From positions 1 through 64,000 of the forward strand of contig NC_134030.1 in assembly GCF_964204645.1 (NCBI RefSeq): a stretch of DNA of 64,000 nt, written 5' to 3'. The DNA comes from Tubulanus polymorphus. Taxonomy: Eukaryota; Animalia; Nemertea. Positions 1-64,000 of this stretch are shown here, piece after piece. The first letter of the stretch is position 1. Each line of letters opens with the position of its first letter. Below the pieces are notes generated by a model. That model saw nothing but the letters and a program-made list of their open reading frames with translations. It was not told the origin of the DNA and ran no database searches. The translations under genes were made by a program, and so were the position numbers.

Positions 1-415
1 TACTGATACTGATTCAGAGTGGTCCTGATGCTGAATAGAGGATGTACAGGGTTGTACCGGGTTCGAACCCAGTAATTACTGATACAGATTCAGAGTGATC
101 CTGATGCTGAATAGAGGATGTACAGGGGTGTCCCGGGTTCAGACCCAGTAATAACTGATACAGATTCAGAGTGGTCCTGATGCTGAATAGAGGATGTACA
201 GGGTTGTACCGGGTTCGAACCCAGTAATTACTGATACTGATTCAGAGTGGTCCTGATGCTGAATAGAGGATGTACAGGGTTGTACCGGGTTCGAACCCAG
301 TAATTACTGATACTGATTCAGAGTGGTCCTGATGCTGAATAGAGGATGTACAGGGTTGTACCGGGTTCGAACCCAGTAATTACTGATACTGATTCAGAGT
401 GGTCCTGATGCTGAT
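1..415. repeat. ~76-bp tandem repeat (~5.5 copies, runs off window start)
   Basis: Unit tactgatactgattcagagtggtcctgatgctgaatagaggatgtacagggttgtaccgggttcgaacccagtaat repeated. Confidence 0.95.
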
Positions 416-580
416 TGGCACCGGATGATGTACAGATGTTTGATAACCTTACAAATAACTGCGTGACAAGTGCGACTAGTGCGCCATCTATCTGTAATTT
501 TCATCTCCAACGACTGGCACGAGACAACAAAACTTACGTTGTTTTTCTATTGCAATATTTGAAACTGAATGTGTGGATAT

Positions 581-918
581 GAGCGCTACACCCCAGGAGC
601 GCTACTCCCCAGGAGCGCTACTCCCCAGGAGCGCTACTCCCCAGGAGCGCTAGTCCCCAGGAGCGCTACTCCCCAGGAGCGCTAGTCCCCAGGAGCGCTA
701 GTCCCCAGGAGCGCTAGTCCCCAGGAGCGCTAGTCCCCAGGAGCGCTACTCCCCAGGAGCGCTAGTCCCCAGGAGCGCTACTCCCCAGGAGCGCTACTCC
801 CCAGGAGTGCTACTCCCCAGGAGCGCTACTCCCCAGGAGCGCTACTCCCCAGGAGTGCTACTCCCCAGGAGCGCTACTTCCTAGGAGCGCTACTCCCCAG
901 GAGCGCTAGTCCCCAGGA
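581..918. repeat. 16-bp minisatellite
   Basis: (gagcgctactccccag)n, ~21 copies. Confidence 0.95.
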
Positions 919-1399
919 GACAGACAAGTATTTCTAGAAGTCTGCAGCCACTTTTCCTTTTGGTGTAAACAAACATTGCGTGTCTATGACGTCATCCCCT
1001 ACGTGCCGTGTGACACGGTCACGTGACCCACGCTGAGATGTCTATTAACCACTGATCGATTGCGTTACCATGGTAGCATACAGTAAGAACACTTCCTGTG
1101 ATTTACTGCAACTTGTTATTGTAATTGGGTCGATTAAAACTGCGTCTAGGGTTACAGCATTATCCCCTCCTCACACCCCCTCCAACAGCACCCCCTCACA
1201 GCATCCCCTCACACCATCTCTCTTCCCTCCCCTCACAGCACCCCTCCCCTCCCCTCACAGCACCCCCTCCCATCCCCTCACAGCTGACTCGTCTCTGCTC
1301 AGTAGCCGCTGTGTTTGATTGGTGTATGATGAATCAGAGATTTTATCTATTGAATGTGATATCATCACATACAGTGATTGAACGAGCTGCAGCTGCTGC

Positions 1400-1431
<32 letters not shown>

Positions 1432-1493
1432 GTACTGCTGGTGTTGCAGTACTCGCTCGCTGATCCGGCGAGACGACAGTTCTAGCTTGTATA

Positions 1494-1600
1494 ATGGGAT
1501 GGAGTATTTATGTACTATTTGGTTTACTCGGTTTAGCAGCGTTTCAACTTTATTCTGCTGGTCACAAATTCTGGTGTCAAAGCGTTCACTATACGTATGG
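1494..1600 (+). CDS. Beta-1,3-galactosyltransferase (GT31), predicted coding exon 1
   Basis: ATG at 1494 reads MGWSIYVLFGLLGLAAFQLYSAGHKFWCQSVHYTY+GG, then a strong donor GTGAGT; phase 2 matches the acceptor at 3830. Confidence 0.7.
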
Positions 1601-1704
1601 GTGAGTATTGCATGACCCCCTCCCTCCCCCGTCTTCCCCTCCCCTCCCCACCCTCTACCCGGCTCGAGGGGTTCGAGATGGTTAGTACCCATTTACTGAG
1701 GTAA

Positions 1705-1890
1705 CAGTTAGTTTAGTGAGGATGAGAGAGGTACAGTGAGGATGAGAGAGGTACAGCGAGGGTGAGAGAGGTAAAGTGAGGATGAGAGAGGTACAGGGAG
1801 GATGAGAGAGGTACAGCGAGGGTGAGAGAGGTACAGTGAGGATGAGAGAGGTACAGGGAGGATGAGAGAGGTACAGCGACGATGAGAGGG
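1705..1890. repeat. 21-bp purine-rich tandem repeat
   Basis: (gaggatgagagaggtacagtg)-like units. Confidence 0.85.
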
Positions 1891-2184
1891 TAGAAGTTGA
1901 GATCAATAAGATGATATTGATTGATGATCTAGCTGCTGCTGCCGGAGGCGCCACATGTCACACAACACGCGCACACCGCGCGCACCGCGCACTCATACAA
2001 CAGGTAAAACGCGTCAGTCACTAATCAGCTGTCTATCCACTATCATCATCATCATCTCTCTCTCTCTTCTCTCTCTTAACTCTCTGTCTGTCTCTCTCTC
2101 TATCTCTTCTCTTTATCTGTCTCAATACCTATAAAAATACGATGAGATTTATAAGTTAAATAGTTAAGCAGTAAGTGCCGGAGC

Positions 2185-2303
2185 TGTGGTCAGTCCTGCT
2201 AAAGTGGTCAGTCCTGTGGTAGTGGTCAGTGCTGTGGTAGTGGTCAGTGCTGTGGTAGTGGTCAGTGCTGTGGTAGTGGTCAGTCCTGCGGTAGTGGTCA
2301 GTA
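2185..2303. repeat. 18-bp tandem repeat
   Basis: (gtggtcagtgctgtggta)n. Confidence 0.85.
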
Positions 2304-2686
2304 TGGTGCGTATTCAAGGGCCTAAACACGATCAGTGTCAATGTCAGGATGTATGGTGGACTATAATATTAGGGTGAGAATTTGTATCTAACTGTCGTAC
2401 GAGCACCAGAGACCCCTAGCGGCCACACAGATAAGTCACCCCCTACTAGCGGCCACATATATATCTCCCAGTCACACGCTGTCGACCCCTAGCGGCCATA
2501 TAACACACACTCTGCCCTAAACACACTTCTACCAGAGCTAATAGAAAACATTTCACTTAGAACATTTAGAAGTAAAACGAATTAGAAAATGATTCCCTAC
2601 ATTGCGATACAGTACGATACAATGTACTAAAGAGACCACACCCTTCTATCTATCATTTATCAGTGTTCACTACATCGAGATGTCAT

Positions 2687-2689
<3 letters not shown>

Positions 2690-2780
<91 letters not shown>

Positions 2781-3290
2781 GACTACAGATCAATCATACA
2801 TCTATCATTCACCTCTACTCCCCTCCCACCCCTTCTCCTCTACCCCCTCTTTCATCCTCTCTCTGCCTCTCTCTCCCTCCCCTCTCCTCTCTCCTCTCTC
2901 TCTCTCCCTCTCTTCTCTCTCTCTCCCTCTCCCTCCCCTCTCCTCTCTCCTCTCTCTCTCTCCCTCTCTTCTCCCCTCTCCTCTCTCTCCCTCCCCTCTC
3001 CTCTCTCTCCTCTCCCCTCTCCTCTCCCCTCTCCTCTCTCCTCTCCCCTCTCCTCTCTCCTCTCCCCTCTCCTCTCCCCTCTCCTCTCTCTCTCTCCCTC
3101 CCCTCTCCTCTCCCCCCTCTCCTCTCTCTCTCTCCCCCTCTCCTCCCCCCTCTCCCCTCTCCTCTCTCCCTCCCCCTCTCTCTCTCCCCCTCTCCTCTCT
3201 CTCCCTCCCCTTCTCTCTCTCCGCTCTCCTCTCTCCTCTCTCTCCCTCCCCCTCTCCTCTCCCCCTCTCTCCCCCTCTCCTCTCTCTCCC
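2690..3290. repeat. (CAG)~30 microsatellite followed by a CT-rich polypyrimidine tract
   Basis: Pure CAG run ~2690-2779; C/T low complexity ~2820-3290. Confidence 0.95.
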
Positions 3291-3830
3291 TGTCACACAT
3301 ATACTCAGTTTATCAATAACTCAATGAGTTCTAAACGTACTTGAATTATTCAAACACATCAACACTGGGGAAGATAATTTGTACATATGGGAGCTAGCCA
3401 GGTAGTTAACTAGTAGCGGAGCGGGTTAGGAGTGAGGCGAGTCAGCTGCCAGCTGTCAGCTAGAATGGCTGACCGGAAACGGAAATACACCAGTACATTA
3501 TTATTAGGTCGACTGTTGGTTTTGGTGTGTTTGTTTTATCGAGTTTTAATTGACGATTGTTTAAAAAGGTTTGTATTCGATTTGTTTGACTTGGGACAGA
3601 GACTCTGGGTAGGGGCGGGGAGGGTTTAGAGGGGTGGGGGAATTTAGAGGGGAAGGGGTGTAGGGGAGGATTTAGATGTTAGGACTCCGTCGACGACCGT
3701 GCATAGAATCAGGGTTTGTGGGTTAGGCAGGGTTCGAACCCACGTGACACCCGAGCGGCGATGTTTACGCTTTTAGATTCGGTTATCGTTTAATACAAAA
3801 ATACAGATTGATATTTCAATTGTTTTGTAG

Positions 3831-4893
3831 AGTTGGTAAGGCGGCCGTGTCGGTGTTTGGAATTCCTAAACGAGTATTTAAAGCGGTTTTAGTATTAGGA
3901 TTTATTAATATGGTCGGGTATATGGTATATTTGAGTTACCCGAATTCACTACCCGTTAATGTAGTTTACATGCCCGATGAATACATCGAACAATGGATCA
4001 CTGTGAATTCATCCAATCAAACCGTCAGAATTAGACGCCGGAACTTACATCCAGAACCGATCACGCTGCCATCTGTCGTCGTCAACCCGCACGAATACAA
4101 TTACGTCATCAATCGCGAGGATATATGCGCGAACGCAACAATAGATTTAATGGTCGTCGTGACGACCGCGGTATCGAGTTTCAATCAGAGAAAAGCGATT
4201 AGAACCACGTGGGGTTCAGCGGTGAATGAACCACGATTGAGAACCCGATTGATATTTATAGTTGGTTCGGCTAACGACTCTGCAGCCCAGTACACCCTTC
4301 AGGAGGAGAGCGATGTTTATCAGGACATTGTACAGAAAGACTTCATCGATACCTATCGTAATTTAACTATTAAATCTATAGCGATGGTGAAATGGGTTCG
4401 AGATTTCTGTCCTCAAGCGAGGTTCCTACTGAAATCAGATGACGATATGTTCATCAATATTCCGCTGCTTATCAAACATCTAAACGAAACCAATAAAAAA
4501 CATCGTCGTTTTTATTTCTGCGCTTGTCAATATCAATCTTTAGCCATGAGGAAAAAATCCGATAAATGGTTCGTCACTAAACGCGAATATTCCGCCAAAT
4601 ATTACCCGCCATATTGCGCCGGAAGTCAGTACTCTATGTCCGGTAGTATAGTGGCGGAACTGTACGAACATTCTCGGTATATTCCGTTTTTCTGGTTGGA
4701 AGATGTATTTTTAACTGGAATGTTGGGTAAACGTTTAAAGATTCATCATGAACACAATAAATTAGTTCAGTTCTGGAGGACTCGACCTGATGCTTGTTTG
4801 TTTAACCGTATTATATCCAGTCATCACTTGACACCTAAAGAAATGTATCGCGTTTGGGACGATCTACACGATAATGAGTTAGTCTGTAAGTAA
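3831..4893 (+). CDS. Beta-1,3-galactosyltransferase (GT31 / Galactosyl_T family, B3GALT1/5-like), main exon
   Basis: Acceptor ttttgtag at 3830; TM segment VLVLGFINMVGYMVYL; family motifs RKAIRTTWG, DFIDTYRNLTIK, KSDDDMFIN (DxD), YPPYCAG, EDVFLTG; stop TAA 4893; AATAAA ~5022. Confidence 0.92.
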
Positions 4894-5144
4894 AATTACC
4901 TGTTCTCACTCGCCAGGGCTGCCTTCGGTTGAGTTTTGTGTAAAAAACCGCGTTGATACGAGATCATAGAATTTTGGGGGGTACCCTAGTGAGCCCGTTC
5001 CCTAGTTCTACCTCTTCTATCAATAAAACAATAACTAAATTCTATTAACACAAAGAAAGATTTCAGGAAAACACACGATACGAGATCATCCATTATCGTA
5101 ACCCTAACCCTAGCTAGTCCGTAACCCTAACCCTAGTTTGCACA

Positions 5145-5216
5145 TGACCCTAGCAGGACTCGAACCTGCAGCCTCCAGCATGCTAGCCGTGCACGCTAAC
5201 CACTTGACCACAGACC
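5145..5216 (-). mobile_element. tRNA-derived sequence (likely SINE head or tRNA pseudogene, possibly Ala-AGC derived)
   Basis: Minus strand GGTCTGTGGTCAAGTGGTTAGCGTGCACGGCTAGCATGCTGGAGGCTGCAGGTTCGAGTCCTGCTAGGGTCA: A-box TGGTCAAGTGG, B-box GGTTCGAGTCC, intact T-arm, poor acceptor and anticodon stems. Confidence 0.65.
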
Positions 5217-5406
5217 AGTAGTTGTATGAGTTGTAAGTTTGTCTGGTCTGTGTTGTAGGTGACTGGTGACCAGTCAGGTGTGGGCTTGTAAACAGTTAAA
5301 TGTCTGCAATTACATCAGATTCTATAAACCAATAAAACTCTAGTTTTCTTAATTCCGTGAGGTAAAACCCAGGCCCTGTTTTATAGACTGGTATCACCTT
5401 TAACCC

Positions 5407-6090
5407 GGACTAGGGGACTAGGGGACTAGGGGACTAGGGGTGAATTCTCTGCTCTCTATCAATGGTGGACTAGGGGACTAGGGGACTAGGGGTGAATTCT
5501 CTGCTCTCTATCAATGGTGGACTAGGGGACTAGGGGACTAGGGGTGAATTCTCTGCTCTCTATCAATGGTGGACTAGGGGACTAGGGGACTAGGGGTGAA
5601 TTCTCTGCTCTCTATCAATGGTGGACTAGGGGACTAGGGGACTAGGGGTGAATTCTCTGCTCTCTATCAATGGTGGACTAGGGGACTAGGGGACTAGGGG
5701 TGAATTCTCTGCTCTCTATCAATGGTGGACTAGGGGACTAGGGGACTAGGGGTGAATTCTCTGCTCTCTATCAATGGTGGACTAGGGGACTAGGGGACTA
5801 GGGGTGAATTCTCTGCTCTCTATCAATGGTGGACTAGGGGACTAGGGGACTAGGGGTGAATTCTCTGCTCTCTATCAATGGTGGACTAGGGGACTAGGGG
5901 ACTAGGGGTGAATTCTCTGCTCTCTATCAATGGTGGACTAGGGGACTGGGGGACTAGGGGTGAATTCTCTGCTCTCTATCAATGGTGGACTAGGGGACTA
6001 GGGGACTAGGGGTGAATTCTCTGCTCTCTATCAATGGTGGACTAGGGGACTAGGGGACTAGGGGTGAATTCTCTGCTCTCTATCAATGGT
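5407..6090. repeat. 52-bp minisatellite with an internal (ggactagg)3 subrepeat
   Basis: ~13 copies of ggactaggggactaggggactaggggtgaattctctgctctctatcaatggt. Confidence 0.95.
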
Positions 6091-6205
6091 ATTTGTAGTT
6101 TTGTTTTTGAACACGCGCTGTTTTTTATATTACGCACATTTTTTTCTTTCGATTCTGGATTCAACGAAAAATATCAGATTTTGTATGTGAATAACGCGGA
6201 TGGGC

Positions 6206-7206
6206 GTCGAGGGGGAGGAGGGTGTCGAGGGGGTCGGGCTAGGAGTGGAGGGGGTGTCGAGGGGGTAGGGCTAGGAGTGGAGGGGGTGTCGAGGGGGTAG
6301 GGCTAGGAGTGGAGGGGGTGTCGAGGGGGTAGGGCTAGGAGTGGAGGGGTGTCGAGGGGTATATGGAGTAGAGTGAGGAGGGGGTGTCGAGGGGGTAGGG
6401 CTAGGAGTGGAGGGGGTGTCGAGGGGGTAGGGCTAGGAGTGGAGGGGGTGTCGAGGGGTATATGGAGTAGAGTGAGGAGGGGGTGTCGAGGGGGTAGGGC
6501 TAGGAGTGGAGGGGGTGTCGAGGGGGTAGGGCTAGGAGTGGAGGGGGTGTCGAGGGGGTAGGGCTAGGAGTGGAGGGGGTGTCGAGGGGGTAGGGCTAGG
6601 AGTGGAGGGGGTGTCGAGGGGGTAGGGCTAGGAGTGGAGGGGGTGTCGAGGGGGTAGGGCTAGGAGTGGAGGGGGTGTCGAGGGGGTAGGGCTAGGAGTG
6701 GAGGGGGTGTCGAGGGGGTAGGGCTAGGAGTGGAGGGGGTGTCGAGGGGGTAGGGCTAGGAGTGGAGGGGGTGTCGAGGGGGTAGGGCTAGGAGTGGAGG
6801 GGGTGTCGAGGGGGTAGGGCTAGGAGTGGAGGGGGTGTCGAGGGGGTAGGGCTAGGAGTGGAGGGGGTGTCGAGGGGGTAGGGCTAGGAGTGGAGGGGGT
6901 GTCGAGGGGGTAGGGCTAGGAGTGGAGGGGGTGTCGAGGGGGTAGGGCTAGGAGTGGAGGGGTGTCGAGGGGTATATGGAGTAGAGTGAGGAGGGGGTGT
7001 CGAGGGGGTAGGGCTAGGAGTGGAGGGGGTGTCGAGGGGGTAGGGCTAGGAGTGGAGGGGGTGTCGAGGGGGTAGGGCTAGGAGTGGAGGGGGTGTCGAG
7101 GGGGTAGGGCTAGGAGTGGAGGGGGTGTCGAGGGGGTAGGGCTAGGAGTGGAGGGGGTGTCGAGGGGTATATGGAGTAGAGTGAGGAGGGGGTGTCGAGG
7201 GGGTAG
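6206..7206. repeat. 32-bp G-rich minisatellite abutting the 3' end of the Penelope-like element
   Basis: (gagggggtgtcgagggggtagggctaggagtg)n with interspersed variant units. Confidence 0.95.
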
Positions 7207-7209
7207 ATT

Positions 7210-8030
7210 TAAGGGTTAGGGGACCAAACCGAAGGTTTGGAGACCCCACTAGTGCACGGGAAGCGGGTTATCCCTGTAAAAAAGTAGTGAGAGTTAATTG
7301 TTGTAGTGAGGCGGTCTACGGGACGTTCATGCCTCGGGGCGTGTTCGTGTCGAGTCGTCGTATCCAGTCTTGTTCGGCTGCTTCGCGGATCGGTCTCGTG
7401 GAGCCTGGTAGGTGTTGGAGACCGTACACCCGAAAGTGTTCGCGGGTGTGGTCGACTTGGTTGAAGTGGTCCGAGACTGGAGTCGAATTCTTCGTTCTGA
7501 TGCGTGAGACGTGATGAGTGACGCGTTCTCGTAGAGACATTCCGGTTTGGCCGACGTACAGCATGTTGCACTTGGTGCATTCGATGCAGTATACAATTTC
7601 ACGGGTCGCGCAATTAATTGTGCTGCGGATCGCGTGCATTTTGTTGTGGCTGCGGCAAACGGTTGTTTCTCGGACGAGTGGACACGTACGACATCTCGGT
7701 GTTCTGCATTTCTTGGTGCCTCGACGTCGGGTTGACGGAGTTCTTTGAGTAGACCTGGAAATAGAAGAATTGGAAACAACGGAAGTATTTCTGTTACGAT
7801 GCGGTGAAGAGGGGACTCGGGGAGGGGGTGGCTCCGTGGGTTTGAGCTGCGACGAACTCAGGAGATCTTTGAGACTCTTGTGCTTGGTGTAGGCGGTGAC
7901 CGTGGTTACCTCGTCCGACCGGCCGGTGGCCGTAGCCAGTTCCGTAAATCTGGTTCGGATGTTACGGGCTAGGGTTCGGTTGGCTCCGGAGTGAGGGTTC
8001 GGGCTATGGTCGGGTTGGTTGTAGATGTTT
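7210..8030 (-). mobile_element. Penelope-like retroelement, 5'-truncated 3' fragment (linker + Cys motif + GIY-YIG endonuclease)
   Basis: Stop-free frame from ~8028 to 7316: TAYTKHKSLKDLL (PLE post-RT linker-like), KKCRTPRCRTCP, INCATREIVYCIECTKCNMLYVGQT...LRERVTHH...DHF...REAAEQDWIRRLDTNTPRGMN; no RT domain. Confidence 0.88.
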
Positions 8031-8293
8031 TATATATCCTCGTCATCCATCTCCTCGTTATTAGTATATACACACATACACGTGTACACGTGTCTCTGTA
8101 TTGAATACAGTGACATATTTATAAATAACCTGCGATGCTGTTACACACAGTGTCTCTCCTCTGACGCTGTTCATTGATTTCTCTCTCGCCTCAAGTGAAA
8201 ACTGTTGATTCAACTCAGATTTCATCATTTACACCGCGGCCTGGAGGAATAAAAAACATCAAACCATTTCAGAAAACTTCTATTAGATCTAGT

Positions 8294-11200
8294 CGTTGTC
8301 GCAGGGAGGTGGTACAGGTGAGGGAGGTAACCACCTCACTGGTTGTCGCAGGGAGGTGGTACAGGTGAGGGAGGTTACCACCTCACTGGTTGTCGCAGGG
8401 AGGTGGTACAGGTGAGGGAGGTTACCACCTCACTGGTTGTCGCAGGGAGGTGGTAGAGGGGAGGGAGGTTACCACCTCACTGGTTGTCGCAGGGAGGTGG
8501 TAGAGGTGAGGGAGGTTACCACCTCACTGGTTGTCGCAGGGAGGTGGTAGAGGTGAGGGAGGTAACCACCTCACTGGTTGTCGCAGGGAGGTGGTACAGG
8601 TGAGGGAGGTTACCACCTCACTGGTTGTCGCAGGGAGGTGGTACAGGTGAGGGAGGTTACCACCTCACTGGTTGTCGCAGGGAGGTGGTACAGGTGAGAG
8701 AGGTTACCACCTCACTGGTTGTCGCAGGGAGGTGGTAAAGGTGAGGGAGGTTACCACCTCACTGGTTGTCGCAGGGGGGTGGTAGAGGTGAGGGAGGTTA
8801 CCACCTCACTGGTTGTCGCAGGGAGGTGGTAGAGGTGAGGGAGGTTACCACCTCACTGGTTGTCGCAGGGGGGTGGTAGAGGTGAGGGAGGTTACCACCT
8901 CACTGGTTGTCGCAGGGAGGTGGTACAGGTGAGGGAGGTTACCACCTCACTGGTTGTCGCAGGGAGGTGGTACAGGTGAGGGAGGTTACCACCTCACTGG
9001 TTGTCGCAGGGGGGTGGTAGAGGGGAGGGAGGTTACCACCTCACTGGTTGTCGCAGGGGGGTGGTAGAGGTGAGGGAGGTAACCACCTCACTGGTTGTCG
9101 CAGGGAGGTGGTAGAGGTGAGGGAGGTTACCACCTCACTGGTTGTCGCAGGGGGGTGGTAGAGGTGAGGGAGGTTACCACCTCACTGGTTGTCGCAGGGA
9201 GGTGGTAGAGGTGAGGGAGGTTACCACCTCACTGGTTGTCGCAGGGGGGTGGTAGAGGTGAGGGAGGTTACCACCTCACTGGTTGTCGCAGGGAGGTGGT
9301 AGAGGTGAGGGAGGTTACCACCTCACTGGTTGTCGCAGGGAGGTGGTACAGGTGAGGGAGGTTACCACCTCACTGGTTGTCGCAGGGAGGTGGTACAGGT
9401 GAGGGAGGTTACCACCTCACTGGTTGTCGCAGGGAGGTGGTAGAGGTGAGGGAGGTTACCACCTCACTGGTTGTCGCAGGGAGGTGGTAGAGGTGAGGGA
9501 GGTTACCACCTCACTGGTTGTCGCAGGGAGGTGGTACAGGTGAGGGAGGTTACCACCTCACTGGTTGTCGCAGGGAGGTGGTAGAGGTGAGGGAGGTTAC
9601 CACCTCACTGGTTGTCGCAGGGAGGTGGTAAAGGTGAGGGAGGTTACCACCTCACTGGTTGTCGCAGGGAGGTGGTAGAGGTGAGGGAGGTTACCACCTC
9701 ACTGGTTGTCGCAGGGAGGTGGTAGAGGTGAGGGAGGTTACCACCTCACTGGTTGTCGCAGGGAGGTGGTACAGGTGAGGGAGGTTACCACCTCACTGGT
9801 TGTCGCAGGGAGGTGGTAGAGGTGAGGGAGGTTACCACCTCACTGGTTGTCGCAGGGGGGTGGTACAGGTGAGGGAGGTTACCACCTCACTGGTTGTCGC
9901 AGGGGGGTGGTAGAGGGGAGGGAGGTTACCACCTCACTGGTTGTCGCAGGGAGGTGATACAGGTGAGAGAGGTTACCACCTCACTGGTTGTCGCAGGGGG
10001 GTGGTAGAGGGGAGGGAGGTTACCACCTCACTGGTTGTCGCAGGGAGGTGGTAGAGGTGAGGGAGGTTACCACCTCACTGGTTGTCGCAGGGAGGTGGTA
10101 CAGGTGAGGGAGGTTACCACCTCACTGGTTGTCGCAGGGAGGTGGTACAGGTGAGGGAGGTTACCACCTCACTGGTTGTCGCAGGGAGGTGGTACAGGTG
10201 AGGGAGGTTACCACCTCACTGGTTGTCGCAGGGAGGTGGTAGAGGGGAGGGAGGTTACCACCTCACTGGTTGTCGCAGGGGGGTGGTAGAGGGGAGGGAG
10301 GTTACCACCTCACTGGTTGTCGCAGGGGGGTGGTACAGGTGAGGGAGGTTACCACCTCACTGGTTGTCGCAGGGAGGTGGTACAGGTGAGGGAGGTTACC
10401 ACCTCACTGGTTGTCGCAGGGAGGTGGTAGAGGTGAGGGAGGTTACCACCTCACTGGTTGTCGCAGGGAGGTGGTACAGGTGAGGGAGGTTACCACCTCA
10501 CTGGTTGTCGCAGGGGGGTGGTAGAGGTGAGGGAGGTTACCACCTCACTGGTTGTCGCAGGGAGGTGGTAGAGGTGAGGGAGGTTACCACCTCACTGGTT
10601 GTCGCAGGGGGGTGGTAGAGGTGAGGGAGGTAACCACCTCACTGGTTGTCGCAGGGAGGTGGTACAGGTGAGGGAGGTTACCACCTCACTGGTTGTCGCA
10701 GGGGGGTGGTAGAGGTGAGGGAGGTAACCACCTCACTGGTTGTCGCAGGGAGGTGGTACAGGTGAGGGAGGTTACCACCTCACTGGTTGTCGCAGGAAGG
10801 TGGTAGAGGTGAGGGAGGTTACCACCTCACTGGTTGTCGCAGGGAGGTGGTAGAGGGGAGGGAGGTTACCACCTCACTGGCTGTCGCAGGGAGGTGGTAG
10901 AGGTGAGGGAGGTTACCACCTCACTGGTTGTCGCAGGGAGGTGGTACAGGTGAGGGAGGTTACCACCTCACTGGTTGTCGCAGGGAGGTGGTAGAGGTGA
11001 GAGAGGTTACCACCTCACTGGTTGTCGCAGGGAGGTGGTACAGGTGAGGGAGGTTACCACCTCACTGGTTGTCGCAGGGAGGTGGTACAGGTGAGGGAGG
11101 TTACCACCTCACTGGTTGTCGCAGGGAGGTGGTACAGGTGAGAGAGGTAACCACCTCACTGGTTGTCGCAGGGAGGTGGTAGAGGTGAGGGAGGTTACCA

Positions 11201-14200
11201 CCTCACTGGTTGTCGCAGGGAGGTGGTACAGGTGAGGGAGGTTACCACCTCACTGGTTGTCGCAGGGAGGTGGTACAGGTGAGGGAGGTTACCACCTCAC
11301 TGGTTGTCGCAGGGAGGTGGTACAGGTGAGGGAGGTTACCACCTCACTGGTTGTCGCAGGGAGGTGGTAGAGGTGAGGGAGGTTACCACCTCACTGGTTG
11401 TCGCAGGGAGGTGGTACAGGTGAGGGAGGTTACCACCTCACTGGTTGTCGCAGGGAGGTGGTACAGGTGAGGGAGGTTACCACCTCACTGGTTGTCGCAG
11501 GGAGGTGGTAGAGGTGAGGGAGGTTACCACCTCACTGGTTGTCGCAGGAAGGTGGTAGAGGTGAGGGAGGTAACCACCTCACTGGTTGTCGCAGGGAGGT
11601 GGTAGAGGGGAGGGAGGTTATCACCTCACTGGTTGTCGCAGGGAGGTGGTAGAGGGGAGGGAGGTTACCACCTCACTGGCTGTCGCAGGGAGGTGGTAGA
11701 GGTGAGGGAGGTTACCACCTCACTGGTTGTCGCAGGAAGGTGGTAGAGGTGAGGGAGGTTACCACCTCACTGGTTGTCGCAGGGAGGTGGTAGAGGGGAG
11801 GGAGGTTACCACCTCACTGGCTGTCGCAGGGAGGTGGTAGAGGTGAGGGAGGTTACCACCTCACTGGTTGTCGCAGGGAGGTGGTACAGGTGAGGGAGGT
11901 TACCACCTCACTGGTTGTCGCAGGGAGGTGGTAGAGGGGAGGGAGGTTACCACCTCACTGGCTGTCGCAGGGAGGTGGTACAGGTGAGGGAGGTAACCAC
12001 CTCACTGGTTGTCGCAGGAAGGTGGTAGAGGTGAGGGAGGTTACCACCTCACTGGTTGTCGCAGGGAGGTGGTAGAGGTGAGGGAGGTAACCACCTCACT
12101 GGTTGTCGCAGGGAGGTGGTACAGGTGAGGGAGGTTACCACCTCACTGGTTGTCGCAGGAAGGTGGTAGAGGTGAGGGAGGTTACCACCTCACTGGTTGT
12201 CGCAGGGAGGTGGTAGAGGGGAGGGAGGTTACCACCTCACTGGTTGTCGCAGGGAGGTGGTAGAGGTGAGGGAGGTTACCACCTCACTGGTTGTCGCAGG
12301 GAGGTGGTACAGGTGAGGGAGGTTACCACCTCACTGGCTGTCGCAGGGAGGTGGTAGAGGTGAGGGAGGTTACCACCTCACTGGTTGTCGCAGGGAGGTG
12401 GTAGAGGTGAGGGAGGTTACCACCTCACTGGTTGTCGCAGGGAGGTGGTACAGGTGAGGGAGGTTACCACCTCACTGGTTGTCGCAGGGAGGTGGTAGAG
12501 GTGAGGGAGGTTACCACCTCACTGGTTGTCGCAGGGGGGTGGTAGAGGTGAGGGAGGTTACCACCTCACTGGTTGTCGCAGGGAGGTGGTACAGGTGAGG
12601 GAGGTTACCACCTCACTGGTTGTCGCAGGGAGGTGGTAGAGGTGAGGGAGGTTACCACCTCACTGGTTGTCGCAGGGAGGTGGTACAGGTGAGGGAGGTT
12701 ACCACCTCACTGGTTGTCGCAGGGAGGTGGTAGAGGTGAGGGAGGTAACCACCTCACTGGTTGTCGCAGGGAGGTGGTACAGGTGAGGGAGGTTACCACC
12801 TCACTGGTTGTCGCAGGGGGGTGGTAGAGGTGAGGGAGGTTACCACCTCACTGGTTGTCGCAGGGGGGTGGTAGAGGTGAGGGAGGTTACCACCTCACTG
12901 GTTGTCGCAGGGAGGTGGTACAGGTGAGGGAGGTTACCACCTCACTGGTTGTCGCAGGGAGGTGGTACAGGTGAGGGAGGTTACCACCTCACTGGTTGTC
13001 GCAGGGAGGTGGTAGAGGTGAGGGAGGTAACCACCTCACTGGTTGTCGCAGGGAGGTGGTACAGGTGAGGGAGGTTACCACCTCACTGGTTGTCGCAGGG
13101 GGGTGGTACAGGTGAGGGAGGTTACCACCTCACTGGTTGTCGCAGGGAGGTGGTAGAGGTGAGGGAGGTTACCACCTCACTGGTTGTCGCAGGGAGGTGG
13201 TACAGGTGAGGGAGGTTACCACCTCACTGGTTGTCGCAGGGAGGTGGTACAGGTGAGGGAGGTTACCACCTCACTGGTTGTCGCAGGGGGGTGGTACAGG
13301 TGAGGGAGGTTACCACCTCACTGGTTGTCGCAGGGAGGTGGTAGAGGTGAGGGAGGTTACCACCTCACTGGTTGTCGCAGGGGGGTGGTAGAGGTGAGGG
13401 AGGTTACCACCTCACTGGTTGTCGCAGGGAGGTGGTACAGGTGAGGGAGGTTACCACCTCACTGGTTGTCGCAGGGAGGTGGTACAGGTGAGGGAGGTTA
13501 CCACCTCACTGGTTGTCGCAGGGAGGTGGTACAGGTGAGAGAGGTTACCACCTCACTGGTTGTCGCAGGGAGGTGGTACAGGTGAGGGAGGTTACCACCT
13601 CACTGGTTGTCGCAGGGGGGTGGTAGAGGTGAGGGAGGTAACCACCTCACTGGTTGTCGCAGGGAGGTGGTACAGGTGAGGGAGGTTACCACCTCACTGG
13701 TTGTCGCAGGGAGGTGGTACAGGTGAGGGAGGTTACCACCTCACTGGTTGTCGCAGGGAGGTGGTAGAGGTGAGGGAGGTTACCACCTCACTGGTTGTCG
13801 CAGGGAGGTGGTACAGGTGAGGGAGGTTACCACCTCACTGGTTGTCGCAGGGAGGTGGTACAGGTGAGGGAGGTTACCACCTCACTGGTTGTCGCAGGGG
13901 GGTGGTACAGGTGAGGGAGGTTACCACCTCACTGGTTGTCGCAGGGAGGTGGTAGAGGTGAGGGAGGTTACCACCTCACTGGTTGTCGCAGGGAGGTGGT
14001 AGAGGTGAGGGAGGTTACCACCTCACTGGTTGTCGCAGGGAGGTGGTACAGGTGAGGGAGGTTACCACCTCACTGGTTGTCGCAGGGAGGTGGTACAGGT
14101 GAGGGAGGTTACCACCTCACTGGTTGTCGCAGGGAGGTGGTAGAGGTGAGGGAGGTAACCACCTCACTGGTTGTCGCAGGGGGGTGGTAGAGGTGAGGGA

Positions 14201-14781
14201 GGTAACCACCTCACTGGTTGTCGCAGGGAGGTGGTACAGGTGAGGGAGGTTACCACCTCACTGGTTGTCGTAGGGAGGTGGTACAGGTGAGAGAGGTAAC
14301 CACCTCACTGGTTGTCGCAGGGAGGTGGTACAGGTGAGGGAGGTTACCACCTCACTGGTTGTCGCAGGGAGGTGGTAGAGGTGAGGGAGGTTACCACCTC
14401 ACTGGTTGTCGCAGGGAGGTGGTAGAGGTGAGGGAGGTTACCACCTCACTGGTTGTCGCAGGGAGGTGGTACAGGTGAGGGAGGTTACCACCTCACTGGT
14501 TGTCGCAGGGAGGTGGTACAGGTGAGGGAGATTACCACCTCACTGGTTGTCGCAGGGAGGTGGTACAGGTGAGGGAGGTTACCACCTCACTGGTTGTCGC
14601 AGGGAGGTGGTACAGGTGAGGGAGGTTACCACCTCACTGGTTGTCGCAGGGAGGTGGTAGAGGTGAGAGAGGTTACCACCTCACTGGTTGTCGCAGGGAG
14701 GTGGTACAGGTGAGGGAGGTTACCACCTCACTGGTTGTCGCAGGGAGGTGGTACAGGTGAGGGAGGTTACCACCTCACTGG
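8294..14781. repeat. 47-bp satellite array (~138 copies, 6.5 kb)
   Basis: (ggttgtcgcagggaggtggtacaggtgagggaggttaccacctcact)n with a few recurrent variant positions. Confidence 0.98.
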
Positions 14782-15581
14782 TCAGCAGCATTTTTCTAAT
14801 CAATTTTTCTATTGTATTCTCTTCTAATATTTTTATTTCCTGTATTATTAAAGGTGTCACGTTTAAAAACAAATGGCGGCCAAAATTAGTGGCTCCACGT
14901 ATGTATTATTACCGGATAGTATAGATGTGTGACCTTGACCTTGAATATGAATTGTGTGGGCATGACCTTGAATATATAGAAACTCGTTGTATGACCTTGA
15001 ACTTCGGCTATATGGCTGCATGAATACATAATTCATCTCTCCTAGCAGCTGCCCTGACAGCAGCAGCAGCAGCAGCAGCTACAGCGATACCTGTGTGTGT
15101 GTGTGTGTCACGTGTGTGTTTGATGTGTCTTCCTGCGCCACCTGGGGACACTGATCCTTACTACTGACATAGGACAACAGCCATAAGCCATAAATAAGAT
15201 CAATCTTTGACCTCTTTAACCTCGATATATATCCCGTATAATTCGCAGCAGTGCCCCCTGGGGAGTATATCCCACACACTCGCCACCAGGGGTCGCGCAT
15301 CACTGTGTAGAATAGTGTAACTCTATCTATCGCAATGTATTTTGTTCTCTGTATAGAGACAATAGAGATGTTGATTTCTATTTAATCCGCCCCAACTCCC
15401 CTCTACCTGATGCTGCTCAAACACCACCCCCCCCCCCCGATTGTGAGTGGAACCACAGGGAGCAGTCATTATAATTGATGTATTCTATGTTTAGTCAAGT
15501 TGTTTAATTGTGTGTCATTCAGTGTCATTGTTTTAACCAGATATAAAACTATTCCTTGATTCATCTCTACACTCCGATACA

Positions 15582-15980
15582 GCTCCTTCATCCATCCCGC
15601 AGTATGGGCTCCTTCACCCATCCCGCGGTATGGGCTCCTTCATCCATCCCGCGGTATGGGCTCCTTCATCCATCCCGCGGTATGGGCTCCTTCATCCATC
15701 CCGCGGTATGGGCTCCTTCATCCATCCCGCGGTATGGGCTCCTTCATCCATCCCGCGGTATGGGCTCCTTCATCCATCCCGCGGTATGGGCTCCTTCACC
15801 CATCCCGCGGTATGGGCTCCTTCATCCATCCCGCGGTATAGGCTCCTTCATCCATCCCGCGGTATGGGCTCCTTCATCCATCCCGCGGTATGGGCTCCTT
15901 CATCCATCCCGCGGTATGGGCTCCTTCACCCATCCCGCAGTATGGGCTCCTTCATCCATCCCGCAGTATGGGCTCCTTCA
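15582..15980. repeat. 26-bp minisatellite
   Basis: (ggctccttcatccatcccgcggtatg)n, ~15 copies. Confidence 0.95.
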
Positions 15981-16224
15981 TGATGTGAGAACGAGCTGAA
16001 TGGAGTGTAGTTATAGATGTTGGCTCCTTGAATAAGAGTGTTGAGGAGCTGATACGGGTTCCTCAAGTGCCGCCTCGAGAAGTAGAGGAGTAATATCTGA
16101 TTTGTGTTAATGCAAACTATCTAAACTCAATTGACTGATCTTGTTTATATATCTAATAGATTTCATGTTTGACTCACAGTGGAAATAAATTAACAACTGT
16201 ATTTGTTTTTCTCTATTTCTGCAG

Positions 16225-16439
16225 GTGCGGCACCATCCCCACATCCGGGTATTCAACTAGCGAATATAATACTAGGAATAATTACTCAAACTATTTTCAT
16301 GTTTGTTTTTCTATTGATTATATTTTATTGTATCGCGTATATACTGTTACAGTATTGTCCCTGTTTATCGGGTATAAACAGCAGCAAGATGAAACCATCC
16401 GATACCTCTGACACCGATTCTTTATTATACCGCCGCTAG
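16225..16439 (+). CDS. Putative terminal exon A of a small membrane protein (TM helix + Cys)
   Basis: Acceptor tttctgcag; phase 1; GAAPSPHPGIQLANIILGIITQTIFMFVFLLIIFYCIAYILLQYCPCLSG...LLYRR*; aligns without gaps to exon B. Confidence 0.55.
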
Positions 16440-16605
16440 GGGGCGTTAAATCATTTTCTTCCTTTGACAGCCGCAGTCGTAGTTTCGATCGATATTCTTT
16501 TTTTGTTTTATATTCATTTGTTCAGTTATTGATTTATTTATGTTTTTTTTATAGTTTTTCCTCATTTTTATTGTTTTATTTATTTATATTTTTTATTATC
16601 AACAG

Positions 16606-16754
16606 GTCCTAAACAGGAACCCAGTGAACCCGACGAACCCTTACCGCCGGTTGCTATGTTCGGAATATTCATAGAGACTATTTTTGTTCTCGGGTTTATA
16701 GTTACTACGTTTTGTTGCTGTGGTTACGGGATGATGAAATTCTTTGGTTGCTGA
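16606..16754 (+). CDS. Putative terminal exon B of a small membrane protein (TM helix + Cys cluster)
   Basis: T-rich tract and aacag acceptor; phase 1; GPKQEPSEPDEPLPPVAMFGIFIETIFVLGFIVTTFCCCGYGMMKFFGC*; AATAAA ~17059. Confidence 0.6.
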
Positions 16755-18565
16755 TGACTTTTTATTTTTCGTCTTTTATTATTTTATCGAATATTATTAT
16801 CTTAAATATTTGTGTGAAATTCCGTGCGTATTTTAGCAAAAAAATGTTTTGATTTCTCACAAAATAGCAAAACGCTATCAGGTTCGAATCCCACCGTATT
16901 GATAGTATTTATGCATATGCAGTATATAGATGGCGTATCGGTGAACACTGACGTGCCAGTGGTTGTTCCGTTTGTTTTATGCAAAAAATCGAAATAATGA
17001 CGTCGTATTGAAATCGATTATAGTTTGTATTTAATATATTTATGTAAAACGAGTTGAAAATAAAATGTTAGTTTAATGTATTTCAATGGGTTTCTTGTTT
17101 AACTGAATGGTTTGGAGTCGTTAGGCTTCAGCACTTTTCGGCACTTTTCTGGTGCGGCCCAAAATTGGGGGTAGGGGGCACTTTTCATCGTATTGCCTAA
17201 TAGACATGGTAACACCACGTGATACGTGAAACGATCACAATAACAGACATGGATGGACTGGACCAGTGGACGGACTGGACCAGTGGACGGACTGGACCAG
17301 TACACGTGATATAACACTAAACTAACATCAAAAATCGTATTTAACATATTGAGATTTATCTTTAAAAATCTTTATCAAGAGAATGATTTTATTAGATAAA
17401 GCAATAGCGTTGATGAAATCGGCGATTGACACAAGTGACCGTCTAGTGGTGCCTCTTATGATAACACTAGCGGGAAAAACGTGAACTAACGTAATACTCG
17501 CTTACCACAAAGTCTTACAGTCGTGGTGGAATCCATGAAACTTCTTACAGGATTTAGTTCCACAGTGGAGAGTTTGCTATGTGGAATGAGAGTAATGGCC
17601 GTGTTTATAACCTATGTTAATTATCTCCCCGCAAAAATATGGAAAGAACTAAAGGAAGTTTTTGACAATCTGCTGCGGAGTGATCCGAGCCTGATGGCAT
17701 GAACACTTTATTCTGAGAAATAATTATTGCAAAGAGTCACCAAAATAAAGTTCTCATTTAGAATTTAGGACAGGGCATAGTTTGTTAGAATCAGGCGCCA
17801 ACAGGCCGGGTATCATACGTGATAAGTAAATTCATATTCTAGCGGTAAATATTTTAGTTCACAGAAATTCCGCTATCGTTATTCATAGGGGCAGCACTGA
17901 ACGGTTGAGATTTAATACAGCCTCGCAAGTCTACTTTGGCATGTGAGGAATACTGCAACTTTTTTGGTCAGATTTCATACATTACTCAACAGTAGTTCAT
18001 TTCAAATTCATAATTGTTTCAACTTTAAACTTTTATTTAAGGGGAATGTGCTTTTTAAATTGTTTTTCAACCCCTTTTGAATGAAACTCTTTGCTCGGCG
18101 AAAGTATTGCCATCCGGTAAAGCGGTAGACTCACATGCCACAGGAAGAATTTAAACAAAATCAATTTTAATCTCGAAATTTTCAGACCATAAACTATGAT
18201 AATCAATACAGTTGTTTTCCTCAGATCTGACAGGACAAATAAATTCACTCTTATGCTGTCACTGCTTGGCTTTATATTGTTTGATCAACATCTACAATGT
18301 AGCTACATGTTTTTTTCTCTCCTCTCCCTTTCTCTCCTCTCTGTTGTTTCCTCTCCCCTCCCTCCCTTTCTCTCCTCTCTGTTGTTTCCTCTCCCCTCCC
18401 TCCCTCTCTTTTTCTCTGCCTTTCCCTCTCTCCTTCCTCTCCTCTCTCTCCCTCCCTCGAGCTGAATTCACATGAAACAAAAGAAAGAATTAGATATTTG
18501 AAGATGAACAGTTTATTATACAATACAATACAGCAGTCTCACAGCGCCCCCTTTTAACAGCAGTC

Positions 18566-18777
18566 TTAACCGAGTAAAACCTTCTTTAATTTCTTCCTAG
18601 CGATTTCATCTAAATCATCAGTCTCTGATTCGCTGCTGCTGCTACTGTTGCTATAGGCAACTGATGGTTTTTTAATAGTACACGTAACCGAGCAGAGATA
18701 CTGTAACAATGGCAACCGATATTTACCGCAAAAATCAACGAATTTCACGTGTTCCACGTGTGATGAAAAATAAACAC
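18566..18777 (-). CDS. LRRC58: Leucine-rich repeat-containing protein 58, exon 4 (last)
   Basis: Acceptor ttatttcag; GVYFSSHVEHVKFVDFCGKYRLPLLQYLCS...KKVLLG*, characteristic LRRC58 C-terminus. Confidence 0.92.
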
Positions 18778-18805
18778 CTGAAATAATAATAACAATGATA
18801 AACAC

Positions 18806-19690
18806 AGGGGGATACTCCAGTCCGGACCAGGGGATACTCCAGTCCGGAGCAGGGGGATACTCCAGTCCGGCCCAGGTGATACTCCAGTCCGAACCAGGGG
18901 GATACTCCAGTCCAGCCCAGGGGATACTCCAGTCCGGCCCAGGGGATACTCCAGTCCGGCCCAGGGGATACTCCGGTCCGGCCCAGGGGATACTCCGGTC
19001 CAGACCAGGGGGATACTCCAGTCCCGACCAGGGGATACTCCGGTCCGGACCAGGGGGATACTCCAGTCCCGACCAGGGGATACTCCAGTCCGGACCAGGG
19101 GGATACTCCAGTCCCGACCAGGGGATACTCCAGTCCGGACCAGGGGGATACTCCAGTCCCGACCAGGGGATACTCCAGTCCGGACCAGGGGGATACTCCA
19201 GTCCCGACCAGGGGGATACTGCGGTCCGGACCAGGAGGGGATACTCCAGTCCCGACCAGGGGATACTCCGGTCCAGACCAGGAGGGATACTGCGGTCCGG
19301 ACCAGGGGGATACTCCAGTCCCGACCAGAAGATACTCCAGTCCGGCCCAGGGGATACTCCAGTCCGGCCCAGGGGATACTCCAGTCCCGACCAGGGGATA
19401 CTCCAGTCCGGAGCAGGGGGATACTCCAGTCCGGCCCAGGTGATACTCCAGTCCGAACCAGGGGGATACTCCAGTCCAGCCCAGGGGATACTCCAGTCCG
19501 GCCCAGGGGATACTCCAGTCCCGACCAGGGGATACTCCAGTCCGGCCCAGGGGATACTCCAGTCCGGACCAGGGGGGATACTCCGGTCCGGACCAGGGGG
19601 ATACTCCAGTCCCGACCAGGGGGATACTGCGGTCTGGACCCGGAGGGGATACTCCGGTCCGGACCAGGGGATACTCCGGTCCGATCTAGG
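18806..19690. repeat. 21-23-bp minisatellite filling LRRC58 intron 3
   Basis: (ggggatactccagtccggacca)-type units. Confidence 0.95.
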
Positions 19691-19710
19691 GACAAGGGGG
19701 AGATACATAC

Positions 19711-19868
19711 CTTTACACCTTGGATTCACACATCTTTGAGCTGATTTCAAATAATCTATTAAATTTCTCGGTAGATCAGCTGCTGTATATTGTATGTTAT
19801 TAGTTTTAACAATGCGTCCGGCTAATTCTAACAATGACGGCATTTCAGGTGGAAGATCTCTTACAAAC
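19711..19868 (-). CDS. LRRC58: LRRC58 exon 3 (BC-box-like PSLLELAGR; CVNPRCK)
   Basis: tgtag acceptor and GTATGT donor; phases 2/1 fit the neighbouring exons. Confidence 0.92.
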
Positions 19869-19947
19869 CTACAATATATATATATACATTTAACTGTAAC
19901 ACTGCAGCTCTCCACCAGGTGGCATAAGTGTGCAGTAGGATACTAAC

Positions 19948-20193
19948 CTGACGACTAGAGGATTATTACGTAAACTGAGTTCTATTAAATCTAATGAAGC
20001 CACAGCTGGAGGAAGAGTTTGTAGTTGATTATTGTGTAGACTTAAAGAGCGTAGATTACGTAGATGAGATAGTGTTGTAGGTAGAGTCTGTATCGCGTTA
20101 TCGCACAGTACCAGCGACTCCAGACACGACAGGTGACCTAATTCAGCCGGAACTTCTATCAATTCATTACCACCGACATATAGGTGGCGCAAT
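19948..20193 (-). CDS. LRRC58: LRRC58 exon 2 (LRRs)
   Basis: tttgcag acceptor and GTTAGT donor; LRHLYVGGNELIEVP...LSLRNNPLVVR. Confidence 0.92.
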
Positions 20194-20557
20194 CTGCAAA
20201 TAAAAACAATATCTAATTCAAACCCTGCACACAGTAAGTTCCACACTAGATCCACAGTTTTAAGTCCACTTCCACAGTTTGAACAGGTTCCACAGTGAAT
20301 GGCTCCACAGTTCTGTCCACGCCTGTATCCACAACTGTGAAACTTCCATATCTATACCACCAGGTTCCACAGTGGATAGATCCACTGTACCTCGTACTGG
20401 TCCTGTCTGTGTTAACAAGCCGACAAGTACTGAACTGATTTATAAACTGTAAGCCCAGTTTCAAAGTTTAACTCGACTTATCGGTGTAATTCAGATCCAC
20501 TTTAGACCATGTAGAAGTGAGCGTGGATGATGTGGAACAATAGAGGTGGATACTTAC

Positions 20558-21054
20558 AGAGATAGTTGATATATTTGACTAGGAATCTTCACTATCTTAT
20601 TCGCTCCGAGATGAAGACATTTTAATGAACTCAATTCTAATATTTGAGGTGGAAATTCTGTAAAATTATTTCCGCCGAAATTCACGACTTCCAACGATTT
20701 CACGAGTCCGAATTGTTTCGGTAAACTGTCTAAAGTCAATCCGTTATTTTTAGCGATTAGAACTTTCAACTGATTCAATTTGACGAATTCATCCGTTAAA
20801 TACGTGATACTATTATTACTGATATCTAGATACGTTAAATTGACGAATGAACCGATAAGTCCGGGTAACATGTTTAAATTGTTATGATTTAGTTTCAGAT
20901 ATTTCAATGTTTCTGATCGATGCTGATGTAACCACTGCGGGAAGCTGATCAGTTCTGTATACGATAAATCCTCTGTTTCATCCTCTTTCTCAATCCAGTA
21001 ACTTTCCTCCATTGTTCGCGCCGTTTGTTTCACTTCACTAAAATCCGTCATCAT
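20558..21054 (-). CDS. LRRC58: LRRC58 exon 1 (LRRs)
   Basis: LxxLxLxxNxL repeats; GTAAGT donor at 20557, phase 2; start could also be the later Met (MEES). Confidence 0.9.
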
Positions 21055-21871
21055 TCGAGTAATTTATTTTTTGGGGGTCCGAAGTCCTGAATTGACGCGC
21101 TCAGCCCACTGATCATCTATACCCTACGTGATCAACATTCCCGGAAATTCCCACCACTTACTCACTAGGTCAAGGCAGCACGTCAATTCAATTTTAATTT
21201 ATTCACAGCTGTTTGATAGAAATTGTATAATTGCATAAAAATCAACGGCTATAACTTAAAAAGCGATCTGAAACCCGTAGAAATCTACAAAAATAAAAAC
21301 ATAATTGTTTTCAACTCAATCCAATCACCACTTTATTGAAACAAATAAACTTTTTTTAAAATCTTTCCTTGTGAAAAAAAACAGACTGAAAATTACAACA
21401 ACGATTTCTATTAAAAGAAAAACTATATTTAAAATATCTACAGGCACATAATCAAAACCTATATGTTTTTCAGTTTAGCAAAACATCACGAGATGGCAGC
21501 ACCTATGGGTGAAATATCAATTCAAATTCATTTTTTTTATTTACAATCGCAGTGTGATGTAATGTAAGTGTTCTAAAGTTGAAATTTAACTCATATCGAA
21601 GGAATGTGTTTAAATCATTGTTTTTGTTTTTATTTTCTTAGAGAGGCAGGTGAGAAGTGATGATGAAGAGACCCCTTTTCGCTCCGTAACTCCTCCTGTC
21701 CAGCCCGGCCGCGCCAGCCAGGACCAGCAAGCAAGCAGCGGTCCAACACTAGCCTGGACAACCGGACCAGGTCCAGCACTAGCTGGACCAGGACCAGCAA
21801 GTCCAGCACCTGAGCACTAGCCCGGATCAGATCGATTCCACAATCTCAGATAATGATTAACAGTAAGAAGG

Positions 21872-21908
21872 ATGATAACAGGTTTTAGACATCGACTGCG
21901 TAAAGCAG
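21872..21908 (+). CDS. Membrane RING-H2 E3 ligase, predicted coding exon 1
   Basis: MITGFRHRLRKA+G, then donor GTCAGT; phase 1 matches the acceptor at 22896. Confidence 0.55.
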
Positions 21909-22192
21909 GTCAGTATCACCCACCCCACCCAAAATCCACCCCAACCAACCCCCGGCCCTACAGGTCAGTATCACCCACCCGACCCCACCCCCGGCCCTAC
22001 AGGTCAGTATCACCCACCCCACCCAACCCCCGGCCCTACAGGTCAGTATCACCCACCCCACCCCACCCCACCTCCGGCCCTACAGGTCAGTATCACCCAC
22101 CCTACCCAACCCAACCCAACCCAACCCCCGGCTCCACCGGTCAGTATCACCCACCCCTCCCCACCCCCGGCCCTACAGGTCGGTATCACCTG
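21905..22192. repeat. Degenerate tandem repeat of the 5' splice site
   Basis: ~7 copies of caggtcagtatcacccacccc...ccggcccta. Confidence 0.85.
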
Positions 22193-22206
22193 CGTCCCCC
22201 TCCCCC

Positions 22207-22908
22207 TGTTTATTTTACAGGTTGTTGTTTATTGTTTATTTTACAGGTTGTTGTTTACTGTTTATTTTACAGGTTGTTGTTTATTGTTTATTTTACAGGT
22301 TGTTGTTTATTGTTTATTTTACAGGTTGTTGTTTATTGTTTATTTTACAGGTTGTTGTTTACTGTTTATTTTACAGGTTGTTGTTTATTGTTTATTTTAC
22401 AGGTTGTTGTTTATTGTTTATTTTACAGGTTGTTGTTTACTGTTTATTTTACAGGTTGTTGTTTACTGTTTATTTTACAGGTTGTTGTTTATTGTTTATT
22501 TTACAGGTTGTTGTTTATTGTTTATTTTACAGGTTGTTGTTTACTGTTTATTTTACAGGTTGTTGTTTACTGTTTATTTTACAGGTTGTTGTTTACTGTT
22601 TATTTTACAGGTTGTTGTTTACTGTTTATTTTACAGGTTGTTGTTTATTGTTTATTTTACAGGTTGTTGTTTATGGTTTATTTTACAGGTTGTTGTTTAT
22701 TGTTTATTTTACAGGTTGTTGTTTATTGTTTATTTTACAGGTTGTTGTTTATTGTTTATTTTACAGGTTGTTGTTTACTGTTTATTTTACAGGTTGTTGT
22801 TTACTGTTTATTTTACAGGTTGTTGTTTACAGGTTGTTGTTTATTGTTTATTTTACAGGTTGTTGTTTATTTTACAGGTTGTTGTTTATTTTACAGGTTG
22901 TTGTTTAC
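22207..22908. repeat. 26-bp tandem repeat of the 3' splice site
   Basis: (tgtttattttacaggttgttgttta[t/c])n, ~28 copies. Confidence 0.95.
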
Positions 22909-23930
22909 TGGTCATTGTTTCATTGATCGTGATTCGAAATCGTCCTCAGTTTATTCAAACACTCTTCAGATTTGCTGCCACTCCTTCGTATCCCGTAGTT
23001 ACGATTGTTGCTGTTTTATGCGGAGCGCGGAGAATTCTCAGACATGTTTTGACGATGAATCTTCGTTCGGTTACTTCACGACTTCATCCGATTATAGATG
23101 GCGCTTTACGCCGAGGCCGGAGGTTGCTATTGGTACCGTTGCCACGGTATCGGTCGCTATGGAGAATGTCGACTGATATTGTGTTTTATTTCTCGATCGA
23201 ACAATGTTTAAATTCAAACTTTGTTTCGTACGTGTGGATATTTTCGTTGCTAGGTAACGGGATAATCGTTGATTGCGTATTGTTGTATCGGGACGAGCGT
23301 AGATTGTTTCGGGTTATACCGGTAACCGCGGTGACAGCAATACTGGTTGTATTTATATTGATTAAAGCTGGATTGTTGTATTTAACATTAACCGTTTGTT
23401 TCTACGTCGCGTCTCAGGAGATCGCCGTTAATAGTTTCATATTGAAATTAAAATCGTTTGATTGTGATTGTTTCGAAGGTTTAGAGAAATTCTACGTTCG
23501 ATTGTTACGATCGATGATTGTGTTTATGATGGGTATAGGGTGTATAGTGGTTCTGATAATACAGTCTAGTTTACCGAACCCTCTAACATCCTACGCTCCG
23601 GCCACTCTCATCGCATTCACTATCTGTTATCCCGCGTTCACCGAGGCAAAACGGGTTTCAAAAATATTACTATTTTATTTGAAACAGTTGAATTATTTTG
23701 CGAAAGCTTCGTTCGATGAGTTGTATAAATTAAACGATGTTTGCGCTGTTTGTTTATCGAGAATGAACTCAGCTCGTGTTACTGGTTGTAAACATTATTT
23801 TCATGGTAAATGTCTGGTGAGATGTATTAAGACTAATCCGACTTGTCCAATGTGTAAAACTTATCTCACTTTTTTACCACAGAGACCTAGACCTGGACAT
23901 AGTTCTAGACCTAGTCCTAGTCCGTTCTAG
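22897..23930 (+). CDS. Multi-pass membrane RING-H2 E3 ubiquitin ligase (RNF145/RNF139-TRC8-like), main exon
   Basis: Several hydrophobic segments, then ASFDELYKLNDVCAVCLSRMNSARVTGCKHYFHGKCLVRCIKTNPTCPMC (C3H2C3 RING-H2). Confidence 0.85.
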
Positions 23931-24677
23931 ACCTAGTCCTAGTCCGTTCTAGACCTAGACCTGGACATAGTTCTAGACCTAGTCCTAGTCCGTTCTAGAC
24001 CTAGTCCTAGTCCGTTCTAGACCTAGTCCTAGTCCGTTCTAGACCTAGTCCTAGTCCGTTCTAGACCTAGTCCTAGTCCGTTCTAGACCTAGTCCTAGTC
24101 CGTTCTAGACCTAGTCCTAGTCCGTTCTAGACCTAGTCCTAGTCCGTTCTAGACCTAGTCCTAGTCCGTTCTAGACCTAGTCCTAGTCCGTTCTAGACCT
24201 AGTCCTAGTCCGTTCTAGACCTCGTCCGTTCTAGACCTAGTCCTAGTCCATTCTAGACCTAGTCCTAGTCCGTTCTGGACCTAGACCTGGACATAGTTCT
24301 AGACCTAGTCCTAGTCCGTTCTAGACCTAGTCCTAGTCCGTTCTAGACCTAGTCCGTTCTAGACCTAGTCCTAGTCCATTCTAGACCTAGTCCTAGTCCG
24401 TTCTGGACCTAGTCCTAGTCCATTCAAGACCGAGTCCTGGTCCATTCTAGACCGAGTCCTAGTCCGTTCTAGACCTAGTCCTAGTCCATTCAAGACCGAG
24501 TCCTGGTCCATTCTAGACCGAGTCCTAGTCCATTCAAGACCGAGTCCTGGTCCATTCTAGACCGAGTCCTAGTCCGTTCTAGACCTAGTCCTAGTCCATT
24601 CAAGACCGAGTCCTGGTCCATTCTAGACCGAGTCCTAGTCCATTCAAGACCGAGTCCTGGTCCATTCTAGACCTAGA
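23884..24677. repeat. 22-bp tandem repeat that includes the RING gene stop codon
   Basis: (ccgttctagacctagtcctagt)n; the first TAG (23928-23930) is the stop. Confidence 0.95.
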
Positions 24678-25950
24678 CAATGGAATAGGTTACCATTGAT
24701 GAAACACTGTGAGTCCATGATGTAAAATCCCGTAATAAGATTAAAAATGAAAAACAAGTCTAAAATATTGCCTTAAACTAGTGGAGTTTATTTCAACTAC
24801 AGGCTATCCTGTTATTTTCAGGAATACAGTCCCCTCACGTTGTTAAATACATGCTTAAAGAAACTTTTCAAACTATTTATTCTTAGTTTCAGATATTCAA
24901 GGATTTATTATTGTTTTGTTTTCTATTATTTGTATATATAGCTGTAAATGTTGTTGCAACCTCAGCGTCAGTCTTTAAGTTGTTTTGGTAAATAAATTAG
25001 CAGTTTGTTATGTTTTCTTCATTTCAAATAGTTCTTTTCTTTCTTTGGAAATTTTTTGGATCTGGAAATCTACAAAGTAAAATTTATTTTTTCAAAATCC
25101 TATAACATTTCATTAGGCCTGGATCTGGTTTGAATAAACCAGTTCTAACCTATAGATTGGAGCCACAGCTAGCTGCGGCAGGTGAGTACGGCGCTATCCG
25201 CGGTAAGCGAGTACGCAGCGCCCTCTCAGTGTGTACTACGGGAATTGTTTATTAATGGCCGCCGCGTTACAGTCCGATACACATTACTTGTAGACGTAAT
25301 TAAGGACGAGCAGGTGAGTTTGAGTGGTCAGTGAGGCATCAGAACAACTCACTCTGATAACTACTGATCACTATTGATCAGTCTGCGGCCCAGACCACCA
25401 CACAGTGCGTGACGGCGCTGGTCACCACTGCGCGTCCCCGGCCCCATCAACAACTCAACTCAACTGTTAGAATTCCGCTTTGGAAAAACAAATAAACATG
25501 GCGAAGTTCACTTTTTTTAGTTATCAGAGTAAAATAACAATTAAATGACAATTTAGAACTTACTGAATGAATATCAATAGCTATCCTGTGTGTGGCAACC
25601 ACAATACTCCACCACCTGCCTCTAAAGTAAATAAAAACAATTCCCCCAGCCATCCCCCCCCCCCCCCGTGCATGCATGGTACAGACATGCACTATGCAGC
25701 AGGTTCATAGTTTTAACACAATTTATACAATAATAGTCTCAAGGCTTTTAACCCCGAGCCGCTTCAGTTTTAAGTAAAACATTTTTAATTCTTAAATAGA
25801 TTTAATTCAGTTTCTCAAATCGTATGAAGTTGTTTGATTGATTAAAGGAACCTAATCTTCAATGGAGTTTATAGTCAGAACTCAGGCGGGGGGCCTCGTG
25901 TCGTTGAGTTCACGTCTGTGCGAGGCTTATTCTCTGCTGATTGTTGACTC

Positions 25951-25965
25951 GTTGCTAAGGGTAAC
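25951..25965. promoter_or_regulatory. RFX X-box-like motif upstream of the Sp17-like first coding exon
   Basis: GTTGCTAAGGGTAAC ~210 bp upstream of the ATG; fits a ciliary/flagellar gene. Confidence 0.55.
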
Positions 25966-26172
25966 CAGTCACACATAGGCCTATAGGCATACACTGTTGA
26001 AGTTGTAAGGAGAGTCACTGGTGGAAGTCGTTGTAAGGAGAGTCACTGGTGGAAGTCATTCTTTAGAGAGTCTATCGCTCATTTAGTACTGGTTTTATTT
26101 TCAGTAAACTGAACAAATTTCAAATCAATTTTGAGTCGAAGATAGAATTGTGTTTAATCGAATAAATAAAAG

Positions 26173-26329
26173 ATGGCAGTACCGTTCTCGAATACGAAAC
26201 TGAGAGTTCCGCGAGGATTTCAGAGTTTATTGGAGGGATTCGCTCGTGAAGTTCTTCGCAAACAACCCGAAGATATTTATACATTCGGAGCAGTCTATTT
26301 CGCTAATTTACTGAAAACAAGGGACGAAG
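26173..26329 (+). CDS. SPA17: Sp17/SPA17-like protein, RIIa dimerisation/docking domain exon
   Basis: MAVPFSNTKLRVPRGFQSLLEGFAREVLRKQPEDIYTFGAVYFANLLKTRDE+G; GTAAGA donor, phase 1; matches the Sp17 N-terminus pattern (PFSNT..R.P.GF..LLEG..RE.LR.QP). Confidence 0.9.
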
Positions 26330-27308
26330 GTAAGAGAATAATTTAACACCTATCACCCCTATTAGGCCTTTTTTGATAGCCTGGTTTACGGGAACCGCCT
26401 CCCGAAATAGTGCAGAAAAGTTAAATAAAAAGTCTTTTTTAGATTTTTATTCCCATCTGTGCAACAAATTCCGTGAAAAAACAAGCAAAAGAAATTGTTC
26501 ACCTCCGCTGAATGAGAATCCTGGTTTGAATGATGAAAAAAGTGATAAACACGAGGTTCTTTTTTAATCACAGTGTGCAGAATTCAAACTTTCCAGGAAT
26601 CATTTGTTTGGACATTATGTATATTGACAGTTCCCTCTTCCTTCTAAAAGTGATTTTATCTCAGTGAGGGAATTCTTTTTTAAATTTTCTCTGAAATGAT
26701 ATGGTGCCGTTTTTTTTTTTTGGCTTGTCTTGAGTAAGCAATTACATTCCTTCAAGAAAACAAATTTTAAAAATTTTTTGGTAGCTGATCAGCGGGGTCA
26801 CGACCCCTGAACCCCCCCCCTGGATCTCGCGCTGTGATATCTGAAATTATATTTTTATAGGATCATATAAAGTCTAGCTATTATATAAAAGGATTATTGT
26901 CCAACATTCATCGTGAATGTTAGTTTTGTGTGTTTATCAATTTTGATTTAGTTTCTGGTTAGCCTATTCAGGACAGCGAGAGCTGCTATTAATAATTGTT
27001 TTCAGTTTATTGTTATCAGTTGAATTGGTTTTGAAATGTGTTGATAGATGGCGATACTGTCAGTCAGCAGTGTTTATCTGATTGCGAAGCTACAGGTCAC
27101 ATTTGTAAATACTGTTATATTCACCTCATATAAGTGCAGTTAGATAAGAGAATTTTATGATGATCACCACACAAACTGTGGTCTCAGGGGGCAGAGGGGA
27201 GAGGGGGAGAAGGGGGTTATCAATTCTACTGACATTTACTAGTAAACTATCTTATCATATGTAGTCAGTGTGTACAGTACGTTAGCTATTGAACCAATAT
27301 ATTACTTT

Positions 27309-27344
27309 TCCCTCTCTCTCCCTCTCTCTCTCTCTCTCTCCCTC

Positions 27345-27420
<76 letters not shown>

Positions 27421-27570
27421 TCTCCCTCTCTCCCTCTCTCTCTCCCTCCCTCCCTCCCTCCCTCCCTCCCTCCCTCTCTCCCTCTCCCTCCCCTCCCTCC
27501 CTCCCTCCCTCCCTCCCTCCCTCCCTCCCTCCCTCTCTCTCTCTCTCTCTCTCACTCACTCATCTCCCTA
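27309..27570. repeat. (CT)n/(CCCT)n microsatellite
   Basis: Pure pyrimidine tract; a similar tract lies at ~28050-28270. Confidence 0.95.
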
Positions 27571-28374
27571 CTGATATAATTAGTCACTATGAAGCATCCC
27601 ATATATACACTGGAGATTCTTGACTCTTGAGTCAGTTTGAGTCAGTCAGACTCAATCATGCGTTATCTAAAATCAGTTAATATATAATTCACTGTAGCCT
27701 ATGATCAATCCACTTTATCTAATTTACAATACTTTAATTATTGGGGCTGAAACTACTTAAACAGGGTCCAGTATCTCATACAATACCAGGACCTTTGTAT
27801 ATGACTTGTTCAAATGGTATTTATTTTATGCCTCGCCTTCACTGATATTTGACCCACTCTGTATTGACTTGTACCGTGTTTTTTGCCCCACTCTGTATTG
27901 ACACATCAAATACTTGGATCCTGTAAATCTGTATAAACAATGTGACCTCGACCCGTTTAAACACGGTGACCTCTCGACCTCATTATCTACCACTATCATT
28001 ATTCTGACTGTAATCAGTGTCAATAGCTTCACACAAAATACTGCAGTTCAATCCTCCCTCCCTTCTCTCCCTCCCTCCCTTCTCCCCCTCTCTCTCCCTC
28101 CCTCCCTCTCTCCCTCCCTTCTCCCCCTCCCTTCTCCCTCCCTCTCTCCCTCCCTTCTCCCCCTCCCTTTCCCCTCTCTCTCCCTCCCTCCCTCCCTCTC
28201 CCTCCCCCTCTCTCTCCCTCCCTTCTCTCCTCCCTCCCTCCCTTCTCCCCCCTCTCTCTCCCTCTCTCTGATCTCTTTGAAGTTGTTTGCTGGGTGGACA
28301 TTAATCTGTTGTAGTTGTCAGTATCACAACTAATTACAGCCTAACATCAATCATTTGTAGACTTCCATATCATG

Positions 28375-28780
28375 TGACCTCCTGACTACCTCCTCTCATC
28401 CTGTAACCTCCTGACTACCTCCTCTCATCCCCTAACCCTCCTGACTACCTCCTCTCATCCCGTAACCTCCTGACTACCTCCTCTAATCCCCTAACCTCCT
28501 GACTTCCTCCTCTCATCCCCTTACCTCCTGACTACCTCCTCTCATCCCCTTACCTCCTGACTACCTCCTCTCATTCCCCTAACCTCTTGATTACCTCTCT
28601 CATCCCATAACCTCCTGACTACCTCCTTCTCATCCCTTACCTCCTGACTACCTCTCTCATCCCCTTACCTCCTGACTACCTCCTCTCATCCCCTTACCTC
28701 CTGACTACCTCCTCTCATCCCCTTACCTCCTGACTACCTCCTCTCATCCCTAACCTCTTGATAACCTCTCTCATCCCCAA
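28375..28780. repeat. ~29-bp degenerate tandem repeat
   Basis: cctcctgactacctcctctcatcccctta-type units. Confidence 0.85.
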
Positions 28781-29176
28781 ATCTCAGTTTGGTTCTGTGT
28801 CTCATCCTGTGTTAATTTTAATTCAATTTCTCGTTAATTTGGTTTTGAAAAGTGTTAAAGCTTTTAAAGGATTAAATCTGAGGGATTTATTGATGTGAAA
28901 TGCTCAGTAATTCCGTTACTAATCCCTAATAAACTAATCCTTCCTAGTCTTTCCTAATCCTTCTTAATCCGCTTGGCCTCGACTTCCTACTGATACAAGT
29001 TACACACTGCAGTACTGTCTTCATTATTGTCATTCATGTCCTCAAATCCATCACCTCCCTCCCTCTCCCTCCCTCCCTCCCTCCCCCACTCCCCTCCAGT
29101 TCTATGTTTAGTACATACACTCTGTGCACTGTGCTGTGGTATTTATATTATTTATTATGTAATAAAGGGAACTGTA

Positions 29177-29182
<6 letters not shown>

Positions 29183-29271
<89 letters not shown>
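29183..29271. repeat. (TA)n microsatellite
   Basis: ~44 TA units. Confidence 0.98.
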
Positions 29272-29272
<1 letters not shown>

Positions 29273-30329
29273 TGTCTTAACTGCGGTGGTATATAAGATA
29301 CTGTTAGTACAAGTGAACTGACCGCTCCTCTCTCCTCCTCCTCCTCCCTCCTCCCTCCCCTCTCAATCAGAACTGTATAAATATTGATAAAACTGACACT
29401 GACACACATCTATATTACTATCAAATAGTGTTATCTTTAATGGTTTTATACTGACTGGGTTGGTTTTATAATGGTTTTATACTGACTGGGTTCTAAGGAA
29501 CCTGTTACAGAATTGTTGAAAATTTCTGTTAGATATTTTTGAAAAAGTTTGTTGATGACTTTTTTTTCGCTATATCGCTTTCGAGGCGCTGAGGTTTAAA
29601 GAATTAATTCAACCATTGAATAAAGTTTGTAAAGAATGAGGCTTAGACCGGAGTAGTTTACGCACAATACCAGACCAGCTCAGCTCCTATAGACTGAACA
29701 CAGACTGTTACCAGACCTGTTCATGGTACTCAGGGACACACACGGGACAAACCAGGCTCTCCTATAGAGAGTACAACCAGGATACTATTAACACTGAGAG
29801 ACCAGACCAGTCAGTGTATGAAACCCTGTATCAGTCAGCAGTGTTTGAAAAGTGTCAGGCCTGTTAATCAGTGAAACCAAACTATCTGCTATCTGCTATC
29901 TGTCTAACAGCTATTAGCTGTCGATTAGCTGTCTAGTTGCTGTCGATTAGCTGTCTAGTTGCTGTGCGGGTTCGTTGTGCGGGTTCGTTGTGCTGTCTAT
30001 TTGGATATTACACCACAGATTGATTGCAGTCATCATCATCATTAATATTCAAAGGTATTTTATATTTTTTATTCATTTATTCCAAGTTTTAATAATTCCA
30101 GTATTCAAAATGCCTGTGTGCGTGCGTGTATATATTATTATACGCTGTATTGTATGTGTATTATAGAATAACTGAGAGGTGCAAGAGAGGGAGGAGGCAT
30201 CTTATTATATTATACATCACTGTCCTAAATATGGAACAATACCCGTAGATATAGGATCGGAAAGAGTTGATATAAAGTTCATCACTATGTGTTAGTAGAG
30301 TCTACGAGATCTCCGAGAGAGATCTCCAT

Positions 30330-30383
<54 letters not shown>

Positions 30384-30824
30384 CAGCAGCTAGAATACAA
30401 TATACATGACATTCTGATTTATAATTTGTACAGAAATGTACACTGCTCACTTGCCAGGGTTTCATTCTACTAATTAGCCCCTGTAGACTGAGTGTATATC
30501 GCTGCAATAATTAGTAATGATGATAATAGCTGATTGCGGCGTCAGACACAGACAATAAATAGTTCAACAAATATCTCTCCAACGCGATGATAAAATTGAG
30601 TCAACACAAAAAAAAATCAATGTCTAGAATTTCAGATATAAATCAGTGATAAACATTATCAGTGTTTGTGAGAGAGAGAGAGAGATTAGTCATTATATAG
30701 TGACGTCCTATAGTAAAGTACACCTACTGACTACACGTGAACTACACAGGCCTCTTAGTACTGACTCAGTATATCAGTACAGCTGTCTGGAAATCATCCT
30801 TCAATACCAGCAACACTACTACTA

Positions 30825-30860
<36 letters not shown>

Positions 30861-31172
30861 ACCATCACATCTCTTCGCTGCCTCTCTCAGCTAAAACAGG
30901 GCGTGTTCATCACACTCTATACTCAAACACCACCACGCTGCCTCCCGATAGGATTATCAGATTATCTCGAAATAATTTGGATTATCCTCAGTTACTGGAA
31001 GGATTATCACAAGGATTTAATATTGAATATCTATTTTAATATTTACTGGTAAGATATAAAATAAGGTTTTCACTGTTCTATGTAGTGTATCACAGGCATT
31101 TTGAATATTTTACTTAAGGCCAGAGATGATTTGAATACCGGTATATATTGACTGTGTGATATTGTAGTAACA

Positions 31173-31528
31173 CTCAGTTCGTAGACTTAGTTCCTGGTCT
31201 CAGTTTCCGGACTCAGTTCCCGGACTCAGTTCCTGGTCTCAGTTTCCGGTCTCAGTTTCCGGGCTCAGTTCCTGGACTCAGTTCCTGGACTCAGTTCCTG
31301 GACTCAGTTCCTGGACTCAGTTCCTGGACTCAGTTCCTGGACTCAGTTCCTGGACTCGTTCCTGGACTCAGTTTCCGGACTCAGTTTCCGGGCTCAGTTT
31401 CCGGACTCAGTTTCCACTCAGTTCCCGGACTCAGTGCCCGGACTCAGTTCCCAGACTCAGTTTCCGGGCTCAGTTCCTGGACTCAGTTCCTGGACTCAGT
31501 TCCTGGACTCAGTTCCTGGACTCAGTTC
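31173..31528. repeat. 13-bp minisatellite
   Basis: (ggactcagttcct)n. Confidence 0.9.
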
Positions 31529-31637
31529 AATTGACTTGTTTAGTAATGAATGTTTTTGATGATAGAAATCATTTTCACAATGAAAAAATATCAGAAATAC
31601 AATGCGTATGTAGAGGATATTTTATATCAACTAGGAG

Positions 31638-31780
31638 CGCCATCTAGTGACTGGTACGCCATCTAGTGACTGGTACGCCATCTAGTGACTGGTACGCCAT
31701 CTAGTGACTGGTACGCCATCTAACGACTGGTACGCCATCTAGTGACTGGTATGCCATCTAGTGACTGGTACGCCATCTAG
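31638..31780 (-). promoter_or_regulatory. 19-bp tandem repeat, each unit carrying a CTCF-like core
   Basis: (cgccatctagtgactggta) x~7.5; reverse complement contains CACTAGATGGCG. Confidence 0.55.
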
Positions 31781-31926
31781 GCTCTGGTGCAACACTTAGT
31801 TACGAGTGCACCATCTGTGGCAACTGATGATCTACTGTTGCGCGAGTGCGCCATCTAGTGATGAATACGCCATCTATAGAGTGATGAATAAGTGAATTGT
31901 TATTTTCGTATATTTCAGGTTGAACA

Positions 31927-33897
31927 ATGGGTTGTCGTCAGAGCCACGAGAAAGAGGATTTACCGGATCATTTAAATCCACCTCTCGATCCACCACCGCA
32001 TAATGATCAAAACTCGGTGAATAAAATCAAACAAGTCGATAATATCGAAACAGCCAGTATCGGTATGGACGCTGATTTACCTTATATGGATGATAACGAA
32101 GGAACTCCGGACCCGGAGAAAAAACTGACAGAAGATGAAACAAAAACAGATGAATTCGTTCCTCCGAGTGAACCGATAGTGATTAAAGAGGAAAAAACTG
32201 AGAGTGAAACAACACAGGTGATAACAGAGACTGACGACAACGTCGAGAGAGAACGAGTTATAGTTCAAAAACAAACCAGAACTATTAGAGAAGAGGTACA
32301 TATCGTAAAGGAAGGTGATGAGGAAAATGAGGAGAACGACGATGAACCGGTTCAAATAGAACAAGTTCGATTAGTTCATAAAACAACTACAACAGTCGTA
32401 GAACCGATTCCTGCGGAGGAGCTTTTAGCTAAACAACAACAGGCTGCAGCGGAGCATGAGGTCGCTACTGATACTGAAATTATAACTCAACAACAGGTCG
32501 AAGAGGTAGAGACTGTCCCGGAACCGGTCCAAGAGGTTGAGTCCGTTCCTGAACCAGTCCAAGAGGTTGAGTCCGTTCCTGAACCAGTCCAAGAAGTTGA
32601 GATTGAACCGGAACCAGTCCAAGATGAAATAAAAGCAGAACCGGTTATCGCGGTAGAATGTAGCCCTGAACCAGTACCTGAACCAGCAGCTATAATTACT
32701 ACTCCTGTTGAAGAAGTTGAAGTTCAAGGTTTACCTGATCCAGAACCATTATCAGAACCATGTATGGATGGTTCTACAGAACACATAGAAATCAAACACG
32801 AATTAGAACAATTCAAACTGGAAGAATCAGCCCCAGTTGAAGAGGCTGCCCCAGTTGTGGAATCTACCCCAGTTGAGGAAGAACCAGTCCCAGTTGAAGA
32901 GGCTGCCCCAGTTGTGGAATCTACCCCAGTTGAGGAAGAACCAGTCCCAGTTGAAGAGGCTGCCCAAATTGTGGAATCTATCCCAGTTGAGGAGGAACCA
33001 GCCCCAGTTGAAGAGGCTACCCCAGCCCCAATTGTGGAATCTATCCCAGTTGAGGAGGAACCAGCCCCAGTTGAAGAGGCTGCTCCAGTTGAGGAACCAG
33101 CCCCAGTTGAAGAGGAGCCAACCCCAGATGAGGAGGAACCAGCCCCAGTTGAGGTGGAACCAGCCACAGTTGAAGAGCCAGCACCAGTTGTGGAATCTGC
33201 CACAGTTGAGGAGGAACCAACCCGAATTGAGGAGGCAGCCCCAGTTGAGGAATCTGCTTTAGTTGAGGAGGAACCAGCCACAGTTGAGGAGGAACCAGCC
33301 CCAGTTGTGGAGGCAGCCCCAGTTGAGGAATCTGCTTTAGTTGATCAGGAACCAGCCACAGTTGAAGAACCAGCCCCAGTTGAGGAGGAACCAGCCCCAG
33401 TTGCGGAGGAACCAGCCACAGTTGAAGAACCAGCCCCAGTTGAGGAGGAACCAGCCCCAGTTGAGGAGGAACCAGCCCCAGTTGCGGAGGAACCAGCCCC
33501 AGTTGAAGAACCAGCCCCAGTTGAAGAACCAGCCCCAGTTGAGGAGGAACCAGCCCCAGTTGAGGAATCTGCCCTGGTTGAAGAACCAACTCCAGTTGAA
33601 GAGGCAGCCCCAGTTGAAGAGACACCAACTCCAGCTGAGGAACCAGCCCCAGTCGATGAACCAGCCCCACCAGCCCCAGTCGAAGAACCATGTGATATAG
33701 TTGCAGATGAACCAATAATAGAAGATGAATTAGAACCGGCAGTTGATGAGAAGAATGAACCATTAGAACCACACGACGATATCATCGATAAAAACCAGGT
33801 GAATGGTCACCACGACGATATTCCCGTTACCAAGCAACCACCTGCACATGACGACCAACAATCAGAGCCCTCTATTGATCAACAAGCAGTCGAATAA
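31927..33897 (+). CDS. 656-aa acidic, Glu/Pro/Ala/Val-rich disordered protein with an MGC N-terminal acylation motif; nested in Sp17-like intron 1
   Basis: Acceptor tatttcag at 31918, ATG 8 nt later; MGCRQS start; unique N- and C-terminal sequence around degenerate in-frame EEPAPV repeats; candidate upstream non-coding exon donor at 31048 (G|GTAAGA). Confidence 0.82.
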   Translation: MGCRQSHEKEDLPDHLNPPLDPPPHNDQNSVNKIKQVDNIETASIGMDADLPYMDDNEGTPDPEKKLTEDETKTDEFVPPSEPIVIKEEKTESETTQVITETDDNVERERVIVQKQTRTIREEVHIVKEGDEENEENDDEPVQIEQVRLVHKTTTTVVEPIPAEELLAKQQQAAAEHEVATDTEIITQQQVEEVETVPEPVQEVESVPEPVQEVESVPEPVQEVEIEPEPVQDEIKAEPVIAVECSPEPVPEPAAIITTPVEEVEVQGLPDPEPLSEPCMDGSTEHIEIKHELEQFKLEESAPVEEAAPVVESTPVEEEPVPVEEAAPVVESTPVEEEPVPVEEAAQIVESIPVEEEPAPVEEATPAPIVESIPVEEEPAPVEEAAPVEEPAPVEEEPTPDEEEPAPVEVEPATVEEPAPVVESATVEEEPTRIEEAAPVEESALVEEEPATVEEEPAPVVEAAPVEESALVDQEPATVEEPAPVEEEPAPVAEEPATVEEPAPVEEEPAPVEEEPAPVAEEPAPVEEPAPVEEPAPVEEEPAPVEESALVEEPTPVEEAAPVEETPTPAEEPAPVDEPAPPAPVEEPCDIVADEPIIEDELEPAVDEKNEPLEPHDDIIDKNQVNGHHDDIPVTKQPPAHDDQQSEPSIDQQAVE

Positions 33898-34324
33898 AAA
33901 CAAAAAACAGCTTCCAATCAAACTATAAATTCAGTTTATTATTTGTTCGTACTCGAGTTATATGCAAATTAACCAGACATAATTTGCATATTTGTGCGTG
34001 ATTTATTTCGCAGTAACCATGGAAACTGAGATATATATATATTTAGACAGACTATCCGATATCTCTATGCAACAGCGAGAATGAGGCTAATGTCGGACAA
34101 ACACGTGATTCAAACTGCTGCTGCCATCTACTGGTGATTCAGTGAACTAATCGAATAACGATCGGACCACCGTATAAATGAATGGTGCTGCCACCTATAG
34201 TGCTAACTGAACGGTGCTGCCACCTAGCGGGCTAAACGAGCGGATCCATGCAGCGATTAATCAGTGATTTATGTACATATGGTGCTGCCATCTATATCGG
34301 GATTATTTAACTAACAGTATAATG

Positions 34325-34358
<34 letters not shown>

Positions 34359-34577
34359 ACACCTGGTGGTTACCATGAGAACTACAGTGTAATTAATCTT
34401 ATTGATATCAGAAATCATTCATATTTTGTAAATAGAAATTTGTAAACTACCTGCGGCGAGTGAGTAGTCACATGCCACAGGTTGTCATGGTTATAATTAA
34501 TGGTCCTTGTTGGGATAGATATCTAATTATTTCAAATGAGCAAGAACTAGAATTATTGTTACTAGTTCTGCATCACC

Positions 34578-35050
34578 ATGATACCCACTGTGGTGCGCAC
34601 CTGCATGATACCCACTGTGGTGCACACCTGCATGATACCCACTGTGGTGCACACCTGCATGATACCCACTGTGGTGCGCACCTGCATGATACCCACTGTG
34701 GTGCGCACCTGCATGATACCCACTGTGGTGCACACCTGCATGATACCCACTGTGGTGCGCACCTGCACGATACCCACTGTGGTGCGCACCTGCCTTGTGT
34801 GGTGCATACCTACGCCGTGTGGTATGTATCTGTGTGGTGTGGTGTGTATCTGCATGGTGTGGCGCGTACCTGCACCAGGTGGTGTGTACCTGCATGGTGT
34901 GGTATGTATCTGCGCCGTGTGGTGCGTACCTACGCTGTGTGGTGCGTACCTGTCGGAATGGAATGTATCTGCGCATTGTGGCGCGTACCTGCACCAGGTG
35001 GTGTGTACCTGCATGGTGTGGTATGTATCTGCGTGGTGTGGTGCGTAGGT
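34578..35050. repeat. 27-bp tandem repeat grading into degenerate related units
   Basis: (catgatacccactgtggtgcgcacctg)n. Confidence 0.9.
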
Positions 35051-35225
35051 TTTGATTGACAGTCAGTTTTATAACAGGTTGTTTTTTTTTTCAAGGTTAT
35101 TTTTTGCTGGAATATTTTTGGATGAATTCTAATGTTGTTCATATGTTAAACACATGTGAAGCTGATATCAAACTAAACTTCCTCATTCTTTATATAAACA
35201 TTACTGTTTTTAATTTTTATATGAA

Positions 35226-35447
35226 ACAGCCTCTATTGCCAGGGCTGCCTCAGACAGCCTCTATTGCCAGGGCTGCCTCAGACAGCCTCTATTGCCAGGG
35301 CTGCCTCAGACAGCCTCTATTGCCAGGGCTGCCTCAGACAGCCTCTATTGCCAGGGCTGCCTCAGACAGCCTCTATTGCCAGGGCTGCCTCAGACAGCCT
35401 CTATTGCCAGGGCTGCCTCAGACAGCCTCTATTGCCAGGGCTGCCTC
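35226..35447. repeat. 28-bp minisatellite
   Basis: (cagcctctattgccagggctgcctcaga) x8. Confidence 0.95.
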
Positions 35448-36107
35448 GCACACACATAAAGCAAGTCGTAATATTTTTATAGTCTTAGTTCAAACAAAAA
35501 GCGTTTAGTATTTTTTCGATATGAATATTTTATAGTTTCATACGTCAAACAGTAATGATTTTATATACACCCCTCCTCCCCCCTCACCCGGCTCCCCCCT
35601 CACCCGGCTCCCCCTCCCCCGCGCTCCATTCTACTATTACTAGTTCTGATCCCCACCTCCCCCTCCCCTCCGAATGATTATTTCTGATATAAAATGGTTT
35701 TGTTATCTCTCAGATGAATCCAATTTACTGCATGTTTTATTCATCAATATATATATATATATATATACATACATATATATCTGTGTCAGACTGTAGTAGT
35801 TCCAAGTTTCTCCTATAGACGTCACCACCGAATCAATCGATCATTGATCGTCTATTGATCATTTGTAATCTATAATAAATGCTCATTAAGTGTTGATTAT
35901 TAGTGATCCATTGTGATTATTAGAGATTATTGAAATGTAACATTTGTAAAATATGATTGTACAGGCTTTTGATGTATAACTGAGCCCCAGTGGTCACTGC
36001 CCCCTAGTGGCTGACCCCCTCGCTACTCTGAAGTGATCATGTGACTAAAAATAATTCTTTCTTTTCTATGAATGATTTGTTGTGTTTGTGGTTTTTATTG
36101 ATGAGGA

Positions 36108-36330
36108 TGGACCCCGGACTGACAGACAGACAGGTGGACCCGAGACTGACAGACAGATTGACCCGGACAGACAGACAGACAGGTGGACCCCGGACTGACA
36201 GACAGACAGGTGGACCCGGACTGACAGACAGACAGACAGACAGGTGGACCCCGGACTGACAGACATGTGGACCCCGGACTGACAGACATGTGAACCCCGG
36301 ACTGACAGACATGTGGACCCCGGACTGACT
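36108..36330. repeat. Degenerate repeat with GACA microsatellite
   Basis: gtggaccccggactgacagaca-type units. Confidence 0.85.
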
Positions 36331-36408
36331 GTGTGTGACAGATTCTGTAGTCCCTGGCAGCTGAGGATCATACTTGCAGTTAACCTCACAGGACAAACTG
36401 GCACAAAT

Positions 36409-37262
36409 GGTGAGGGGGGTTTAGAGGGCTGTATTTGACTGGAGGGTGAGGGGGGTTTAGAGGGCTGTATTTGACTGGAGGGTGAGGGGGGTTTAGAGGG
36501 CTGTATTTGACTGGAGGGTGAGGGGGGTTTAGAGGGCTGTATTTGACTGGAGGGTGAGGGGGGTTTAGAGGGCTGTATTTGACTGGAGGGTGAGGGGGGT
36601 TTAGAGGGCTGTATTTGACTGGAGGGTGAGGGGGGTTTAGAGGGCTGTATTTGACTGGAGGGTGAGGGGGGTTTAGAGGGCTGTATTTGACTGGAGGGTG
36701 AGGGGGGTTTAGAGGGCTGTATTTGACTGGAGGGTGAGGGGGGTTTAGAGGGCTGTATTTGACTGGAGGGTGAGGGGGGTTTAGAGGGCTGTATTTGACT
36801 GGAGGGTGAGGGGGGTTTAGAGGGCTGTATTTGACTGGAGGGTGAGGGGGGTTTAGAGGGCTGTATTTGACTGGAGGGTGAGGGGGGTTTAGAGGGCTGT
36901 ATTTGACTGGAGGGTGAGGGGGGTTTAGAGGGCTGTATTTGACTGGGGGGTGAGGGGGGTTTAGAGGGCTGTATTTGACTGGAGGGTGAGGGGGGTTTAG
37001 AGGGCTGTATTTGACTGGAGGGTGAGGGGGGTTTAGAGGGCTGTATTTGACTGGAGGGTGAGGGGGGTTTAGAGGGCTGTATTTGACTGGAGGGTGAGGG
37101 GGGTTTAGAGGGCTGTATTTGACTGGAGGGTGAGGGGGGTTTAGAGGGCTGTATTTGACTGGAGGGTGAGGGGGGTTTAGAGGGCTGTATTTGACTGGAG
37201 GGTGAGGGGGGTTTAGAGGGCTGTATTTGACTGGAGGGTGAGGGGGGTTTAGAGGGCTGTAT
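36409..37262. repeat. 36-bp minisatellite
   Basis: (gagggtgaggggggtttagagggctgtatttgactg) ~24 near-identical copies. Confidence 0.97.
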
Positions 37263-37345
37263 ATATGGTGTATAAGAGATACAGACATTCCTCATATATG
37301 ACTAACTGTTACTGTTACTGTTAATGTTACTGTGTGCGGCACCAG

Positions 37346-37624
37346 CACGAGCAGCTACTGAGCTGGATAAAACCTCACGAGCAGCTACTGAGCTGGATAA
37401 AACCTCATGAGCAGCTACTGAGCTGGATAAAACCTCACGAGCCGTTACTGAGCTGGATAAAACCTCACGAGCAGCTACTGAGCTGGATAAAACCTCACGA
37501 GCAGCTACTGAGCTGGATAAAACCTCACGAGCAGCTACTGAGCTGGATAAAACCTCACGAGCAGCTACTGAGCTGGATAAAACCTCACGAGCAGCTACTG
37601 AGCTGGATAAAACCTCACGAGCAG
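37346..37624. repeat. 30-bp minisatellite
   Basis: (cacgagcagctactgagctggataaaacct) x9. Confidence 0.95.
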
Positions 37625-39091
37625 AAGAACCATTTATTACATAACTCCTTACTAAAAATATACATTCAACATCAAATTCCTGAGAGGACAAGATATTCCT
37701 GAGAAGAGTTTAATATCTCTCTCTCTTTTTTCCCCTCCTCGCTCTCCTCCTCACTCCCCTTCTCGCTCTCCTCATTCTCCTCCTCGCTCTCCTCACTCTC
37801 CTCCTCGCTCTCCTCACTCCCCTCATTCTCCTCACTCTCCTCCTCGCTCTCCTCCTCACTCCCCTTCTCGCTCTCCTCATTCTCCTCCTCGCTCTCCTCA
37901 CTCTCATCCTCACTCTCCTCCCATCCTCACTCTCATCCTCACTCTCCTCACTCTCATTCTCCTCACTCTCCTCCTCGCTCTCCTCCTAGCTCTCCTCCTC
38001 GCTCTCCTCCTCGCTCTCCTCCTCTGATCTCTCTCTGCTGTCTATAAACAGATGTGTGCTGTGTGTAGTGTGAAATCAGACGTCAGTAATAGATGACTCA
38101 GTTTCCATGGAGATTGCATTTTTACTGTCACTAATGTATCAGTTAGTGTTCACGTTTATTCACAGATGGCAGCACTGTCTAGATGGCGAACGTCAGTCTC
38201 ATTATTTATGATGAATGGATATAAAACCTCGATCAATATGAAATAAATGACACAGAATTTGATACTTTAATTGTATTTAAAAGTTTTTATTAAATTTAAT
38301 TGATTGAATAGTTTCATAGATTTATAATAAAGTTTGGACCAATTTTTAAAAGCAAAAACTGTGAGACGATCTCTGATATTTCCCTTAAACATTCCTTGCA
38401 TAGTGTTTATTAGAACATTCTTCTGCTGTATTTCAACCTCAAACAACATCCAAATATTTATGAATCTTTCATTGATTTCCTCCTTATACTCTGAGGTAAA
38501 GCGTTTAAACTTGACCCAATCAGCCAGACCACTCCTAGTGTTTTGATTGGTCTAGAGGTGGTCACCTGGTATATACTAACCCTAACCCTAGGGCTAAAAT
38601 GGACTGAACCAAGAGATAGGTGTGTCAAACTATTACTGTCATACCCTAGGGTTAAATGAACTAATCCTAACCCTAACCCTAGGGCAATAATGGACTGGCC
38701 TATGACTGGTCACTCTTGCATACCTATAGTGAAAATGAACTAGTCCTGGTCAATTGATAAAACATTCAATAAAACTGTTATGAATGTTGTGATTGTATTT
38801 GTTTGTGATTACTTTATAGAATACTGAATACTGTTAATATACTGTGAATAATGAGAGAGAAGGAGGAGAGAGAAGGAGGAGAGAGAAGGAGGAGAGAGAG
38901 GGAGGGGAGAGAAGGAGGAGAGAGAAGGAGGAGAGAGAGGGAGGGGAGAGAAGAGGAAGGGAAGGAGAGAGAGAGGGAGGGGAGAGGAGAGGAAAGGAAG
39001 GAGAGAGAGAGGGAGGAAAGAGAGAGAGAGAGCTAGAAGTCTCTGATGTCAACGGCTAAAAATCAAAACCTTTTTCACTGCTCCAATAATA

Positions 39092-39183
39092 GTTGCATAG
39101 CAACCGCATCCAAATAAAGATCTGATGAAGAAATGAAAGGTGTCAAAACATCGATATCACTGAATATATAGCCAGCAACCAGC

Positions 39184-39214
<31 letters not shown>

Positions 39215-39794
39215 GGGAGGGGTAAGGGAGAGAGAGAGGGAGAGAGAGTTAGAGAGAGGAGAGAGAGAGATGAAGGGCGGGTCTGAATAATATATTGATG
39301 TGAAATGATTTCTAATAAAGTTTTACCTGAAGCTAAATGTATATATTACTAAATTTACATACAACACAATCAATCAATCAATAATTCGAGCATCTTGTAT
39401 CTGTTGCGTACACAGTACCTGCGTACACGGTACCTGTTTACATGGTACCTGCGTAGCTGCCACTGACGACAGTCACTGTGTATTAATACTTTTGTTCATC
39501 CCTGATTTTAAACGTTTATCCGTAGATATTTGAGGGCTTTTTGAAATGTGAATAACAGTTTATAACATTGTCTTCAGTGACAACTCACGTCACATTCTGT
39601 ATATTTAGAAAATCCGTTGCAATTTATAGTTTTAGAAGCTATTTTTACATTTGATTGAATTGATCGATAGTTTTAGGGTTTGGTTTTATATGATCATAAT
39701 ACAATTTTTACTCCCTCAAAATCTCACATTTAAAACTCGCATCTTTTCATCATTTATCGATTTATCTGAAAATCTTTTTGGTTGCCATAGTAAC
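39092..39794. promoter_or_regulatory. Two RFX X-box-like motifs upstream of the alternative MGNSC exon
   Basis: GTTGCATAGCAAC (39092-39104) and GTTGCCATAGTAAC (39781-39794). Confidence 0.45.
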
Positions 39795-39898
39795 GGTGTA
39801 TAGATGAATGCTGACCGAAGGGTGTTTAGTTCACTGAGTTTAAGGTCAAAGCTACAAAAACCTAAAGATTTATCTTGAGCTGCAAATAGAAAATCCTG

Positions 39899-40393
39899 TA
39901 CTGTTACATACCGGGTTTAAACCCTAGCGCACTGTTACATAACAGGTTTAAACCCTAGCGCACAGTTACATACCGGGTTTAAACCCTAGCGCACAGTTAC
40001 ATACCGGGTTTAAACCCTAGCGCACAGTTACATACCGGGTTTAAACCCTAGCGCACAGTTACATACCGGGTTTAAACCCTAGCGCACAGTTACATACCGG
40101 GTTTAAACCCTAGCGCACAGTTGCATACCGGATTTAAACCCTAGCGCACAGTTGCATACCGGGTTTAAACCCTAGCGCACAGTTGCATACCGGGTTTAAA
40201 CCCTAGCGCACAGTTGCATACCGGGTTTAAACCCTAGCGCACAGTTGCATACCGGGTTTAAACCCTAGCGCACAGTTGCATACCGGGTTTAAACCCTAGC
40301 GCACAGTTGCATACCTGGTTTAAACCCTAGCGCACAGTTACATACCGGGTTTAAACCCTAGCGCACAGTTATATACCGGGTTTAAACCCTAGC
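39899..40393. repeat. 31-bp minisatellite containing the palindrome GGGTTTAAACCC
   Basis: (gcacagttacataccgggtttaaaccctagc) ~16 copies. Confidence 0.95.
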
Positions 40394-40472
40394 TCAATCT
40401 GGTACAGGGTTTAATCAAACCCTTTTCTAAAATCATATGACCCCCGGTGGAAGTGATGAGTGAGATACCAGT

Positions 40473-40515
<43 letters not shown>

Positions 40516-40778
40516 ACTGCTACTATTAGTGATCATCAGTTGATATTTATTGATGCAGTATCAATGATGCTGTTGGCAGTTGAATAAGTGACACTCACTG
40601 TGACACACGCGACACTCTCCTCTCCTCGTTACAACTCATTATTACTTGCTGGATTAATTCCTCATTTAAACCAACCAGTACTATATGGATTATCACATCG
40701 TTTAATCTACGCTGATCTGAGATTATCTCTACTCCGGGATTACCGCTATATTCTAGCTGTGATATTTAACTTGTACAA

Positions 40779-40839
40779 ATGGGAAATTCATGTAAAAAGC
40801 AAAACACTCACAAATATAAAGTGAATAATAATACAATAG
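40779..40839 (+). CDS. Candidate alternative first coding exon of the Sp17-like/IQ gene, encoding an N-terminal acylation peptide
   Basis: ATG GGA AAT TCA TGT... = MGNSCKKQNTHKYKVNNNTI+G, then a consensus donor AG|GTAAGT; phase 1, same as the RIIa exon. Confidence 0.65.
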
Positions 40840-40861
40840 GTAAGTGTTAAAATAATCAGCA

Positions 40862-41006
40862 ACGTGTATTGGAGGTATTGTCAATGTGTATTGGAGGTAT
40901 TGTCAATGTGTATTGGAGGTATTGTCAACGTGTATTGGAGGTATTGTCAATGTGTATTGGAGGTATTGTCAATGTGTATTGGAGGTATTGTCAATGTGTA
41001 TTGGAG
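40862..41006. repeat. 22-bp tandem repeat
   Basis: (gtgtattggaggtattgtcaat)n. Confidence 0.9.
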
Positions 41007-41116
41007 GGGTAATATTATCAGGGTTAGTTCATGAAGTACTTTGTATTTGATAGTTTGATGAATAGTTATTAAAACTATATTCATTATTGGAAATCATTAT
41101 CATTAATGTCAATTGA

Positions 41117-41522
41117 TACACCATACACTATACACCATACACTAAACACCATACACAATACACCATACACCATACACTATACACCATACACGATACACCA
41201 TACACGATACACTATACACAATACACTATACACCATACACGAAACACTATACACCATACACGAAACACCAGACACTATACACCATACACGATACACCATA
41301 CACTAAACACCATACACGATACACCAAACACCATACACCATAAAGCATACTCAATGCACCATACACGATACACTATACACCATACACAATACACCATACA
41401 CTAAACACCATACACGATACACCAAACACCATACACTAAACACCAAACACCATACACCATACACTAAACACCAAACACCATACACCATAAAGCATACTCA
41501 ATGCACCATACACGATACACCA
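41117..41522. repeat. Degenerate heptamer repeat (ACACCAT)n
   Basis: acaccat/acactat/acacgat units. Confidence 0.9.
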
Positions 41523-41721
41523 GTCTACATAACAATTCTAACCGTGGTTTCATCTGAGCACTAATTCTACATAATGGTTCTAACCGTGGTTCGACTCTCG
41601 TCCTTTCAAACAGTAATTGCAGGAAACGTTGAAGAGAAATTACATTAAAACTCTCCAGAATCTGTAACTGTATCTCCTAGCAACACAATTCATACATATA
41701 TAACAATCACTGAACACTAGT

Positions 41722-43006
41722 AGAGAGACCTGAATCCCGGAGAGACCTGAATCCTGAATCCCGGAGAGACCGGTATCCTGAATCCCGGAGAGACCGGTAT
41801 CCTGAATCCCGGAGAGACCTGAATCCCGGATATAGAGAGACCGGTATCCCGGATATAGAGAGACTGGTATCCCGGATATAGGGAGACCGGTATCCCGGAT
41901 ATAGAGAGACCGGTATCCCGGATATAGAGAGACCGGTATCCCGGATATAGAGAGACCGGTATCCCGGATATAGAGAGACCGGTATCCCGGATATAGAGAG
42001 ACCGGTATCCCGGATATAGAGAGACCGGTATCCCGGATATAGAGAGACCGGTATCCCGGATATAGAGAGACCGGTATCCCGGATATAGAGAGACCGGTAT
42101 CCCGGATATAGAGAGACCGGTATCCCGGATATAGAGAGACCGGTATCCCGGATATAGAGAGACCGGTATCCCGGATATAGAGAGACCGGTATCCCGGATA
42201 TAGAGAGACCGGTATCCCGGATATAGAGAGACCGGTATCCCGGATATAGAGAGACCGGTATCCCGGATATAGGGAGACCGGTATCCCGGATATAGAGAGA
42301 CCGGTATCCCGGATATAGAGAGACCGGTATCCCGGATATAGAGAGACCGGTATCCCGGATATAGAGAGACCGGTATCCCGGATATAGAGAGACCGGTATC
42401 CCGGATATAGAGAGACCGGTATCCCGGATATAGAGAGACCGGTATCCCGGATATAGAGAGACCGGTATCCCGGATATAGAGAGACCGGTATCCCGGATAT
42501 AGAGAGACCGGTATCCCGGATATAGAGAGACCGGTATCCCGGATATAGAGAGACCGGTATCCCGGATATAGAGAGACCGGTATCCCGGATATAGAGACCG
42601 GTATCCCGGATATTGAGAGACCGGTATCCCGGATATAGAGAGACCGGTATCCCGGATATAGAGAGACCGGTATCCCGGATATAGAGAGACCGGTATCCCG
42701 GATATAGAGAGACCGGTATCCCGGATATAGGGAGACCGGTATCCCGGATATAGAGAGACCGGTATCCCGGATATAGAGAGACCGGTATCCCGGATATAGA
42801 GAGACCGGTATCCCGGATATAGAGAGACCGGTATCCCGGATATAGAGAGACGGGTATCCCGGATATAGAGAGACCGGTATCCCGGATATAGAGAGACCGG
42901 TATCCCGGATATAGGGAGACCGGTATCCCGGATATAGAGTGACCGGTATCCCGGATATAGAGAGACCGGTATCCCGGATATAGAGAGACCGGTATCCCGG
43001 ATATAG
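41722..43006. repeat. 23-bp minisatellite
   Basis: (gagaccggtatcccggatataga) ~52 copies plus related 5' units. Confidence 0.97.
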
Positions 43007-43197
43007 CGAGAGCTGTTCATGTTATAAATAGTTTGAGTCAAATAATAAATTCCTAGAAATACTCAGATAAATGTCACCTCTGGGCGTGGCTTTGAAGATG
43101 ATATTGATTAGTTAATAATACCAACAAAGTAACAGCCTCATAGCAGTGACCTGGAACTAACCCTAATGAACGACATATTGCCCTTGCAGGTGGTGAA

Positions 43198-43477
43198 GTG
43201 ACCTGGTGGGCAGTGAGGTATAGTGCCCTATCAGACAGTGACCTGGTGGGCGGTGAGGTAGCAGACTGTGACCTGGTGGGCGGTGAGGTGTAGTGCCCTA
43301 TCAGGCGGACAGTGACCTGGTGGGCGGTGAGGTAGCAGACCGTGACCTGGTGGGCGGTGAGGTAGCAGACCGTGACCTGGTGGGCGGTGAGGTAGCGGAC
43401 CGTGACCTGGTGGGCGGTGAGGTGTAGTGCCCTATTAGGCGGGCAGTGACCTGGTGGGCGGTGAGGTGTAGTGCCCA
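43198..43477. repeat. ~30-40-bp tandem repeat
   Basis: gtgacctggtgggcggtgaggt core repeated ~8 times. Confidence 0.85.
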
Positions 43478-43804
43478 TACGTTCCGGTACTGTCACTTAC
43501 TGTCTGGATGTTATACCCCGAATACCACCTACTGAGTGACACTATTAGAATATTAAAATGTGTTCTATGAATGAAGTCTCTTGGGTTTGATGAATTTCAG
43601 GGCGTTGTTCATTTTTATTGTTTCACATTCTAATTAGTTAATTCCATTCTATTCAACTTTATTTCAGTTCATTTCAAATTTTGTATCAATTCACAATAAT
43701 TTATTCCTATCAATAATTCACTAAATGTGAGTTCAATGATGCTGAAATAAAAGGAGTCACAGGATGACAGCAATACAAGCAAAGAGGGGGTGACGGGGAT
43801 GCCA

Positions 43805-43957
43805 GGGGGTGGCAGGAATAACGGCATTAGGAGGGGGTGGCAGGAATTACGGCATTAGGAGGGGGTGGCAGGAATTACGGCATTAGGAGGGGTGGCAGGA
43901 ATTACGGCATTAGGAGGGGTGGCAGGAATTACGGCATTAGGAGGGGGTGGCAGGAAT
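43805..43957. repeat. ~27-bp tandem repeat
   Basis: ggggtggcaggaattacggcattagga units. Confidence 0.85.
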
Positions 43958-44187
43958 GAATATCTTTAAGTTGTTTACATGTTTTCAGTTTAAAAATGTC
44001 AAATGGATTCAATACGTTGATTGCGTCACAAACAAATAACTGTTTTAGGCTTTAAGGCAAAAAATGAAATATGATGAGAGAGAGAGAGAGGGAGAAGGAG
44101 AGGGAGAGAGGGGAGAGAGGGAGAGAGAGAGGGAGGGAGAGAGGGAGAAGGAGAGGGAGAGGGAGAGGGAGAGTAGAGAGAGGGAGA

Positions 44188-44254
<67 letters not shown>

Positions 44255-44381
44255 AGGGAGAGAGGGAGAGGGGGAGAAGGAGAGGGAGAGGGAGAGAAAG
44301 GAAGAGAGGGAGAGGGAGAGGGAGAGAGAGAGGAGAGAGAAAGGCAATGTATTTAAATTGAATTATAAATTGTTTTTATAG

Positions 44382-44452
44382 ATGGTGGAATTGATCCTGT
44401 ATCAGAAGCCGCTCAACAAGAGGATCGGTATTACAATAATAAATCATTTAAT
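44382..44452 (+). CDS. SPA17: Sp17-like exon 2
   Basis: tttttatag acceptor and GTAAGT donor; DGGIDPVSEAAQQEDRYYNNKSFN resembles Sp17 DP....EDRFYNN. Confidence 0.85.
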
Positions 44453-44666
44453 GTAAGTTCAATCTGGCCTCATTACTCAGGCCCATGACTGATCATTACC
44501 CATAGCCGGGCTCGTTTCGGGCCTAGGACCCGTTTATCATAAACAACAGCTGGCCTAGTTTCAGGTCGTGGGCTCATCTAACGTGGACCTGGCCTAGCAC
44601 TTGGCTTAAACTTTTGACATTCGACTAAATAATATTTTCTTAAGATAATTAGTTTTATTTGAATAG

Positions 44667-44845
44667 AAACCTGATATCGACCCATCGGATCCTCAACAAC
44701 AAGATGCAGCTTTAGCGATTCAAACTAAATTCAGACAACATCATGCACAGAAACAAGTCGAGGATATAAAAGAAGAACAAGCTGCAGTTACAATACAGGC
44801 TGGTATGCGTGGTATGAGAGATAGACAGAGAGTAGCTCAACTCAA
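44667..44845 (+). CDS. SPA17: Sp17-like exon with 2 IQ motifs
   Basis: KPDIDPSDPQQQDAALAIQTKFRQHHAQKQVEDIKEEQAAVTIQAGMRGMRDRQRVAQL+AA; GTAAGT donor. Confidence 0.88.
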
Positions 44846-44856
44846 GTAAGTGTCAT

Positions 44857-47802
44857 CCCATCTCCCGGTCCATCTCCCGGTCCATCCTCCTGTCTCCCGG
44901 TCCATCCTCCTGTCTCCCGGTCCATCCTCCCGTCTCCCGGTCCATCCTCCTGTCTCCCGGTCCATCCTCCTGTCTCCCGGTCCATCTCCCGGTCCATCCT
45001 CCTGTCTCCCGGTCCATCCTCCCGTCTCCCGGTCCATCCTCCTGTCTCCCAGTCCATCCTCCTGTCGCCCGGTCCATCCTCCTGTCTCCCGGTCCATCCT
45101 CCTGTCTCCCGGTCCATCCTCCTGTCTCCCGGTCCATCCTCCTGTCTCCCAGTCCATCCTCCTGTCTCCCGGTACATCCTCCTGTCTCCCGGTCCATCCT
45201 CCTGTCTCCCGGTCCATCCTCCTGTCTCCCAGTCCATCCTCCTGTCTCCCGGTACATCCTCCTGTCTCCCGGTCCATCCTCCTGTCTCCCGGTCCATCTC
45301 CCGGTCCATCCTCCTGTCTCCCGGTCCATCCCCGGTCCATCCTCCTGTCTCCCGGTCCATCTCCCGGTCCATCCTCCTGTCTCCCGGTCCATCTCCCGGT
45401 CCATCCTCCTGTCTCCCGGTCCATCCTCCTGTCTCCCGGTCCATCCTCCTGTCTCCCGGTCCATCCTCCTGTCTCCCGGTACATCCTCCTGTCTCCCGGT
45501 CCATCCTCCTGTCTCCCGGTCCATCCTCCTGTCTCCCAGTCCATCCTCCTGTCTCCCGGTACATCCTCCTGTCTCCCGGTTCATCCTCCTGTCTCCCGGT
45601 CCATCTCCCGGTCCATCCTCCTGTCTCCCGGTCCATCCCCGGTCCATCCTCCTGTCTCCCGGTCCATCTCCCGGTCCATCCTCCTGTCTCCCGGTCCATC
45701 CTCCTGTCTCCCGGTCCATCCTCCTGTCTCCCGGTCCATCTCCCGGTCCATCCTCCTGTCTCCGGTCCATCCTCCTGTCTCCCGGTCCATCCTCCTGTCT
45801 CCCGGTCCATTCTCCTGTCTCCCGGTCCATCCTCCTGTCTCCCGGTCCATCCCCGGTCCATCCTCCTGTCTCCCGGTCCATCCTCCTGTCTCCCAGTCCA
45901 TCCTCCTGTCTCCCGGTACATCCTCCTGTCTCCCGGTCCATCCTCCTGTCTCCCGGTCCATCTCCCGGTCCATCCTCCTGTCTCCCGGTCCATCCCCGGT
46001 CCATCCTCCTGTCTCCCGGTCCATCTCCCGGTCCATCCTCCTGTCTCCCGGTACATCCTCCTGTCTCCCGGTCCATCCTCCTGTCTCCCGGTCCATCCTC
46101 CTGTCTCCCAGTCCATCCTCCTGTCTCCCGGTCCATCTCCCGGTCCATCCTCCTGTCTCCCGGTCCATCCCCGGTCCATCCTCCTGTCTCCCGGTCCATC
46201 TCCCGGTCCCATCCTCCTGTCTCCCGGTCCATCCTCCTGTCTCCCAGTCCATCCTCCTGTCTCCCGGTACATCCTCCTGTCTCCCGGTCCATCCTCCTGT
46301 CTCCCGGTCCATCTCCCGGTCCATCCTCCTGTCTCCCGGTACATCCTCCTGTCTCCCGGTCCATCCTCCTGTCTCCCGGTCCATCCTCCTGTCTCCCAGT
46401 CCATCCTCCTGTCTCCCGGTACATCCTCCTGTCTCCCGGTCCATCCTCCTGTCTCCCGGTCCATCTCCCGGTCCATCCTCCTGTCTCCCGGTCCATCCCC
46501 GGTCCATCCTCCTGTCTCCCGGTCCATCTCCCGGTCCATCCTCCTGTCTCCCGGTCCATCCTCCTGTCTCCCGGTCCATCTCCCGGTCCATCCTCCTGTC
46601 TCCCGGTCCATCCTCCCGTCTCCCGGTCCATCCTCCTGTCTCCCAGTCCATCTCCCGGTCCATCCTCCTGTCTCCCGGTCCATCCTCCTGTCTCCCGGTC
46701 CATCTCCCAGTCCATCTCCCGGTCCATCTCCCGGTCCATCCTCCTGTCTCCCGGTCCATCTCCCGGTCCATCCTCCTGTCTCCCGGTCCATCTCCCGGTC
46801 CATCCTCCTGTCTCCCGGTCCATCTCCCGGTACATCCTCCTGTCTCCCGGTCCATCCTCCTGTCCCCCGGTCCATCCTCCTGTCTCCCGGTCCATCCTCC
46901 TGTCTCCCGGTCCATCCTCCTGTCGCCCGGTCCATCCTCCTGTCTCCCGGTACATCCTCCTGTCTCCCGGTCCATCCTCCTGTCTCCCGGTCCATCTCCC
47001 GGTCCATCCTCCTGTCTCCTGGTCCATCCTCCTATCTCCCGGTCCATCCTCCTGTCTTCCGGTCCATCCTCCTGTCTCCCGGTCCATCCTCCTGTCTCCC
47101 GGTCCCATCTCCCGGTCCATCCTCCTGTCTCCCGGTCCATCTCCCGGTCCATCCTCCTGTCTCCCGGTCCATCCTCCTATCTCCCGGTCCATCCTCCTGT
47201 CTCCCAGTCCATCTCCCGGTCCATCTCCCGGTCCATCCTCCTGTCTCCCGGTCCATCCTCCTGTCTCCCGGTCCATCCTCCCGTCTCCCGGTCCATCCTC
47301 CTGTCTCCCGGTCCATCCTCCTGTCTCCCGGTCCATCTCCCGGTCCATCCTCCTGTCTCCCGGTCCATCCTCCCGTCTCCCGGTCCATCCTCCTGTCTCC
47401 CAGTCCATCTCCCGGTCCATCCTCCTGTCTCCCGGTACATCCTCCTGTCTCCCGGTCCATCTCCCGGTCCATCCTCCTGTCTCCCGGTCCATCCTCCCGT
47501 CTCCCGGTCCATCCTCCTGTCTCCCGGTCCATCCTCCTGTCCCCTGGTCCATCCTCCTGTCTCCCGGTCCATCCTCCTGTCTCCCGGTCCATCCTCCCGT
47601 CTCCCGGTCCATCCTCCTGTCTCCCGGTCCATCTCCCGGTCCATCCTCCTGTCTCCCGGTCCATCCTCCTGTCCCCTGGTCCATCCTCCTGTCTCCCGGT
47701 CCATCCTCCTGTCTCCCGGTCCATCCTCCCGTCTCCCGGTCCATCCTCCTGTCTCCCGGTCCATCCTCCTGTCTCCCGGTCCATCCTCCCGTCCTCTGGT
47801 CC
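44857..47802. repeat. 20/12-bp composite minisatellite (~2.9 kb) filling an intron
   Basis: ccggtccatcctcctgtctc interspersed with ccggtccatctc. Confidence 0.97.
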
Positions 47803-47863
47803 GTAGTCCAGCCTGTCACTCTATGAGGATACATCTATTTAAGTGAGTGTTTTGTATTTTAAG

Positions 47864-48005
47864 GAGTGATAGAGATGAATCTATGAAAGATAAAGAAGAA
47901 GAAATAGATATTGATTTAGAAGATCCTGAAGTTCAGGAAGCAGCGAGTAAAATTCAGGCTTCATTCCGAGGACATAAAGCGAGACAAGAGGTTCAAGAAT
48001 TGAAG
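47864..48005 (+). CDS. Acidic-IQ exon
   Basis: SDRDESMKDKEEEIDIDLEDPEVQEAASKIQASFRGHKARQEVQELK; AG...GTAGGT; phase 2 to 0. Confidence 0.88.
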
Positions 48006-48086
48006 GTAGGTTTACAGCTGTAGCATTGGTTAATTGATTATTAACTAACGAGGAAATAGTGTTAATTATCGATGAATGTTAATTAG

Positions 48087-48230
48087 GTGAAACAAGCTCT
48101 TCTAGAAGTAATAAACGATGCTGACAATGTCGACGAAGTTGACATTGATTTAAATGATCCTGAAGTTGAAAAAGCTGCCAATAAAATTCAGGCAGGATTT
48201 CGAGGTCATAAAATTCGTAAAGAGCTGAAG
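48087..48230 (+). CDS. Acidic-IQ exon (phase 0-0)
   Basis: VKQALLEVINDADNVDEVDIDLNDPEVEKAANKIQAGFRGHKIRKELK. Confidence 0.88.
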
Positions 48231-48260
48231 GTTTGTTACTGCACAACAACTATATTATAT

Positions 48261-48614
48261 ACTCATAGCCTACTGAGTACCACTCCTAGCCTACTGAGTA
48301 CCACTCCTAGCCTACTGAGTACCGCTCCTAGCTTACTGAGTACCGCTCCTAGCTTACTGAGTACCGCTCTAGCTTACTGAGTACCACTCATAGCTTACTG
48401 AGTACCACTCCTAGCTTACTGAGTACCACTCCTAGCTTACTGAGTACCACTCCTAGCTTACTGAGTACCACTCCTAGCTTACTGAGTACCACTCCTAGCC
48501 TACTGAGTACCACTCCTAGCCTACTGAGTACCACTCCTAGCCTACTGAGTACCACTCCTAGCCTACTGAGTACCACTCATAGCCTATATACTCCTTGAGT
48601 ACCACTCCTAGCCC
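48261..48614. repeat. 21-bp minisatellite
   Basis: (actcctagcctactgagtacc)n. Confidence 0.93.
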
Positions 48615-48694
48615 TTGTAGATGCTATGTTTTCATTCATCCTCACAAATTATTTATTATAGGTTGCTGTCACTTGACTTGCTGCTCTTTATCTA

Positions 48695-49000
48695 CTCCTC
48701 CTCTGCTGTCTCCTCCTCTGCTGTCTCCTCCTCTGCTGTCTCCTCCTCTGCTGTCTCCTCCTCTGCTGTCTCCTCCTCTGCTATCTCCTCCTCTGCTGTC
48801 TCCTCCTCTGCTGTCTCCTCCTCTGCTGTCTCCTCCTCTGCTGTCTCCTCCTCTGCTGTCTCCTCCTCTGCTGTCTCCTCCTCTGCTGTCTCCTCCTCTG
48901 CTGTCTCCTCCTCTGCTGTCTCCTCCTCTGCTGTCTCCTCCTCTGCTATCTCCTCCTCTGCTGTCTCCTCCTCTGCTGTCTCCTCCTCTGCTGTCTCCTC
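48695..49000. repeat. 15-bp minisatellite
   Basis: (tcctcctctgctgtc) ~20 copies. Confidence 0.95.
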
Positions 49001-49238
49001 TACTCAGCTCCTGTACATCCTCCAATAGCTTGACATCCTTTTACTTCTTTTGCTCCTCTCTACTCACTCTCCTCCTCACTGCTGCTCCTACTTGTTTCTT
49101 TTCAACTGCTCCTTAGATTCCTCCTTTATATCAGCACGTGTATATATTGCTAACAAGTATTGATTTAGATTTCAGAAGCCACCACTGGCATGTGATTATA
49201 ACTGTTCAATGTATTAATGTTTTAAACGATATTTTTAG

Positions 49239-49394
49239 ATGAAAAAACAAGAAGCAGAAAAAACAAATGAGAAGGAAACAGAAGAGGAAATAGATATAGA
49301 TTTAGAGGATCCTGAAGTCCAGGCCTCAGCGTTAAAAATACAAGCTAGTTTCCGTGGACACCAGGCGCGTAAAGAGGTTCATTCTATGAAGAAG
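49239..49394 (+). CDS. Acidic-IQ exon (phase 0-0)
   Basis: MKKQEAEKTNEKETEEEIDIDLEDPEVQASALKIQASFRGHQARKEVHSMKK; ttttag...GTTCGT. Confidence 0.88.
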
Positions 49395-49409
49395 GTTCGT
49401 TCGTCATCT

Positions 49410-52400
49410 GGAGAATCAGTTACCTCTATCTAACTCATTACACCTCTACAGGAGAATCAGTTACCTCTATCTAACTCATTACACCTCTACAGGTGAATCA
49501 GTTACCTCTATCTAACTCATTACACCTCTACAGGTGAATCAGTTACCTCTATCTAACTCATTACACCTCTACAGGTGAATCAGTTACCTCTATCTAACTC
49601 ATTACAACTCTACAGGAGAATCAGTTACCTCTATCTAACTCATTACACCTCTACAGGAGAATCAGTTACCTCTATCTAACTCATTACACCTCTACAGGAG
49701 AATCAGTTACCTCTATCTAACTCATTACACCTCTACAGGAGAATCAGTTACCTCTATCTAACTCATTACACCTCTACAGGAGAATCAGTTACCTCTATCT
49801 AACTCATTACACCTCTACAGGAGAATCAGTTACCTCTATCTAACTCATTACACCTCTACAGGTGAATCAGTTACCTCTATCTAACTCATTACACCTCTAC
49901 AGGAGAATCAGTTACCTCTATCTAACTCATTACACCTCTACAGGAGAATCAGTTACCTCTATCTAACTCATTACACCTCTACAGGAGAATCAGTTACCTC
50001 TATCTAACTCATTACACCTCTACAGGAGAATCAGTTACCTCTATCTAACTCATTACACCTCTACAGGAGAATCAGTTACCTCTATCTAACTCATTACACC
50101 TCTACAGGTGAATCAGTTACCTCTATCTAACTCATTACACCTCTACAGGTGAATCAGTTACCTCTATCTAACTCATTACACCTCTACAGGAGAATCAGTT
50201 ACCTCTATCTAACTCATTACACCTCTACAGGAGAATCAGTTACCTCTATCTAACTCATTACACCTCTACAGGAGAATCAGTTACCTCTATCTAACTCATT
50301 ACACCTCTACAGGTGAATCAGTTACCTCTATCTAACTCATTACACCTCTACAGGAGAATCAGTTACCTCTATCTAACTCATTACACCTCTACAGGTGAAT
50401 CAGTTACCTCTATCTAACTCATTACACCTCTACAGGAGAATCAGTTACCTCTATCTAACTCATTACACCTCTACAGGAGAATCAGTTACCTCTATCTAAC
50501 TCATTACACCTCTACAGGAGAATCAGTTACCTCTATCTAACTCATTACACCTCTACAGGTGAATCAGTTACCTCTATCTAACTCATTACACCTCTACAGG
50601 AGAATCAGTTACCTCTATCTAACTCATTACACCTCTACAGGAGAATCAGTTACCTCTATCTAACTCATTACACCTCTACAGGTGAATCAGTTACCTCTAT
50701 CTAACTCATTACACTTCTACAGGAGAATCAGTTACCTCTATCTAACTCATTACACCTCTACAGGAGAATCAGTTACCTCTATCTAACTCATTACACCTCT
50801 ACAGGAGAATCAGTTACCTCTATCTAACTCATTACACCTCTACAGGAGAATCAGTTACCTCTATCTAACTCATTACACCTCTACAGGAGAATCAGTTACC
50901 TCTATCTAACTCATTACACCTCTACAGGAGAATCAGTTACCTCTATCTAACTCATTACACCTCTACAGGTGAATCAGTTACCTCTATCTAACTCATTACA
51001 CCTCTACAGGTGAATCAGTTACCTCTATCTAACTCATTACACCTCTACAGGAGAATCAGTTACCTCTATCTAACTCATTACACCTCTACAGGTGAATCAG
51101 TTACCTCTATCTAACTCATTACACCTCTACAGGAGAATCAGTTTCCTCTATCTAACTCATTACACCTCTACAGGTGAATCAGTTACCTCTATCTAACTCA
51201 TTACACCTCTACAGGAGAATCAGTTACCTCTATATAACTCATTACACCTCTACAGGAGAATCAGTTACCTCTATCTAACTCATTACACCTCTACAGGAGA
51301 ATCAGTTACCTCTATCTAACTCATTACACCTCTACAGGAGAATCAGTTACCTCTATCTAACTCATTACACCTCTACAGGTGAATCAGTTACCTCTATCTA
51401 ACTCATTACACCTCTACAGGAGAATCAGTTACCTCTATATAACTCATTACACCTCTACAGGAGAATCAGTTACCTCTATCTAACTCATTACACCTCTACA
51501 GGTGAATCAGTTACCTCTATCTAACTCATTACACCTCTACAGGTGAATCAGTTACCTCTATCTAACTCATTACACCTCTACAGGAGAATCAGTTACCTCT
51601 ATCTAACTCATTACACCTCTACAGGAGAATCAGTTACCTCTATCTAACTCATTACACCTCTACAGGAGAATCAGTTACCTCTATCTAACTCATTACACCT
51701 CTACAGGTGAATCAGTTACCTCTATCTAACTCATTACACCTCTACAGGAGAATCAGTTACCTCTATCTAACTCATTACACCTCTACAGGAGAATCAGTTA
51801 CCTCTATCTAACTCATTACACCTCTACAGGAGAATCAGTTACCTCTATCTAACTCATTACACCTCTACAGGAGAATCAGTTACCTCTATCTAACTCATTA
51901 CACCTCTACAGGAGAATCAGTTACCTCTATCTAACTCATTACACCTCTACAGGTGAATCAGTTACCTCTATCTAACTCATTACACCTCTACAGTAGAATC
52001 AGTTACCTCTATCTAACTCATTACACCTCTACAGGAGAATCAGTTACCTCTATCTAACTCATTACACCTCTACAGGTGAATCAGTTACCTCTATCTAACT
52101 CATTACACCTCTACAGGAGAATCAGTTACCTCTATCTAACTCATTACACCTCTACAGGAGAATCAGTTACCTCTATCTAACTCATTACACCTCTACAGGA
52201 GAATCAGTTACCTCTATCTAACTCATTACACCTCTACAGGAGAATCAGTTACCTCTATCTAACTCATTACACCTCTACAGGTGAATCAGTTACCTCTATC
52301 TAACTCATTACACCTCTACAGGAGAATCAGTTACCTCTATCTAACTCATTACACCTCTACAGGTGAATCAGTTACCTCTATCTAACTCATTACACCTCTA

Positions 52401-55400
52401 CAGTAGAATCAGTTACCTCTATCTAACTCATTACACCTCTACAGGAGAATCAGTTACCTCTATCTAACTCATTACACCTCTACAGGTGAATCAGTTACCT
52501 CTATCTAACTCATTACACCTCTACAGGAGAATCAGTTACCTCTATCTAACTCATTACACCTCTACAGGAGAATCAGTTACCTCTATCTAACTCATTACAC
52601 CTCTACAGGAGAATCAGTTACCTCTATCTAACTCATTACACCTCTACAGGAGAATCAGTTACCTCTATCTAACTCATTACACCTCTACAGGTGAATCAGT
52701 TACCTCTATCTAACTCATTACACCTCTACAGGAGAATCAGTTACCTCTATCTAACTCATTACACCTCTACAGGTGAATCAGTTACCTCTATCTAACTCAT
52801 TACACCTCTACAGGAGAATCAGTTACCTCTATCTAACTCATTACACCTCTACAGGAGAATCAGTTACCTCTATCTAACTCATTACACCTCTACAGGAGAA
52901 TCAGTTACCTCTATCTAACTCATTACACCTCTACAGGAGAATCAGTTACCTCTATCTAACTCATTACACCTCTACAGGAGAATCAGTTACCTCTATCTAA
53001 CTCATTACACCTCTACAGGTGAATCAGTTACCTCTATCTAACTCATTACACCTCTACAGGAGAATCAGTTACCTCTATCTAACTCATTACACCTCTACAG
53101 GAGAATCAGTTACCTCTATCTAACTCATTACACCTCTACAGGAGAATCAGTTACCTCTATCTAACTCATTACACCTCTACAGGAGAATCAGTTACCTCTA
53201 TCTAACTCATTACACCTCTACAGGAGAATCAGTTACCTCTATCTAACTCATTACACCTCTACAGGTGAATCAGTTACCTCTATCTAACTCATTACACCTC
53301 TACAGGTGAATCAGTTACCTCTATCTAACTCATTACACCTCTACAGGAGAATCAGTTACCTCTATCTAACTCATTACACCTCTACAGGAGAATCAGTTAC
53401 CTCTATCTAACTCATTACACCTCTACAGGAGAATCAGTTACCTCTATCTAACTCATTACACCTCTACAGGTGAATCAGTTACCTCTATCTAACTCATTAC
53501 ACCTCTACAGGAGAATCAGTTACCTCTATCTAACTCATTACACCTCTACAGGTGAATCAGTTACCTCTATCTAACTCATTACACCTCTACAGGAGAATCA
53601 GTTACCTCTATCTAACTCATTACACCTCTACAGGAGAATCAGTTACCTCTATCTAACTCATTACACCTCTACAGGAGAATCAGTTACCTCTATCTAACTC
53701 ATTACACCTCTACAGGTGAATCAGTTACCTCTATCTAACTCATTACACCTCTACAGGAGAATCAGTTACCTCTATCTAACTCATTACACCTCTACAGGAG
53801 AATCAGTTACCTCTATCTAACTCATTACACCTCTACAGGTGAATCAGTTACCTCTATCTAACTCATTACACTTCTACAGGAGAATCAGTTACCTCTATCT
53901 AACTCATTACACCTCTACAGGAGAATCAGTTACCTCTATCTAACTCATTACACCTCTACAGGAGAATCAGTTACCTCTATCTAACTCATTACACCTCTAC
54001 AGGAGAATCAGTTACCTCTATCTAACTCATTACACCTCTACAGGAGAATCAGTTACCTCTATCTAACTCATTACACCTCTACAGGAGAATCAGTTACCTC
54101 TATCTAACTCATTACACCTCTACAGGTGAATCAGTTACCTCTATCTAACTCATTACACCTCTACAGGTGAATCAGTTACCTCTATCTAACTCATTACACC
54201 TCTACAGGAGAATCAGTTACCTCTATCTAACTCATTACACCTCTACAGGTGAATCAGTTACCTCTATCTAACTCATTACACCTCTACAGGAGAATCAGTT
54301 TCCTCTATCTAACTCATTACACCTCTACAGGTGAATCAGTTACCTCTATCTAACTCATTACACCTCTACAGGAGAATCAGTTACCTCTATATAACTCATT
54401 ACACCTCTACAGGAGAATCAGTTACCTCTATCTAACTCATTACACCTCTACAGGAGAATCAGTTACCTCTATCTAACTCATTACACCTCTACAGGAGAAT
54501 CAGTTACCTCTATCTAACTCATTACACCTCTACAGGTGAATCAGTTACCTCTATCTAACTCATTACACCTCTACAGGAGAATCAGTTACCTCTATATAAC
54601 TCATTACACCTCTACAGGAGAATCAGTTACCTCTATCTAACTCATTACACCTCTACAGGTGAATCAGTTACCTCTATCTAACTCATTACACCTCTACAGG
54701 TGAATCAGTTACCTCTATCTAACTCATTACACCTCTACAGGAGAATCAGTTACCTCTATCTAACTCATTACACCTCTACAGGAGAATCAGTTACCTCTAT
54801 CTAACTCATTACACCTCTACAGGAGAATCAGTTACCTCTATCTAACTCATTACACCTCTACAGGTGAATCAGTTACCTCTATCTAACTCATTACACCTCT
54901 ACAGGAGAATCAGTTACCTCTATCTAACTCATTACACCTCTACAGGAGAATCAGTTACCTCTATCTAACTCATTACACCTCTACAGGAGAATCAGTTACC
55001 TCTATCTAACTCATTACACCTCTACAGGAGAATCAGTTACCTCTATCTAACTCATTACACCTCTACAGGAGAATCAGTTACCTCTATCTAACTCATTACA
55101 CCTCTACAGGTGAATCAGTTACCTCTATCTAACTCATTACACCTCTACAGTAGAATCAGTTACCTCTATCTAACTCATTACACCTCTACAGGAGAATCAG
55201 TTACCTCTATCTAACTCATTACACCTCTACAGGTGAATCAGTTACCTCTATCTAACTCATTACACCTCTACAGGAGAATCAGTTACCTCTATCTAACTCA
55301 TTACACCTCTACAGGAGAATCAGTTACCTCTATCTAACTCATTACACCTCTACAGGAGAATCAGTTACCTCTATCTAACTCATTACACCTCTACAGGAGA

Positions 55401-56117
55401 ATCAGTTACCTCTATCTAACTCATTACACCTCTACAGGTGAATCAGTTACCTCTATCTAACTCATTACACCTCTACAGGAGAATCAGTTACCTCTATCTA
55501 ACTCATTACACCTCTACAGGTGAATCAGTTACCTCTATCTAACTCATTACACCTCTACAGTAGAATCAGTTACCTCTATCTAACTCATTACACCTCTACA
55601 GGAGAATCAGTTACCTCTATCTAACTCATTACACCTCTACAGGTGAATCAGTTACCTCTATCTAACTCATTACACCTCTACAGGAGAATCAGTTACCTCT
55701 ATCTAACTCATTACACCTCTACAGGAGAATCAGTTACCTCTATCTAACTCATTACACCTCTACAGGAGAATCAGTTACCTCTATCTAACTCATTACACCT
55801 CTACAGGAGAATCAGTTACCTCTATCTAACTCATTACACCTCTACAGGTGAATCAGTTACCTCTATCTAACTCATTACACCTCTACAGGAGAATCAGTTA
55901 CCTCTATCTAACTCATTACACCTCTACAGGTGAATCAGTTACCTCTATCTAACTCATTACACCTCTACAGGAGAATCAGTTACCTCTATCTAACTCATTA
56001 CACCTCTACAGGAGAATCAGTTACCTCTATCTAACTCATTACACCTCTACAGGAGAATCAGTTACCTCTATCTAACTCATTACACCTCTACAGGAGAATC
56101 AGTTACCTCTATCTAAC
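49410..56117. repeat. 41-bp intronic satellite (~163 copies) with higher-order structure
   Basis: (gg[a/t]gaatcagttacctctatctaactcattacacctctaca)n. Confidence 0.98.
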
Positions 56118-56300
56118 ACACTATTTTCAATTTTCAGGCTTGATTAGTAAGGTGTTGAGTTAAGGGTTTTGAGGCTGTCTATCTGGGACTGGTTATGTTA
56201 ATATATTGGTTCTGAATACTTCATGTTTATGTGAAATCGATAGAGTCACTAACACATACACCTCAATACACAGTAGTGACACTTATTTTACTAAACATAG

Positions 56301-56462
56301 GAAAATCAAACTAATGAAGATGAGAAATCCCAAAATGAGAAGGAAACAGAAGAGGAAATAGATATAGATTTAGAGGATCCTGAAGTCCAGGCCTCGGCGT
56401 TAAAAATACAAGCTAGTTTCCGTGGACACCAGGCGCGTAAAGAGGTTCATTCTATGAAGAAG
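56301..56462 (+). CDS. Acidic-IQ exon (phase 0-0), near-identical copy of the 49239 exon
   Basis: ENQTNEDEKSQNEKETEEEIDIDLEDPEVQASALKIQASFRGHQARKEVHSMKK. Confidence 0.88.
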
Positions 56463-56487
56463 GTTCGTTCGTTAATCCTCGCTTAAT

Positions 56488-56866
56488 GCTTTCCTCACCT
56501 GCCAGTGCAGCCTTCCTACCTCTAGACTCGGCAGTCGAGGGGCTTTCCTCACCTGCCAGTGCAGCCTTCCTACCTCTAGACTCGGCAGTCGAGGGGCTTT
56601 CCTCACCTGCCAGTGTAGCCTCCCTACCTCTAGACGCGGCATTCGAGGGGCTTTCCTCACCTGCCAGTGCAGCCTTCCTACCTCTAGACTCGGCAGTCGA
56701 GGGGCTTTCCTCACCTGCCAGTGTAGCCTCCCTACCTCTAGACGCGGCATTCGAGGGGCTTTCCTCACCTGCCAGTGCAGCCTTCCTACCTCTAGACTCG
56801 GCAGTCGAGGGGCTTTCCTCACCTGCCAGTGCAGCCTTCCTACCTCTAGACTCGGCAGTCGAGGGT
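56488..56866. repeat. 54-bp minisatellite
   Basis: gctttcctcacctgccagtgcagccttcctacctctagactcggcagtcgaggg x7, two unit variants. Confidence 0.95.
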
Positions 56867-56993
56867 CCTCAAATAATATCTAGCATGAATCTATTTCACG
56901 AATATCTCTAATCATTACTTTGATTATAATAATAATAATAATAATAATCTCTGATTTATTTTACAGGTAATTATTCTGTAATTCATTCACCAC

Positions 56994-57024
<31 letters not shown>

Positions 57025-57099
57025 TTCATATTTCAGTTTTAAATTCTCTATCAATCAGTGTTTCATGTATCTGTTAAGGAAGATGATGTATCCAACTGG

Positions 57100-57340
57100 T
57101 TCCCCTCAAGAGGTTCACACCCCTCCCCTCATGAGGTTCACACTCCCTCCCCTCATGAGGTTCACACCCCTCCCCTCAAGAGGTTTACACCCCTCCCCTC
57201 ATGAGGTTCACACTCCCTCCCCTCATGAGGTTCACACTCCCTCCCCTCAAGAGGTTCACACCCCTCCCCTCAAGAGGTTTACACCCCTCCCCTCATGAGG
57301 TTCACACTCCCTCCCCTCATGAGGTTCACACCCCTCCCTG
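57100..57340. repeat. 23-24-bp tandem repeat
   Basis: gaggttcacacccctcccctcat units. Confidence 0.88.
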
Positions 57341-57385
57341 GTTGATCTGCTTTATGATTTTACTCATGTATCTATGTGTGTTTAG

Positions 57386-57577
57386 GAAACACCTCCGGTC
57401 GAAGCGCCCCCTGGTGATGAACCGTCGCGATTAGAAACGCCCCCTGGTGTTGAACAGGAAGAGGTAGTCGATATTGATTTGACCGACCCGGAGGTCGCAG
57501 CCGCAGCCAATAAAATTCAAGCGAAATTCCGTGGAATTCAATTCCGTAAAAAAAAACAAACACAACAGAAACCAGCG
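57386..57577 (+). CDS. Acidic-IQ exon (phase 0-0)
   Basis: ETPPVEAPPGDEPSRLETPPGVEQEEVVDIDLTDPEVAAAANKIQAKFRGIQFRKKKQTQQKPA. Confidence 0.85.
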
Positions 57578-57807
57578 GTATATACCCCCCTCTTCCCCCC
57601 TCCCCCTCTCCCTCCTCCCTCTTCAGTTTCTGTGGATTTCAGTTTTCTCAGTGGATATTCTATTATTTTACAGTAGATGGTTAGAGCTGGTTTAAATCGT
57701 TACACCTGGTTTAAATCGTTAAACCTGGTTTTATCTCTCGTTCGATGTCATTTTCCTCATTTATTCTGATTATTTTTCATTTTTTTAATTCTATTTTGTA
57801 ACGTAAG

Positions 57808-57984
57808 GAATTATTACCGGATGATGATGTTGAGTATGAGGAAGTACGAGCTCCACCGTTACCGGATAAAATCCCTGAACTAATCGATTTAACAGACCGC
57901 GACGTCATAGAAGCGGCAAATAGAATTCAGGCTCAGTTCCGCGGTATTAAAACACGTCAGAAATTACAACCAATGATTATTGAG
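57808..57984 (+). CDS. IQ exon (phase 0-0)
   Basis: ELLPDDDVEYEEVRAPPLPDKIPELIDLTDRDVIEAANRIQAQFRGIKTRQKLQPMIIE. Confidence 0.82.
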
Positions 57985-58224
57985 GTGTGATTCTATGTTT
58001 CACTCACTCACACTCAGTCGATTAGAAGAATTAGTCAGTTAAACGATGTTAGTTAATTAGTGCGTTAATGTGTTTAATTAGTTAATTAGTATTTAATTAG
58101 TGCGATGTAATTTTGTTGTCATTTCAGGACGAGGATATTTTCATCCTGTCCTCGTTAGGTTTTTTCATCTCAGTTGAGTTTTGTTTATAATTTTAATCTC
58201 AATGTGTTTTATGTATTCATCCTA

Positions 58225-58712
58225 CAGCAGCTGCTGCTGCTGCTGCCGCTGCCGCCGCCGCCGCCGCTGCTGCTGTGGTGGAGACAGCTGCTGCTGTGGT
58301 GGAGACAGCTGCTGCTGCTGCTGCTGCTGCTGCCGCCGCCGCCGCCGCCGCCGCTGCTGCCGCCGCCGCCGCCGCTGCTGCTGTGGTGGAGACAGCTGCT
58401 GCTGCTGCTGCTGCTGCCGCCGCCGCCGCTGCTGCTGTGGTGGAGACAGCTGCTGCTGCTGCTGCTGCTGCTGCCGCCGCCGCCGCCGCCGCTGCTGCTG
58501 CTGCTGCTGTGGTGGAGACAGCTGCTGCTGCTGCTGCTGCTGCCGCTGCTGCCTTCGCCGCCGCCGCCGCTGCTGCTGCTGCTGCTGCCGCCGCCGCCGC
58601 CGCTGCTGCTGCTGTGGTGGAGACAGCTGCTGCTGCTGCTGCTGCTGCCGCCGCCGCCGCTGCTGCTGTGGTGGAGACAGCTGCTGCTGTGGTGGTGGCA
58701 GCTGCTGTAGCT
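58225..58712. repeat. Compound (CTG)n/(CCG)n trinucleotide array with gtggtggagacag spacers
   Basis: Seen directly; intronic by the flanking exon model. Confidence 0.92.
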
Positions 58713-58980
58713 GTCACTGGATTCATCTATTCCTCTCACCTCTATTTCAATGTTGACTCCTCTCAATCAAATCTATTTATTGTTTATAAATGTTGTTTAT
58801 CAATCTCTGATTTATTTATATTTCAACCGTTCAAAAAATCTCTTTATTTATTTTTCTCGACTTTTTTGTGTCTATTTCTGATTTTTCGATATTGAACTCT
58901 TTTTCGATGTAATCTCTGATTTATTTCGATGTGTATTATTTCTATTTATTGCTGCTATGGTTACTAATCCGGGTTTAAAG

Positions 58981-59097
58981 GATAAACCACGTCGTGTTTT
59001 GGGTATCGATGATTCGGAGGCGGTTGCCGCGGCGACTAAGATACAATCGTGTTATAAAGGTTATAAAACGCGAGTTCAATATCGCGGATATATCAAG
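58981..59097 (+). CDS. IQ exon, RVLG subtype (phase 0-0)
   Basis: DKPRRVLGIDDSEAVAAATKIQSCYKGYKTRVQYRGYIK. Confidence 0.8.
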
Positions 59098-59388
59098 GTA
59101 AAATATTGGTTACTACGGTAACGTCATACTGCAGCCATTGTTGTCGATAAGCACTATCTCTATCTTTCATTCACTCTTCTTAATCCGGGGTTTAATCGCG
59201 ACCTAATCAGGTTTTTCTTTTTGTAAAAATCTTAAATAGAAATTTCTCTTAATTTTATTTGTAACACGCGATATAGCTGAGTTTACACAAACTGACACTA
59301 GGAGTCGCTAGTGGCACATCACTCACCTGCCAGGGTTAATTTCTCTCTATCTCTCTCTCTCTCTTTCTATGTTTCTCTCTGGTGACAG

Positions 59389-59514
59389 GATAAAGCTATT
59401 CGAGTGTTAGGTATAGATGTCGATAATGAAGATATGCAAATAGCAGCAACTAAAATACAGGCAAATTATAGAGGCTACAAATCTCGCAAAGAGTATGATG
59501 AGTTATTGAATAAG
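59389..59514 (+). CDS. IQ exon, RVLG subtype (phase 0-0)
   Basis: DKAIRVLGIDVDNEDMQIAATKIQANYRGYKSRKEYDELLNK. Confidence 0.85.
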
Positions 59515-59612
59515 GTGAAAATATACCTCATAACTGACTACAATAGACTAGAATCTAGTATAGTATAGTATAGTATAGTATAGTATAGTATAGTTTTGTA
59601 TCTGCATGTATA

Positions 59613-59839
59613 GATACAATGATTGTAGTTTTTTTGATACAGTGATTTTAGTTTTCTTGATACAGTGATTGTAGTTTTTTCGATACAGTGATTGTAGTTT
59701 TTTCGATACAGTGATTGTAGTTTTTTCGATACAGTGATTGTAGTTTTTTCGATACAGTGATTGTAGTTTTTTTGATACAGTGATTGTAGTTTTTTCGATA
59801 CAGTGATTGTAGTTTTTTTGATTCAGTGATTGTAGTTTT
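59613..59839. repeat. 23-24-bp tandem repeat, preceded by (TAGTA)n
   Basis: gatacagtgattgtagttttttc units. Confidence 0.9.
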
Positions 59840-60011
59840 AAGTAAATCAATTTCATCATCAGTTTGATATTTTATAAATGTTTTTTGTTATTGTTGTTAA
59901 TTTGTTTATCACTGGTGTAAAAATTCTCACTATTTCAATAGATTTTAAATTTGCTGTTTATTTATTTTCATTTATTTTTTCACGATATTTTGTGGTTTTT
60001 TTTTGGTTTAG

Positions 60012-60158
60012 GAGAAAGCTAGACGAGTTTTAGGCGTAGATTTAGATGATCCTGAATTACAGCGAGCAGCTTTACAAATACAAGCAGGTTATAAAGGTTA
60101 TAGAACTCGTAAAGAATATAAAAAAGCAAAAAAAGAGAAAGAAAAACGTTTAAAAAAG
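60012..60158 (+). CDS. IQ exon, RVLG subtype (phase 0-0)
   Basis: EKARRVLGVDLDDPELQRAALQIQAGYKGYRTRKEYKKAKKEKEKRLKK. Confidence 0.85.
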
Positions 60159-60276
60159 GTTTGTTTATGTTGGCAGCAATGTCGGCAGCAATGTCAGTCA
60201 GCAATGTCAGTCAGCAATGTCAGTCAGCAATGTCAGTCAGTGTGGTATTGTTTAAACCCCGTCAGATCCAAGCTTA

Positions 60277-61413
60277 TGGTGACAGGTTCCTCCTACTCCT
60301 CAGATCTGGTGACAGGTTCCTCCTACTCCTCAGATCTGGTGACAGGTTCCTCCTACTCCTCAGATCTGGTGACAGGTCCCTCCTACTCCTCAGATCTGGT
60401 GACAGGTTCCTCCTACTCCTCAGATCTGGTGACAGGTTCCTCCTACTCCTCGGATCTGGTGACAGGTTTCTCCTACTCCTCAGATCTGGTGACAGGTTCC
60501 TCCTACTCCTCAGATCTGGTGACAGGTTCCTCCTACTCCTCAGATCTGGTGACAGGTTCCTCCTACTCCCCAGATCTGGTGACAGGTCCCTCCTACTCCT
60601 CAGATCTGGTGACAGGTTCCTCCTACTCCTCAGATCTGGTGACAGGTTCCTCCTACTCCTCAGATCTGGTGACAGGTTTCTCCTACTCCTCAGATCTGGT
60701 GACAGGTTCCTCCTACTCCTCAGATCTGGTGACAGGTTCCTCCTACTCCTCAGATCTGGTGACAGGTTCCTCCTACTCCCCAGATCTGGTGACAGGTCCC
60801 TCCTACTCCTCAGATCTGGTGACAGGTTCCTCCTACTCCTCAGATCTGGTGACAGGTTCCTCCTACTCCTCAGATCTGGTGACAGGTTCCTCCTACTCCT
60901 CAGATCTGGTGACAGGTCCCTCCTACTCCTCAGATCTGGTGACAGGTTCCTCCTACTCCTCAGATCTGGTGACAGGTTCCTCCTACTCCTCAGATCTGGT
61001 GACAGGTTCCTCCTACTCCTCAGATCTGGTGACAGGTCCCTCCTACTCCTCAGATCTCCAGTTCCTCCTCTATAATTATCTCCTCCAGTTCCTCCTCTAT
61101 AATTATCTCCTCCAGTTCCTCTATGATGATCTCCTCCAGTTCCTCCTCTATGATGACCTCCTCCAGTTCCTCCTCTATGATGACCTCCTCCAGTTCCTCT
61201 ATGATGATCTCCTCCAGTTCCTCCTCTATGATGATCTCCTCCAGTTCCTCCTCTATAATGATCTCCTCCAGTTCCTCCTCTATAATGATCTCCTCCAGTT
61301 CCTCCTCTATAATGACCTCCTCCAGTTCCTCCTCTATAATGATCTCCTCCAGTTCCTCCTCTATAATGATCTCCTCCAGTTCCTCCTCTATAATGACCTC
61401 CTCCAGTTCCTCC
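60277..61413. repeat. Two abutting minisatellites: 30-bp (60277-61057) and ~27-bp (61057-61413)
   Basis: (cagatctggtgacaggttcctcctactcct)n then (ctccagttcctcctctataatgatctc)n. Confidence 0.95.
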
Positions 61414-61846
61414 ATGTTTCCCATCAATCTGTTCGTTTATTCTTGCTTTTTGTGGCTTTTTTATAGTATATTCTATTTCAGCATGTTCAGTAGTATTTAA
61501 CGCATGACGTTTATTTGAATCTGAATAAATTTTTTATATTTCTATAGTAATAGATACAGCACTAATATTCTAATACATGCATGGACAATATTAACTGAAT
61601 AGAGCACTACATTTATTACCGCAATATATCAATTAGATAAGCATGTGATAATACAGGGTTATGGTAAGCATGTATAACTAGAGGGGTAAGCTGATATACA
61701 CGTATACTGATAAGTTGCTATTATTTCCACTATGTTTAGCTTAGAGATGGACTTCACGTTAAACACATCGGGTTTGGACTAAATATGGTAAATCTACGGT
61801 GGCTTTGATATGTTTATTACACTATAGATGGCGCTGTGTGAAATCA

Positions 61847-62416
61847 CTGAGTATCTGAGATGTCTATCAGTGACAGTATCTGGTAGACATCAGGGTTAGA
61901 TGTAAACATGCTGAGTATCTGAGATGTCTATCAGTGACAGTATCTGACAGACATCAGGGTTAGATGTAAACATGCTGAGTATCTGAGATGTCTATCAGTG
62001 ACAGTATCTGGTAGACATCAGGGTTAGATGTAAACATGCTGAGTATCTGAGATGTCTATCAGTGACAGTATCTGGTAGACATCAGGGTTAGATGTAAACA
62101 TGCTGAGTATCTGAGATGTCTATCAGTGACAGTATCTGGTAGACATCAGGGTTAGATGTAAACATGTTGAGTATCTGAGATGTCTATCAGTGACAGTATC
62201 TGGTAGACATCAGGGTTAGATGTAAACATGTTGAGTATCTGAGATGTCTATCAGTGACAGTATCTGGTAGACATCAGGGTTAGATGTAAACATGCTGAGT
62301 ATCTGAGATGTCTATCAGTGACAGTATCTGGTAGACATCAGGGTTAGATGTAAACATGCTGAGTATCTGAGATGTCTATCAGTGACAGTATCTGACAGAC
62401 ATCAGGGTTAGATGTA
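61847..62416. repeat. 64-bp minisatellite
   Basis: ctgagtatctgagatgtctatcagtgacagtatctggtagacatcagggttagatgtaaacatg x~9. Confidence 0.95.
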
Positions 62417-62448
62417 TATATATATATATATATGTTGTTTGTTTTAAG

Positions 62449-62490
62449 GGTGTTGATGTAAATCACGATGATACAGAAAGTCAACACGTT
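62449..62490 (+). CDS. Small acidic linker exon (phase 0-0)
   Basis: gttttaag|GVDVNHDDTESQHV|GTAAGT. Confidence 0.65.
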
Positions 62491-62566
62491 GTAAGTGTTC
62501 ATTCAATAGTTACATTCACCATTCATCTCAACTGTCATCAATTCAATCAATGTTGTTTAATGTTAG

Positions 62567-62677
62567 GCCGAAGATACACCTGCAGCTGATGAGACACCTG
62601 CAGCTGAAGAGACACCTGTAGGTGAAGCCGCACCTGTAGTTGCCGATGATGCAGCTGCTGCTGAAGATGATGAGGAA
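62567..62677 (+). CDS. Acidic Ala/Glu linker exon (phase 0-0)
   Basis: AEDTPAADETPAAEETPVGEAAPVVADDAAAAEDDEE; ttag...GTGAGT. Confidence 0.8.
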
Positions 62678-62928
62678 GTGAGTGTTGTACCACCGGACAC
62701 TTTTGTACCATAAAACCTGCATCCTTCTCCACCGCACCTGAATATCATATAACACCTGCATTTCATTTAGCATGTAATTGTAGCTGCATGTAATTGTAGC
62801 TGCATGTAATTGTAGCTGCATGTCATTAGCTGTGTTATATATATTCTGACACTCCTATAACGATGTACTGGTTTTGATTTAAGTTACATCCTGTACATGT
62901 TCATACCAGTAATCATACTGAAGAGTAA

Positions 62929-63560
62929 TGTACCTGTCTGTGTCTGTCTGTGTCTGTCTGAACCTGTCAGTCTGTCTGTCTGTACCTGTCTGTATCTGTG
63001 TCTGTCTGAACCTGTCTGTCTGTGTCTGTCTGAACCTGTCTGTCTGTTTGACTGTCTGTCTGTCTGTGTCTGTCTGTCTGTCTGTCTGTCTACCTGTCTG
63101 TATCTGTGTCTGTCTGAACCTGTCTGTGTCTGTCTGAACCTGTCTGTATCTGTGTCTGCATCTGTTTGTATCTGTTTGTACCTGTCTGTACCTGTCTGTA
63201 CCTGTCTGTATCTGTCTGTACCTGTCTGTATCTGTCTGTATCTGTGTCTGTACCTGTCTGTATCTGTCTGTACCTGTCTGTATCTGTCTGTATCTGTGTC
63301 TGTACCTGTCTGTATCTGTCTGTACCTGTCTGTATCTGTCTGTATCTGTGTTTGTACCTGTCTGTACCTGTCTGTATCTGTGTCTGTACCTGTCTGTATC
63401 TGTCTGTATCTGTGTTTGTACCTGTCTGTATCTGTGTCTGTACCTGTCTGTATCTGTGTCTGTACCTGTCTGTACCTGTCTGTATCTGTGTCTGTACCTG
63501 TCTGTACCTGTCTGTATCTGTGTCTGTACCTGTCTGTACCTGTCCGTGTCTGTCTGTGTT
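62929..63560. repeat. Degenerate TGTC/TGTA microsatellite
   Basis: tgtctgtacc/tgtctgtatc units. Confidence 0.93.
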
Positions 63561-63719
63561 TTGATATATGCACGTCACACCTCTGTCTTCAGTTAACGAG
63601 ATAAACTTTGTCCATTTCTCATTTGATTTCTATCATAAATTATTTTGTGTGAAAAAAGGAGATGTAATTTACGATTAAAAACTTGCCGAATATTCAATAA
63701 AAACTGTTCAAATTTTCAG

Positions 63720-64000
63720 GCAAAGAAAGCAGCAGCAGCAGCAGCAGCAGCTGCCGGAGAGGAAATAGATATTGATTTGAATGATCCGGAAGTTGAAGCA
63801 GCTGCCGTTAAAATACAAGCAAGTTTTAAAGGATTTAAAACAAGACAAGAACTAAAAGAAGATCAGTCTCGAAAAGGTGAGGAGGAAACAACAAACGATG
63901 AGCAGAAAAATAACGAGGAAGGAGAAGAGGAAATAGATATCGATCTAAATGATCCGGAAGTTCAAAATTCAGCGTTAAAAATACAAGCTAGTTTCCGGGG
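63720..64000 (+). CDS. Exon with at least 2 acidic-IQ motifs, runs off the window
   Basis: ttttcag|AKKAAAAAAAAAGEEIDIDLNDPEVEAAAVKIQASFKGFKTRQELK...EEEIDIDLNDPEVQNSALKIQASFR. Confidence 0.88.

What the first reader, a model, noticed from the sequence alone, without database searches (positions are those of the whole stretch)
40779..40839. Hidden alternative first exon that would swap the AKAP-docking RIIa domain for a lipid anchor (MGNSCKK)
Seen: a 20-codon ORF MGNSCKKQNTHKYKVNNNTI+G ends at a consensus AG|GTAAGT donor in phase 1, the phase the 44382 exon requires. Known: Gly2 with a nearby Cys and basic residues is a typical myristoylation/palmitoylation membrane-targeting signal. Inference: one locus makes both a ciliary, AKAP-bound Sp17-type isoform and a membrane-tethered GAP-43/igloo-like IQ isoform from separate promoters, which would link the Sp17 and neuronal calpacitin protein types.
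Basis: partly seen in the sequence, partly recalled or inferred. Interest (0 to 1): 0.8.

Follow-up and report, generated by a model that had tools for sequence, protein, structure and literature searches.

The report
Alternative Met-Gly first exon of Sp17-like gene
A short Met-Gly-starting exon inside the first big intron of a ciliary Sp17-like calmodulin-binding gene probably gives a second protein form that loses its docking domain, as annotated gene models in molluscs also show, but no RNA data from this animal could be checked.

Summary
ATG 40779 opens 20 codons (MGNSCKKQNTHKYKVNNNTI) plus one G, then tag|GTAAGT at 40840. That is phase 1, the same phase as the RIIa exon donor (26330) and the shared acceptor at 44382.

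It is unlikely to be chance. It is the only donor scoring 7 or more in the 18-kb intron. It is one of only two Met-Gly ORFs there that end at any phase-1 donor. None was found at that donor score in 400 kb-strand of control genome.

Relatives support the exon swap. In every mollusc with an RIIa-less form among the hits (Biomphalaria, two Haliotis, Mytilus, Ruditapes, Solemya, Lymnaea) and in two transcript-derived proteins, that form starts with MG and joins the same shared exon. In Mytilus edulis the MG exon lies between the RIIa exon and exon 2, also in phase 1.

Limits:
- Lys at position 6 breaks the myristoylation consensus.
- A second MG ORF with a better consensus (MGCRQSH, 31927) sits in the same intron.
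- Two other relatives lack such an exon.

Verdict: probably a real alternative first coding exon (about 0.6). It is a new member of a kind that exists in database gene models; my searches of open-access papers found no description of it.

The parts
25951..25965 (+). RFX X-box-like motif GTTGCTAAGGGTAAC, about 210 bp upstream of the RIIa ATG (putative ciliary promoter element)
   Evidence: Pattern GTTGCY-N0-3-RGYAAC: 5 distinct sites in the window against 0.07 expected and 0 in a 200-kb genome sample. The relative L001 has GTTGCCTGGCAAC 117 bp upstream of its RIIa ATG.
26173..26329 (+). First coding exon of the Sp17-like gene: 52 codons of RIIa docking/dimerisation domain plus G; donor aag|GTAAGA at 26330, phase 1
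   Evidence: Pfam RIIa E 4.1e-12; PDB SPA17 7my4 E 6e-21, with Sp17 chains of 9fqr and 8j07 next; sequence.
30951..31048 (+). Three GGATTATC motifs followed by the only other strong donor in the intron (ctg|GTAAGA at 31049). Possibly a non-coding leader exon for the MGC ORF.
   Evidence: Its use as an exon is inferred, not shown.
31927..33897 (+). Second Met-Gly ORF in the same intron: MGCRQSHEKE..., 656 codons, acidic with PVEE repeats. An acceptor tttcag lies 8 nt before the ATG and the stop overlaps AATAAA. Internal donors: 32315 (phase 1, after 129 codons) and 33799 (phase 0).
   Evidence: Single copy. No homologues found. Predicted disordered, mean pLDDT 0.35.
39781..39794 (+). X-box-like motif GTTGCCATAGTAAC about 1 kb upstream of the candidate ATG, separated from it mainly by a 31-bp tandem array
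   Evidence: tandem array 39903-40393.
40687..40727 (+). GGATTATC (40687) and GATTATC (40721) motifs 52-92 nt upstream of the candidate ATG, shared with the 30951-31008 cluster
   Evidence: All 4 GGATTATC and 6 of 8 GATTATC in the 64-kb window lie in these two spots.
40779..40839 (+). Coding part of the candidate alternative first exon: MGNSCKKQNTHKYKVNNNTI plus G (phase 1)
   Evidence: Analogous MG exons in molluscs.
40840..40845 (+). Splice donor GTAAGT (tag|GTAAGT), the only donor scoring 7 or more in the 18-kb intron
44382..44452 (+). Shared exon 2, entered in phase 1 and left in phase 0: (D)GGIDPVSEAAQQEDRYYNNKSFN, the Sp17 'EDRFYNN' segment
   Evidence: Same 24-residue exon in relatives.
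44667..44845 (+). Shared exon 3 with two IQ motifs (KPDIDPSDPQQQDAALAIQTKFRQH...IQAGMRG...)
   Evidence: Pfam IQ E 2.4e-7. About 63% identical to P0001 and P0002. Donor actcaa|GTAAGT.
47847..64000 (+). At least 10 further exons, each with an acidic stretch plus an IQ motif (EEEIDIDLEDPEV..KIQASFRGH). The gene runs off the window end.
   Evidence: Exon limits here are approximate.

Best explanation
Bases 40779-40839 are most likely the coding part of an alternative first coding exon of a multi-IQ Sp17 (SPA17)-like gene. A transcript starting shortly upstream would splice from tag|GTAAGT (40840) to the shared phase-1 acceptor at 44382. The product would carry a 20-residue N-terminus (Gly2, Cys5, Lys-rich) in place of the 52-residue RIIa docking/dimerisation domain. 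It would keep the 'EDRYYNN' segment and the 12 or more acidic-IQ calmodulin-binding units. The RIIa form would dock on AKAP-type helices such as radial-spoke RSP3/RSPH3. The MG form could not, and would be free or held at membranes by its basic and possibly acylated N-terminus. Shown here: the sequence features, their rarity by chance, and the same exon swap in molluscs and in two transcript-derived proteins. Inferred: that this exon is transcribed and spliced in this animal, and any lipid modification.
For: (1) The anatomy is exact: ATG, 20 codons plus G, GTAAGT, the same phase and the same split-codon base G as the RIIa exon. (2) It is rare by chance. It is the only donor scoring 7 or more in the intron and one of two MG ORFs with any phase-1 donor. 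There were 0 such cases at 7 or more and 2 at 5 or more in 400 kb-strand of control DNA. From 24 kb onward the + strand has only 11 donors at 5 or more, and at least 5 of them end homology-supported exons. (3) Every RIIa-less form joined to exon 2 in relatives starts with MG. Cases: Biomphalaria LOC106073892 X4-X8 against RIIa form P0161, which is identical downstream; Haliotis rufescens and H. rubra X2 (MGGKLSRLADIVNKRRK); Mytilus trossulus X2; Ruditapes X2 (MGNNFSLFQGCTSKKK); Solemya; Lymnaea. (4) The genomic order RIIa exon (5001), MG exon (12548-12640, +G|gtaaac, phase 1), exon 2 (14141) holds in Mytilus edulis. The Solemya MG exon has 19 codons +G|gtaggc. (5) Transcript level: Logan contig L010 carries one uninterrupted ORF from MGCTPSKK through exons 2 and 3 and the IQ units. 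TSA-derived P0051 starts MGAILTTVCPC. (6) The GGATTATC motifs in the window occur only just upstream of this exon and of the other strong intronic donor.
Against: The peptide has no significant similarity to the mollusc MG exons beyond MG and a KK-N patch. Lys at position 6 departs from the NMT consensus, which 8 of 9 relatives meet. A second MG ORF with consensus MGCxxS lies in the same intron and could be the real counterpart. Two relatives with genomic data lack an MG exon there: L001, with a 430-bp intron, and Holothuria, with a 2.9-kb intron and 8 kb of upstream sequence. The mollusc models are automated annotations whose RNA support I could not inspect. My donor matrix is rough and written from memory.
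Confidence: 0.6

Rival explanations
1. The MGNSCKK ORF and its donor are a chance combination, or a cryptic site that is not used. The real Met-Gly alternative N-terminus of this gene is the MGCRQSH ORF at 31927, spliced from 32315 (phase 1) to exon 2 or from 33799 (phase 0) to exon 3.
For: MGCRQSH fits the myristoylation plus palmitoylation consensus (Cys3, Ser6), as 8 of 9 relatives do. About 290 non-repetitive codons stay open in only this frame. An acceptor lies 8 nt before its ATG, with a strong donor upstream at 31049. Its phase-1 donor lies after exactly 129 codons, the length of the MGC N-terminus of transcript-derived P0073.
Against: Its phase-1 donor is weak (3.0, against 7.2 for the candidate). 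The ORF stays open far beyond that donor and ends at a stop overlapping AATAAA, as a terminal exon would. It has no similarity to P0073 (E 3.6) and no homologues. The chance expectation for the MGNSCKK configuration is only about 0.01-0.09. Both exons could also be real.
Confidence: 0.2
2. The exon is transcribed but does not start a protein. It would be a cassette or poison exon entered through the acceptor at 40755-40756 after the RIIa exon, or a non-coding leader.
For: An AG with a modest pyrimidine tract lies 22 nt upstream of the ATG (tatattctag|CTGTG). Entered from the RIIa exon in phase 1, the frame reads 22 codons and stops at TGA inside the exon (read). That would give an RIIa-only stub or a nonsense-mediated-decay target.
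Against: In relatives the MG exon is used as the protein start, never as an internal exon of RIIa forms. The ATG has a good context, is in frame with all downstream exons, and has an in-frame stop just upstream.
Confidence: 0.1
3. This species makes only the RIIa form. The MGC ORF is an independent nested gene for a disordered acidic protein, and the MGNSCKK ORF is noise.
For: The two relatives with genomic data that are not molluscs (L001 and Holothuria) have no MG exon. The MGC ORF has its own stop and poly(A) signal.
Against: The MG form is seen in both mollusc classes sampled (gastropods and bivalves) and in two other transcript sets. Both intronic strong donors sit next to the only two MG ORFs and share the GGATTATC motif.
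Confidence: 0.1

Closest known systems
SPA17 / Sp17 (sperm autoantigenic protein 17), a radial-spoke component of motile cilia and flagella
   Same: N-terminal RIIa D/D domain (PDB 7my4 E 6e-21; Sp17 chains of 9fqr and 8j07), the following 'EDRFYNN' segment, and an IQ motif with an acidic lead-in. An X-box upstream fits a ciliary gene. Docking of this D/D class on RSP3-type AKAPs is described in PMC8339350.
   Different: Human Sp17 is 151 residues in the PDB chain, where one stretch matched the IQ-unit query. This gene has 12 or more IQ units spread over more than 20 kb, and a candidate RIIa-less Met-Gly isoform. My searches of open-access papers found no description of such an isoform for Sp17.
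MG-start isoforms of mollusc Sp17-like multi-IQ genes, known from database gene models only (e.g. Biomphalaria glabrata LOC106073892 X4-X8, Haliotis rufescens X2, Mytilus trossulus X2, Ruditapes philippinarum X2)
   Same: A short first coding exon starting Met-Gly, Lys/Arg-rich, ending in phase 1 with G, lying between the RIIa exon and shared exon 2, and replacing RIIa.
   Different: Most mollusc exons read MG[GAN][KN][LF]S with Ser at position 6 (Biomphalaria has Leu). Here it is MGNSCK with Lys6 and Cys5. There is no significant sequence similarity, and expression here is unverified.
Calpacitins (GAP-43/neuromodulin, neurogranin, PCP4) and Drosophila igloo
   Same: The IQ core KIQASFRGH and the acidic lead-in EEIDIDLEDPE match the PCP4 pattern EEFDIDMDAPE..AIQSQFRKF (PDB 2n77, E 9e-4). 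A Cys followed by basic residues at the N-terminus recalls the palmitoylated GAP-43 start (from memory). igloo is a myristoylated multi-IQ protein (from memory). MG-start multi-IQ proteins exist in locusts, a planthopper and Daphnia.
   Different: No Neuromodulin Pfam domains were found in the exons scanned. The neurogranin and neuromodulin IQ motifs match only weakly (E 0.15 and 0.63). The arthropod proteins share only the IQ part of the profile, not exons 2-3. Common descent is not shown.
BASP1/NAP-22 and MARCKS-type myristoylated basic N-termini
   Same: Haliotis and Solemya MG exons begin MGGKLS followed by basic residues, the same first six residues as BASP1 (BASP1 sequence from memory). 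The window's exon is likewise Gly2 plus Lys-rich.
   Different: This is probably convergence on the NMT consensus. The window's exon lacks Ser6, and the rest of the protein is unrelated.
PSD-95/SAP97 alpha versus beta isoforms (alternative first exons giving a palmitoylated N-terminus or an L27 docking domain; from memory)
   Same: The same logic: one locus, two first exons, lipid anchor versus protein-docking domain.
   Different: An unrelated protein family; cited only as a known kind of mechanism.

Membership tests
SPA17/Sp17 family (gene as a whole) | N-terminal RIIa docking/dimerisation domain | tested here: met
   Pfam PF02197 E 4.1e-12. Best PDB matches are SPA17/Sp17 chains, E 6e-21 to 1e-14. 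By construction the MG isoform would lack it.
SPA17/Sp17 family (gene as a whole) | Conserved segment ..EDRFYNN.. directly after RIIa, entered in phase 1 | tested here: met
   Exon 44382-44452 reads (D)GGIDPVSEAAQQEDRYYNNKSFN. The same 24-residue exon is found in molluscs, Holothuria and L001.
SPA17/Sp17 family (gene as a whole) | IQ calmodulin-binding motif downstream | tested here: met
   Pfam IQ in every exon tested. An Sp17 chain matches an IQ unit at E 1.7e-4.
MG-type alternative first exon of spiralian Sp17-like genes (database models) | Lies between the RIIa exon and shared exon 2 on the same strand | tested here: met
   Window: 26173, 40779, 44382. Mytilus edulis L012: 5001, 12548, 14141.
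MG-type alternative first exon of spiralian Sp17-like genes (database models) | Starts Met-Gly and ends in phase 1 with G as first base of the split codon | tested here: met
   Compare Solemya and Mytilus.
MG-type alternative first exon of spiralian Sp17-like genes (database models) | Ser/Thr at position 6 followed by a basic cluster | tested here: not met
   Position 6 is Lys, although the basic cluster is present (K6, K7, K12, K14). 8 of 9 relatives have Ser or Thr; Biomphalaria has Leu.
MG-type alternative first exon of spiralian Sp17-like genes (database models) | Seen spliced to exon 2 in transcripts | not testable with these tools
No own-species transcript protein turned up.
N-myristoylated proteins (NMT substrates; PROSITE PS00008 pattern recalled from memory) | Gly at position 2 and an uncharged, non-aromatic, non-Pro residue at position 3 | tested here: met
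   M-G-N.
N-myristoylated proteins (NMT substrates; PROSITE PS00008 pattern recalled from memory) | Small uncharged residue (S/T/A/G/C/N) at position 6 | tested here: not met
   Lys6 in MGNSCKK. The other intronic ORF, MGCRQSH, meets it.
N-myristoylated proteins (NMT substrates; PROSITE PS00008 pattern recalled from memory) | Demonstrated acylation | not testable with these tools
   Needs metabolic labelling or an NMT assay.
GAP-43/neuromodulin family | Neuromodulin / Neuromodulin_N Pfam domains | tested here: not met
   Only IQ (and RIIa) were found in the exons scanned. The 20-residue exon itself is too short to scan.
GAP-43/neuromodulin family | N-terminal Cys next to basic residues (palmitoylation/membrane motif) | tested here: inconclusive
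   Cys5 followed by KK is present. This is a resemblance only.

The most novel reading that the evidence does not exclude
The Sp17 locus of spiralians, and perhaps of the protostome ancestor, is a dual-purpose gene. From one set of IQ exons it makes an axoneme-docked calmodulin store (RIIa form) and a membrane-tethered, BASP1/GAP-43/igloo-like calmodulin store (MG form). The stand-alone calpacitin-type genes of arthropods (igloo-like MGC multi-IQ proteins) and vertebrates (GAP-43, neurogranin, PCP4) would then descend from the MG isoform after loss of the RIIa exon.
Probability: 0.15. Interest if true: 0.85.

Novelty: new member of a known kind. Interest (0 to 1): 0.6.

Why it matters
Sp17 is treated as a sperm and ciliary radial-spoke protein whose RIIa domain fixes it to AKAP-type partners. 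If the same locus regularly makes an RIIa-less form with a basic, probably acylated N-terminus, then many calmodulin-binding IQ units can be placed either on the axoneme or at membranes simply by choice of first exon. The mollusc gene models and two transcript sets indicate this, and this window probably adds another case. My searches of open-access papers found no description of it. It gives a concrete and testable bridge between Sp17 and the calpacitin/BASP1 type of neuronal calmodulin buffers. Suitable tests are exon-specific in situ probes, G2A and C5S fusions, and isoform-specific knock-outs. For annotation, it argues that short Met-Gly first exons in large repeat-filled introns should be looked for in Sp17-like genes.

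Tried and rejected
RNA evidence:
I did not re-send or vary the request, so read laying was never used.
- I looked for own-species transcript proteins through the protein collections. Exon 3 found only two 63-64% relatives, and the exact MGC ORF is not on record.

Spliced model:
- All searches were exon by exon, by reference.

Homology of the MG ORFs:
- The MGC ORF has no homologues among 8000 scored candidates and no paralogue in the genome.
- It has no similarity to the 129-residue N-terminus of P0073.
- The Atlas gave only noise and a disordered model.
- The candidate peptide does not align convincingly with the mollusc MG exons.

Own genome:
- The candidate region and the RIIa exon are single copy, so no paralogue is available for comparison.

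Relatives' loci:
- P0153, P0169, P0162 and P0155 (the Lineus protein, which had the highest-identity matches to the RIIa exon and exon 3 among the retrieved proteins) are not on record.
- In the Solemya and Lymnaea loci the RIIa exon is not within 10 kb upstream of the MG exon.
- L001 and Holothuria have no MG exon.
- GGATTATC is not found upstream of the mollusc MG exons.

Other limits:
- I first guessed that the excess of mid-score donors on the + strand came from the arrays of the RING gene.

Full report
**What is in the sequence.** The window is the first 64 kb of a 23-Mb contig of a 268-Mb eukaryotic assembly. On the + strand lies an Sp17 (SPA17)-like gene.

Its first coding exon starts at ATG 26173 and encodes 52 residues, MAVPFSNTKLRVPRGFQSLLEGFAREVLRKQPEDIYTFGAVYFANLLKTRDE. 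It then carries one G and the donor aag|GTAAGA at 26330. This exon is an RIIa docking/dimerisation domain (Pfam E 4.1e-12). Its best solved-structure matches are SPA17/Sp17 chains: 7my4 at E 6e-21, then 9fqr and 8j07.

The next coding exon is 18 kb downstream at 44382-44452. It is entered in phase 1 and reads (D)GGIDPVSEAAQQEDRYYNNKSFN, the Sp17 'EDRFYNN' segment. Exon 3 (44667-44845) and at least ten later exons each carry an acidic stretch plus an IQ motif, of the type EEEIDIDLEDPEVQEAASKIQASFRGHKARQEV. One such unit matches Chlamydomonas radial spoke protein 23 (E 3.6e-9), Sp17 (1.7e-4) and PCP4 (9e-4). It matches the neurogranin and neuromodulin IQ motifs only weakly (E 0.15 and 0.63).

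**The observation.** It is correct as written.
- ATG 40779 opens 20 codons, MGNSCKKQNTHKYKVNNNTI.
- A G follows at 40839, then GTAAGT at 40840.
- This is phase 1 with G as the first base of the split codon, exactly like the RIIa exon. Either exon joined to 44382 gives Asp and then GGIDP.
- The start context is gtacaaATGG, and an in-frame TAA lies four codons upstream.

**Is it more than chance?** I scored donors with a rough consensus matrix written from memory.
- In the 18-kb intron only two + strand donors score 5 or more (31049 and 40840), and only 40840 scores 7 or more. It is the only one with an upstream in-frame ATG in phase 1.
- With the threshold lowered to 0 there are 113 ATG/donor pairs in phase 1. 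Only two start codons among them are followed by Gly: 40779 and 31927.
- In 200 kb sampled elsewhere in the genome, both strands, there were 25 donors at 7 or more. Five had a phase-1 ATG ORF and none started MG. At 5 or more there were two MG cases.
- That puts the chance expectation for the intron at roughly 0.01-0.09.
- From 24 kb onward the + strand has only 11 donors at 5 or more. At least five of them end homology-supported exons.

A profile of exon 3 was searched against 1.84 billion representative proteins. It found many RIIa-plus-multi-IQ orthologues in which exon 3 begins at residue 74-77. It also found proteins in which the same exons 2-3 follow a short N-terminus that starts with MG. 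A follow-up word search with the Biomphalaria form made the pattern clear. Among 84 mollusc proteins, every one without RIIa starts MG and joins at the same point, with downstream sequence identical to the RIIa forms of the same species:

| Species and form | N-terminus before the shared exon |
|---|---|
| Biomphalaria glabrata LOC106073892 X4-X8 (RIIa form is P0161) | MGAAVLCQK... |
| Haliotis rufescens X2 | MGGKLSRLADIVNKRRKSDSTT |
| Haliotis rubra X2 | MGGKLSRLADIVNKRRKSDANT |
| Mytilus trossulus X2 | MGGKFSRLKNFVESKKRN... |
| Ruditapes philippinarum X2 | MGNNFSLFQGCTSKKKNSGKS... |
| Solemya velum | MGGKLSRLRDTINKKRNAE |
| Lymnaea stagnalis | MGAKFSKFTDTVSKRF... |

Two cases are transcript-derived.
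- Logan contig L010 is 1194 bp and carries one uninterrupted ORF running MGCTPSKK..., then AGGVDP..EDRYYNN, then exon 3 and the IQ units.
- P0051 is a complete ORF from a transcriptome assembly filed under the gregarine Siedleckia. It is most likely from the animal host (my inference), and it starts MGAILTTVCPC.

At the genome level:
- Mytilus edulis has the RIIa exon at 5001, the MG exon at 12548-12640 (31 codons +G|gtaaac, phase 1) and exon 2 at 14141. That is the order and phase seen in the window.
- The Solemya MG exon has 19 codons +G|gtaggc and lies 16 kb upstream of exon 2.
- The Lymnaea MG exon lies 5 kb upstream of exon 2.

Not all animals have it. The relative L001 has only a 430-bp intron with no MG ORF. 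Holothuria has none in its 2.9-kb intron or in the 8 kb upstream.

1. No RNA of this species was seen. Expression here is therefore inferred.
2. The peptide is not a textbook NMT substrate. Position 6 is Lys, while the PROSITE pattern (recalled from memory) and 8 of 9 relatives have Ser or Thr there. Cys5 followed by Lys-Lys is closer to the GAP-43 style of palmitoylated basic start, but that is only a resemblance.
3. A second Met-Gly ORF sits in the same intron at 31927-33897: MGCRQSHEKE..., with Cys3 and Ser6 (consensus).
   - It has 656 codons, is acidic with PVEE repeats, and is predicted disordered.
   - An acceptor lies 8 nt before its ATG, and the intron's only other strong donor (31049) lies 870 bp upstream.
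   - Its stop overlaps AATAAA.
   - It has a weak phase-1 donor after exactly 129 codons, which is the length of the P0073 N-terminus, but no sequence similarity to it.
   - It also has a phase-0 donor at 33799 that would fit exon 3.
   - It may be a nested gene, another alternative first exon, or both. It has no detectable homologues.
4. There is no significant sequence similarity between MGNSCKK... and the mollusc exons.

**Promoter hints (weak, within-locus).**
- All four GGATTATC motifs in the 64-kb window lie in two places: three at 30951-31008, just before donor 31049, and one at 40687, 92 nt before the candidate ATG. Six of eight GATTATC motifs lie in the same two places. The total count is not above chance; the placement is what stands out.
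- The RFX X-box pattern GTTGCY-N0-3-RGYAAC occurs at five sites in the window, against 0.07 expected and none in the 200-kb sample.
- One X-box lies 210 bp upstream of the RIIa ATG. The relative L001 has one 117 bp upstream of its own RIIa ATG.
- Another lies at 39781, about 1 kb upstream of the candidate exon and separated from it mostly by a 31-bp tandem array.
- If functional, this points to expression in RFX-positive (ciliated) cells rather than to a clean testis-versus-neuron split.

**Mechanism proposed.** Two or three alternative first coding exons feed one phase-1 acceptor.
- The RIIa form can dimerise and dock on amphipathic helices of AKAP-type partners such as radial-spoke RSP3. This role of the SPA17 D/D domain is described in PMC8339350.
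- The MG form keeps all calmodulin-binding IQ units but cannot dock. Its basic N-terminus with Cys may hold it at membranes.
- Shown here: the anatomy, its rarity by chance, and the conserved exon swap in molluscs.
- Inferred: use of this exon in this species, acylation, and cell type.

**Verdict.** This is probably a real alternative first coding exon (about 0.6). It is the local member of an MG-type exon class that exists in mollusc gene models, and my searches of open-access papers found no description of that class. The lipid-anchor reading is plausible but weaker here than in molluscs. The evolutionary link to GAP-43 and igloo remains an analogy.

Noticed in passing
window 31927-33897 (+): A 656-codon ORF starting MGCRQSHEKE (consensus dual-acylation start). 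It is acidic with PVEE/EEPAPVEE repeats, single copy, without homologues, and predicted disordered. An acceptor lies 8 nt before the ATG and the stop overlaps AATAAA. It is nested in the first intron of the Sp17-like gene, on the same strand.
   Followed up: partly
window 18647-18661, 23246-23258, 25951-25965, 33826-33838 (-), 39781-39794: Five RFX X-box-like motifs (GTTGCY-N0-3-RGYAAC) in 64 kb, against 0.07 expected from shuffles and none in 200 kb sampled elsewhere in the genome. Neighbouring genes (an LRR gene on the - strand at 18.5-21 kb and a RING gene at 21.9-24.7 kb) may also be ciliary targets.
   Followed up: partly
window 30951-31008 and 40687-40727 (+): All GGATTATC motifs in the window cluster just upstream of the only two strong splice donors in the 18-kb intron. 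The motif contains both a TAATCC-type homeodomain site and a GATA site on the opposite strand.
   Followed up: partly
window 49410-56117, with 49239-49430 and 56301-56483: A 6.7-kb satellite (41-bp unit, 164 copies, 98% identity) lies between two copies of the same IQ exon core. The copies share about 140 nt with one mismatch. This is either a recent exon duplication around an expanding array or an assembly effect.
   Followed up: partly
window 26330-44381: 48% of the first intron is tandem repeats. The same intron is 430 bp in relative L001, 2.9 kb in Holothuria and 9 kb in Mytilus edulis. The window is the very start of a 23-Mb contig, so this may be subtelomeric expansion.
   Followed up: partly
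window 8000-15000 (+): A tandem array carries about 126 copies of a good splice-donor-like site (score 5 or more), which inflates donor counts on the + strand.
   Followed up: no
window 25182 and 25314 (+): Two very strong donors (cag|GTGAGT) sit in a CpG-rich stretch about 1 kb upstream of the RIIa exon, and an acceptor ttttattttcag lies at 26104. The RIIa form may have non-coding leader exons.
   Followed up: no
P0051 (EukProt, Siedleckia nematoides transcriptome): A complete metazoan-type Sp17-like MG-start multi-IQ protein is filed under an apicomplexan parasite of polychaetes. It is probably host contamination of that transcriptome.
   Followed up: no
P0062, P0078, P0005 (Schistocerca, Nilaparvata, Daphnia): Arthropod multi-IQ proteins of 1500-1950 residues start with MGC/MGS acylation-type N-termini and carry misleading automatic names ('mucin-17-like', 'A-kinase anchor protein 12'). 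They may be igloo-type relatives.
   Followed up: no
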